The notes: generated from the sequence alone by a model not told the origin. A stretch of DNA of 64,000 nucleotides from Macrostomum lignano (GCA_002269645.1 NIVC01000387.1:310001-374000), one strand, 5' to 3'. Positions 1 to 64,000 are shown, counted from the first letter of the stretch. A program made the numbers and translations.

Positions 1-3000
1 GGACGACATGGCGGGCCGTAACAGCGGAATCTTCATGGGTGAGTCGCTTGCACCAGGTGTAAACCAGGGAGTGGGGGCTGATTGGGGGTAGGAAATCTAG
101 AGAAGCCGGGGTGGGGGTGGGTGGCTGATTGGGGGTAGGAATTCTAGAAAGGCCCGGAGTGGGGTGGGTGGCTGATTGGGGTAGGAAATCTAGTGAGGCG
201 CGTGAGTGAGAGGGTAGAAAATTTGCGGAAGAAGAATAGGGGTTAGCTAAGAGCGCAAATATGGTTATGCCGAATTATTAAAGATTTAAATCCAGTCAGT
301 TGGTCACCAATCACGTGACAGTCAGCAGATGAAATTTCGTGCATTTTTCGCGCTTTATCGAGCACAAAAAGGAGTCAATGCATTTTTACGCGGGCCAATT
401 AAGCAGGAATTTTGAAAGTCGTGCTCAGAATTGAGCGAATGGGAGCAGCGGCTATCTCTCTAGAGGTGGCACAGGCTCAGCTTATCTGGCCGCAATTCTC
501 TCACTTGGCACCGAAGCACAAAGACGGCAAGATTTTTTGGCCAGGGCAATGCCATGAGCTAATGTACCCTCCTTGAATTTTGACTTGAACTTTCCTTGAC
601 TTGAAATTTTGAGATAAAAGCATGAATCTTCTTGAATTACAATTTTTTCGGATTTTTAATATCCTTTTGCCCTCTGCAGCTTGCTGCATTTATCCAATTA
701 ACTATACCTGATAACTATAAAATATATTCACCCTCCGGTCACCCTCCGGTCACCCTCCGGTCACCCTCCGGTCACCCTCCGGTCACCCTCCGGTCACCCT
801 CCGGTCACCCTCCGGTCACCCTCCGGTCACCCTCCGGTCACCCTCCGGTCACCCTCCGGTCACCCTCCGGTCACCCTCCGGTCACCCTCCGGTCACCCTC
901 CGGTCACCCTCCGGTCACCCTCCGGTCACCCTCCGGTCACCCTCCGGTCATTCTCCGGTCACCCTCCGGTCACCCTCCGGTCACCCTCCGGTCACCCTCC
1001 GGTCACCCTCCGGTCACCCTCCGGTCACCCTCCGGTCACCCTCCGGTCACCCTCCGGTCACCCTCCGGTCACCCTCCGGTCACCCTCCGGTCACCCTCCG
1101 GTCACCCTCCGGTCACCCTCCGGTCACCCTCCGGTCACCCTCCGGTCACCCTCCGGTCACCCTCCGGTCACCCTCCGGTCACCCTCCGGTCACCCTCCGG
1201 TCACCCTCCGGTCACCCTCCGGTCACCCTCCGGTCACCCTCCGGTCACCCTCCGGTCACCCTCCGGTCACCCTCCGGTCACCCTCCGGTTACCCTCCGGT
1301 CACCCTCCGATCACCTTCCACTCGCCCGCCCCAATCCCGCAGGCTTCCTCTTCCTGGTGCGCACAATGTCCCCAATCGTCGGCTTCCTGTTCGGCAGTTT
1401 CCTCATCACGGTGAACGAAGGCCTGGTGCTGCGGCCCGAGGAATTCCCGCAGGGCCTCAAAGATCCGATGTGGGTCGGCGCCTGGTGGCTGGGCATCGTT
1501 GTAGCCGGTGAGTCCGTGGGTTTGATCGCCAAATGAGAGTTCAGCTGCGGGTGCAAAACTCGACTCCAGCTTGACTGACAGGCGGCCTCGAGGCCTGCCG
1601 CCAGTATCTTATCGCCTTATCTTGGGCGCTTTGTGCCTCAGTGCGACTGAGGATCCAGCAAAGGTTTTCCGACGTTCCCGATTCCTGGAAATGAAGATCG
1701 CGTGATCTCAATTGAGAATATCTATCGAGGCGTACCAGCAGTCTGTAGACTGAATTTAAGTTTGAAAGACTAAAATATTATGCTTGATTTTCAGGCAGAA
1801 AAGAATTTATATTCTTTGTTTGGCCTTCCATTGGTAGCAGCTAAGAATCTCACCTGGAAACCTGGAAAAATCGAATTCTACATAACTCGAACGAATGCAC
1901 CGGGGAGATGCAGAATTCTAGGAAATTCAGTCTAGCAGCCTCGCACCGCCCCCCCCCCCGCAGGCTGCATCGTGCTGGTGAACACCCCGTTGCTGACCAT
2001 GCTGGACGTCAAGGGGCTGCGCAAAGCCGGCGAAGACGACCGCGCCAAGGGCCGCGACGATTCGCCCCCAGTGGCGGCAGCGGGGATGGCGGCCGCGCCC
2101 ACGACTTCGGGCAACGTGGACGCCATCGGCAGCATGACCAGCATCGCCGGCCGGGGCCTCGACATGAGCAACGTCAGCTGCTTCGGTGAGTCTGTCTGGA
2201 ACTCGGATTGGATAACTCGATTCACCCTAACCCTACTGTCAGTAGCGTGATTCACCTTAACCGTACTGTCAGTAGTATGGTTCACCCTAACCCTACTGTC
2301 AGTAGCATGATTCACCCTAACCCTACTGTCAGTAGTATGATTCACCCTAACCCTACTGTCGGTAGTATGATTCACCCTAACCCTACTGTCAGTAGCATGA
2401 TTCACCCTAACCCTACTGTCAGTAGCATGATTCACCCTAACCCTACTGTCAGTAGTATGATTCACCCTAACCCTACTGTCAGTAGTATGATTCACCCTAA
2501 CCCTACTGTCAGTAGCATGATTCACCCTAACCCTATTGTCAGTAGCATGATTCACCCTAACCCTACTGTCAGTAGCATGATTCACCCTAGCCCTACTGTC
2601 AGTAGTATGGTTCAACGACCAATTCACAAAGGTGTACGGTAGACCCAGTAGCATGCCAGCCCTGAGGCTGAGCACCCGGGCTGCAGGCCGGCAAGCTGCC
2701 TGCTTAGGGCTATGGTGCTCCTCCCCACTGCCATTCTTTTTTTCTGGGCTGGCATCCCAGCGCGGTTTTATCCCCTGCTTTTATCTAGTTTTAGCTTAAT
2801 TTAGGCCTTGAGCCAAATCCAATTTCTCTGGAGTTATGAGCTCTGCCCTCGCCCGGTCCATCTTGCCCTGTCCTCGGGTCCATCTCCTGGCTCCTGCTGT
2901 AAGGTCCCTGCTTGCGTGTCTCTGGCTCTCATCCTGACAGTGGATTGGTGTCCTGGGAAGGATGTTCGTCCCGAACCGGGGACAACCGGCTGAGTCCGGA

Positions 3001-6000
3001 GTCCTCTTGCCCCGGGTGCCTCTTCTCCCGACCCCTTGGCCTGGCCCCCAATAATGAGCTGGATAGGCGATGCCCTTGGGTTGGCAGCAATAGAGGTGGA
3101 CGGTCTTCCCGCCTGGAGTCTCCCCCTCGGATACAAGCCTTCCAGACTCACTCCACAATAGAGCTGGGTAGTGAAAAGCCTTGAGGCTCGAGACCTTCAG
3201 GGGATCCACGACCCTGTAGTAGGATCGCTCTTGGTAATAAGCTGCCCAGACTCGCTCCAATAGTTTAAGCCATTTCCAAGGTTTAGGAGTAACTCCTCAC
3301 TCGGACCGCTTTCTTAGTAATATCCAAAGCTTTTCGCTCTCCAATTTTTCTGCGCACTCCCAAGGACTCGCTAGCTGGGGGGTGGCCTGGGTGGACTCGG
3401 TCTTAGCACCGTCCCTGATTCCACTGTTTGGGTTGGCGGTGTCTTGTACCATAGGCTTGAAGTCCCTCGCCCTTTCCCTAGCTTTAAGCTGGGTCCAATC
3501 CCAATGTATCCAAGGGGTATCTCAGGCCCTGGACAGTTAATGCCTTGGCCCCTGGTAGTGCCCCTCAGCGGCAGAGCCCCTCCCAGGGCTTTCTGTGCCC
3601 TTGGCAGTGCCCACTGCGGCAGAGCCCCTCCCAGGGCTGATCCGCGGGTAGCCCCGTAGCTTCCCACCCTCGTTTAACAACAACAACCCTACTGTCAGTA
3701 GTATGGTTCACCCTAACCCTACTGTCAGTAGCATGATTCACCCTAACCCTACTGTCAGTAGCATGATTCACCCTAACCCTACTGTCAGTAGTATGGTTCA
3801 CCCTAACCCTACTGTCAGTAGTATGGTTCACCCTAACCCTACTGTCAGTAGCATGATTCACCCTAACCCTACTGTCAGTAGTATGGTTCAGCCTATCTTT
3901 CTCATAGGTAATTTATTAAGACCTGAGCCAACGCCCCCTCGCACTGATCAGAGCTGCTGCGGTTCATCAAGGAGCTGTACAGCAACACCGTGTTCCTGAC
4001 GCTGTACCTCGGCACAATATTCGAGTTCGGCGCCTTCATCATTCTGATCGGCTATTTTCCTAAGTTCATCGAATCGCATTTCTACGTCAATGCGAACACT
4101 GCAAATATGATGTCCAGTGAGTTGCTGGCAGTAGCTTTTTCAGGACAAATCTAAGACACATTTTAGGACAAATCTCAGATACATTTCAGGACAAATCTCA
4201 GACACATTTCAGGACAAATCTAAGACACATTTCAGGACAAATCTAAGACACATTTTAGGACAAATCTCAGATACATTTCAGGACAAATCTCAGACACATT
4301 TCAGGACAAATCTCAGACACATTTCAGGACAAATCTAAGACACATTTCAGGACAAATCTCAGACACATTTCAGGACAAATCTCAGACACATTTCAGGACA
4401 AATCTCAGACACATTTCAGGACAAATCTCAGACACATTTCAGGACAAATCTCAGACACATTTCAGGACAAATCTCAGACACATTTCAGGACAAATCTCAG
4501 ACACTTTTCAGGACAAATCTCAGACACATTTCAGGACAAATCTCAGACACATTTCAGGACAAATCTCAGACACATTTCAGGACAAATCTCAGACACATTT
4601 CAGGACAAATCTCAGACACATTTCAGGACAAATCTCAGACACATTTCAGGACAAATCTCAGACACATTTCAGGACAAATCTCAGACACATTTCAGGACAA
4701 ATCTCAGACACATTTCAGGACAAATCTCAGACACATTTCAGGACAAATCTCAGACACATTTCAGGACAAATCTCAGACACATTTCAGGACAAATCTCAGA
4801 CACATTTCAGGACAAATCTTAGACACATTTCAGGACAAATCTCAGACACATTTCAGGACAAATCTTAGATGCATTTCAGGACAAATCTCAGATGCATTTC
4901 AGGACAAATCTTAGATGCATTTCAGGACAAATCTTAGACACATTTCAGGACAAATCTCAGACACATTTCAGGACAAATCTTAGATGCATTTCAGGACAAA
5001 TCTCAGACACATTTCAGGACAAATCTTAGACACATTTCAGGACAAATCTCAGACACATTTCAGGACAAATCTTAGATGCATTTCAGGACAAATCTCAGAT
5101 GCATTTCAGGACAAATCTTAGATGCATTTCAGGACAAATCTTAGACACATTTCAGGACAAATCTCAGACACATTTCAGGACAAATCTTAGATGCATTTCA
5201 GGACAAATCTCAGACACATTTCAGGACAAATCTTAGACACATTTCAGGACAAATCTTAGATGCATTTCAGGACAAATCTCAGACACATTTCAGGACAAAT
5301 CTTAGACACATTTCAGGACAAATCTCAGACACATTTCAGGACAAATCTTAGATGCATTTCAGGACAAATCTCAGATGCATTTCAGGACAAATCTCAGATG
5401 CATTTCAGGACAAATCTCAGACACATTTCAGGACAAATCTCAGACACATTTCAGGACAAATCTCAGACACATTTCAGGACAAATCTCAGATGCATTTCAG
5501 GACAAATCTCAGATGCATTTCAGGACAAATCTCAGACACATTTCAGGACAAATCTCAGACACATTTCAGGACAAATCTCAGACACATTTCAGGACAAATC
5601 TCAGACACATTTCAGGACAAATCTCAGACACATTTCAGGACAAATCTCAGACACATTTCAGGACAAATCTCAGATGCATTTCAGGACAAATCTCAGACAC
5701 ATTTCAGGACAAATCTCAGACACATTTCAGGACAAATCTCAGACACATTTCAGGACAAATCTCAGACACATTTCAGGACAAATCTCAGACACATTTCAGG
5801 ACAAATCTCAGACACATTTCAGGACAAATCTCAGACACATTTCAGGACAAATCTCAGACACATTTCAGCACAAATCTCAGACACATTTCAGGACAATTCT
5901 CAGACACATTTCAGGACAATTCTCAGACACATTTCAGGACAATTCTCAGACACATTTCAGCACAAATCTCAGACACATTTCAGGACAAATCTCAGACACA

Positions 6001-9000
6001 TTTCAGGACAAATCTCAGACACATTTCAGGACAAATCTCAGATGCATTTCAGGACAAATCTCAGACCCAGGAGTAATGTCAGACAGCCTGATCACCCACC
6101 ACCCGCCACCATCTCAGGCGTGAGTCTGGCCGGAGCCTCGGCCCTGGCCATCATGATCAGCAGCCTGGTGTCGAAGGTGTTCCCTATGTCGGTGACGCAC
6201 ATGAGCCTGTACCACGCCGTTGTCAACACGATCTCGGCGCTGGCATTCCCGGTGCTGTTTCTGTTCCGCTGCGACAAGGTGGACATGGTGGGGCCGCACA
6301 ACTTTGAGCAGGACGGACAGCTGGCTGAAATGTGAGCAGCTTTGTAGTTTCGATAGAGTGCGAAATGTACTTTAAGCATTGAATCATATCACCATCTGGA
6401 TGCATTAAATTAACTTAAGAAACGCCATGTCAGCCCGTTTTTACGCGCAATTTCATATCCAGAGCAGTAAAACAAAACTTCTACATTCTCTACAATATTG
6501 AATAATCAAAAACTGATAATTGTCGAACAACTGGCAGATCAAAATGCAGCCCATTACACAATAAATTTCCGCATTCGACCCACCAGGACCTGCTACGACC
6601 CGGCCAGCTGTCCCAAGTACGCCTACAACCCCGTGTGCGTGGGCGGCCGCAGCTTCATGACCCCCTGCCTGGCCGGCTGCACCAAACTGCCCGACCTGAA
6701 CGATACGATTGTGAGCTCTCCACAGGGAAAACACTTTTGACCCATCTGACCCACCCATACCAGTCTTGACCCATCTGACCCACCCGAACCACTCTTGACC
6801 CAACTGACCCACCCGAGCCACTCTTGAATCAACTGACCCACCCAAACCAGTCTTGACCCAACGGACCCACCCAAACCAGTCTTGACCCAACGGACCCACC
6901 CAAACCAGTCTTGACCTATCTGACCCACCAAACCAGTCTTGACCGATCTGACCCACCAGAACAGTCTTGACTCACTTGACCCACCAGAACAGTCTTGACT
7001 CACTTGACCCACCTAAAACAGTCTTGACCCATCTGACCCACCAAAACACTCTTGACCCATCTGACCCACCAAAACAGTCTTGACCCATCTGACCCACGGA
7101 AAACACTCTTGATCCATCTGACCCACGGAAAACAGTCTTGACCCATCTGACCCACCAAAACACTCTTGACCCATCTGACCCACCAAAACAGTCTTGACCC
7201 ATCTGACCCACGGAAAACAGTCTTGACCCATCTGACCCACGGAAAACACACTTGACCCATCTGACCCATCTGGAAAAGATTCGAGCTTCCAAAACGCGGC
7301 CCACCCGCAGCCGGGCTACGCGAACTGCCTCTGCTCGAACCAGACCGGGTCGCCGGGCATCTGCGCACCCCAGTGCAGCAACGTGTACGCCTACCTGGTG
7401 CTGTTCTTCTGCATCAGGGTGGTTGGCACCATCGCGGCAGTGCAGTTCACCCTCATCATGATGAAGTAGGAGCTGAAACCATTTGATTAACCTGTTGTGT
7501 CCAAATTCATTAGCTCAGCTTTCAAACACCGCTTCAGAATTCCCAGCTCGCGCGAGATGAAGCCGCTGGCCATGGGTTCGATTTCCTTTCTGTTTGGCCT
7601 GCTGGGTAAGCTGGCTTCATCCTGTAACCCCACCCCACTCAAACAAAGTTTCTTTTTATAGCGTATATCATCGGCGGCAAAAGTTTTCCACTTTCATTGA
7701 CGCATTTCATGCCACCTTTGTGTGCAACATGGCAAAGGACTTTCAACCCGGTCCCTTCACGAAGACCATCTGGGCCTGTCTGTGGGGACTGTCCACCCGG
7801 TCCTTCACAAAGATCATCTAGGCCTGTCTGTGGGGACTGTCCACCCGGTCCCTTCGTGAAGACCTCGGCCTGTCTGTGGGGACTGTCCACCCGGTCCTTC
7901 ACGAAGACCATCTGGGCCTGTCTGTGGGGACTGTTCACCCGGTCCTTCACGAAGACCTCGGCCTGTCTGTGGGGACTGTTCACCCGGTCCTTCACGAAGA
8001 CCTCGGCCTGTCTGTGGGGACTGTCCACACGGTCCTTCACGAAGACCCGGAAGCGGCCACATTTGGCCGAAAAAAAGGTTGTTTTATCCACTGGGACAAT
8101 GATGCCTCATTCACTCGGCAGTCAGGATGAGTGATTTTTGCCAGGAACTTCTTCAATATCGTCGATCGAGCATCCACCGAGCTCACGGGATCTTGGTCCA
8201 GCAGACTTTTGGTTGAAATGGGAGCTTTCGGGTATCCAGATTGTTGGCAATACAGTGCGAACCAAGTGGGAACGAGTCGTGAGGAGCCTTCAAACAGTCG
8301 CATTCGCCCAGACCTTCGAGAACATGGATGAGGCGATGCGAGAAGTCATCCAGCTGGGTGGCGATTGTGTCGAGAAGTCTTAGGGAGAATTCGACTGAGC
8401 CCGTTGCGAGAGCTGAGAGACAGACTTGCTGACATTTGCTTTTTGAAATCACCTCGTGTAGGCTTGCTTTACAAACTGCTAACTCACCTACCTATGGGAT
8501 CACTGCCACTTCACCCAGGTGTGATCACTGTCCACCCACCCCTCCACCACTGGTATGATCACTGCTCCAACCCCGAACCACTGCAGGTGTGATCACTTTC
8601 CCACCCCCAACCACCACAGGTGTGATCACTGCCCCACCACCCCACCACCGCAGGTGTGATCACTGCCCCACCACCCCACCACCGCAGGTGTGATCACTGC
8701 CCCACCTCCCCACCACCGCAGGTGTGATCACTACCCCACCACCCCACCACCGCAGGTGTGATCACTGCCCCACCACCCCACCACCGCAGGTGTGATCACT
8801 GCCCCACCACCCCACCACCGCAGGTGTGATCACTGCCCCACCACCCCACCACCGCAGGTGTGATCACTGCCCCACCACCCCACCACCGCAGGTGTGATCA
8901 CTGCCCCACCACCCCACCACCGCAGGTGTGATCACTGCCCCACCACCCCACCACCGCAGGTGTGATCACTGCCCCACCACCCCACCACCGCAGGTGTGAT

Positions 9001-9439
9001 CACTGCCCACCACCCCACCACCGCAGGTGTGATCACTGCCCCACCACCCCACCACCGCAGGTGTGATCACTGCCCCACCACCCCACCACCGCAGGTGTGA
9101 TCACTGCCCCACCACCCCACCACCGCAGGCGTGATCACTCCCCCGGTAGCCGGAAAGCTCATTGACACGGTGTGCATCGTCGAGAATCCGTCATCAAGTG
9201 GGCGCAGCTTCTGTCTGTTCTACGACACGGACCGGTTCCGGCAGCTGGTGCACGGCATCGGCGGCTGCTTCCAGGTGCCGTCCTGCCTGCTGTTCTTCCT
9301 CTCCTACTGGCTCAGCCGCAGCCGCTACCCAGTGGAGAAAGACGAGGTCACCAGGCAGAAGCTGCGGCGAGCTCAGAAGGCGGCGGAGGCTGGCGGCGGC
9401 ACGGGCGAGGAGCTGCAGCGGCTGCCCACATCAGGGTAG
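1..9439 (+). CDS. Organic anion transporting polypeptide (OATP/SLCO family), 5'-partial, 9 exons visible
   Basis: Exons <1-38, 1343-1507, 1964-2185, 3952-4116, 6118-6331, 6587-6710, 7311-7465, 7538-7605, 9129-9439. All introns are GT-AG with compatible phases. Family motifs: WVGAWWLG, YFPKFIESHF, Kazal-like CPKYAYNPVC..FMTPCLAGC, and C-terminal GKLIDTVC..FCLFYD. Confidence 0.93.
729..1320. repeat. 11-bp minisatellite (CACCCTCCGGT)n, about 53 copies, OATP intron
   Basis: Near-perfect tandem array ending about 20 nt before the acceptor at 1342; it explains ORF 632-1414. Confidence 0.97.
2215..2612. repeat. 30-bp minisatellite (TTCACCCTAACCCTACTGTCAGTAGCATGA)n, left block, about 13 copies
   Basis: Tandem array; the same unit resumes at 3686. 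Confidence 0.95.
2613..3688. mobile_element. Unclassified ~1.07-kb insertion splitting the 30-bp array; ends in (AAC)n
   Basis: Non-repetitive GC-rich block between two blocks of one minisatellite. Its right end is CCCTCGTTTAACAACAACAAC and it has an internal direct repeat (GGCAGAGCCCCTCCCAGGGCT x2). No TSD found. Confidence 0.5.
3686..3890. repeat. 30-bp minisatellite, right block, about 7 copies
   Basis: Same unit as 2215-2612. Confidence 0.95.
4140..6066. repeat. 23-bp minisatellite (CAGGACAAATCTCAGACACATTT)n, about 84 copies
   Basis: Fills nearly all of OATP intron 4117-6117; it explains ORFs at 5260-6335. Confidence 0.97.
6735..7270. repeat. ~28-bp minisatellite (TCTTGACCCATCTGACCCACCAAAACAG-like)
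   Basis: Degenerate tandem array filling OATP intron 6711-7310; same family as 9913-10640. Confidence 0.92.
7745..8045. repeat. 43-46-bp minisatellite (GGCCTGTCTGTGGGGACTGTCCACCCGGTCCTTCACGAAGACC..) about 7 copies
   Basis: Tandem array abutting the mariner remnant. Confidence 0.9.
8048..8460 (+). mobile_element. Mariner (Tc1/mariner) 3' remnant with right TIR
   Basis: Frameshifted transposase C-terminus: RKRPHLAEKKVV / HWDN (cf. HDNARPH), HPPSSRDLGPADFWL (cf. HPPYSPDLAPSDF) and GGDCVEKS*. It ends TTTTTGAAATCACCTCGTG-TA, a mariner-type TIR plus TA. Confidence 0.8.
8510..9128. repeat. 34-bp minisatellite (CAGGTGTGATCACTGCCCCACCACCCCACCACCG)n, about 16 copies, duplicating the intron/exon junction
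   Basis: The unit equals the intron 3' end plus the first ~14 nt of the last OATP exon (CAG|GCGTGATCACTCCCCC). Confidence 0.93.
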
Positions 9440-9912
9440 TTCAGACAGAGTCTGGGATCGAATCTTTATGACAGGAAACCGTTTCCATTGAAGTGGAAAT
9501 GAATAAGCCTGACTTTTGCAATCGGAAAGCGAAACCCTTTGCCGAACAGAATACTCTAGACAGCTTATTCTCGATAAAGAATTTTTAATCAAAGCGGACC
9601 TCCGATGACTCGCTACTCGACTGATACCGTAGGCCTAGGCAGGCGCAAGAATGCCTCCTGTATGAACCTTAGTAGTAGGAAACTAGAAGTCTTACAAATA
9701 CTGTGTACATGCATGCCTGTAGTTTCCCCATTAAGATTCACAGATTATGCAGAACTTTGCCATTTCTGATCTTCAATGCTTCGGTCCTGCAACTACGTTA
9801 CAGCGCAGATGCTATAAATATACGAGTGGAATTCAAAACTGTCAACTTTTAAGAGCAAGGCACTTCTGACTCGGTGGCGAAAACCAATACGTACTTCCGA
9901 TACTTCCAAACC

Positions 9913-10640
9913 GTCTGACCCACCAAAACCTCTTGACTCGTCTGACCCACCAAAACCCTCTTGACTCATCTGACCCACCAAAACCCTCTTGACTCGTCTG
10001 ACCCACCAAAACCCTCTTGACTCATCTGACCCACCAAAACCCTCTTGACTCGTCTGACCCACCAAAACCCTCTTGACTCATCTGACCCACCAAAACCTCT
10101 TGACTCATCTGACCCACCAAAACCTCTTGACTCATCTGACCCACCAAAACCTCTTGACTCATCTGACCCACCAAAACCTCTTGACTCATCTGACCCACCA
10201 AAACCCTCTTGACTCATCTGACCCACCAAAACCTCTTGACTCATCTGACCCACCAAAACCTCTTGACTCATCTGACCCACCAAAACCTCTTGACTCATCT
10301 GACCCACCAAAACCTCTTGACTCATCTGACCCACCAAAACCTCTTGACTCATCTGACCCACCAAAACCTCTTGACTCATCTGACCCACCAAAACCCTCTT
10401 GACTCGTCTGACCCACCAAAACCCTCTTGACTCATCTGACCCACCAAAACCCTCTTGACTCATCTGACCCACCAAAACCCTCTTGACTCATCTGACCCAC
10501 CAAAACCCTGTTGACTCATCTTGACCCGCCAAAACCAGTCTTGACTCATCTGACCCACCAAACCACTTTTGACTCATCTGACCCACCTAAACACTTTTGA
10601 CTCATCTGATCCACCCAAAAAATTCTGACCCATGTGACCC
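9913..10640. repeat. 27/28-bp minisatellite (GACTCATCTGACCCACCAAAACCTCTT)n
   Basis: Tandem array between the convergent OATP and HMBS genes. Confidence 0.95.
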
Positions 10641-11533
10641 AGACCCACCAAAAATACGGTTGAAGTGTCTTAAAATTAGTTCGAATGACATCTCCGAAAA
10701 AAGTTTAACAGGTAGCCATGAACATCTATCAGTTTATCAAGAAATCGTACGATGCAACAAGGTATTGATCTTGTGTCTGCAAAGGCAGTTTATTTTGTAT
10801 CAATGATGCGTCAAAAAGCACAGCGCGTGTTTAGCCAGCTACAAGTAATCGATTACTTCCACCTGGCAGCACTCATCAAGAATGAGTTTGCAGGCAGCTA
10901 AAAAGAGAACAGAATTAAACTGACGCACTCTGAGTGAGTTCAAAACAGAAACTACGGCTAAATAATGCAAGCGGATAAATATGGATAATTTAATGAACTG
11001 CTCAATGTCCTGAAGCTACTACTACTTTAGTAGCTAAATCTAGTAGTATTCTACGCTAATAGTTTTACAAGAGAACCACAAATTCATGCATCGCTTCGAA
11101 GCCAAAGTCGAAATTTTTTAAATGAAAAGCAACATGAAAACTACGAGAAAAGTTAGCTTTCGTTTTTCGCAACACCCGCAGCTGCCTACTGCCAAGCTGC
11201 TGGCAGTAGTCAGGATAGGAAAAAACAAGCGGGAAAATTTCGAATTTTCTTCACAACAAGATAATTATTCTCTTGCTTTTTCTACAAAAACATTAAATAC
11301 AGCAAAGCAGCATTACTGAAGACGAAAGCTAAATATTCTAATTTTTTTGGGACATCTGACTGATGCTCACAACAGCTTTGGTGGCGCGGTCAGTTCCTAC
11401 TCTGTGAGCCAAGTGATTCAAGTTCCGTAGGAGAAAATAAATAATCTATTTCAGTTTTAAACAGCTCGGACCCCAGGCCTGCACCGCACAGCTTCCAGCC
11501 CCATCAAACATCACAGGGAGGCCAGCGGGCCCC

Positions 11534-14118
11534 TCAGCAGCTGGGCTGCGCGTTCGCCTGCGGCACAGGCGGCGCCAGCTTGCCGGCTGCCGATTTTGCC
11601 GCGGCCTTGGCGGCGGCCAGCACCGGCCCGGCACCCAGCGCCAGCAGCCCGTCAGCCACTCGGCGGCCCAGCCGGACACAGGCGGCCAGATGGCGGCGGT
11701 CCCGCCCGTCTGGCTCCGGGTAGTGCAGCCCGATGAAGCGCTCGGGAGACTCCGGAGACTCCGCTGCCTCCGCCTTCGTCGCCTCGCCGGCCGACTGCCG
11801 ACGTCGCTTCGCCGACGTCGGCCCCGCCTCCTCCTCGCCAGCGTCCTCCGTCAGCGCCTCGTCAGCCTCGAACTCGAACACCTCTGTGCCGTCCACCGAC
11901 AGCACGCGCGCCTCCAGCTTGAGCCGGCGCGGCGCGTCACCGGCCGCCTCCGACCAGACAGAGCGAACTCCGAGCGGCACCGAGCACCCACCGTCCAGGG
12001 CGCGCAGCAGACTGCGCTCCGCCACCGCCTGCGGGCATTTGGGAATTCGAAACTGTTGAGGATATTCATCATGGAAACTAACCAGCCTCACAAACTGGCA
12101 CTGACCAGCCTCACAAACTGGCACTGACCAGCCTCACAAACTGGCACTGACCAGCCCCATAAACTGGCACTGACCAGCCCCATAAACTGGCACTGACCAG
12201 CCCCACAAACTGGCACTGACCAGCCTCACAAACTGGCACTGACCAGCCCCACAAACTGGCACTGACCAGCCTCACAAACTGGCACTGACCAGCCCCACAA
12301 ACTGGCACTGACCAGCCCCACAAACTGGCACTGACCAGCCCCACAAACTGGCACTGACCAGCCCCACAAACTGGCACTGACCAGCCCCACAAACTGGCAC
12401 TGACCAGCCCCATAAACTGGCACTGACCAGCCTCACAAACTGGCACTGACCAGCCCCACAAACTGGCACTGACCAGCCCCACAAACTGGCACTGACCAGC
12501 CCCATAAACTGGCACTGACCAGCCCCACAAACTGGCACTGACCAGCCCCACAAACTGGCACTGACCAGCCTCACAAACTGGCACTGACCAGCCCCACAAA
12601 CTGGCACTGACCAGCCCCACAAACTGGCACTGACCAGCCCCACAAACTGGCACTGACCAGCCCCATAAACTGGCACTGACCAGCCCCACAAACTGGCACT
12701 GACCAGCCCCACAAACTGGCACTGACCAGCCCCACAAACTGGCACTGACCAGCCCCATAAACTGGCACTGACCAGCCCCATAAACTGGCACTGACCAGCC
12801 TCACAAACTGGCACTGACCAGCCTCACATACTGGCACTGACCAGCCCCACAAACTGGCACTGACCAGCCCCACAAACTGGCACTGACCAGCCTCACAAAC
12901 TGGCACTGACCAGCCCCATAAACTGGCACTGACCAGCCCCATAAACTGGCACTGACCAGCCTCACAAACTGGCACTGACCAGCCTCACAAACTGGCACTG
13001 ACCAGCCCCACAAACTGGCACTGACCAGCCCCACAAACTGGCACTGACCAGCCCCACAAACTGGCACTGACCAGCCTCACAAACTGGCACTGACCAGCCC
13101 CACAAACTGGCACTGACCAGCCCCACAAACTGGCACTGACCAGCCCACAAACTGGCACTGACCAGCCCCACAAACTGGCACTGACCAGCCCCATAAACTG
13201 GCACTGACCAGCCCCACAAACTGGCACTGACCAGCCCCATAAACTGGCACTGACCAGCCCCACAAACTGGCACTGACCAGCCCCCGAAAAAACTGCACAA
13301 AGCCCCATCAGGCTCCGCCCCCGCACCTCCAGGAAGCTGTCCCGGTGCAGCAGGGGCCGCAGCAGCCGCACAGTGTCCTGATCGCCATCGCGGCACTGCA
13401 CAGCGAGGGCGCCCTGTCCCACAGCGGGCAGGCAGTGCTGCAGGCTGCAGGCGATGCGATCAGTCCAGCCCATGCGGACGAGACCAGCCTCGGCCAGGAT
13501 CAGGCCGTCCAGTCCGCACTCCTGGGCGTTCAGCTTTCGCCACCGGGTGCCGAGGTTGCCGCGCACGGACTGGAAGCGGAGGCCCGGGTGCGCCCGGCTG
13601 AGCTGCGCCGAGCGGCGGAGGCTGGACGTGCCGATGACGGAGCCGGGCGGCAGGCCGGCCAGGTCCTTGACGTCGGCCTCCACGTGGCGCGGGTGCAGGA
13701 CGAGGGCGTCGCGCGGCAGCTCCCGGCGCAGGATGCAGGGCACGGCCAGGCCGTCCGGGCACTGGGTGGGCAGGTCCTTCAGCGAGTGCACCACCAGCTG
13801 CACCTGGCCGCTGAGCAGGGCGGCGTCCAGCTCCTGAGTGAACAGGCCTTTGTCGCCGATGTGGGACAGCGCCCTGTCCAGGATCTGGTCCCCGATGGTG
13901 TCCATGTGGACGATGCGGAACTGCCGGCCGCAGTCCGGGCCGAGCTGACGCAGCACCTCGTGCGTCTGGCGCAGTGCCAACTCGCTGCGCCGCGAGCCCA
14001 CCGAGACGACGGGCGGCGCCGATGCTGACACCGAAGCTGCAGAGTCCGCATCGCCAGCAGCTGAGCTCGCGCTCGCAGAGTCGCCGCCGCTGTCCGTCCT
14101 GACAGAGGCCGGCTGCAT
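11534..14118 (-). CDS. HMBS: Hydroxymethylbilane synthase (porphobilinogen deaminase), 428 aa, 2 exons
   Basis: Exons 14118-13327 and 12028-11534. Motifs VGSRRSELAL, GDKGLFTQEL, VHSLKDLP, GTSSLRR, VRGNL, AVGQGALAV and AERSLLRALDGGCSVP (cofactor Cys). Confidence 0.97.
12080..13283. repeat. 23-bp minisatellite (CCAGCCCCACAAACTGGCACTGA)n, about 52 copies, HMBS intron
   Basis: Tandem array filling the intron 12029-13326. Confidence 0.97.
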
Positions 14119-14229
14119 TGCTGATTAGCTGAGGATTTCTATTGGAATTCAATAGAACTGCCGGCCCCCGAACTGCGAAACTGAAATCAGGTTTATTGAC
14201 AGCTGCTTAGCCGCAGGCCTGCGATCGCT

Positions 14230-14660
14230 AATTTAATCCTAAATTAATCCTAATTGATCCTAATCGTACCCTAAGTTGATCCTAACTTGATCCTAATTCG
14301 CCACTAAGTTGATCGTAATCTGACCAAAAGTTTATCCTAATCTGACCCTAATTTAATCCTAATCTGGCCCTAATTTCATCCTAATCCGAGTCTGACCCTA
14401 AGTTGATCCTAATCTGACCCTAAGTTGGTTCTAATCTGACTCTAATTTTATTCTAATCTGACCCTAATTTGATCCTAATCTGACCCAAAGTTGATCCTAA
14501 CCTGACCTTTAGTTTATCCTAATCTGATCCTAATTCGACTCTTAGTTGATCCTAATGTGACTCTAAGTTGATCCTAATCTGATCCTAAGTTAATCCTAAG
14601 TTTATCCTAATCGGACTCTAAGTTGATCCGAATAAGATTCTAAGTTGATCCTAAATTTGA
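14230..14660. repeat. Degenerate ~20-22-bp tandem repeat (TTGATCCTAATCTGACCCTAAG-like)
   Basis: Repeated CCTAA/CTGAC motifs immediately upstream of HMBS. Confidence 0.8.
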
Positions 14661-15530
14661 TTAGGTCAGGAAATAATAAGAAGTCAGCTCAGCTGAGCTA
14701 TAGACAGCAAATATATTATCTGCAGTGGAATCAGCCATAGGTAAAATTATTAATGTGTACAAAAATAAAAATAGTCAATAATCAGGAGAACAAACCTGCC
14801 TAAACAAAGGAATAGAAAAAGCTGTGCACCAAAGTCTTTAAGGCGGTTGACACGCACAGATATAGTGTAGCAAAGCAGATATAGACCATATCGGGGCGTG
14901 AGAATTGCCCCGCTTCTGTGCCACTCCCCAAGTAGAACAGCCAGTAAGAAAGAGAATTTTTGTAGGATTTATTTTACTCTATCTGAAAATCTACCCTCCC
15001 TGCAGACTGGATTGAATGCGAAGGCCGTATGCGAGAGATTCAGATAAGATAGCACATACACTGGCATCGCAGCCAGTGCGTAAGTCTCCTGCAATCGCTA
15101 AAATACAATTTGAGCAAGGAAAAAGTGGCTGGCTGCTCAATAAACAATCTTGATTGGAATTATTTTGCAGCTGGTTGGCTGCTGTTTTTTTTAATGAATT
15201 TGCTGCTCGTTGAGCAAAACAGGCAACCCCACGGCGACACTTGAGATTTATCTAGCAGAATAATTTACTTTTTCTTAACCCATATACTACTTACAGTATC
15301 TTTGAAGAGTGTGCTTTTTAGTATTGAAAAAACAAGTCAATTTAATCCAAGTGAACTAGCAAGTGATAGTTATTACGAGCATTACTACACAAGGAAAGGT
15401 GAGGGACTAATAAAACCGAATAGAAAAGCATGTCATTATTAATTTAAACAGGCAATACAGGCTCAAATTGCGGGGCTAATTAAATATCAAAGTAGAATTT
15501 CAGCTCTTTAAGAACTTTAAAATGGATTAT

Positions 15531-17220
15531 TTCAATCCAGATGTTTTATTTTTCAAACCTCCATGGCTAACGCTACGGAGTTTAGTCAACACTACTATCA
15601 GTAGTATTTGAGTTCAATCCAGATGTTTTATTTTTCAAACGTCCATGGCTAACGCTACGGAGTTTAGTCAACACTACTATCAGTAGTATTTGAGTTCAAT
15701 CCAGATGTTTTATTTTTCAAACCTCCATGGCTAACGCTACGGAGTTTAGTCAACACTACTATCAGTAGTATTTGAGTTCAATCCAGATGTTTTATTTTTC
15801 AAACCTCCATGGCTAACGCTACGGAGTTTAGTCAACACTACTATCAGTAGTATTTGAGTTCAATCCAGATGTTTTATTTTTCAAACGTCCATGGCTAACG
15901 CTACGGAGTTTAGTCAACACTACTATCAGTAGTATTTGAGTTCAATCCAGATGTTTTATTTTTCAAACCTCCATGGCTAACGCTACGGAGTTTAGTCAAC
16001 ACTACTATCAGTAGTATTTGAGTTCAATCCAGATGTTTTATTTTTCAAACGTCCATGGCTAACGCTACGGAGTTTAGTCAACACTACTATCAGTAGTATT
16101 TGAGTTCAATCCAGATGTTTTATTTTTCAAACCTCCATGGCTAACGCTACGGAGTTTAGTCAACACTACTATCAGTAGTATTTGAGTTCAATCCAGATGT
16201 TTTATTTTTCAAACGTCCATGGCTAACGCTACGGAGTTTAGTCAACACTACTATCAGTAGTATTTGAGTTCAATCCAGATGTTTTATTTTTCAAACCTCC
16301 ATGGCTAACGCTACGGAGTTTAGTCAACACTACTATCAGTAGTATTTGAGTTCAATCCAGATGTTTTATTTTTCAAACGTCCATGGCTAACGCTACGGAG
16401 TTTAGTCAACACTACTATCAGTAGTATTTGAGTTCAATCCAGATGTTTTATTTTTCAAACCTCCATGGCTAACGCTACGGAGTTTAGTCAACACTACTAT
16501 CAGTAGTATTTGAGTTCAATCCAGATGTTTTATTTTTCAAACGTCCATGGCTAACGCTACGGAGTTTAGTCAACACTACTATCAGTAGTATTTGAGTTCA
16601 ATCCAGATGTTTTATTTTTCAAACCTCCATGGCTAACGCTACGGAGTTTAGTCAACACTACTATCAGTAGTATTTGAGTTCAATCCAGATGTTTTATTTT
16701 TCAAACGTCCATGGCTAACGCTACGGAGTTTAGTCAACACTACTATCAGTAGTATTTGAGTTCAATCCAGATGTTTTATTTTTCAAACCTCCATGGCTAA
16801 CGCTACGGAGTTTAGTCAACACTACTATCAGTAGTATTTGAGTTCAATCCAGATGTTTTATTTTTCAAACGTCCATGGCTAACGCTACGGAGTTTAGTCA
16901 ACACTACTATCAGTAGTATTTGAGTTCAATCCAGATGTTTTATTTTTCAAACCTCCATGGCTAACGCTACGGAGTTTAGTCAACACTACTATCAGTAGTA
17001 TTTGAGTTCAATCCAGATGTTTTATTTTTCAAACCTCCATGGCTAACGCTACGGAGTTTAGTCAACACTACTATCAGTAGTATTTGAGTTCAATCCAGAT
17101 GTTTTATTTTTCAAACCTCCATGGCTAACGCTACGGAGTTTAGTCAACACTACTATCAGTAGTATTTGAGTTCAATCCAGATGTTTTATTTTTCAAACCT
17201 CCATGGCTAACGCTACGGAG
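15531..17220. repeat. 82-bp satellite, 21 copies, each with AATAAA on the minus strand
   Basis: Unit starts at 15531, 15613 ... 17171 (20 x 82). A C/G variant (AAACCTCC vs AAACGTCC) alternates over most of the array. Confidence 0.96.
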
Positions 17221-17308
17221 TTGATTAAAACTACTATTAGTAGCATTTGAGTCAATACTACATAGCTACTTGTGCAGGCAGCCTCCAGTTGCGAAGGCAT
17301 CAGTAGTC

Positions 17309-19741
17309 TCAGTCGAACTCGGCCCCGATGGCGATGCTCATGTCGCCATCCAGAATCCTGGTGCCGTGGTACCACAGCGTGGTGTCCAGCGCGATGACCT
17401 GGCCGGGCTCCACAACCACGCTGATTGGCTGGCACTGGTACGAGCACTCCAGCGGCGGCATCAGGTCCCAGCGCTTGCGGCCGCGCACCTGCGCCTGCCA
17501 GGACACGTGGCCGACATCGTCCACGTGCATGTGGGCGCCGTAGTTCGGCGAGCCCATGAACACCCAGTCGGTGCCGAGGGTCTCGGACTCGCGGGGCAGG
17601 AAGTACGGCCGGGAATAGTAGGAGCGGAGGATGGCGGCCACCCTTGGCGAGCAGTTGGACCAGCCGACGTACCTGCAGTGCGGCAGACAGTTGATTAAGA
17701 ACAGATCAGTTTCAATTAGAATCAACTCCATCAATACTCCGTTTCCTGTCTGAAGTCTCCTCCGCATTGAAGAAAATCGTTTCCGGGGGAAGGAGAACTG
17801 ATGGCAGAAAACTTAACTGATATTGACTTGCAGATTCGCATTGACTAAGCGAGGGTACCAGGGACCATTCCGCCCCTGACCAGTCCAGGAGACTGTGAGG
17901 CGGCCAATGACCATTTCATCCCTGACCAGTCCAGGAGACTGTGAGGCGGCCAAGGACCATTCTGTCTCAAGCAGTCCAGGAGACTGTAGGGGACGGAGCG
18001 GAGGACCATTCTCCAAGAATGGCCAAGGACCATTCTCTCTCAAGCAGTCCAGGAGACTGTAGGGGACGGAGCGGAGGACCATTCTCCAAGAATGGCCAAG
18101 GACTCATGAATTTAAATGGCCAAGGACCATTCTCTCTCAAGCAGTCCAGGAGACTGTAGGGGGCTGCCAAGGACCATTCCGCCCCCAAGCAGTCCAGGAG
18201 ACTGTAGGGGGCTGCCAAGGACCATTCCGCCCCCAAGCAGTCCAGGAGACTGTAGGAGGCGGCCAAGGACCATTCCGCCCCCAAGCAGTCCAGGAGACTG
18301 TAGGAGGCGGCCAAGGACGATTCCGCCCCCAAGCAGTCCAGGAGACTGTAGGAGGCGGCCAAGGACGATTCCGCCCCCGAGCAGTCCAGGTGACTCTAGG
18401 GGCGGCCAAGGACCACTCCGCCCTAAGCAGTCCAGGAGATTCTGAGGCGGGGGGGGGGCAAGGACCGTTCCTTCCCTACCCCGCCCATCAGATAAGCTAG
18501 CTAGCCCGCAGTTCATATGCCGCATAAACCCAGACCAAAGCCCCTTACCAAGGCTTGAACCCGGGCTCCATGCGGGCCTGCGCCTCTGGCATAGCGAACA
18601 CCTGGCCCAAATTGGCGAACTCGGATTTGTATGGGAAGAACTGGCAGTGCTCCTCCTCGGCCGAGGCAGGGCTGTACAGACTGCGGAAGAAGTCGAAGTT
18701 CATGTGGTTCAGCTGCCAGCCGCGGGAACCATCGGTGACAACGACGGGCACGCGAGCGTCGACGAATTCGCGCTGGAATTCGGCGGGGTCCAGGTTGGAC
18801 CTGCGCGGCACCGCAGTGAGGTTGCGGCAGAAATTGCAGTCGGGCACAACCGGCCTCAGCAACTGCATAGTAATCGCCTCAGGCAGCAGCGTGGTGGGGC
18901 TCACCTGTGTTGTATTTTACAACATTGGGGTGTTGTATTTTATACTGCTCAGCTTGCTTCAATTAAATGCCTCCGCCATCCTTGACCCCTGTGTCCTCCC
19001 TTCTCCGCCCATTCATGTCCTCCCTTCTCCGCCCATTCATGTCCTCCCTTCTTCGCCCATTCATGTCCTCCCTTCTCCGCCCATTCATGTCCTCCCTTCT
19101 CCGCCCATTCATGTCCTCCCTTCTTCGCCCATTCATGTCCTCCCTTCTCCGCCCATTCATGTCCTCCCTTCTCCGCCCTTCATGTCCTCCCTTCTCCGCC
19201 CATTCATGTCCTCCCTTCTCCGCCCATTCATGTCCTCCCTTCTCCGCCCATTCATGTCCTCCCTTCTTCGCCCATTCATGTCCTCCCTTCTCCGCCCATT
19301 CATGTCCTCCCTTCTCCGCCCTTCATGTCCTCACTTCTCCGCTCCTCCTGTCCTCCCTTCTCCGCCCCTTTTCAAATCTCAGCCCCACAATCTGCATCCC
19401 AGACTTCTCACCAGACACGCCTGATCCATCGGAAGGCGCAGCAGCTGGCTGCCGATGAAGCCGATAACGGGCTCCAGCTGGCTGGCCAGCTCCGGCCGCA
19501 GCATCGGCACCAGCAGCAGCACCATGAAGGCCAGCGCCACCATAGAGGCAACCAGTATGACAAACAGGAAGCCAATAAAACAGTAGCAGCCAGCGGTTCG
19601 AACCCGAGATCTCCAGTTGTGCAGGCGGGCAAGCGCGGGGTCCAGCTCGGCCAGCAGCTGCCACTGGTCGTCATTCAACGGTCGGGCCAGCAGCGCCTCC
19701 AGCAGGCGGGCGGATTCGGTGGGCGCCTCTTTGCCATCCAT
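17309..19741 (-). CDS. Membrane-anchored JmjC/cupin-like protein, 3 exons, about 349 aa
   Basis: Exons 19741-19412, 18904-18549 and 17672-17309, with compatible phases. N-terminal hydrophobic segment (FIGFLFVILVASMVALAFMVLLLV); GAHMHVD..WQAQVRGRKRW..WYHGT gives the JmjC HxD..H triad. Confidence 0.85.
17860..18440. repeat. ~48-bp minisatellite (CCAAGGACCATTCCGCCCCCAAGCAGTCCAGGAGACTGTAGGAGGCGG-like)
   Basis: Tandem array in JmjC intron 2. Confidence 0.9.
18985..19335. repeat. 24-bp minisatellite (CCCATTCATGTCCTCCCTTCTCCG)n, about 14 copies
   Basis: Tandem array in JmjC intron 1. Confidence 0.95.
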
Positions 19742-20568
19742 AACAGAGGAACAGGGGATGGGGGAAGGCTGGGGAGCTGCGGAGACGTTCGGAAACTCTT
19801 GGAGCTGCTTTCGCTGAAAGCAAGAGCGGAGGGAAACTGGATGAGCACCAATTTAAATGGAAAGCAAAAGGCGAGACGAGGTTGGCTGCAGATGCCGCAT
19901 TGCCCAACCCCAGGCCAAGCGAGCAGCCACTCTCAGCCAAGCCAACCGGCTTATCAGTAAAAATGGGATGCCAGCAGGCGGCTCTGGCGTTGGCGTGACG
20001 AATGAGCTTTCACCCACTCGTGCTCGAAGGCCTGTCGTTCAGAGAACAACTCGAATCGGGATAGCAGGGCGGCTGGGGCTCAAATCTCAGTGGCAAATAT
20101 TCATCTGCAAACTCCTAATTAAAAACTGGGACTCCCCTGCCTGATGAAAACGGTACCCAGGACAAGAAGCGTCCCAGAGTCACTTGCGTCGCCCAGTCAT
20201 CGTAGGTAACACAGGTAAAATAGGAAAGATGACTCTAGACGACTCTAAAACGACAAGATGTCACGGTTACACAGTAGAAGTCGTCAAAAGTTGTTAAAGA
20301 GTCGCCCAAGAGTAAATTTGAGGCATTTGATTGTCTGCGACTCTGAAACGACTCCGGATTGACACAAGTGATTTTGACTCTGGGACCATCGAGTTTTACC
20401 TGAGGCATGCTGGAGTTGCTGTTGAGTCACTGAGTTGCGTCTAAAGCGCATCTGCATCACTTTATGAATTAGACTAAGTAGAAATCAGTCTTCTTGAGTT
20501 AGTAGAAAATAAAGTGCTAACATGACTGTTAGACGACTCTTATAATTCTACAACTCAGGTGATGTTCT

Positions 20569-21216
20569 TTAGTGTTCCGCCATAGCCGTAGCTATGGCTA
20601 CAAGATCCTACGGCAAATATGGTAAAATAGGTGCCTACGGCAGCTACGGATATGCCTACAGTAGCTAGCTGCTCTTACGGCTACAACTATGGAAATATGG
20701 TAGTTGTTGTCACATTCCGTAGATTCCCGTAGCCGTAGTTATTCATGTTAAAACATTAAAAAAATTTTAGAAACAGGTAGAGTAAAACAAAGATACTTTT
20801 AGTAAACTGTATTATCAACTTAGAAACTTTTAAAATATACCTTAAAAAGTACAATAAAACACTAGCAAACTCTAATTTTTATTGATGTGAAAAAGTTCAG
20901 CATTAGTACTTTCAGTAACAATATTAAGTATTGTTGCTTGGAAAAAAGACAAAATAAAATCTTACAAAGGCAATTGAGTGTTTCTTTTATTTTCTAACTT
21001 AATTTGCAGTTGTTTAAGCACCAGGTTATCTTCTTGATTAAAAATATTTTGTTTTCTAGACTTTTTGTTAAAACTACAGCTATGGCTACGGGAACTACAG
21101 GAATATGGTAATATTAGGGTCCCTACAGCTATGGAATATAGAGAATTGGAATAAGCTGTAGTTTTGCTTACGGCTATGGCTATGGTACATGGACCTTCCT
21201 TATGGCGGAACACTAA
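20569..21216. mobile_element. 648-bp non-autonomous DNA transposon (MITE), 16-bp perfect TIRs, 6-bp TSD
   Basis: TIRs TTAGTGTTCCGCCATA ... TATGGCGGAACACTAA, flanked by TGTTCT at 20563-20568 and 21217-21222; subterminal CCGTAG/CTACGG/CTATGG repeats. Confidence 0.85.
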
Positions 21217-21394
21217 TGTTCTCATGACTCAAAAGTTGCCTTTTAATCACATTACAGTTGTTTGAGTAGTCATTAAAAAGCTATAAGTCACCCCAGCATT
21301 GCTAGAGCCATTAGTGAGTTGTTTGCAATGACTTAATTGATTCTTGTCATGGTAATGTTTCAATGGTCTTGAAGCCTGTCTGAGACTTTTTAAA

Positions 21395-21685
21395 TAACTG
21401 TTGACTTACAACTTAAAGGTTATGGGTTCAATTCATGCCCAAACTGGAACAATTTGTGTCCTTAAGCAAGAAACTTGACTCTGAATTGTTTCAGCTCACC
21501 TAGCTATAAAATGGATGCCAGCATTAGCTGGGGTAATTGAGGGTATATGTGGTGACCCCTTAGTCCTTAGACTAAATAGCCAAAGGTAGCCTTTAGATAC
21601 ATTTTGCAATAGCTGCTGCTAAGCTTTTGGTTGCATACCTGCCTAATTAGGGCAAGTGTATTAAATGATTAATTATTATTGACTA
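21395..21685 (+). mobile_element. CORE-type tRNA SINE, heavily mutated copy
   Basis: Aligns along its length with the minus-strand copies at 31.7k and 34.2k, including the core TGTGTCCTT(A/G)AGCAAG..ACTT..AAAATGG and an (ATT)n tail. Confidence 0.85.
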
Positions 21686-23092
21686 CAATAGCACAAAATA
21701 AAAGCTATAAAGGAATTATATTAGCCTGGAGCCATTAAAGAGTAAATAGGCAAATGAGTGTTTGGAGATACCAAAATGAAATATGCCATTATAAATATAT
21801 AGATCTAGGATAAATAGACCTTGAACTAAGAGATTACCAAGTAAGACAAGAAATAAAAAAAAATTAGTCATCAATAGTAGCTAAAAATATTTTTGGAAAG
21901 AAAAGCCAATATTGGGCAATGAAGGACAATCACTATTATATGAGACTTGGATAGATTATAAATATATGGCAATACCAAAAAATTTAAGTCTAAGAGTATG
22001 CTTCAATAACCAAATTATTACCAAACTAATAATTGACACAAAATATGCCAAAAAGCCCTAGTAGCCTAGCTTTGCTGCTTAGGTTTAGAGAGTAGAAAGT
22101 TATGGCTAGAGTTGGATTAGAGCTACCACTTGTTTATGACTAGTTTTGGATTAAAAGCTTTAATATAATTGCTTAAGTATACTTATTGCCAATATATAGG
22201 GTATAGATAAATATATATCATTTTAAATTATATTTTAAAATCATGAATAAGACCATGTTTGATAATTAATATGATAGATACTATGCATATACATAACTTC
22301 ATAAGCTTTTTATCATTTTTATGATGTATTTATGAGGCCATATTAATGTAAGACAATCTTATAAATTATATTTAGTTTTATATCTAAAAATCTATTTTTT
22401 CAATGAAATATTTTAAAGTAGGCCTATAAGGATTATTTTATTAAATATTTTTAACATTTATAAGAGCTTCATAGGCCTAAGTGCCTTTTTGAATTTTGAT
22501 TATAAGCATCTAATATAGAGCCCTGTCTGATAAAGCCTATGAAAATAATATATTTATTAATATTAATTATTTCCAATTTTAAAAATAACAACAGGCCTAC
22601 AAAAGTACTATAGTCTAGAGATAGGCCTATAAAGAAAAAAAAACTAAAAAATTATATCAATGCCTACATTAAAAGGCATAAAAATTGGTTAGAGTTAGAG
22701 AGACCTATAAAGCATTATATTGAAAATATTTGTATACCTACAAAACTAACTTTTTGGTTTAAAATGATCAATAGTGCCCTAAGCCATAAGTCTTTAACTT
22801 ATGCCTACAAAGGCTAAATGGACAAAAATGTACTACAAAAGTCTTACAATTTTAGAATACAAAAAGTTTTATAACATTTCATTACATGACAAATTGTCAA
22901 AAGTAAGGCATCCTCTTTTTTTAAATACCTGCACCCCGGGCCTGCAGCAATGACCACGCGACTGGGGGCCGAGGTGGTGACGCCCGCAGACGGGAAACTT
23001 TACAAGAAGCGCAGCAGTAAAACAAAAAATTGACTCAGAATTTGAACTATTTAAAATTACTAACTACGAAGAATAATTTAAGTGGCGCACCC

Positions 23093-23433
23093 ACAAAGGG
23101 CCTGTCAACTTAAGCTCATAAAGTGGAGCCCGAGTAACCTATATACACTAATGATACGTCATTCTGCTCACCGTGACACCAAGAAGCAGGGTTTGGCAAA
23201 AAAGCGACGAATATTGGACTTGTAAATAATTAAGGGACTATTATATGTCAACTTAAGCTCATAAATTAGAGTCCCTGTAATTATCCCCTTGCTTGTTCTC
23301 CCCTATCCCAAGTCCAATTTTAGTCACTGCCAAACCCTGCTTCCTGGTGTTCACTGTACGTGAGCAGAATGACGTATCATTTGTGTACATGGGTTACTCG
23401 GACTCCATGAGCTTAATTTGACAGGCCTTTTGT
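23093..23433. mobile_element. ~340-bp foldback/MITE-like element with ~105-bp imperfect inverted arms
   Basis: ACAAAGGGCCTGTCAACTTAAGCTCAT..GAAGCAGGGTTTGGC versus GCCAAACCCTGCTTC..ATGAGCTTAATTTGACAGGCCTTTTGT; no TSD found. Confidence 0.7.
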
Positions 23434-23799
23434 TGAAGGGGGCGGATTCTGGAGGGTAAAGCGCTTGGTCTTCCCTTTGACTTTTTCAGGTCCCGCCTGA
23501 TAATTTCAATAATTAGTCTTCAACACTAGAAAACAAGTAAGAATATTTTTTTAAAACAACATTTAGATTAGTTTTTATATTGAGTAACTATTATTAGTTT
23601 CTTACGGAAATGATGTTTAAAAAGCAAAAAATCAGCAGCCCTGAAATTAAGCTCTAGTCTAAAATATCAGCATCCCCTGTGTTTGGCATCGAATTCCTCT
23701 ACTTAGAGTAAACCATGGCCGGCTTAACTCTAACTCTTCCTTTGGCTTGGCCTATCAACAAAAACTTCTAACAGACCCTTGGTTGTATCTCAGCAGCAT

Positions 23800-24620
23800 T
23801 CAATCCTCCTTCATGAGCCACAGCATTTCAGCAATCCCCCATGAGCTTTGACGTAGCTCAGCAATCTCCCCGTAAGCCTCAGCAATTCCCCCATTAGTCT
23901 TTTTATGGTCTGAACCCTAACCCTAAAACTCTAACCCTGTTAAGAGTCACAGCAACAGCAATTCCGCATGAGTCTTTACAGAATTTCAGCTACAGTATTC
24001 TCCCGGCCATATAATAATAAATCATATAATATAAGATCTATGGTCTCGACATCTCAACAATTTCCCTCTCATGAGATCTAACATCCTATAAATTACCTCA
24101 ATGAGTATTTTATGGACAGGGCGATTCTTTTATTGCTGAACCCAGCTTTAACCCAGACGAAAGCCACATGCAGCATTTTAGCAATTCCCTACCACAGATC
24201 TTGACATTTCAACGATTCCCTCCATGAGCCTTGACATCCTAGCAATTCCTCAAACGAGTCTTATGGTTGAAATGACAATATCAACCATGCTACATTGTCA
24301 TGCTTTGGCAAGTAAATATACGAGCCGTAAGACGTGGACAAAATTATACAGTTTAGGCAATTACGTCTAGCTCATAGACTTGTATCAGTGATATACATGT
24401 AGATTCCTAAATTTAGAATTCTATTGCATTTTTAGTAGATTTGACTAGCAATTGCCCCCCCCTCCGGGAGGACACAAAACTGCACCCCCTAAGCTTGCCA
24501 TCTCAGCAATTCCCCCAGAAGCCTCGACATTTCAGCCATTTACCCAGTAAGCCTTCAGATCTCGTCAATTCACCCAGTAAGCCTTGCCATCTCAGCAATT
24601 CCCCCACGAGTCTTAAAGGC
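23800..24620. repeat. Dispersed degenerate copies of the AGCCTTGACATCTCAGCAATTCCCC motif
   Basis: Same motif as the clean array at 39483-39855. Confidence 0.7.
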
Positions 24621-25252
24621 TAACTTCTTTGACCAAAAACAATACTTTAAGCTATTCCAGAACTGATCAATTCCAGAAAAAGCACATTTAATTAGTATTG
24701 CCATTGGTAGCTCAAGCAAAAACGAAAAACAAACTTTTTTGTTCAAATAAACGTTTTAACTTATAAAAAATCTACGCTATTTCAACCCCATTTGCCTCGC
24801 GTAGGCACGGGAAATGTTTTTAAATACGAGTCGTAATCAAACTTGACACCTCTGCAAGTCTCAGCAGCTTTGGGGAATAGGGGAATTATTTATAGCATCA
24901 GCTCGAGAATTGAAGTTTAGTCTATGGCCATTTAAACATATTGAGCTCTCACTGAGAGAAAAATACACAAAATTATTGTGTCTTCTAATGTAAAAAATTG
25001 AAATTAGAAAATTAGTTGTGCAGTTTTTAAGGAGATGTGAATCTTCCACTCAAAGAAAGTCAGAAAGAAAGTCAGAAAGTGAAAGTGAATTGAAAAAAGA
25101 CCTTAGACAAATAAAAAATCCATTTTAAGCTGCCCAAAGTTTTTGCATGTGTGTTTCATCTAGCTGCTGCGCAAAAATAAGTAGCATATGGCAGACATGG
25201 CTAGCAATAAAAAGTACGAGCTATTTTTGCTCGTAATTGCCTGTCACAGTGC

Positions 25253-25253
25253 T

Positions 25254-25293
<40 letters not shown>

Positions 25294-25300
25294 CAGGAAA

Positions 25301-25350
<50 letters not shown>

Positions 25351-25363
25351 AGAGAGCAGGAAA

Positions 25364-25398
<35 letters not shown>

Positions 25399-25402
25399 GA
25401 GG

Positions 25403-25461
<59 letters not shown>

Positions 25462-25465
25462 CAGG

Positions 25466-25537
<72 letters not shown>

Positions 25538-25600
25538 AGGAAAGAGGGAGAGAGAGAGAGCAGGAAAGAGGGAGAGAGAGAGAGAGCAGGAAAGAGGGAG
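25253..25600. repeat. (GA)n compound microsatellite with GCAGGAAAGAGGG interruptions
   Basis: Seen directly, about 220 bp upstream of the SDR ATG; it explains ORFs at 25188-25740. Confidence 0.97.
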
Positions 25601-25821
25601 AAAATCGCCTGCTCTGCCATGGCCCAGAAACCGAGTGCGAACTCGCTACACCTGAATACGTCAAGCGTCACAGAGTCACCTGGCGCCCTTATCTAATCCT
25701 TCAATTTAGTAATGCCAGCCAACATGCAGTAGAAGAATGAAATTGCGGAGAACTTTCTGCTGCACGCAAATTTCTGTTCGGAGTCGGGCAAACTGGCCTT
25801 AACTAAATTGACTCAACTAAA

Positions 25822-28800
25822 ATGAATTTTATTATCCGAGGTGTTCTGGGCCTCGTGCTTTTCTTCGTTTTGTTTAATGTGGCCCGGAATCTGTTCTACG
25901 ACCTGTACGCCAGCAACTGGCACAGGGCCAGCCGAGAGAACACGGCTGGCAAGCGGGTGCTCATCACCGGCTCGAGTCGAGGCATCGGAGAGGCCCTGGC
26001 GCATGTCTACGCGGAGCTTGGCGCTCACGTGACTGTCCACGCGAGGCGGTTGGACTCGCTTGAGAAGGTGTGCGAAAGTTCACTGTTTAAATTGAATACA
26101 AAAAACCTGCATGCATCCAGAGAGCCAAGCTAGCCTACTCAAAAAATTTCTCTTGCTTGCAGATTCGAGCCGAGTGCCGCCGACTCGGCGCTGCCAGTGT
26201 GCACGCAGTCGCCGGCGACATGTCCTCGCCGGGCAGGGCCGCTCAGGTGGTGGCTGACGCGGCAGCTGCGATGGGTGGCGGCCTGGACATCGTGGTGGTG
26301 AACCACATCAGCCCGTCAGAGCTGACAACGTTGTCGCGGGCGATGCCCGACTCTGCTCAGAAGCAGCTGGCCGCCATGCAGACGAACTACTTCAGCTACG
26401 TGGAGGCCGCCCGGGCCGCCCTGCCGCACCTGGAGAAGTCGGCCGGCAGCCTCGTGCTGATCTCCTCGGCCGCCGCCCGCCTGCCCATCCCCTACTGCTA
26501 CGAGTACTGCGCCTCCAAGCGCGCTCTGGAGGGCTTCTTCTCGACGCTGCGCCAGGAGCTGGCGCTGAACGGGTCCGCCGTGCACGCCGGCCTGGCTGTC
26601 CTGGGCCTGATTGGCACAGATAGCGCCAGGCAGACTGTGCCGTGAGCAGAGTTCTTACGTTACTCGTAGAAATTAAGTTAGCGTTATGTTAGACAGCAAA
26701 TGCATGATTGCTATCGGGGACTGACTGAGTAAAGACGGGATGAGCACGAAAGCAAAATTTCACCGATGCCGAAAAATCCTTCAAAGCCCGTCACAAGACT
26801 GACAACTTTTGTCACGTCTTTGAAAGGCTTGTGAAGTAAACTCCCAATGACATTTTCCTGCGAAACAATATGCTTTGACGTAGCCCTTCAGTTTAGACAG
26901 GTGTAGGCAGGTGACTGTACGAGAAGGTGACTTAGTAGGCAGGTGACTAAGAAGGCAATGGGCAGGTTACTTAGAAGGCAGTAAGGCAGGTGACTTAGAA
27001 GGCAGTAAGGCAGGTGACTTAGAAGGCAGTAAGGCAGGTGACTTAGAAGGCAGTAAGGCAGGTGACTTAGAAGGCAGTAAGGCAGGTGACTTAGAAGGCA
27101 GTAAGGCAGGTGACTTAGAAGGCAGTAAGGCAGGTGACTTAGAAGGCAGTAAGGCAGGTGACTTAGAAGGCAGTAAGGCAGGTGACTTAGAAGGCAGTAA
27201 GGCAGGTGACTTAGAAGGCAGTAAGGGAGGTGACTTAGAAGGCAGTAAGGCAGGTGACTTAGAAGGCAGTAAGGCAGGTGACTAAGAAGGCAGTAAGGCA
27301 GGTGACTTAGAAGGCAGTAAGGCAGGTGACTTAGAAGGCAGTAAGGGAGGTGACTTAGAAGGCAGTAAGGCAGGTGACTTAGAAGGCAGTAAGGCAGGTG
27401 ACTAAGAAGGCAGTAAGGCAGGTGACTTAGAAGGCAGTAAGGCAGGTGACTTAGAAGGCAGTAAGGCAGGTGACTGTAGAAAGTGACTTAGGAGGCAATA
27501 GGCAGGTTACTTAGAAGGCAGTAAGGCAGGTGACTTAGAAGGCAGTAAGGCAGGTTACTTAGAAGGCAGTAAGGCAGGTGACTTAGAAGGCAGTAAGGCA
27601 GGTGACTTAGAAGGCAGTAAGGCAGGTGACTTAGAAGGCAGTAAGGCAGGTGACTAAGAAGGCAGTAAGGCAGGTGACTTAGAAGGCAGTAAGGCAGGTG
27701 ACTTAGAAGGCAGTAAGGCAGGTGACTAAGAAGGCAGTAAGGCAGGTGACTTAGAAGGCAATAGGCAGGTTACTTAGAAGGCAGTAAGGCAGGTGACTAA
27801 GAAGGCAATAGGCAGGTGACTTAGAAGGCAGTAAGGCAGGTGACTAAGAAGGCAGTAAGGCAGGTGACTTAGAAGGCAATAGGCAGGTTACTTAGAAGGC
27901 AGTAAGGCAGGTGACTAAGAAGGCAATAGGCAGGTGACTTAGAAGGCAGTAAGGCAGGTGACTAAGAAGGCAGTAAGGCAGGTGACTTAGAAGGCAATAG
28001 GCAGGTTACTTAGAAGGCAGTAAGGCAGGTGACTAAGAAGGCAATAGGCAGGTGACTTAGAAGGCAGTAAGGCAGGTGACTTAGAAGGCAGTAAGGCAGG
28101 TGACTAAGAAGGCAGTAGGCATGCAGGTTACTTAGAAGGCAGTAAGGCAGGTGACTAAGAAGGCAATAGGCAGGTGACTTAGAAGGCAGTAAGGCAGGTG
28201 ACTAAGAAGGCAATAGGCAGGTGACTTAGAAGGCAGTAAGGCAGGTGACTAAGAAGGCAATAGGCAGGTGACTTAGAAGGCAGTAAGGCAGGTGACTTAG
28301 AAGGCAGTAAGGCAGGTGACTAAGAAGGCAGTAGGCATGCAGGTTACTTAGAAGGCAGTAAGGCAGGTGACTAAGAAGGCAATAGGCAGGTGACTTAGAA
28401 GGCAGTAAGGCAGGTGACTAAGAAGGCAGTAAGGCAGGTGACTTAGAAGGCAATAGGCAGGTTACTTAGAAGGCAGTAAGGCAGGTGACTAAGAAGGCAA
28501 TAGGCAGGTGACTTAGAAGGCAGTAAGGCAGGTGACTTAGAAGGCAATAGGCAGGTTACTTAGAAGGCAGTAAGGCAGGTGACTAAGAAGGCAATAGGCA
28601 GGTGACTTAGAAGGCAGTAAGGCAGGTGACTTAGAAGGCAGTAAGGCAGGTGACTTAGAAGGCAGTAAGGCAGGTGACTAAGAAGGCAGTAGGCATGCAG
28701 GTTACTTAGAAGGCAGTAAGGCAGGTGACTAAGAAGGCAATAGGCAGGTGACTTAGAAGGCAGTAAGGCAGGTGACTAAGAAGGCAGTAAGGCAGGTGAC

Positions 28801-31417
28801 TTAGAAGGCAATAGGCAGGTTACTTAGAAGGCAGTAAGGCAGGTGACTAAGAAGGCAATAGGCAGGTGACTTAGAAGGCAGTAAGGCAGGTGACTTAGAA
28901 GGCAATAGGCAGGTTACTTAGAAGGCAGTAAGGCAGGTGACTAAGAAGGCAATAGGCAGGTGACTTAGAAGGCAGTAAGGCAGGTGACTTAGAAGGCAGT
29001 AAGGCAGGTGACTTAGAAGGCAGTAAGGCAGGTGACTTAGAAGGCAATAGGCATGCAGGTTACTTAGAAGGCAGTAAGGCAGGTGACTAAGAAGGCAATA
29101 GGCAGGTGACTTAGAAGGCAGTAAGGCAGGTGACTAAGAAGGCAGTAAGGCAGGTGACTTAGAAGGCAATAGGCAGGTTACTTAGAAGGCAGTAAGGCAG
29201 GTGACTAAGAAGGCAATAGGCAGGTGACTTAGAAGGCAGTAAGGCAGGTGACTTAGAAGGCAATAGGCAGGTTACTTAGAAGGCAGTAAGGCAGGTGACT
29301 AAGAAGGCAATAGGCAGGTGACTTAGAAGGCAGTAAGGCAGGTGACTTAGAAGGCAGTAAGGCAGGTGACTTAGAAGGCAGTAAGGCAGGTGACTTAGAA
29401 GGCAGTAAGGCAGGTGACTAAGAAGGCAGTAAGGCAGGTGACTTAGAAGGCAGTAAGGCAGGTGACTTAGAAGGCAGTAAGGCAGGTGACTAAGAAGGCA
29501 GTAAGGCAGGTGACTTAGAAGGCAATAGGCAGGTTACTTAGAAGGCAGTAAGGCAGGTGACTAAGAAGGCAATAGGCAGGTGACTTAGAAGGCAGTAAGG
29601 CAGGTGACTAAGAAGGCAGTAAGGCAGGTGACTTAGAAGGCAATAGGCAGGTTACTTAGAAGGCAGTAAGGCAGGTGACTAAGAAGGCAATAGGCAGGTG
29701 ACTTAGAAGGCAGTAAGGCAGGTGACTAAGAAGGCAGTAAGGCAGGTGACTTAGAAGGCAATAGGCAGGTTACTTAGAAGGCAGTAAGGCAGGTGACTAA
29801 GAAGGCAATAGGCAGGTGACTTAGAAGGCAGTAAGGCAGGTGACTTAGAAGGCAGTAAGGCAGGTGACTAAGAAGGCAGTAGGCATGCAGGTTACTTAGA
29901 AGGCAGTAAGGCAGGTGACTAAGAAGGCAATAGGCAGGTGACTTAGAAGGCAGTAAGGCAGGTGACTAAGAAGGCAATAGGCAGGTGACTAAGAAGGCAA
30001 TAGGCAGGTGACTTAGAAGGCAGTAAGGCAGGTGACTAAGAAGGCAATAGGCAGGTGACTTAGAAGGCAGTAAGGCAGGTGACTTAGAAGGCAGTAAGGC
30101 AGGTGACTAAGAAGGCAGTAGGCATGCAGGTTACTTAGAAGGCAGTAAGGCAGGTGACTAAGAAGGCAATAGGCAGGTGACTTAGAAGGCAGTAAGGCAG
30201 GTGACTAAGAAGGCAGTAAGGCAGGTGACTTAGAAGGCAATAGGCAGGTTACTTAGAAGGCAGTAAGGCAGGTGACTAAGAAGGCAATAGGCAGGTGACT
30301 TAGAAGGCAGTAAGGCAGGTGACTTAGAAGGCAATAGGCAGGTTACTTAGAAGGCAGTAAGGCAGGTGACTAAGAAGGCAATAGGCAGGTGACTAAGAAG
30401 GCAGTAAGGCAGGTGACTTAGAAGGCAGTAAGGCAGGTGACTTAGAAGGCAGTAAGGCAGGTGACTAAGAAGGCAGTAGGCATGCAGGTTACTTAGAAGG
30501 CAGTAAGGCAGGTGACTAAGAAGGCAATAGGCAGGTGACTTAGAAGGCAGTAAGGCAGGTGACTAAGAAGGCAGTAAGGCAGGTGACTTAGAAGGCAATA
30601 GGCAGGTTACTTAGAAGGCAGTAAGGCAGGTGACTAAGAAGGCAATAGGCAGGTGACTTAGAAGGCAGTAAGGCAGGTGACTTAGAAGGCAATAGGCAGG
30701 TTACTTAGAAGGCAGTAAGGCAGGTGACTAAGAAGGCAATAGGCAGGTGACTTAGAAGGCAGTAAGGCAGGTGACTTAGAAGGCAGTAAGGCAGGTGACT
30801 TAGAAGGCAGTAAGGCAGGTGACTAAGAAGGCAGTAGGCATGCAGGTTACTTAGAAGGCAGTAAGGCAGGTGACTAAGAAGGCAATAGGCAGGTGACTTA
30901 GAAGGCAGTAAGGCAGGTGACTAAGAAGGCAGTAAGGCAGGTGACTTAGAAGGCAATAGGCAGGTTACTTAGAAGGCAGTAAGGCAGGTGACTAAGAAGG
31001 CAATAGGCAGGTGACTTAGAAGGCAGTAAGGCAGGTGACTTAGAAGGCAATAGGCAGGTTACTTAGAAGGCAGTAAGGCAGGTGACTTAGAAGGCAATAG
31101 GCATGCAGGGGACTTAGAAGGCATAAGACGAGTGCGAGGTTCCTGGCTAAGAGAAGCTTCTACATGTATAAAAAGATGAAAACAGCGCTCCGGTTTCCCC
31201 CAATATTCCACATGACCTGGACTGCAGCAAGTACAGCAAGGGCTCCAGCTTAGACTTTGCGTCTCCGGTGGCCACGGCGCTGGACGTCACCGCCATCCCA
31301 GTTGGCCGGCTGCGCGAGCTGGCGAGTCCCTGGAAGATGCGAGTGCCTCTGCTGCTGGGCGGCTGGGCGCCGGAGCACATTGAGCGGCACCTGCAGGCTC
31401 TCACTAGGATCCTCTGA
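25822..31417 (+). CDS. Short-chain dehydrogenase/reductase, 11-beta-hydroxysteroid dehydrogenase 1-like, 3 exons
   Basis: Exons 25822-26067, 26163-26641 and 31228-31417, phase-compatible. N-terminal TM anchor, VLITGSSRGIG (TGxxxGxG), VVVNHI, catalytic YCASK, ALEGFFSTLRQEL. Confidence 0.9.
26925..31125. repeat. 23-24-bp minisatellite (GTGACTTAGAAGGCAGTAAGGCAG)n, about 175 copies, with variant units
   Basis: Fills about 4.2 kb of SDR intron 2. Confidence 0.97.
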
Positions 31418-31734
31418 GGCAGAGGTGCAATTTTCTAATGCCTTTGATGAAGCAGAGGAGACAGGAACACAAGAACATGCTGTTCAAGTTTGAATTAAAA
31501 TTTTACTGTCAGACTTAAGAACTGCTTGCCTCCATTAGCAGTAATGCCCCTTTCTCGATTGCCATAGCGAAAAGATCAAGGAAGCTATACAAGCTAAAAT
31601 TTTAACCCGTATCAAATTTCAAACGAGAACAAGATCGCAAAAACGTGAAGAAGTTGCCGGACTTACAAATTCATGGAAACAATAGCGGCAATAGCCGATT
31701 TGAGTCGATTTGAACTGAGCTTCATTCAGCTAAT

Positions 31735-32048
31735 TAATAATAATACTAACTGATTACACCTGCCCCAATTGGGCCAGATGTGCAACCGACAGCTCAGCCG
31801 CAGCCATTGCTGCGGGCTGCGAATCTGAAGGCTGCGAACGGCTGTTCAGTCCGAGGACTGGGGGGTCGCCACACACCCTCAATTACTCCAGCTAATGCTG
31901 GCACCCATTTTACAGCTGGGTGAACTGAAGCAATGCAGAGTTAAGTATCTTGCTCAAGGACACAAATTGTTCCAGTGGTATCGGGAATCGAACCTCCGAC
32001 CTTCAAATCATGAGTCCGACGTTCTAACCTCCAATCTACAACCCCTAC
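31735..32048 (-). mobile_element. CORE-type tRNA-derived SINE
   Basis: The minus strand reads a tRNA head with B box GGTTCGATTCC, a MIR-core-like GTGTCCTTGAGCAAGATACTTAACTC..CTGTAAAATGGG, and an (ATT)n tail. Confidence 0.88.
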
Positions 32049-32750
32049 AGTTAAGCAAAAGTTTATAAATAGTAAAATAAAAATATTTAAGCACTAAGGC
32101 TGAGATGATCTGAACTCTGATCAAGAATTTCTATTTGCAATTTTGGAGCCATCTTAGGTTTAAAAAAATCGCAAATTATCGCAAATTTTCGCATCGATGA
32201 TGGTAACTTTAGGCTAACTTCATTTATCAGCTAAAATGCAGCATTACGAGCTAATGCGCATTTTCATCCAGATTCAGTTCACTTTAGCTGAAAGGTCGCC
32301 TGAATGACGTCAGCTTCATCGAAAGCATTGCCGATCAGCAGCTTCGAAGCGGCTGCCTGTGGACGCTTAGCTCTTGTGCGACGAATCGAGGACCAAGATT
32401 TGAAGCAGCAATACTGCAGAGAGACTACGCAAGCTGCTGCAAAAGGTGGCTACCTAAGTTACAGCAGCTCAAGAACCCACCTTTGCAGTAAGACGGCCTG
32501 CATGGTAGCTGTGAGCTGCAAACTTGGCTTGATGCAGCAATTCATCCAGCTCATGGAGATTTGGGCTTGAGGCATGAGCACCTGAACTGACGGAGAGGCT
32601 GCATCAGACACTGACAGCTTTTCTGTTTAAGAGTCATTGTGCTACGAGGAAGCAAGATTGAAAGCCAAAGCTTGAGATTTGAACTTCGCGGACATCTTTG
32701 TTCATTTTATGTGCTGCAATGAAGCGGCCAAGAGTTGGATCAGAAATGGT

Positions 32751-33111
32751 GAGGGGGGCCGTAGCCCAGCGGTAGCGCAGCTGCTCTGGTGTGCCGCGAC
32801 CCAGGCTCGATTCCAAGTGCAGTCACATTAATTTGGGGCTGAATTGGAATTTCGGCTTGGCTCGCTTGTGCAAAACGGCCTTGAGAGCCAACCCCCCAAG
32901 GCGCAGTGAAGTGTACATGCCTAACAATTGATAAAGTTAGGGCCGCTGTACACTCCTGTGTGAGTGTGTGCCTGCGTAACGTATCCGCGCGCTTGTATGC
33001 CTGCTCAGGGGAGTCGGCGGAATGGGCAGTAATGCCTCTCGCCGGTTGTGTGCCTATGTCGCCTAAAGTGCGCCAGGGTGCACACAACCCCCCTGCCTCT
33101 AATAAATAAAA
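32751..33111 (+). mobile_element. Young tRNA-derived SINE of a second family, 15-bp TSD
   Basis: A box TAGCCCAGCGG, B box GGCTCGATTCC, A-rich tail AATAAATAAAA. TSD TGGATCAGAAATGGT at 32736-32750 and 33112-33126. Confidence 0.88.
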
Positions 33112-33316
33112 TGGATCAGAAATGGTACCACCAAGATTTCTGCCGCCGAAGTGCTTGAAGAGTAGTAAGACTGCGTGCTGCTATAGGAGGCCGCGTGAGC
33201 TGCACCAAACAGCGATGATCTCAATGGATCTCATATAGCGGCCGTGGCAAACCAGTCCAGCTCCGGACGTGACAGTTCGTTCGGTCCTCTGTGCACCTGG
33301 ACATTCTGTGCAGCAG

Positions 33317-33721
33317 CGCGCTGAGCCCTGGTCCTGTCATCCAGACACAGCTCAGATCGCAGCACCGAGCCCTGGTCCCGTCATCCAGACAGAGCTCAGA
33401 TCGCAGCACCGAGCCCTGGTCCCGTCATCCAGAAAGAGCTCAGATCGCAGCACCGAGCCCTGGTCCCGTCATCCAGACAGAGCTCAGATCGCAGCACCGA
33501 GCCCTGGTCCCGTCATCCAGAAAGAGCTCAGATCGCAGCACCGAGCCCTGGTCCCGTCATCCAGACACAGCTCAGATCGCAGCACCGAGCCCTGGTCCCG
33601 TCATCCAGGCAGAGCTCAGATCGCAGCACCGAGCCCTGGTCCCGTCATCCAGACACAACTCAGATCGCAGCACCGAGCCCTGGTCCCGTCATCCAGACAC
33701 AGCTCAGATCGCAGCACCGAG
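33317..33721. repeat. 44-bp minisatellite (AGCACCGAGCCCTGGTCCCGTCATCCAGACAGAGCTCAGATCGC)n, about 9 copies
   Basis: Tandem array. Confidence 0.95.
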
Positions 33722-34164
33722 TACACCGCGGCCAAAGCTATTGTAAAACCACTTGATACAGAAATTTTACATTTGCTCAATTCTGTTCATTTTAATTCAC
33801 ACACGCTCAAAACAGCGCATACGCAAGACAGGTTTGTTAATCCAGTTAGGAAAGTGCAGCCACTCGCTGAAAAAAGAATTTTTAATTCTTTATCATAGCC
33901 CACGACACCAAAAACACCATCTTTGCAGCTATGAAGTCCCGAGCATGCGAGTATTGCAGCACTGTGGGTGCTTTTCATTGAATTCGCAACCGCGTCCATC
34001 GGCGGCAGGGTTCGAGGCGGCTAACTGGATTTGGGTTGCTCGCGGCAGACTGGCCCATAAGAGTTGCAAGCTTTAATTATGCATGGCTCACAGAAAGGAG
34101 CCATTATGAGCAGGTTTCATCAACAGAACCGGGAATGATGTGGTCTTCATCTTCTTCATCTCTA

Positions 34165-34468
34165 ATAATAATAATAATAAAATTGATTACACCTACCCTA
34201 TTGGGCAGATGTGCAACCGGACAGCTCAGCCGCAGCTTATTGCGCGGCGCATCTGAAGGCTGCGAACGGCTGTTCAGTCCAAGGACTGGGGGGTCGCCAC
34301 ACCCTCAATTACCCCAGCTAATGCTGGCATCCTGAAGCTGGGTGAACTGAAGCAATGCAGAGTTAAGTGTCTTGCTCAAGGACACAAATTGTTACAGTGG
34401 GATCCCGAGTCGAACCCCCGACCTTCAAGTCGTGAGTCCGACGCTCCGACCACTCGGCCACAACGCCA
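34165..34468 (-). mobile_element. CORE-type tRNA-derived SINE, third copy
   Basis: Highly similar to 31735-32048; B box GGTTCGACTC and an (ATT)n tail. Confidence 0.88.
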
Positions 34469-34860
34469 ACCACAATCTGCGCTCGCGTCTAAGCACAGAT
34501 AGCAAAGAAAAAAATGCAAGCCAACAAGCCGAGACCAAAGTTGCTGAAGCATTTTATAAATTTATTTATTTCGCCTTTTGCTCTCTCGGTCGGACATCTT
34601 TCGCAAAAAGATTTTCAATTAGGCTACACAAAACTGCAAACTGTCGCCAGAAGATGCGAAGATTGTGGAACGCTGAGCTTCAACAGAGAGACAGACGGAG
34701 ACAGAGGGAGGAAAGGGTACATAGCGGACTTCAGTAGCTGTATTGGGGTTCACTCCCAGTGATTGAGACAGCCTGGCCTACGGGGGATGGCTTGTTTTTA
34801 GTGCAAAGTTGCCTCGCTATTCCTTTGTCAGAGTGCTTTCTCCTGCCAAAAGTAAATGGC

Positions 34861-35435
34861 TCAGAAGTGGCCATTCTCCACCGACAGTCGGCAGTCTTGG
34901 TACCGCGTCACCATGACGCGCAGCCGCGGCCCTTTGTGCGGATCGCCGAGGGCTCGGCTGAACAGGGCGTTGAATTCGTCTGCGGATTTGCGGTGGTTCG
35001 AGGAGGAAGTTCTTGGAGCGCGGGGTTCAGCTCTTATGTAAGCTGTGATCGAAGTTGCTGACGACCAAAACTGATTGTTCGTTACTTCGAAGGGCAATGA
35101 AAGGGGGACACATGCGATCGGTAAATCGAAAACGCAGCTTTTCTGACGTACACTATGCTAGGGGAATCTAAATACGCGGACACTGATGTACTAAGCATTT
35201 ATAAATACATACACATCGGTATCGGCATCGACGCATTTCTCTTACCGTCAGTCATAGTTCGGCGCATAATCTTCTCGGCCAGGTGCTTCATCTGGATAAA
35301 AGGATTTCGACCGCAGATTCGCTCAACCTCGGAGTCCTGCGCCAAGGCCCCCTGGAGGCTGCAGCAGCAGCAGCAGATGACTAGCAGAAGGGCCAGGCCG
35401 AGGGCCGACCTCGGCAGACTCTTCAGCTGAGGCAT
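34861..35435 (-). CDS. Small secreted protein of unknown family, 102 aa, 2 coding exons
   Basis: Exons 35435-35246 (donor G|GTAAG) and 34979-34861 (CCGCAG|), phase 1 compatible. Signal-peptide-like N-terminus (..LGLALLLVICCCCCSLQGALA-QD). A 5'UTR intron at 35440-35515 and an upstream TATA are visible. Confidence 0.7.
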
Positions 35436-35631
35436 TTCTCTAAGAGATAAAGAAGGAATGAGGATCAACAAGCAGAACAGAAACAAGAAAAAAGATTTTG
35501 CAATGTAGCACTCACCTGAGTTTTTACTTTGATTTCGGTAAATTAATGAAAACTGGGGCGAACGAGAAGGCAGAAGCGCGAGCTGGTCGGCAAAGTCAGC
35601 AGCTGGAAGGACTGGGCAGACTCGGGCAGCA

Positions 35632-35638
35632 TTTTATA
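35632..35638 (-). promoter_or_regulatory. TATA box (TATAAAA) of the secreted-protein gene
   Basis: TATAAAA on the minus strand about 25 nt upstream of an Inr-like CCAGTC and upstream of the 5'UTR exon ending at donor CAG|GTGAGT (35516). Confidence 0.55.
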
Positions 35639-37692
35639 AGCTCTCTTGAGCCAATCTCAGGCCGTTAGCGCTGAGCTGCCCTGCTCAGGTCTCCGTGCAG
35701 CCTCCCGATCCCCCCAGCAGAGCAAATGGGAGAGTTCAGTCCGAGACCACCCGGCAACTCTCCCGCAGTCCGTTGCTCACATTATCACCGACACTAAGCC
35801 GCGGCTGGCAGTCGTTGCTGGGCTGGCCAGCTTACAGAAGCAGCGATAATCCGGTAGGCTGAGGACCGATTGGCACGGACCCAACCCTGGGTATCAGTTT
35901 CCCCCAAGCTGCTCGAAGTCCACTCATTCGAATTCGAGATCACGCGCGATGTCGCAAGACCTTGTCATTCAGGTCTCAGCCATCAGCTGCAGGCCGAGAT
36001 CGCGGACTCACGCAGATCGAATGGTGCAGCCTTGGCGGCTCTAGATCCCGAAGCACTTGGGAGCAGCTGAGACTGAATCAGCCTCTTCAATGCCTTCCTC
36101 AGAAACCAAGTCGTGTCTGCGGGTTACATCGCGGATTTTGTAGGCCCCTCACCTGTCATAGCAAGCTAAAAATTTGTGAGCACCGGTGCAAGAACTGCTC
36201 AAATTCGACTAGTCACTGGCATGGCGCGCCAGGATTTTCTCTCCGGCAGTCGTGACGAATTTTATAATTCTCTGCCGTACTCAGGCATACAACACGATGG
36301 AACAACTGAGTTGGATGGCTGCACCTCGATTACGAAAATTGAATTTTGAATTTGCACTTTTTGGCAGTTTGCAGTTTGCTGCGAGTACATAGCACCAAAC
36401 CATTTGGCTGCGGTCGCACAGCTGCAAGCCTGACAGCGAGCTACTTGTTGCCGGCAAGCAAGCGCTGCTGCGGGCGAACTCGGACCATTCGTTGCATCGG
36501 ATTAGGGATTAGCAAAGCTCGCAGCGGCATTAGGACGGCGGTCATTTTGGAGTCCCAAGACAGTCGCACAGGCTGAGTGCCTCGCCTAGCCAGGCACTTT
36601 GGCGGCTTCGGCAAGAAGCCCCGGCCAAGCAGACTCGGAGGCGCCTCGGACAGGCATATTTGGCAGCTTCTTCGGAATTGAAGAGAGCTGGAGCATTCGG
36701 GACAGAGGCACAGAAATAGATGCCCAACCCATCGGCATCAATTAGCTCCGGTTGAGATTAGCCAAGTCGCATTATTTTCCTATGCGACTTGTGGAGCTGG
36801 CAAATACCTGCCATTTGCTTCGAAAAAGCACGGTCGATCTCAACATTGTAGGGAGTTGACAATGAGATTTCCAGTCAGACAAGGAGCCAATGTGAGAAAG
36901 ATGTCTATTAAAGTAAGTCCAGGTAAACCGGATGTCAAATAAAAGGGACTAAAATCGCCAGACAGGCACAAATTCGTCATACCAGAAGTGCAGCTGTGGA
37001 TGCAGATTCAGGAAGTCAATGAAGTGCAGCAGTGGTGACGCGGAACGGTCGGTTATTAAAGTGGCAGGCCATGTGAAATGGCAAAACGTTCGGCTGGACG
37101 CCGCTACAGAATATGTGTATATTGATATATCTTGCAACAAAGTGTTGCGAAACATAATACATGTAAATACTAACGATTGTGAATCAAGAGTCGGAATTCA
37201 CTGTTGCACATATAATTTGAGCTTAGTTTCAGTAGAAAGCATCATCTAAATTGATTATACTGCTATTTTATAGTAGAAAAATGGAAGAATGCAATAATTT
37301 TCATTGCGTAAGAGCTGGTGTTCGAATAAAATGAATGGAGAAGAGAATAGGGCTAGGCCCGAATTCAGGTGACGCAGTCAGTCTATAGATGCAGTATCAT
37401 AGTGCTTGTATAAAAAATCAATGCTTTTGCTTGTAACAAATCTGAACCTTATGAAAGACACAAAATTTGCTAGTGGTTGGCTCACGATAGTACTGTAAGT
37501 AGTTATTATAGTAGTCGTAGACAAATCGGGAGCTGATTTTAAAGAATGTGCTTTCCAATAATTTAGCCCTACAGACAGAGTACGGAGTGAACTTCTAGTT
37601 AGAAAGTACGAAAAACTCTAAACGGACGCCCAATTGAAAGTAGTGTATAACTAACTAATGGAGTGGCATATCTTTGTGCTTCAGTATCTGCG

Positions 37693-38133
37693 TTAACCAC
37701 TGAGTTGCTCAGTCTTGCCCGGCAGCTCCTCGTTGTGGAAGATTCTGTGCTGGAAGGTCACCGAATCCAACTGCTGCCATCGCTGCTTCCGGCGCCGGTG
37801 CCAGGCTAGCAGCAAGCCGCCCAGCAGCAGCAGCAGCGCCAGGCCGGTCAGCAACAGCACAGCAACGGCCACCTCTCGGAGCCAGGCGTCACCGCGGCCG
37901 CCAGCCAGCAGAGCGGAGCCGCGGCTCTCACAACGCTGGCCGACAAACGGCGCCAAGCAGCTGCAGCGGTTGCAGACGGCATTCAAGCCGCTGCCGGTGC
38001 ACTGCGCGCAAACGCCGTCATTGAAGCAGTAGCGAATGCACGCCTTGGACAGGGCCTTGAATGGCGATTGGAGGCAATGCAATTCCGGCTGCACTTCAGC
38101 TTTGCTAGACAGACTCAGGCTCAGGTCGAGATT
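37693..38133 (-). CDS. Exon encoding an EGF-like domain, TM helix and short cytoplasmic tail (LRP1 C-terminus-like or EGF ligand); 5' end unresolved
   Basis: CIRYCFNDGVC..CSCLAPFVGQRCE, hydrophobic VAVAVLLLTGLALLLLLGGLLLAW and stop-transfer HRRRK. Candidate acceptor TCTAG| at 38134-38136. Confidence 0.7.
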   Translation of the reverse strand, partial: NLDLSLSLSSKAEVQPELHCLQSPFKALSKACIRYCFNDGVCAQCTGSGLNAVCNRCSCLAPFVGQRCESRGSALLAGGRGDAWLREVAVAVLLLTGLALLLLLGGLLLAWHRRRKQRWQQLDSVTFQHRIFHNEELPGKTEQLSG

Positions 38134-38941
38134 CTAGACACCGACGCAAAAGTTCCCGAAGACATTTTCCCGAGTGGAAACACTTCACTGGGTATTTACG
38201 TATTGAGGCAGGGGACATCTAATTCTACTAGGACAAGCTAGCCAAAACTGAATAGTGTATTACCCTGAATACCCCTGAAAACTGAATACCCCTGCTAAGC
38301 ACTGTTAAAACAGCTGAGCCTTGCAATGCCGTCACCGATTTGCACCTGTGCTAAGGCCAAGTACACTTGCTGCAGTGCACACAGTGCAGTACAGCGCAGC
38401 ACCGGTCAAAGTTCGAATCCGCTGGTCTAACGGCGCCACACCCCGCGCAGAGACAAGAAACAAAATTTCTAAGCAACGGCATTGAAGTGAAAGATTTCTT
38501 ATCTGCCTGAGAAACTGCCTGATAAAAACAGCAAAATTAAAAAGAACGCCAACACATTAAGCTTACTGCTTAACTCATCAGAATGTATTTAAGAATTCAA
38601 ATGTGTGCTTTAGAATTTAACAAAGCAACTCGTGGAAAAGTGGCAATTTAAAAAAAGTTGATGAATCAAAAAACGCATTTATGTAACCAATAAGAATATT
38701 AAAAATGAGGGCGAGCAAATCACTCTTCAAATCTGTTTCAGGCTGTCATTCGTCCGAGAAGATGATGTAATCAGGGTCTAATGGGCTGCAGCAAACATGC
38801 GCCAACTTCGCAACAATTAGGCTGGGCATCCCCCGCCCGCATGGGCAAACTGTACCACCTGTCTGCGAACTTAAAAATTGAAAGAAATGGTTCGGTTGTC
38901 TCTCAGAATTGGCGTGGGGTCGCAGCTTCAGGCTTTGCTGC

Positions 38942-41900
38942 TCACAGCTTGGCCTTGAGCTCGCCAACCCGCGACTGGAACTCGCGCAGCTTCATGGCCA
39001 GCCCCATGTTGCCCTGCATCTTGAGCTTGCCGCTGAAGAACGCCTGCTGCGGATTGAGCTTGCCGAGCATCAGCTGCACCAGGTCCTGGTCCGAGATCGT
39101 GATGGTCACGTCAGCCTTGCCTGCGGGGTTGGGGATCGGGCGGTAGTGGGCTGTGACGAATTCGCTGCCCAAACCACCGCTTCCTGTGCGGCCAGAGCGC
39201 GCATCGGTTATGATTGTTAGCAGAGCACTAACCATCTTTAGTATATGGACTAGCAATCTAGTGCCCCCCTTCGGGGCGGCCAATAAGCAAGGGACGAAAA
39301 ATATTTATGTGAATCCTTTAAAATGAAAGTACATTTTCTTAAAGGCATTTATTCTTCAGTTTCATAAATCACCTAAATAACATCTTAATCAAGTAAAATT
39401 TTCAGGGACAAAGATTTAGGGAGCCAACAAATGGAATATTTTTTTGGATAAACTACGAGCTACATGTAGCTTCTGACCTCTCAGCCTTGACATCTCAGCA
39501 ATCCCCCATAAGCCTTGACATCTCAGCAATTCCCCCATAAGCCTTGACATCTCAGCAATTCCCCCATAAGCCTTGACATCTCAGCAATTCCCCTATAAGC
39601 CTTGACACCTCAGCAATTCCCCCATAAGCCTTGACATCTCAGCAATTCTCCCATAAGCCTTGACATCTCAGCAATTCTCCCATAAGCCTTGACACCTCAG
39701 CAATTCCCCCATAAGCCTTGACACCTCAGCAATTCCCCCATAAGCCTTGACACCTCAGCAATTCCCCCATAATCCTTGACACCTCAGCAATTCCCCCATA
39801 ATCCTTGACACCTCAGCAATTCCCCCATAAGCCTTGACATCTCAGCAATTCTCCCCGCATCGCAGAAGGGTGAGCTCGAACTCAGCTTAATTGACCACTC
39901 GCTCAATGTGACTGCCTTGAGGGGAGACGCAAGAGTACGAGTATTCAGCTGCGTACTAACCATGCACAGTCCAGACTTGCAGCGCTCAAGAGGGGGTTGT
40001 GGTCTTCAAGAGCCGGTGGACTATTCATAGCCTACTGCCTACTGGACCTCCTCGAGACTTCACAGCAAAAAACAGCCGCAGCAGCCTGCGCTCACCTTGT
40101 CCGTTGAACTCCACCTTGCCGCGCCCGTTCTTGCAGTCCACCAGCCACAGGCCGACTTTGCCGCCTGGCCCGCCGGTCACCTTGAAAGCGAACACACCGT
40201 TCACCTTCTTCACAATCTGCTCGCCCTCCGTCTCCAGGCCCTGCCCGATGATGCGGAAAATCTTGGCGCTCTGGAACTCGTCCTTGGAGTCTCCGGCGCT
40301 GACGCCAGCGACACTGGCAGCGGTGACCGCCGCCTCCGGGAAGCCGAGCTGGTAGGCGGCCACCACCACGGCGCCGCCAAGGCCGATGTTGTGCTGCAGG
40401 GCGCGCCGGCAGCCGGGAACCTGGCGCGGCCCGGCCAGCCCGCGCAGCTGCCAGCAGAGCTCGGTGCACTGCGCCAGGCCGGTGGCGCCCAGCGGGTGGC
40501 CCTTGGAGATCAGGCCGCCCGATGGGTTCACCACGAACTTGCCACCGTAGGTGTTGTCGCCACGATCGACCAGCTCGCCAGCTTTGCCTGGGAATGCAGG
40601 ATTTGATGAGTAAGGAATTAAGATTGAGACTTCTGGCGACTGAGTGGCTTAGGAGAGATTCTCATGTGACACATGGGAGATTCTCATGTGGCATATGGGA
40701 GATTCTCATGTGGCAATTGGGAGATTCTCATGTGACACATGGGAGATTCTCATGTAGCATAAGGGAGATTCTCATGTGGCTTAAGGGAGATTCTCATGTG
40801 GCTTAAGGGAGATTCTCATGTGGCATATGGGAGATTGTTATACGGCTTAGAGTGTTGATTCCTGTTCTGGAGCCGGGACGCCACTCAGGCACTGCTCACC
40901 TGGTGGGCAGAGCCCCAGCGCCTCGTAGGTGAGCAGCTCGTTAGCAGAGAAGCAGTCGTGCAGCTCAACCACCTGGAATTGGTCCGGTCGCAGGCCGGTC
41001 TTGGCGTAGACGGCCTGAGCAGCCCGGCTAGTCATGTCGTAGCCGACCATCTTGATGGCCGACTTGTCGTTGAACACCGAGGGCAGGTCGGTGGCCATCT
41101 CGACGGCCAGTAGCTCCACGGCCTGGGCCTAATAGGCCAGTCAGGATGGCGAGGATAATGAGCTCATTGCTCATGGAATAAAGCAGGATCGATCTGAAAT
41201 CCCATGTACCCAATCTGAAAACCCAGGTACCCAATCTGAAATCCCAGGTACCCAATCTGAAAACCCAGGTACCCAATCTGAAATACCAGGTACCCAATCT
41301 GAAATCCCAGGTACCTAATCTGAAATCCCAGGTACCCAATCTGAAATCTCATGTACCCAATCTGAAAACCCAGGTACCCAATCTGAAATCCCAGGTACCC
41401 AATCTGAAATCCCAGGTACCCAATCTGAAATACCAGGTACCCAATCTGAAATCTCATGTACCTAGTCTGAAATCCCAGGTACCCAATCTGAATCCCAGGT
41501 ACCCGTTCTGAAATCCCAATTAATCCCAGTGATCCCAAGTCCCAAAGACCTAATAAAAATTCGATGGATAATTATCCATTCAGTCAGGGAAAGCAGTCTG
41601 ACTGCAATTCAGAGCCATCCCACTCTCCAGGTGACCATTGGCATGATTCAACGCCAGCAAAGGCGGCTCACCTGCAGTCCGTGGCGCAGCACGAACTCCT
41701 CGCTGGCCAGCACGGCGGCGGCGGCGCCGTCGGAGGTCGGGCAGCACTGCAGCTTGGTCAGGGGCGCGTAGATCGGCTGCGAGCTGAGGATCTCCTGTAC
41801 CGAATAGACGTCAGTGAACTGCGAGTTCGGATTGTTGGCGGAGTGCCGGTGGTTCTTGGCTGCGATTTTGGCGAAGTGCTCCGGCGTGGTGCCGTACATC

Positions 41901-44900
41901 TTCATGTGCTCGCGGCCGGCCGCGCCAAACATCTGCGCCGCAATTGGCGCCGCCTCCAGGCCGTGCCGCTCGGCAAGGACCTGTGGGGAAGTTCGAAGAA
42001 TCGAAGTACTTTGTTTAATAAAAACTAGGGTAACTTTTAATGAACAGGTTAATTAAGAAAGGTTAGTGAGCAAGAAGGGAGAACGGGAAGAGCAGAGACT
42101 GAGTTCACTGAGGACAAGGGAGAGGACAGGGAGAGCAGAGACTGAGGACACTGAGGACAAGGGAGAGGACAGGGAGAGCAGAGGCTGAGGACACTGAGGA
42201 CAAGGGAGAGGACAGGGAGAGCAGAGGCTGAGTTCACTGAGGACAAGGGAGAGGACAGGGAGAGCAGAGGCTGAGTTCACAGAGGACAAGGGAGAGGACA
42301 GGGAGAGCAGAGACTGAGTTCACAGAGGACAAGGGAGAGGACAGGGAGAGCAGAGGCTGAGGACACTGAGGACAAGGGAGAGGACAGGGAGAGCAGAGGC
42401 TGAGGACAGGGGAGAGGACAGGGAGAGCAGAGGCTGAGGACACTGAGGACAAGGGAGAGGACAGGGAGAGCAGAGGCTGAGGACACTGAGGACAAGGGAG
42501 AGGACAGGGAGAGCAGAGGCTGAGGACAGGGGAGAGGACAGGGAGAGCAGAGGCTGAGGACACTGAGGACAAGGGAGAGGACAGGGAGAGCAGAGGCTGA
42601 GGACACGGAGTAAGAATGGAGAGGACAGAGGCGAGTCCCAGGCAGGTCAAATCGCAAGCCCCAACCTCAACGTGACGTTCGAGCGGCGAGGCCCGGTCGC
42701 TGAAGGTCTGGCCAAGGGAGCCGCGCTGCATCTTCTCGAATCCGAGCGCCAGCACGCAGGCGGCCCGGCCGCCGCGGACCAACTCGGCAGCCAAGTACAG
42801 AGCAGTGGAGCCGGTCGAACAGTTATTGTTGACATTGACAACCGGGATGCCAGTCAGGCCGATCTGGTACAGGGCCCGCTGGCCGCAGGTGCTGTCGCCA
42901 TAGACATAGCCGCAGACGGCCTGCTGCACAGAAGCATAGCCCAGCCTGGCATCAGTGAGCGCCTTGTCCACTGCCTCCTTGGCCATGTCTGGGTAGTCAA
43001 AGTTCTCCCGGCGCCCTGGCTTCTCAAACTGTGACAGGGAGTGGTTGGTTGGATGCATTAAATACTCTTCATTGTTTAGGTTAAATTTGCTTGTTAAGGT
43101 TATGCCTTTTCGATCCCATCTGTTTAGGATTTAAGGCATGACCTTTTAATGTCCAGAAATGGACACTTATTAAAGTGTATTAAAATATTAAAATGGACTT
43201 AAACTTATTCAAATGGACACTCTTGATTTTTGAATGGCTAAATAAGGGTTTTATAGTATTTTTGTTCACAATTAGGTAAAATTTGCTAAAATTCTAATCA
43301 AAAAATTCATTCCAACTTTGAATAACTATTACTTCAAGTTACTTTTAGCCTTTGCCTTAAAACTTTAATCCATAAGATTACAAGGAGGTTAAGTTATAAC
43401 CACTCAAAAAAGATGTTTTTGGTGGAAAAATGTTATGCACATGATACTAGATACTCATGATATATGCATTTTTTTGTTGTAGTTTTTTGTTTGCAAAAAA
43501 GCCAATTGCTAAATTACTTCTATGGAAAAAAATTATACTATTTAAATATATTTAATGAAATTTCAGTTCAATAAAGTTTGTCTTCATTTTTTCAGATTAA
43601 TTTTAAAAACAAAAATTCATATACTGTAATAGTTATACACAATGAAATATAAAGCAAAGTTTTTCATCATGAAAGCAAAAATGATTGATTAAGATAATAT
43701 GTACTTGAATATTAAAGTAAAATGCACCATTTGTGTGCTGAGAATTATTGTGGGTTGTTTGAAAGGTGTTTATAATATTAGGCATATAATAATAGTTTAT
43801 GATAGGCCTAATTTTGTTGAAAATATTTTTTTTGTGTTTTAAATGCTATAAAAATTTCAAAAATGACTTTTCATAGTTCTTTTTTTGATAAATATAGTTG
43901 TTATTGTCTTCTTTGATATGAGCAATCTATTTAAATAATATTTAGTGCAAAAAGCACTATGAGAAAAATAAAATAAAAAAGGTTACAAAATATATCAGTT
44001 TTATTGCCAGTAGTTTGTCTTTTTATCTCTTTTATATCAAAAATGGAACTGCACATTAGTTTTGCAGAATGACAAATTCTATTTAATTCACTATACATTT
44101 GGCTAGGGAATATATCATAGCATATGAATGCAAGACTGCTTTAAATTCTTTTTGACATTCTCTAATTTTTAATGACTAATCCAATGTATTTTAACCACAG
44201 GTCAGTTGGGAAGTCTGCACATAAACTTTGTATATAGATATATATAAATATACATATATATATAGACTTTGAAACAATTCATATTGAAAAAGAAATGTTA
44301 CAAATAAACAAAAAAATAAAATCATAGACACCAAAGTAAAAATGAAAAGTTACAAAAAACGTTTATTGCCAATATACAATGGTAAAAAAATATATAGGCC
44401 TTTATAAAAATTCTAAGTTTCTAAAAAAGTTATGTATTATCTCTAGAATGTATTTTGTTAAAACACTGCTTAAAAGTTAAAAAGAAAAAACCACAAAAAA
44501 GCATTTTAAAAGTCCAAGTTAACTGATTTGCAATTTTTTGTTTCACTTTTTTCAATAATAAACAATTAATTTTAAAACTTGTAGGCCTTAGAGGCTAATT
44601 TTTTTGCTACTTACAAAACAAAAAGTAATCTGTGTTTTACTTTTTATTTTATTTAAAAATATGAAGTATTTCTAAATATTTCAAAGTTTTTCTAAAACCA
44701 CATAAACTTGCAAAAATTCATACTAATTTAAAGTGCAAAGTTTGCTAGTGAACATCTTTTTCTAAAAGTAAATATACCACTAATTCCTTGTTGCAAAATA
44801 ATCTTTAAGTTGTTTTCTTTCATTTAAATATCAATTTGCATAGTATTAGTATTTGTAATATGCCTATAATTTAGACTTAACAATGAAATTACACTAAAAC

Positions 44901-45736
44901 ATGTATCACTGCGGCATGTATGCAGGAAAATAGAATTTTCCAAATCGCTTTGGTAGAAGCTGAGTAAAATGCAATTTTCCAATCCTTATGGGAATTTGTA
45001 TACTTAAATAATAAACTTACATTGAATACAATTTATTGCAAACAAACTCTACAAAATACACGTCAAGAGTAACAAAAGTGATAAACAAGTAAACCCTTAA
45101 AAATAATGTTAAATAAGTTGTAGAATTATAGAGTATAACATTATAAGATACTTAAAGTTGATAAAATACATTATTATAGCTTTTCTATTATTTTTATAAG
45201 AGTCATTTTAGGTCGTAATTAAACTTACTGTTTTAAAAAATCATTTTAATAAAAATAAAGCTATATGTAAATAATTTGTGCATTTATAGACTTCTTTACT
45301 TTTTTAAAACTTACATAAATTTATTTTATAGCTTTATCACTTTCAAATTGCCAAAAAACAATTTTTTATAAAACTTGCCCCTGATTTCTGGATTTCGCCA
45401 TATAGGCCAAATTTAAAGCCAAGTTCCAACATGAAAGAGAATTAAAATAAAAATCCTTAGTGTTTACTGTTCATTTATTTTTTCCACAGGTGCACATATT
45501 AAATCAATTATTATGCTGCAGTTAAAATAATTTTATGGGTTTCTATTTGGCTTTTAGGTCTTGGAAAGGCTAAAATTTTCTTCAGACATAAGCTCATCAT
45601 GATCCACACTATGGGTGACATATGACCTCGAAAGAAAAAGAAAAGAAATGTTTACAAAACGGTTTTTCAGCCTAGCCCTAGGGCTTACCTTGGTCATTCC
45701 AACACCAATCACATACACGCGCGGTGATGCATTCAT
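38942..45736 (-). CDS. SCP2: Sterol carrier protein X / SCP2 (peroxisomal thiolase + SCP2 domain), about 539 aa, 6 exons
   Basis: Exons 45736-45689, 43028-42666, 41980-41672, 41128-40900, 40587-40096, 39120-38942. Motifs [69 protein letters not shown], and C-terminal PTS1 AKL. Confidence 0.97.
39483..39855. repeat. 29-bp minisatellite (AGCCTTGACATCTCAGCAATTCCCCCATA)n, about 13 copies, SCP2 intron 5
   Basis: Tandem array. Confidence 0.95.
40655..40835. repeat. 22-bp minisatellite (GGGAGATTCTCATGTGGCATAT-like), about 8 copies, SCP2 intron 4
   Basis: Tandem array. Confidence 0.92.
41190..41520. repeat. 21-bp minisatellite (AATCTGAAATCCCAGGTACCC)n, about 15 copies, SCP2 intron 3
   Basis: Tandem array. 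Confidence 0.93.
42075..42605. repeat. 34/43-bp purine-rich minisatellite (GAGGACACTGAGGACAAGGGAGAGGACAGGGAGAGCAGAGGCT)n, SCP2 intron 2
   Basis: Tandem array. Confidence 0.93.
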
Positions 45737-46813
45737 TTTTATAGAAGTGTTTAGAATCTTAGTTTTATTCAAATCAGAGATAAACGGTGAATCGTGCGGA
45801 AGAATCGCTGCTGTAAGAACCCAGTCTGTTGAAGCTTTACAGTATGCTTTATGATGTGGTGGCGGCGTGTGAGTGACGTCGATCTGAGTTGAGTGGTTTA
45901 GTCAAATTCAAATACTTTTCGATGAAACAGTTATGAAAGAATAACAATTGAGGGTAAATTTAATTCTTGGTCGGTTCAAAATTAGCCTAGATTTGCATTT
46001 CCACATAGTTAATAAAAATACTTCCATATACTAAAATTTTCACTAAATATCGTTTTATTTAACGACGAAACCAAGATAGTTCATTCATTTGTAACGCAAT
46101 AAATCGTTCTGCTTGCCCTTCGCCCCTGCCAGTTAAGGCTTGAGATGGATATCTCGATTACGAGGAACACTTTGAACCAGTTAATATTTTCCTCGAATCG
46201 CCACGAAGCTCTGATTTCACGAACCTTTTTACAAAACTACGAAAGTGCAAGTCATCCGATTTAGTTTCGATTCAGCTGAAAATAGTATATAATGTACTAA
46301 TTAGCTTTTGTTGCTGATGTTGATCCCTACATAATTGCTGACATGTATTGACTTCAAGGACATGATATGATACAAGCTCAGTAGTATAAATGACTTTACT
46401 CTCACCCAAATAATAAAAGCGAAGAACTTTATCATTAAATTTGTAAGGTAAAAAGCAGCACATTTAAAAAAATCGACGAGATTCTGTTGGAAATGTAATA
46501 ATCAGCTAACTATCTGAAAGTTTGATCTATTTCAAATAAATTTCTGCATGAAGTTCATCTATCAAAATTGATTATGTCATGGTAAAATAATAATACTTGG
46601 CATCATTATTAACAAAACATACAAAAAGACGAAAAGGGGTATTTGAAATATAGCGTTACAGCAATTGCAAACACGATGATTTAGTAAACAGTGACTAACA
46701 TACGCTCGTACTAACAATAACTGGGACATCACTGGGAAAGAATAAAGTCAAAGTTGTCGTCGGGCCATACAGACATAAAAGCAATGAAACTAGCGAGATT
46801 GATCATCAGTCAG

Positions 46814-49800
46814 TCAGTCCGAGTCAGTCTTAGTCGGTACCACAACAATGGGCCTGGCCGAGTGCTGCAGTACGTAATCGCTGACGGAGCCCAGAATACT
46901 GCGCCGGATGCCATTGTTGCCTCGGCAGCCGACCACTACAACATTGACGCCCATCCGCTTGGCGGCTTCCACGATGGCAGCGCCGGGGCTGGAAGAGTCA
47001 CTGCTGGTGATGAACTTGCAGCGGAGGCCGCGCTGACGACACTCGACCAGCATGGACTGGCGCAGCTGCTCAGCCCGCCGACGCACCGCCCGGAACCGCT
47101 TGTCGTATTCGTCGTACTCGAATGTACTGCAGAACAAGTAGAAATTACTATATAAAAACAACATACCTAGATGCTCTAAAACATTTTTCCTCGAGCAGGA
47201 AGAAATCTATAGACTACAAACTCTTAGACTAGGCTAACAGACTGTTTCCCCGACCAGCGATATAATAATTGCAGGGCTGTGGGCACCCAGTGCAACGCTA
47301 TCGGCGAGATCGCCCCATCACCGGCGGTGAGGCAATTCTGCACATTCCGCTGACTCTTGAACGCATACTCGTACAAGCGCGCTAATGCTGTACGCAGGCA
47401 TGCACTCATACAGACGCTCATGCAGGATGTACAGCGGTCCCGAATTGCCAATAGTCACACTTTAAGCCTCGGGGGTTGGCTCTCATGGCTGTGAATCGCA
47501 CGACAATCCACAAAGCTAATTTTTGCGCACAAGCCTCAAATTAATGTGGCTGCGCACGGAAGCGAACCAGGGGTCTGTGGGGCAGTGTACATCTGCCTCC
47601 TCTCTCTCTCTCGCTCACTTAGTCCGGCGCTATCACTGCCCCGTACAAGTACGTACAGCCAACCATTCACTTCAATAATTGATTTATTACGCAATTAGTC
47701 ATAGCCAAATATATAAGTCGGCCCTGCTAAGTGCAAGCGGCCCTTTGAGTTATTTTTTATGCCTGCCTAGCACCATATCGCGGCATTGGCTTTTTTAAAG
47801 GGGCCTGTGCTATAGAATACTCTTAACTCCTAAATCCTTAAGAGTGTCCTAACTCTTAGCTGGCTTTTCTGTGCTATAGAATAAAGAGTAAATTTTAAAA
47901 GCTAGGAGGCTCCTTAAGGACGTTAGGAGACTCCTGGGTGAATTTAGGAGAACTCATTAAGGTCCGTGGCATGCTATAGAATTAGGAGAGGAAGTCTAGG
48001 AGCTAGGAGTTGGCTTTTAGGAGTGATTCTAGGAGCGCGTGTTCTATAGAATGAGAAAATTTCGCTCCTAACTCTTGACTCCTAAGCAAGAGTTCAAGGG
48101 CCAATTTTCACTCTTAGACAAGCCAGGATTATAATGTTTTCGGACAGCGAATCGGATTCTGATGAGGAAGGAGTCAATGATAGACGCCATCGACAATTTA
48201 AGGCAAGAATTAATTTTTTTTAAGAAGATCCAGCCGAGAGTGCTATGCGTTTTAGACTTAACGAGATCCAGCTTTCAAGCCTAACAGATAGAATTCGACA
48301 CAGAATCGAACATCCAACACGGTGCAACTTTGCTCTGAGCGCCGAACAGCAAGTCCATCCGCTTTCTGGCCGGGTCGTGGTCGGGAGTAAGATGCGTTTA
48401 TTTTACCACTGAGCCGCTCTGCCTTGACCACCCTGATCACGCGACTGCAGGTCTCATCCCTCTTATCCATCCCATAGGTAGGAGACTCGTACATAGACGC
48501 ATTGACCAATTGGAAGAACCTCCGAGAAGTCAACTGCGACACCTGACCCAATGCCGCTCCCCTAAGACAGATTGTTTCTTTAATAGTGAGATACTGATTG
48601 ATTTAGTGAGAACGAAAGAGTTACAGCTGAAATGCGATCGAGCTGGATCTCAATTGGCGCGCAGATGTCGCCATCAGATTGGAGTAACACACTGGACAAT
48701 CACATTGGAGTAACACAGTGGACAATCACATTGGAGTAACACACTGGACAATCACATTGGAGTAACACACTGGACAATCACATTGGAGTAACACACTGGA
48801 CAATCACATTGGAGTAACACACTGGACAATCACATTGGAGTAACACACTGGACAATCACATTGGAGTAACACGAGGAGAATGTGAAGCGTATTTCTCATG
48901 GCTAGTCTGGCTAGTTAAATGGAACCTCGAGCGTGCGTGTCCACCTGGCACTGTGGTTAAAATCAGATGCTAAGCCCGTAGGAACTCAGAAGCCGGTCCT
49001 GACGAATTTCACTAATCTGAACTCGAATCTCACTTTTGGAGACGCCTAGAAGCTTACAGTCGAGAAATCCGCTGGACTGCTGTGTTAAAATGGCATACGC
49101 TAGTAGGTCCAGCAATGGCGTCAGCTGCTTTCCCATAGCTTTACATTGGGTAACAAGCAATCGAACCCCAAACTTCCCTGCGTCTCCATGAGCAGTAGAG
49201 GTCAGACGAGATGTTGAACATGTTCTGTTTTGATCGTGTCATCATTATCTCGGGGATTGCAAAATGTTTCAAATCGTGAATTACAAAAGCAACTTGACTG
49301 CAATATCGGCTTAGTTGCTGAACCAACATGAAAAAATGTCTCTACTCGCACAACTTCAAATGAGCAGACACATATTCGTAGAAATCGATGCAAATTTCAG
49401 GGAGCACCAGAATTTCCCGCGGGAAGTTTTCCCGCCGAGGTTTTCCCGCAGCGAGGTTTTCCCGCAGCGAGGCTTTCCCGCAGCGAGGTTTTCCCGCAGC
49501 GAGGTTTTCCCGCAGCGAGGTTTTCCCACAGCGAGGTTTTCCCGCAGCGAGGTTTTCCCGCAGCGAGGTTTTCCCGCAGCGAGGTTTTCCCACAGCGAGG
49601 TTTTCCCGCAGCGAGGTTTTCCCGCAGCGAGGTTTTCCCGCAGGGTTTTTACAATCGGAATTTCAAGTCAAATCCAGTCTATAGACAATGCTGGACTAGA
49701 TTAGAACTAGCCTAGACTAGACTAGACTAGGCTAGACTAGACATAAACTAGACTAGATTTCAAATCGAATCCGATCGGATTTGACTTGAAACTTCGACAG

Positions 49801-50214
49801 GAAAACCCGGTGAGAAAATCTCGGCGGGAAAAGCTTGCGCGGGCAAACCTCAGCGGGAAATTCTCATAGACATCAAGCATCAAGATTGATGATCTAAAAA
49901 CTGAAAAACCTCACGAAGAAGCCCACCGACTATCCTACCCTGAGCTCCCCTGCACAGCAGAGTCTCAAGAAGCCGCCCACCTCAACTCACCCAGACGGCA
50001 GCAGCAGCAGGCCAGTGAGCACATTCGGCATCTCCAGCGAGCTGAACAGGATCAACTCGTCGTTGCGGCTGCCAGGCGCGTTGGCCCAGAAGTTGAAGGC
50101 CTTCTGGGCGCCAGGCGAGCCGTCCAGAGCAATGAGGACGCGGCGCTCGCTGGCTGGAACGCCGCCCTCCAGCATTCGCTCTGGCGCGCTAGCGCTGCTC
50201 AGGTAGCTGCCCAT
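46814..50214 (-). CDS. Universal stress protein (UspA domain), 178 aa, 2 exons
   Basis: Exons 50214-49991 and 47126-46814, phase 2 compatible. RVLIALDGS at the N-terminus; GCRGNNGIRRSILGSVSDYVLQHS matches the G-x2-G-x9-GS ATP-binding motif. Confidence 0.92.
47800..48400 (+). mobile_element. PIF/Harbinger transposon 5' remnant in the USP intron
   Basis: Left end GGGCCTGTGCTATAGAA with subterminal CTATAGAA repeats. Broken ORF from 48133: MFSDSESD..RFRLNE..IEHPTRCNFALSAEQQV..RFLAGS, like the Harbinger transposase N-terminus. No right TIR seen. Confidence 0.65.
48678..48872. repeat. 26-bp minisatellite (TTGGAGTAACACACTGGACAATCACA)n, about 7 copies
   Basis: Tandem array. Confidence 0.93.
49418..49642. 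repeat. 16-bp minisatellite (GCAGCGAGGTTTTCCC)n, about 13 copies
   Basis: Tandem array forming the left arm of a larger inverted structure. Confidence 0.93.
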
Positions 50215-53200
50215 GGCTCAGAGACTAATCTGGCTGGCTGACTTGCAGCTGGAATGCGGTGATGATAATACTGTTAGTAATGCGTGCGCTCATTAAGACA
50301 GAGGACAGATTCTGCAGAGTTAAACAAGTTTTTTTGTGTGAGATATGCTGAATCAATAATCACTTATAGTTTTTAACTGTTTTTTTTACCCAAATAAGAC
50401 TCTTTGCCAAGCTTTTTTAAAGAATTGAAAGACTATAGGCTAAATTAGTGACTAATTTAACCATCAGCACTAATTCAATAGTGGGCTTAACAGGCTCTAT
50501 AAATTTATATGAAAGGCAAGCAATTTGAAATGGACAACCAGTGTCAGCCTAGCTTGATGAAAAATACAGCAGCAGTTCAATGCTTCAGTGATTGGCTACT
50601 AGCAAACAACTTGCAACTGGATTTCAGAATGGTGCCTGTGCATTGTGCAAGAGATAGCAAAATTCTTCACTGTTTTAATGCATTGTTAAAAACAAATGAA
50701 AACTATTATTTGCCAAATACTATGTTGGGGCTCTGTAGATAGCATCAGCTATGATCACGATATCCAGACTGTCCAAAGCTCGCCAAATGTCATTCATTAG
50801 GATTTGAACTCTTAATAGTGGAGCCTGCAATTCACAACACCAAGTAAACTTTATAGGCTTAGGCATTAGTACCAAGTCATCTGGGAGCTGAAATTTCATC
50901 AGAAACATGGTCATCTTGTTTTGCTAATTGTGAGAATGCTCTACTCTAAGAAATGTGGATATGAAGTGCAATTGAGTCACTTTGGTTCCAAGCATGAAGT
51001 GATCATTTATCAAGGAGTATACTATCACCTAAGTCAAAATCTTGTTGCTTTTCAACATTGTAAGCAGACAATTGCAAGACTAGCAACCCAATAGGAGTGC
51101 ATCTTTTGCCTGTCCTAAAGTATTTCTAGGAGAGTTTTTTTTTAAATTACCAAGATTACTATAATCTTAGACTCTTCTATCAGCCAGTAGAAGAAATTGG
51201 TTTAATCTGTATGTTTTTGATTGTCTGCCACAAAAAATGAGTGCATTATTTGTAGTAGCTTTTTACCAAAATGGGCCATGGCAAATGTGCAGTTAATGGA
51301 GTAGGAGCTATAATAAAGCAACAATGCAATAGCATTGTATTGATGGGAGGCACTGTGCAAACCCTAGATGAAGTTATAATACAGTAGCACAACTAGAAAT
51401 TTGTTGAGAGAAGACACCAATGGATTCTGGAAGGTAAAGACCCAAGTGCAATAGAAGGGATATAGCTCTGTTATTATATTTTGGCAAACATTTGCTTGGT
51501 CCTCCATTTTGTTTTTTCTGCTTTCTATCTAAGGGGGTGACTGCTCTTAACTCCCTCTTGGTTGCACCACTGTCATGGTGGCTGCTCATTGTGAACTAGA
51601 TTTGAAAGTCATTTTATTCATTGTTACAACAGAAGACATTGACCTTCAAAAAGGTGTACTTCAAATAGTTGATCTAAATGAAATGCAAGGAATTGCAAAT
51701 TGCCATGATGTCTGCTAAACACAAAAAGAAATTGTATATAGTTGGCCTACCTATATATGCTCTCACTTAGCACCAGAGTGTCATTGCTATAACAAACAAA
51801 AAGTTGCAAGAAAATCTGGAACCTAATCTAGAACCTATTTCAAATCTTGGCACAGCTGCAGGAGTGAGTCAGAATAGTATACCAACTACCAAGAAATATA
51901 TAGTTGTCAATTGATGGTTCAAGCTGCAATTCTATTCCTTGTTATAGATATCAATATCAATATCAAAGTGACAATAAGTTTGAACAGAATGTCAAAATGT
52001 CTATGGCCACAATCTGTCAAGCTTCAATAGATGCAGTATGATAGCTACCATAAATGGCAGAATTGACAATATGCTAGGATCAAGATATACTGTGACATTC
52101 TAGAAAATGCATTCTTTATATAAATTCCATACATTCTATACTATTTAATTAAGCAGGTTTATTGGACTTTAATTTAGTAACTATAAATGTCTTTTTTCAT
52201 AACAAAATTAAACTTAAAAGCAAAGAAAATTTTTAATTTTAAGTATAAAACTAACAAAAATAGATATTTCTAGAAAATAAATAAATATTATAGTTTTATA
52301 AGTTAAATAAGCAAACTATTTATCTTTGGTATTAATCATTGTCAGAATGCCTTTAAAAATGAATAGCACTCTTTAGAAATTTAGTATAATTTTTGGTTTT
52401 AAGTACAAAAACTATTATATTAGGCCTAATGTTTGAGGTAAACATTTTTATGGCTCTGAACTTTTTTAAATTCTTTATTTTTGTATTTGAGATTTACAAT
52501 AATGCAACTAGAAATTTGTTAAGGGAAAAGGCAGATTCTAGAGAGTAAAAACATATATGGGGGAGAGATAATAGAGGAAGTGGCTCTGTATTTTGGCAAA
52601 AATTTACTTGAACCCCTCTTTGATTATTTCTAGTATTTACCTAATGGGGGCAATTGACCCATTGCCCCCTTGGTAGCACAACTATTTAATTAGGCACTCC
52701 ATTTTGCATTAGGCCTAGTATGCTAATAAACTATAGTTTTGTTAATAATAATTAATAACATAAAACTTTTATACATAAGACAAGTGTTAAAATAAATATA
52801 TAAATTTTAAGTTTCATAGATATCTAGGCTTATTATATCATTACTTTGGCAGTTTATAATCCTATTTCCATAAGATGTAGTGCATGACAGAGTTTTCTGG
52901 CACGTATTTTAAAATATTAGTGTACCACTGAAAGAAAGTGTAGTTGTGAGCATGTACAAATAGCATTCAATGTGCATTAAGGCATATCAGTATAAGGCAT
53001 ATAATAGATAGATGTTCAAAGTTATTTGCTACAGAAAGTTTTTACAATTCAAAGCTAAATTATAAGTGGTTTTTCTGACAGTATTAACTAGGATAAATGT
53101 AAATAATTGAAAAGATATCAATAGTTTATTAGCAGGACCATGTACAATAGCACAACAACAAAAACAAAACAAATTGTTAGTCAGTCAGCAGTCCATATGT

Positions 53201-53769
53201 ACATATAGGTTGTATCATTAGTTTAGTTTTAATTGAAACTTACATTGTAAAAATGCAAACTACAAAAAATGTTCTTTATTGTTGCAATTGCAAAAAAGGT
53301 CCTTTATTGTCACAACTGCAATTAGTGTCAGCGTTCATTGATTCAAAGCATTCTGGCATTCACTTAGCATGATCTAGACTATGGGTTATAATTGTAAGTG
53401 ACAAACTTGTAATGCAAAAAATAAAAGACTATTCAGTTAAAAAATAAAGATATGTGTCATTAATATAACTGATAGTGATATATTTGATATATATGGCCTT
53501 GTGGTAATAAATTGGCACAAACGCTAAAAAGATTAAAGTTTTTATATTATGAATAATTTGTTTCAAATCTATTATTGTATCTATATATAAATATGATTGA
53601 TTAAACCAAAATAATGCATGATAATAAGGCAATCCTTTGGATTCCCACTCTAAATTATTTTTTGACTCTGTTTTTGACCTTTTCAGCTACTGACTGAATG
53701 GCTAGCCGACTTAGAGCGCCACTATCTATCGTGCTTGCTGCCAAAGTTGTCAACAGCATCTTGCTGTGT

Positions 53770-53925
53770 GACATTGAAGTCACCTACCAAGAATTAGTTG
53801 CACTAGTACCAGACGTTAACGAAGCCATGCAATGGATGGAAAGACACCACCTGCTTGCTAATAGCAAGATGTGTGACACATGCAATGTTGCCATGGCACT
53901 CCAGCGCCATGCTGGCATGGCATGA
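53770..53925 (+). pseudogene. Possible Merlin/IS1595-like transposase N-terminal fragment
   Basis: EAMQWMERHHLLANSKMCDTCNVAMAL resembles the CxxC zinc-ribbon start of ISXO2-like transposases; from recall, not searched. Confidence 0.35.
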
Positions 53926-54039
53926 ATTCATGTGGCACCAAGCTTTTCCTGAATGGCAATTTGGCAATATCCTCTACTGGATTATACACTACTACCCTAT
54001 GTAGTAACTTGAACTTATTTAACCTCTATAACTCATTTT

Positions 54040-56845
54040 TGTTGCCTCGGGAGTCTAAAAAGTTCAAAAACAAGGTCAAAATAATAAACTCGGAATCTAG
54101 AGTGAGCTTCTATAGCTACCTTCTCCAAGATGCCACTCTTCTTGAGAAATGGAAGCGAGAAAACCCGAGAAAAGACTTCAAGCCAACAAAGTACTCCAAG
54201 ATTTGCTCTTGCCATTTTTATCCTCATGACTTCATTGAAGCATCTGCGGATACCAATGCCACGCAAAATAAGAGAAGAAGTGAGTCACTATCAAGGAGGT
54301 GTCTGAAGCCTGGAGCAATTCTGTCTATCTTCCTGAACACTCCCATCTACTTGTCATTTGATAAGAAAGCACCGCGAGCAACGACAGTGACATTATCTTA
54401 GCGCATGGAGAGAAAGCAAAGAGAGCTAGAGGAAAGGATTGGAGTCTTTCTGGAAGCCAACTCCATTGCTGAGATGGACCTACAGGAGATTCAGCGCAAG
54501 CTGGAGCAGGAAGCAACCAAGCCAGCTAGATTTCAAACGGCTATCCAGGACAACAAGCTGTGCGTCTACATGCTAGAGACACAACCAGTGTGCCGTGTTT
54601 CCTGCTATATTTGCCTTGCAGAAGACCTTACCGTCACATATGGAGCCAATGGACTGCCACTAAAAGCAAGCATGTTTAGCGACCTACTGACTAGAGGAAA
54701 AGCTTTGACTCTCAGCCAACTTGTGAATTGTATGTCGAGAATCAATAATTGGACTGAAGATTCCTGCAAGGCAGAGTCCTCTGAGACCAAGGTTGCCAGT
54801 CTGCTAGATGCGGTGCAAGATCTCTTGGAAGAAGCAGAAGGGCTGACAGACAATTGTACTGTGAGCTTTGCCCTGGAGCAGCTGAAGCTGAGCAGGAAGC
54901 CATCACACACCAGGAGGTACTCCGAGGATCTCCTTGTGTTCTCCTACTTGATCTACTCCATTAGTGCCTCAGCATACAAGACCATGCTTGAACAGGATGC
55001 AATCTGAATTCTGTCTGATTGCACGCTAAGGTCAATTACTGCAAGAGTTGGATCTTCAAGTGGCCTTGACAGCAAAGGCTACCTTGCTCTGAGAGCTTCA
55101 AAGCTGTCACAGATGGAGAAGGTTGTGACCTTAGTCATCGACGAGATCTATGTTGCAAGTAGAATTGAATATAGCAATGGCCAGCTTATGGGCATTGATG
55201 AGGATAGTGCATGGGCTTCAACGCTCTGCTGCTTCATGATCAGCTCTATTGTTGGAGAGTTCAAGGATATGGTGGCAATGCACGCAGTTTCTGCATTAAT
55301 GGCAAAGACGCTCTCCAATTGGTTTCAGCAGGCCATGGAGGTCCTGAGAAAGCTTGGGTTCACTGTCATGGCAGTGTGCATGGACAATGCTGCCGTCAAT
55401 TGGAAATTTGCCAAATGCCTATGCAGCAGTTTAAGGTGCAACATCAATCCATCATTCATAGACGAAGTAACACGCTAGCCTGTGTTTGTGCTATTCAATC
55501 TAGTGCATAACTTGAAAAACATCTACAACAACTTTCAGAGTTGAGGAGTCTTTCATCTCCCTTCCTCTCTGGCTCTTTTGCATGGATCCAAAGCTTGATT
55601 TGACCACATCATCTAGCTGTACAAGTTGGAAGCTACAAAGCCACTGAAGCTAGCGCACAAGCTGAATCCTACTATTCTCAGTCTGAAGAGCATCAAGAAG
55701 ACCTCAGTGAAGCTCACAGTTGCCATCTTCAATGAGTCCATCCGTGATGCTCGTCTGCTACTACTCTGAGCATGATGGTAGGCCCTGGCAAGGCACTGTG
55801 GACTTTATCACCTTGGTGCTGAAGCTCTGGCATGTCCTCAATGTCAAGTCGCCATACAAAGGAAAGTGCAAGTGGGACATCAGCCAGGATCCTGTCCGTT
55901 CATTGCTTGACTGGAAGCTGCAGTTTCTAGAGGAGTTTGCTGACTTTCTTGACAGCTGGGAGGAGTCAGACAATCCTGGCATGTCCAAGGAGACCTTCTT
56001 TGCCTGCCGCGTGACTTGCCATGCCTTGGCCTGCTATGCAAGGCATTTGCTGAACCATGAAGGCTTTTCCTATGTGCTTCTTGGAGCGATTCAGTCAGAC
56101 TGCATTGAGCGCCGATTTGGCTGGCTTCGGCAAATGTCCAGGGCAAATTTCTTCATTTCTGCACAACAGGTGAAGGAAAACAGCAAAAAAATTGCTGTGG
56201 TCAGCCTCTTGAAGTATTCGGACTTTTCCTTGAAGGAAATTGACAGTGTCATCAAGGTGCCCTCCAACTCTGGCTCTGTTTGGGAATCTGTGAGCATGCT
56301 GGCTGCGCAGCTGGAGATGGATAGCTATCCTTGGCTAGAAGACCTGACTGCAATATTCTATGTCACTGCCGCAGTTGCTTGCAAGTTTGTGCAGAACTGT
56401 AACTGTGACTCTTGCAGAAAGCTGTTGCTTGCATGCTTGAAGGTGCCACCATTGGATGTTGATTGGGTTCCAGCTGAGGCATCATCATTCTTTGATCACA
56501 TCAACTTAGGAGGCCTATGCCAGCCAATGGAACTAGCTTTCGCATTTTCAACGCATTGCTAGAAAATCTTCAAAGAGATAAGATGGAAGGACTCGCTCTT
56601 CAAGGCATTCCTGACTGTGCAGCAACAGCAGCAAGTCTTCTGTGGCCTTGTGGATGAGATGGCTGACAATGAGGTCTTTCTGGAGTCTTTTATGTAGCTG
56701 GTGATTTGCCACAATGTGAAGACAAGCTTGGCAAAAGCTTTCTGCAACTACATAATGAAAAACCTGGCCAAGCAGCTCTCTAATCGTGAAAGCGGAAGGA
56801 AGCTAAAGATCTCTAAGCTGTCTGGCCTCTTTTCTATGGTTTGAT
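54040..56845 (+). mobile_element. Decayed P-element/THAP9-like transposase (THAP domain + Tnp_P core)
   Basis: THAP: SFYSY..LLEKWKRENPRKDFKPTKYSKICSCHF..LKPGAILSIF. Core: VTLVIDEIYV, CFMISS, VCMDNAAVN, VHNLKNIYNNF, QSDCIERRFGWLRQMS. Multiple in-frame stops; TIRs not delimited. Confidence 0.88.
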
Positions 56846-57687
56846 GAACAATTTATAAAGCTTTAAATGTCTCAAGATGATGAATATAACTACAATTACA
56901 TTTCAACTTAGTTTACACATGAGTTCTGTAATTATTCTTAAATAAGTTTGTTCAGACCTAGTCCTATAGCTAACTCAATATTTTCTCCATTATTGCCATT
57001 TATTTTCATCATATAGTCCAGGTTCTTAGATTAGTAGCAGCAATGTCTCCAAATGAATCGCTTTTGTATGCCAATAGTGTTTTAAAGACTCTTGAAAGAA
57101 ACATTTTGAGAGATAAAATGCCCTCTTTTTACTCACACAATAGCTGTGAAGGGTTGCCACACTAAGGTAAATTTGTGTGGGGAGCTTCCCATCCAATGAT
57201 GCTATTTTTAGGAGTCCCTGCTTAATATGTTACAGAGGTTACAGTAACTTATTAATATTTATAGTAAATAGTGGTTCTTCTCCCCAACTTTAGCTAGCTT
57301 TAAGCTTACTTAATGTAATTTGGTAACTATTATTGTAAATAAACTTTCTTCCCTGTGGCATGACCATAATTTGCATAAAAATACCTGGTAGCCATTTTGC
57401 TTCCTATATATGAAGACCATAAAAAACAGTTTTGCTATCTATTTGGTTACATTAAGTTAAAGCCCAGATAGTGTCTTATACATAGTGTCTTATACATAGT
57501 GTCTTATAACAGCATATTATTTTTTTATACATTTTTATATTATATTATTCTAGCTTTTTTATTTTAATAAAACCAAATACACGAATAAAATAGATTTTTT
57601 GAAAGGTGTAAAAGGTTTTATTCAACATTATAGGCCCTATAAAATTGGCATCTTGATCTTATAGGCCTAACCAGAAAACTTACAAAG

Positions 57688-58170
57688 CCAAAGGCAATCC
57701 TACCACTTCGAGATATTTGCGCGAGGATGACATTAGAGAACATTTTGACTTCATTCAAATTTGTGCTTAGCGAACAGTTCTAAGAACTTTCATAGTAAAA
57801 CAAACACTAACGAGTTTGTGTATCAATGGTAAATAAGATGTAAACTGCAAACTATAAAATATTAGGCCTAAACAAAATTTAGTTAAGTAATTGTCAGCTA
57901 AGGGCAAAAAGAAACAATCAATGTGTATAGTGGCGGCGCTCTTACCCAGTAGAAAAAAGCGACGCCACAGAAACTGCTCAATATCTTTTCTTGGGGATCA
58001 GATCATAGACTATACAGCTCGTACCACGTCAACCCTACACTCTTAAACTGAGATATACACTCGTGAGTGTTTCAGCATGAGAATTCTTAGAATTGTTCGC
58101 TGAGCGCAAATTTGAAGTCAAAATAATTTACCCGATACTCTGAACGAAGTGTAGGATTGCCGCTTGGAAA
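57688..58170. repeat. Imperfect ~100-bp inverted repeat pair (57688-57795 and 58078-58170)
   Basis: TTTTGACTTCATTCAAATTTGTGCTTAGCGAACAGTTCTAAGAA versus TTCTTAGAATTGTTCGCTGAGCGCAAATTTGAAGTCAAAA; GGCAATCCTAC versus GTAGGATTGCC. Confidence 0.75.
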
Positions 58171-58841
58171 TTTAATCTTTGAAATCTAATATAGTTCATT
58201 TGACTTGGGGCAGTGACATTATTTTTCATTTATTTTAAAGTTAAATCTGTATAAATGTATGATAAAACTGATTCCAAATTATACATCCAAATTATTATTC
58301 TTTTTCCCAAATTTACTTTTAATTCCTAGCGCAATTATACTCACTTAAAGACATTTCAAAATGTGATTATATAAGCATTGAGTAGCCTATATGTGTGTAT
58401 ATCATTGGAAGAAGCCTCATTATATCTTCAGCTCAAGCTCAAATAAAAAAGTACAAATCAACAGCCCAAGTTTTCTTGTTTTTAACTGTACGTTAGTAAC
58501 AAACGAAGGCAGACGACTGTTGGATGATTTTCCTATAAAAGACGCTGCCATCTCCAACTAAAAGCTCCTTCCCCTTATCTAGCTCGTATAATAAAATATA
58601 TTTGTATAAATTCGCTAGTCATTCAGGTGGTCCCGTTTTCATTGCAAGCGCCAAGGGACAATACTCGTACATAGCCTAAAAAGCTTGTTTCAGACTGTTT
58701 CAATTTGTTTCAACGCATAGAGCGGACAACGGTGCCGCTGTTGAAGATTCTCCAGATTAAACGCTGCCACTTGACGGCTACCGCCGCAGACGAACAGGCG
58801 AACATCGATGGAGATGGCCCCCGTTCGAGTCATCAGTACAG

Positions 58842-61020
58842 CTATTGTTCCCCCTGTTGTTGCAGGCCGTCTACAGCAAAGTCGCTGAGCAGTTGACGGT
58901 CCCCGCTGGCGTCGCTCAGCACCGCCTTTGAGCTATTAAAGCCGCCAATATCTCCGCCGACATCGCCGGCAAGTGGGGCGACCGCTTTAACTGGCTGCTT
59001 CTCTTCCTCGGACTGCCGGACCAGTGAGCTGATAACTGTCTCGTTTGATGCGGACGCCAGCGCCAGCTCGCTGCTAACGTGCCCACCGTCCGATGGGAGC
59101 GGGCGGAGGCGTCGGACGCCGGGCTCGGTCACCGGCCCTACCGACAAGCGCAGGCAGTGGCTGGCGGCGTAGAAGAAGCACCTGCCAGCCGTGCCAACTG
59201 CACTGGCGCCCTCGATGCTCTGCGGCTCATCGATGGTGGCAAAAGCCGGAGCCATCGGCCCGAGCCTGCTGGTGATGGTGAGAGTCTTTGCGGCAGATCG
59301 GAAGGTTTTAGCGACGCGTGCGAACCCGGGCGGACGGAGGAGTAGCCGGTGGGAGGCAGAGCGTCTGGCTGCTGATCCTGTTAGGCCGGTGAACTGGTTG
59401 AGACTACAGGTGCTGAGCTCTGCAACTTCGCGTGGCAGTTGCACCGAGACGGCTTCAGCGACTGATGGCAGCCGGGGAGTCGGTAGCATCAGCGCCTGGC
59501 TGAACTGTTGCGATGGTTGCGGCGGGCGTCGTTTGCAGATGGCGCCGGGCAACAACTGCATCGGAGGCCGGTGCTGCGTGGCGAACCGACCGGCCAGGTC
59601 GGCGCCAAGAATGGCGCAGGAGATAACTGGGCGCTGGCCCTGGTGGTAACGCGCCTGGCGCAGCTGCGGCATAGGAGCATCTTCAGCGACGAAACTGGGC
59701 CAGCCAGTCTCCGTCAGACAGTGGGCGATTAGGCTGCACCTCCGGGAAACTGACGTTGCTTTCTTGAGCGCCTTATTTTTCAGACCGCTCGGCTCCTTTT
59801 TTGGTGTTTTTTGTAGCGTCGGCGACTCGCTGGTTAGCTCGACGACTCCTCCCCTGCTCTCTGTGCCGCCGGTCGAAGCTTGACTGTGCCTGTTGATGAG
59901 CGACATCGCGTTGTCTGGGAGGCAACGCAGTGTCAGCAGACTGTTTCGGCCGCGCTGTGGACCGCCTGCCTTCAGTGGGACGAGTGTGGCCTCCAGGAAC
60001 TGGCAATGTTCCTGTCTGAGCTGCACCAGACTGACACCCTCTGAGCTCCGCGAGGTCGAGAAGCTGCCGCCCTCGCTGCACCCCAGGCTGACTGTCGAAG
60101 TAGCTCTGGTAGCCTGATCTAGCCCCGACCGCTGGTCTGTCAGCGGAAGAGGGATCTTTGAGCGTACGCTGAGCTGGTTCCGGTTTCTATTGCTGGGCTG
60201 CTCCGCTACCGACCGGCACTGGATCCTGTTGCTGGGTTGCTCCTCCACTGACCGTCTCTGGATCCTGTTGCTGGGCTGCTCCTCTACTGACCGTCTCTGG
60301 ATCCTTTTGCTGGGCTGCTCTTTTACTGACCGTCTCTGGATCCTGTTGCTGGGCTGCTCCTCTACTGACCGTCTCTGGATCCTTTTGCTGGGCTGCTCCT
60401 CTACTGACCGTCTCTGGATCCTGTTGCTGGGCTGCTCCTTTACTGACCGTCTCTGGATCCTGTTGCTGGGCTGCTCTTCTACTGACCGTCTCTGGATCCT
60501 GTTGCTGGGCTGCTCCTCCACTGACTGTCTCTGGATCCTGTTGCTTGACTGCTCTGCCACCGACCGCCTATGGGGATGCTGGCGGCGCCGCCTCTGCTTC
60601 GTTCTGGAGACGAGAAACTCAATGCAGATTTCAATGCGCCGACTTTCATCGAGGCGGTTTGGCCTGCGGAGGCTGGACTGAAGTCTTGGCGACGGCTGGT
60701 CTGTCCTGATCGGCTCTACACGGCCGTTCCTTAGCGTCGCCTCCTTCTGCTCCGACAGTTGCACAGTGTCGCCTTGGCGCAGTCGCCGGCTGAGCAGCTG
60801 GAGCTCGTGCAGCCGCCTGGATATGCTCCGGGAGCTCACGGACACGGAGGCGGTGGCCGAGGCGGTTTTCTTGCGGCTCTGGCGCCGACTGCAGCTGCCT
60901 CGTTCGGGGACCTCGCCGCGCCGGCCGGGCATGAGAAGCTCTACGCTGCCCTGCCACATCTCAAGCTGTCGCTTCACTCGCTCGCTGCTGTTGGCGCCGA
61001 TGATATTCGCAGTAACTTGA
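58842..61020 (-). CDS. Large exon (about 725 codons) of an unknown low-complexity Ser/Arg-rich protein with 13-aa repeats
   Basis: Stop-free for 2.19 kb and GC-rich like neighbouring exons. Branch-point/acceptor-like CTAAC..CCCAG| near 61021. A phase-compatible upstream exon at 61991-61721 is possible but uncertain. Confidence 0.55.
60195..60570. repeat. 39-bp in-frame tandem repeat, about 10 copies (IQRRSVEEQPSNR)
   Basis: The unit length is a multiple of 3 and the array lies inside the long ORF. Confidence 0.92.
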
Positions 61021-62307
61021 TCTGGGATCAATGGACCAATGTTAGTCTTCTTAACACCTAACTAAAGAATCAGCTCTTCTTGCACAGCTTTTGTCTATGT
61101 CTACCTTGCCATTGGTTTTCGGCACTTAAAATACAAAAATAACCCTGATAATGTAGGATTAATATTGTATATAGCTGTTGCGTGCTTTAGTTCTCGGTCA
61201 CGAGTGCGCCTGCGTTAAATGCACGCTGATGTATTTGTTGAAATACATAATGATTACCACGGTTTGACCATAGACTATGTTGTTAAATGCACACTTCGTC
61301 GTGTTATAATGTGAAAGACAATTGAGATTGCACTTTTGCTGAATATCTTTGGCTTCTGCTATAGTATAAATAGAGCCATTAGAAGTTTCAAAACGAAGAC
61401 ATAATGGATATTCGATCGGTAGCTCGTATTTAATAAAAATGTCGAAGTATGGAAAGTATCATCTCATCCTGGCAAGTTAATATTCTATAGGAAAACATCA
61501 GCCCTCAGAAACCACTTAAACACCCTGTGTCCAGCGGTTCTTGAGTGCAGCATTGGAATATGGCCAAGTAATCTAGGAACAAAAAGTTCCCCAAATGAAA
61601 ACCGTGTGTGCAATTTATTGAGTTAAAATTACAGCAGCAACTATTGGGACTGTTTCTGCATGAATTTCGGGTTCCAAGCCTATTTATCGACCCCAGTCTT
61701 GCCTCTTGAAAGGCGCTAACGTATCTGGCTCCTGCACTGGATTCGTAGCGAAAGCTCCAGTGACTTCCATAATCTGCAGCCGTTCAAGCCAGTAACTGTA
61801 ATTTTCTTGCTGCCTCCAAGATTTTTCTGACCGTCCCACCTCAGGCCTGTCGGACTTCGCTGGAATGCCAAGCACCACCTGACGCTTGAGAGGGGAAGAG
61901 AGAGACGGGGGTTCACGCGACAACTGGGACAAATCCCGAACCCACAAGCCCGCGTCTGCCCGACTCTGCATTGCCTCTCAGCAGTTTCCATTGGCCCAAG
62001 CCGAGGCGCTCATTGTGTGCGCTTCGAATGCGACCAGACGGCCTTCCAACTAAAACTGTTATTTCACCGCTGCAGAGCGTCCCCGTGCTGGAGAGAGGTC
62101 AACTCGACGATCGCAGCCGTTACAAGGAAATTGTGAAAGAAGGCAAGATCGAAAGCAAGCAAGCTGCAGAGGATCGAACTGAGAGTAGCAGGAGCTGGCT
62201 CGACAACGCTGACAAGAGAAGACCAACTTAGAGCAAAAGTACATGTAATGCATGCAAAGGCTTGCCGCAAATTCTGATCAAAATTATTTTTAAAAATATT
62301 CAGAGCA

Positions 62308-63449
62308 ATGCAGCTGCTACAGTCAGAGCTATTGGCAGTCCTGATTGTGCTGCTAATACCAGGTGAGTACGAACTCAAATCCTGCTTGTTGATGTCTCTC
62401 AGAGCTCAGAGCTTAAGCGAGATCCCCACTGTTCAAGACAAGTCAGGACAAAAAATTTCCTGTGAGAAGTTTCTTGAAAGCTGACCTTTCAGATAGTCTG
62501 CAAGCTTCTATAGCTGTCCGGGATGGCAGCAAGTTCAAGATTTTCTCAAGTCAAGATTGCAAAGAATTTTGTTAGAAATCGGTCACTCTGGCAGGCAGAC
62601 GGATCGCAACAGTCTGGAATCGCTCCGAAACTGAACCATTTCAAATACTTTGCTTCCCAACAGAGCCGGGCGCGAGCTCTGTACGCATTTGGGACTGCCA
62701 ATTCCAATTATGCCAGCCGTAGACTGGCAGCGGGGGTCCAAGGGGCTCCGACTAATTTGCTTTACGAGCCCTGCGGGTGCCATGCGGCCGTGCCGCGCTG
62801 CCGGCGGTCAATGGGCTGATGAATGACAGGGCGGCCCAGAACTGGGATTGCTGCAGCCCTGCCCTCCTCCTGCAGCATTCGATCCCGATCGTTAGAAGCT
62901 CCACGCAGCTGCTGTAAGAGAAAAGGCGATGAAGAGATTGGGTGTTTAGGTTTGAAACACTGGCGATCTGCGGCAGCAGTACAGAATGCACTATTTCCGG
63001 TACACTGGGTTTCTCCTATTGCGGCTGTATGCAACTCCGCTGTACAGTGTCAACAGATCCAAACAGAACTCCTTTAGCGCGAACAGATGAATGTTATAAG
63101 TCTTCCATAGGTTTGATTCAATACAACAGCATGCTAATGACCTTCCTTGAACCCCGGGCTGAAGTGTCCCAGACGGGCTACCACGAGCGGCGCCTGCTCT
63201 ACTACCTGTTCCACCCGAACAACCGCAGCAGCGCCCTGCAGGTGCACAACCCGGTTGAGCGCCCGGTGAGAAACGACTCAGGCGTCCTCTATGTCTGGTT
63301 CAAGGTCTCGCTACAGCAAATTATCGACGTGGTGAGCTGTGAAAATTGTTGACGGTAAGGTAAACTATCATCAAATTATTAATCCAATTTCCATAAAATT
63401 TTAGGATGAGAAAAATCAGATCCTATTTGCCAACATTTGGCTTGATCTG
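62308..63449 (+). CDS. Nicotinic acetylcholine receptor subunit, alpha7-like, first 3 exons (3'-partial)
   Basis: Exons 62308-62362 (55 nt, signal peptide), 63165-63331 (VSQTGYHERRL..NPVERPVRNDS..SLQQIIDV) and 63405-63449 (45 nt, DEKNQILFANIWLDL). Intron positions match the CHRNA7-type gene structure. Confidence 0.93.
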
Positions 63450-64000
63450 GTAAGTCGGAGACGTCGCTTTTTGCAACCAACCATTGTTACTTTATGCCTG
63501 TGTCCAGCTGCAAAATTTCAATTTTGACTGCAAACTAAAAGACGGAATACATATACACGCTAATGCATTTCAATGCGAAATTCTCACCGCCTACACAAAC
63601 TACACGATTCGCCAGTGTTGCGTCCTTCTTAACATAAGTTTTTACTGGTCCTTACTTAAGCAACGCAAGAAGGGCCACTGAGAACACTCGGGTAGCAATG
63701 TAAACCTTCCTGAATTCAAAATTTTCAGGAAGCATGTGGGCTGTGTGCAGCTTATAGTCGACCAATAATACACTCGTAGCCAGCGGGGAGGCTCTTAGAC
63801 TCACCCTGAGCACTCACTAGGATACGTACGAGTACAGAGGCACACTCGGTGATTGACAACTGTAATTATTGTCATCATGGCAGTCTGTGCTGTGAGTTGT
63901 CTTTATAATGAGTGGAAAGCGCACGAGTCCCGGACTGCTACCTATCCAGTTAGCCAGTTTGGGCACAAGTTTTGCTATCAAAATCAAAGAGACCTTGACC

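Follow-up and report, generated by a model that had tools for sequence, protein, structure and literature searches.

The 64-kb window analysed here, the whole 64,000-nucleotide stretch of Macrostomum lignano DNA, contains at 21208-22936 an AT-rich island of 1,731 bp (GC 0.29) from which every CpG is missing, and in which an embedded SINE copy shows a second, strong excess of C-to-T change at CpA. The observation was confirmed and is statistically supported at this locus: the C-to-T excess is specific to sequence context, affects both strands and depends on position, and dependence on homology is absent. With moderate confidence, we explain the pattern by a small island that was densely methylated in the germline, in which deamination of 5-methylcytosine erased the CpGs and the spill-over of DNMT3-type methylation onto CAG left a second footprint. 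The initial annotation had proposed a regional, methylation-linked mutagenesis resembling fungal repeat-induced point mutation (RIP). The regional, context-specific (CpG, then CpA) and two-strand parts of that proposal stood, and they go beyond AT-biased ageing, while RIP in the fungal sense did not stand.

Composition of the CpG-free island

The window is of mosaic composition: over most of its length the GC content is 0.45-0.65 and the CpG observed/expected (o/e) ratio 0.7-1.0, and more than 25 minisatellite arrays lie within it. Averaged over the whole window, the CpG o/e is 0.64. The genes for HMBS (11.5-14.1k, minus strand), a thiolase-SCP2 fusion (SCPx; 40-43k, minus strand), a short-chain dehydrogenase (26.1k) and a universal stress protein (46.8k) are GC-rich and have few introns. 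Against the protein databases, HMBS reached an identity of at most 58% and SCPx of at most 75%. The SCPx fusion, a P-element/THAP9-like transposase relic and a MIR-like SINE point to an animal as the likely source. Scans of the window with Rfam and for tRNA (ARAGORN) gave zero matches.

Within the island, 0 CpGs were observed against 36.6 expected from base composition, as the initial annotation had claimed for about 1.7 kb of this DNA, and the probability of finding none is approximately 7e-11 even when the window-wide CpG o/e is applied. With satellite arrays set aside, the island is the second-longest CpG-free run in the window. Its TpA o/e is 1.04, compared with 0.67-0.80 for CpG-normal DNA, and GGCC is present in five copies (2.9/kb versus 3.9/kb elsewhere), in line with its earlier description as TpA-rich and GGCC-keeping. 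A compensating surplus of TpG and CpA is absent: the CA/TG o/e is 1.05, compared with 1.41 in a transposase relic near the island and 1.49 predicted for CpG-only decay. This missing surplus is explained if CpA/TpG decays on to TpA.

The transposase relic is P-element/THAP9-like, with THAP and TNP-like RNase H regions, and its CpG o/e of 0.32 and TA o/e of 0.52, together with the CA/TG ratio given above, are those of usual CpG decay, so that loss of CpG linked to transposons does take place in this genome. Its THAP9-like ORF had just six relatives in the databases searched, and a 19-kb ENA contig carrying one such relative had zero DNA in common with the window. Terminal repeats that would make either the island or the THAP element a single transposon were looked for and not found.

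The 1.4 kb of island DNA outside the SINE was evaluated by composition, on the assumption that its ancestral composition was like that of the neighbouring DNA. Here the four CG-containing trinucleotides are all zero and the next most depleted is CAG/CTG, with an o/e of 0.48 (0.31 of the reference). TAG/CTA reaches 1.85 times the reference, CAC/GTG stands at 0.60 of it, and AGC/GCT is enriched in the island rather than depleted. Between 21601 and 22800, CAG/CTG was counted 8 times and TAG/CTA 66 times; in the adjoining segment at 19801-20400 the counts are 29 and 8. The CAG-depleted zone has the same extent as the CpG-free zone, and 21.4-22.8k ranks first across the whole window in the TAG/CAG index. 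A comparison of the non-SINE 1.4 kb with the rest of the window, in which C-to-T and G-to-A differences were forgiven, yielded nothing above shuffled controls.

Forward simulations were started from CpG-normal sequence of the same window. Simulated CpG-only decay resulted in a CAG o/e of 2.15 and context-free C-to-T decay in a value of 1.70, while a model in which CAG mutated at a high rate resulted in 0.38 versus the 0.48 observed, with TA, CA, CAC and CAA values near the observed ones. GCC/GGC has an o/e of 5 in the island, yet its absolute density is that of normal DNA; this ratio was reproduced by no decay model.

Loss of CpG from the embedded SINE

Three copies of the SINE were found in the window, and nhmmer together with a transition-tolerant Smith-Waterman search revealed none beyond these. 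The decayed copy (21k) lies inside the island on the plus strand at 21394-21685 (or from 21403), with 0 CpG, 30 TpA and a GC content of 0.38. Two intact paralogs on the minus strand served as references, one at about 31731-32041 (31k; 13 CpG, GC 0.50) and the other at about 34163-34463 (34k; 16 CpG, GC 0.52), each with a TpA count of 13-14. The paralogs are 90% identical to each other, and the 21k copy is 75-78% identical to them over 34170-34438 (-) and 31731-32016 (-). In the element, a tRNA-like head that contains a B box is joined to a central segment and an (ATT)n tail; the central segment (CCTTGAGCAAGACACTTAAC...CAGCTGTAAAATGGG) and the B box GGTTCGA presumably resemble the CORE/MIR core, a likeness that we take as a lead only. 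CORE-SINE families combine a tRNA-derived head and its B box with a conserved CORE domain and a 3' part that varies. Among other repeats, none had one copy inside a CpG-free island except for a pair with both members in the 50k island.

Sixteen CpG positions were listed inside the SINE body. The claim that every alignable CpG was lost from the 21k copy holds (0 versus 16 and 13 in the paralogs): none of the 11 CpGs common to both paralogs is kept, and those found in one paralog only are likewise gone. Eight of the 11 shared CpGs now read as a transition product (TG, CA or TA), and the other three are transversions or fall inside poorly aligned patches. Two CpGs were turned into TpA.

Substitution spectrum of the decayed copy

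The direct substitution evidence is one 290-bp copy with 27 C/G transitions. For the rates by context, only alignment columns in which the two paralogs carry the same base were scored, and a change was counted when the 21k copy alone departed from it. Transitions were found at 11 of 36 CpA/TpG sites (31%), 2 of 30 CpT sites (7%), 1 of 29 CpC sites (3%) and 4 of 106 A/T sites (4%). The CpA value exceeds that of CpT and CpC combined (3/59, approximately 5%; Fisher p=0.0017, OR 8.2). The initial annotation had allowed that C-to-T change at CpA might be no higher than at CpC/CpT, and this comparison goes against that possibility. The excess was unchanged with the L-INS-i and G-INS-i alignments of MAFFT, and high gap penalties gave p=0.0003. 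The earlier hand count of about 15 changes of the CpA-to-TpA type is close to ours, with the 11 strict cases joined by 2-3 at columns where the paralogs differ. The statement that only a handful of other substitutions occur was overstated: there are 49 private differences in total, with approximately 16 transversions besides the 4 A/T transitions, some of the transversions falling in two badly aligned patches, and the 5' end aligns poorly.

The context of the hits is asymmetric. CAG was hit at 7 of 15 sites and CTG at 0 of 15 (p=0.006), so that 7 of the 11 CpA hits are CAG; CAA was hit at 2 of 8 sites and CAC at 0 of 7 on the SINE, though CAC is low in the flanks. Symmetric CHG methylation is rejected by the CTG count. 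With regard to strands, the changes comprise 15 C-to-T and 11 G-to-A in 14 runs, compared with 13.7 runs expected, and hence show no strand coordination.

Age and ancestry of the decayed copy

If methylated decay had been confined to CpG, the TpA sites seen in the 21k copy could derive from a different or older subfamily together with chance, with no CpA process at all. We regard this account as unlikely, although it draws on the small number of copies (three), on the closer relation of the two paralogs, which may share a younger master, on the poor alignment of the 5' end, and on the other CpG-free islands, which lack strong CAG loss. The change at A/T sites per branch is 9/106 (8.5%) for the 21k copy, 7/104 for 34k and 4/101 for 31k; since the paralogs have similar values (4-7%), the 21k copy is not much older, and extra age is not the cause of its CpA excess. 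One paralog of similar age still holds 16 CpGs. A subfamily master would require approximately 11 T-to-C or A-to-G changes, every one of them creating CpA/TpG, versus 4 other A/T transitions. Loss of CAG and gain of TAG are also seen in the non-SINE island DNA and end at its edge.

Ancestral states were approached through a metagenome scan with the CORE pattern, which returned 47 contigs that carry a SINE family related to this one and come from a different organism (GC 0.41, CpG o/e 0.57). This family has the same head and core and a different 3' half; it is homologous to the head and CORE (5' half) only and was used as an outgroup and method control, not as a consensus. A metagenome scan with the 3' core pattern gave 0 public SINE copies. 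The sites open to a test independent of the search pattern are the head TCA, CCCAG, the G before TAAAATGG and the B-box CG. There the outgroup family carries C/G and the 21k copy T/A, which supports C/G as the probable ancestral state at these sites. When the same counting was applied to the 47-contig family, C-to-T change at CpA was 5.6% versus 5.7% at CpT/CpC, and the CpA bias of the 21k copy is therefore not made by the counting procedure. Taken with the paralog-like A/T divergence and the CAG loss and TAG gain in the flanks, the outgroup bases weaken the older-subfamily alternative that the initial annotation had left standing.

Edges of the island and other CpG-free stretches

A younger MITE at 20569-21216, with a perfect 16-nt TIR (TTAGTGTTCCGCCATA) and the TSD TGTTCT, is located at the left edge of the island. 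Its arm facing the island (21060-21216) has lost most of its CpGs, while the far arm has not. The CCGTAG/CTACGG motifs show the same difference, with 1 intact versus 8 decayed by one transition in the island-side arm and 7 versus 4 in the far arm (p=0.028). Because the arm that touches the island decayed and the far arm did not, the decay is positional. On the right, the boundary is abrupt: the segment at 22937-23092 is GC- and CpG-rich, with 10 CpG in approximately 150 bp, and is followed by a foldback MITE at 23093-23433.

Other CpG-free, non-satellite AT-rich stretches lie at 43113-44911 and 50783-53331, each composed of two runs with a single CpG between them, and at 57061-57581. The first two have CAG o/e values of 0.92 and 1.32, and thus lost CpG with little or no loss of CAG. 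Since these islands kept CAG, loss of CpG is not generally accompanied by CpA spill-over here, and within the window the CpA footprint is peculiar to the island at 21208-22936.

Proposed origin of the pattern

In the reading that we prefer, the island is a patch that still is, or formerly was, densely cytosine-methylated and probably an old relic, either heterochromatic or left by a transposon, in surroundings that would be largely unmethylated (CpG o/e approximately 0.8-1.0). Local methylation would be expected to give such a mosaic, with a CpG-free island and with flanks and SINE paralogs that keep CpG. Spontaneous deamination of 5-methylcytosine would have removed all CpGs. De novo enzymes of the DNMT3 type would have methylated CpA as well, at a lower rate and with CAG preferred, and this CpA methylation may have converted about one-third of CpA sites, and nearly half of those at CAG, to TpA. 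The SINE would have mutated along with the patch rather than having been singled out as a repeat. The lack of strand coordination is what would be expected if changes accumulated slowly on duplex DNA. We infer methylation as the cause and a DNMT3-like enzyme as the source of the CpA component, and the patch is presumably a transposon relic.

The non-CpG activity of DNMT3 enzymes follows the order CpA>CpT>CpC, and DNMT3B-like enzymes prefer CAG (PMC9530848). The SINE spectrum (CpA 31% > CpT 7% > CpC 3%, CAG over CTG) has the form of a DNMT3-type footprint, and the local depletion of CpG by two-strand transitions has that of methylation decay. In mammals, non-CpG (CpA) methylation by DNMT3A and DNMT3B is found in germ cells, embryonic stem cells and neurons, and the preference of DNMT3A is CAC. 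Whether CAG or CAC is preferred is governed by one residue, K777 in DNMT3B and R836 in DNMT3A. We know of no comparable CpA mutational footprint in mammals with germline mCpA, and a passive origin would therefore need very long or very dense methylation. Passive decay would be workable if the CpG sites were far past saturation; by our own estimate, if CpA were methylated at approximately 5% of the level of CpG, each CpA site would have received the observed 0.3-0.4 hits by the time that every CpG had several expected hits. No DNMT gene lies within the 64-kb window.

An active process was considered alongside methylated decay. An enzyme-driven C-to-T mutator aimed at heterochromatin, either a methyltransferase acting as a deaminase or a recruited deaminase, appears quite unlikely to be responsible. 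For both routes of fungal RIP, RID and DIM-2/DIM-5, it has been proposed that a methyltransferase acts as the deaminase. In favour of an active mutator, total loss of CpG and 31% loss of CpA at an A/T divergence of only 8.5% imply that CpG changed tens of times faster than the background or more, two CpGs went fully to TpA, and the island ends abruptly on the right. Methyltransferase-family enzymes are implicated in fungal RIP, and the DIM-2/DIM-5 heterochromatin route of Neurospora mutates single-copy DNA beside repeats, so that homology of the target itself is not strictly needed (PMC12543289). No RID/Masc1-type or DIM-2 methyltransferase gene lies within the 64-kb window. Strand-coordinated runs, as described above, are absent, and the graded loss of CpG into the MITE arm suits slow spreading over a burst. 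The order of contexts, CpG>=CpA>>CpT, differs from that of Neurospora, and two SINE copies and a tandem array of 21 units of 82 bp (15531-17256, 1.7 kb) are intact, the array with 98% identical units and a CpG o/e of 0.9. An animal mutator directed to heterochromatin, which would turn C into T at CpG and CAG in small silenced islands by position and not by homology and would thereby inactivate their contents for good, is put forward as a decidedly doubtful proposal.

The standard RIP indices are also negative. The cut-offs for RIP are a TpA/ApT of at least 0.89, a (CpA+TpG)/(ApC+GpT) of at most 1.03 and a composite index above 0. Of the two indices that the initial annotation had suggested computing, the product index (TpA/ApT, 1.08) passes and the substrate index (1.37) fails, and the composite (-0.29) fails as well; the substrate index is inflated by the TpG/CpA products of CpG decay. 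Fungal RIP is a premeiotic process triggered by duplication, with similar long copies all mutated, and its usual length threshold is longer than a 290-bp SINE. In this window there was no sign of homology triggering, as the two SINE paralogs and the 82-bp array keep their CpGs. Classical fungal RIP is rejected on the negative composite index, the intact repeats and the lack of a homology trigger.

The compositional part of the evidence could be intrinsic, if the island belonged to an AT-rich, CpG-free repeat or transposon family that carries the palindrome TAGGCCTA and was at no time similar in composition to the DNA around it. The apparent CAG-to-TAG support from composition would then be illusory and the SINE evidence would stand alone, which we consider very unlikely. 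A cluster of three copies of this palindrome plus CAGGCCTA lies in the island at 22419-22629, and the octamer is found 9 times in the window versus 1.0 expected, with 8 of the 9 in AT-rich stretches, other islands included. The segment 22337-22480 also has a weak similarity (63%) to 52709-52850. The GCC excess and the TAGGCCTA clusters are unexplained by decay and suggest that an AT-rich repeat may be common to the islands. Against a wholly intrinsic composition, the embedded SINE decayed by C-to-T change in place, the adjoining MITE arm decayed as well, the islands have no significant homology to one another save one 150-bp match, and a six-frame Pfam scan of the island found no coding remnants.

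Editing by an AID/APOBEC-like deaminase with a TpC (TCA) preference, either of SINE cDNA during retroposition or of DNA exposed as single strands at this site, is highly improbable. Enzymes of this kind leave clusters coordinated by strand and select the -1 base (TpC, CpC or WRC). TCA accounts for 6 of the 11 CpA hits (6/10 versus 5/24 for other NCA, p=0.045; TCT and TCC together 0/8), a bias that a deaminase would also produce and that counts against the methylation reading. However, TCT alone, which APOBEC3A/B-type enzymes hit as well, was hit at 0 of 4 sites, TCA in the flanks outside the SINE is barely depleted (0.87, versus 0.31 for CAG), and the loss of CpG and CAG runs through 1.4 kb of non-SINE DNA. 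Editing of cDNA is rejected, as the two strands were hit about equally and without runs and the changes spread beyond the SINE.

Methylated decay of a germline island, with DNMT3-type spill-over onto CAG, is thus the reading that we prefer. The best-supported view at this locus is that of a variant of a known process, which would become a property of the organism as a whole only with genome-wide and methylome confirmation. Methylation scars in animals are commonly regarded as a CpG phenomenon. A clear germline scar at CpA (CAG) in an animal whose genome is mosaic and for the most part rich in CpG, if true, would mean either non-CpG methylation heavy enough to shape sequence or active deamination in silenced chromatin, and either outcome bears on the evolution of methylation-based transposon silencing before vertebrates. 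If the signature does not generalise, the locus would be an ordinary methylated transposon relic.

Comparison with known systems

When the literature was searched for animal cases of hypermutation that is RIP-like or has a CpA context, only work on fungal RIP and on vertebrate APOBEC was returned. The island resembles fungal RIP in its two-strand C-to-T change with a CpA-to-TpA part, and in being an AT- and TpA-rich block with many TAG/TAA stops. It differs from RIP in that the host is an animal and not a fungus, and in that repeats nearby are untouched. The order in Neurospora is CpA>CpT>CpG>CpC, and the worst-hit context of the island, CpG, is a minor one there. Among the branches of fungal RIP, DIM-2/DIM-5 is the one to which a position-targeted animal mutator would correspond. 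Like APOBEC3 hypermutation, the pattern involves C-to-T change in a retroposon copy with some TCA enrichment in the SINE, but it is without strand specificity, extends beyond the retroposon and has no TCT hits. The depletion of CAG/CTG in the island is similar to plant CHG (CMT3) decay, which is symmetric, in contrast to the 7/15 and 0/15 of CAG and CTG on the SINE.

The decay of methylated CpG in vertebrate Alu and L1 elements and in the methylated, CpG-poor compartments of mosaic invertebrate genomes is similar in that the loss is local and on both strands and that paralogs and neighbours keep their CpGs. In the island, however, the loss is total, the TpG/CpA surplus is missing and there is a second footprint of CAG to TAG. 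Mammalian CpA methylation by DNMT3A/DNMT3B is a system defined by marks, whereas the island is defined by mutations, and its CAC sites on the SINE were spared; the two are alike in the order CpG >> CpA > CpT > CpC and in that the C of CAG is hit and that of CTG is not.

CpG-poor stretches and the palindromic octamer

Three other non-satellite, AT-rich stretches (43113-44911, 50783-53331 and 57061-57581; GC 0.22-0.32) were found to be CpG-free or nearly CpG-free. These stretches have lost CpG, but do not show the strong CAG depletion of the 21k island, the CpG-free AT-rich run that carries the decayed SINE. The palindromic octamer TAGGCCTA occurs nine times in the window against an expectation of 1.0 (9630, 22419, 22472, 22622, 43803, 52421, 52710, 57662 and 57863), and 8 of the 9 copies are located in AT-rich stretches. 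It may be the relic of a shared repeat, serve as a binding site, or have survived the decay, that is, the C>T/G>A loss of CpG and CpA.

Mobile elements and repeats

The terminal inverted repeats of the MITE at 20569-21216 are 16 nt long and perfect (TTAGTGTTCCGCCATA), and the element also has a TSD of 6 bp (TGTTCT) and subterminal CTACGG/CCGTAG repeats. Most CpGs are gone from its island-side arm but not from its far arm. Two foldback or MITE-like elements are located at 23093-23433 and 57754-58116. Their inverted arms are long, reaching 48-54 nt with 81-92% complementarity, and no further copies of either element were found within the window.

A P-element/THAP9-like transposase relic on the plus strand (53880-56562) consists of four ORF pieces with a THAP domain and a TNP-like RNase H, and its DNA has a TpG/CpA surplus with a CpG o/e of 0.32. 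Its only database relatives were six metagenomic proteins with 44-62% identity. GC-rich DNA at 58842-61031 holds a 729-aa open reading frame on the minus strand, with a tandem repeat of 39 bp inside it at 60190-60554.

The window contains over 25 arrays of minisatellites, including those at 26937-31127, 15531-17256, 4138-6066 and 12077-13284. One array spans 4.2 kb in 24/47-bp units with strong GC and AT skew, another consists of 21 units of 82 bp with 98% identity, and a 23-bp array fills the HMBS intron. Several arrays give long spurious ORFs, and CCCTAA/CCTAA telomere-like motifs occur within interstitial minisatellites at 2219-2614, 14223-14657 and 23915-23935.

Unchanged SINE stretches and a related family

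Two stretches of the decayed 21k copy, 21450-21470 (ACTGGAACAATTTGTGTCCTT) and 21513-21545 (GATGCCAGCATTAGCTGGGGTAATTGAGGG), carry zero changes while the rest of the copy is heavily mutated, and both show at most one change in either intact paralog. This may reflect chance, for which a rough estimate is ~0.03, or local constraint.

Many copies of a SINE family were found in a metagenome assembly (L001-L047, mostly on contigs JACSEG01...). They come from another eukaryote, with a GC of 0.41 and a CpG o/e of 0.57, and a CpA-specific C>T excess is absent from these copies. Compared with the window SINE, the tRNA head and CORE domain are the same and the 3' half is different.
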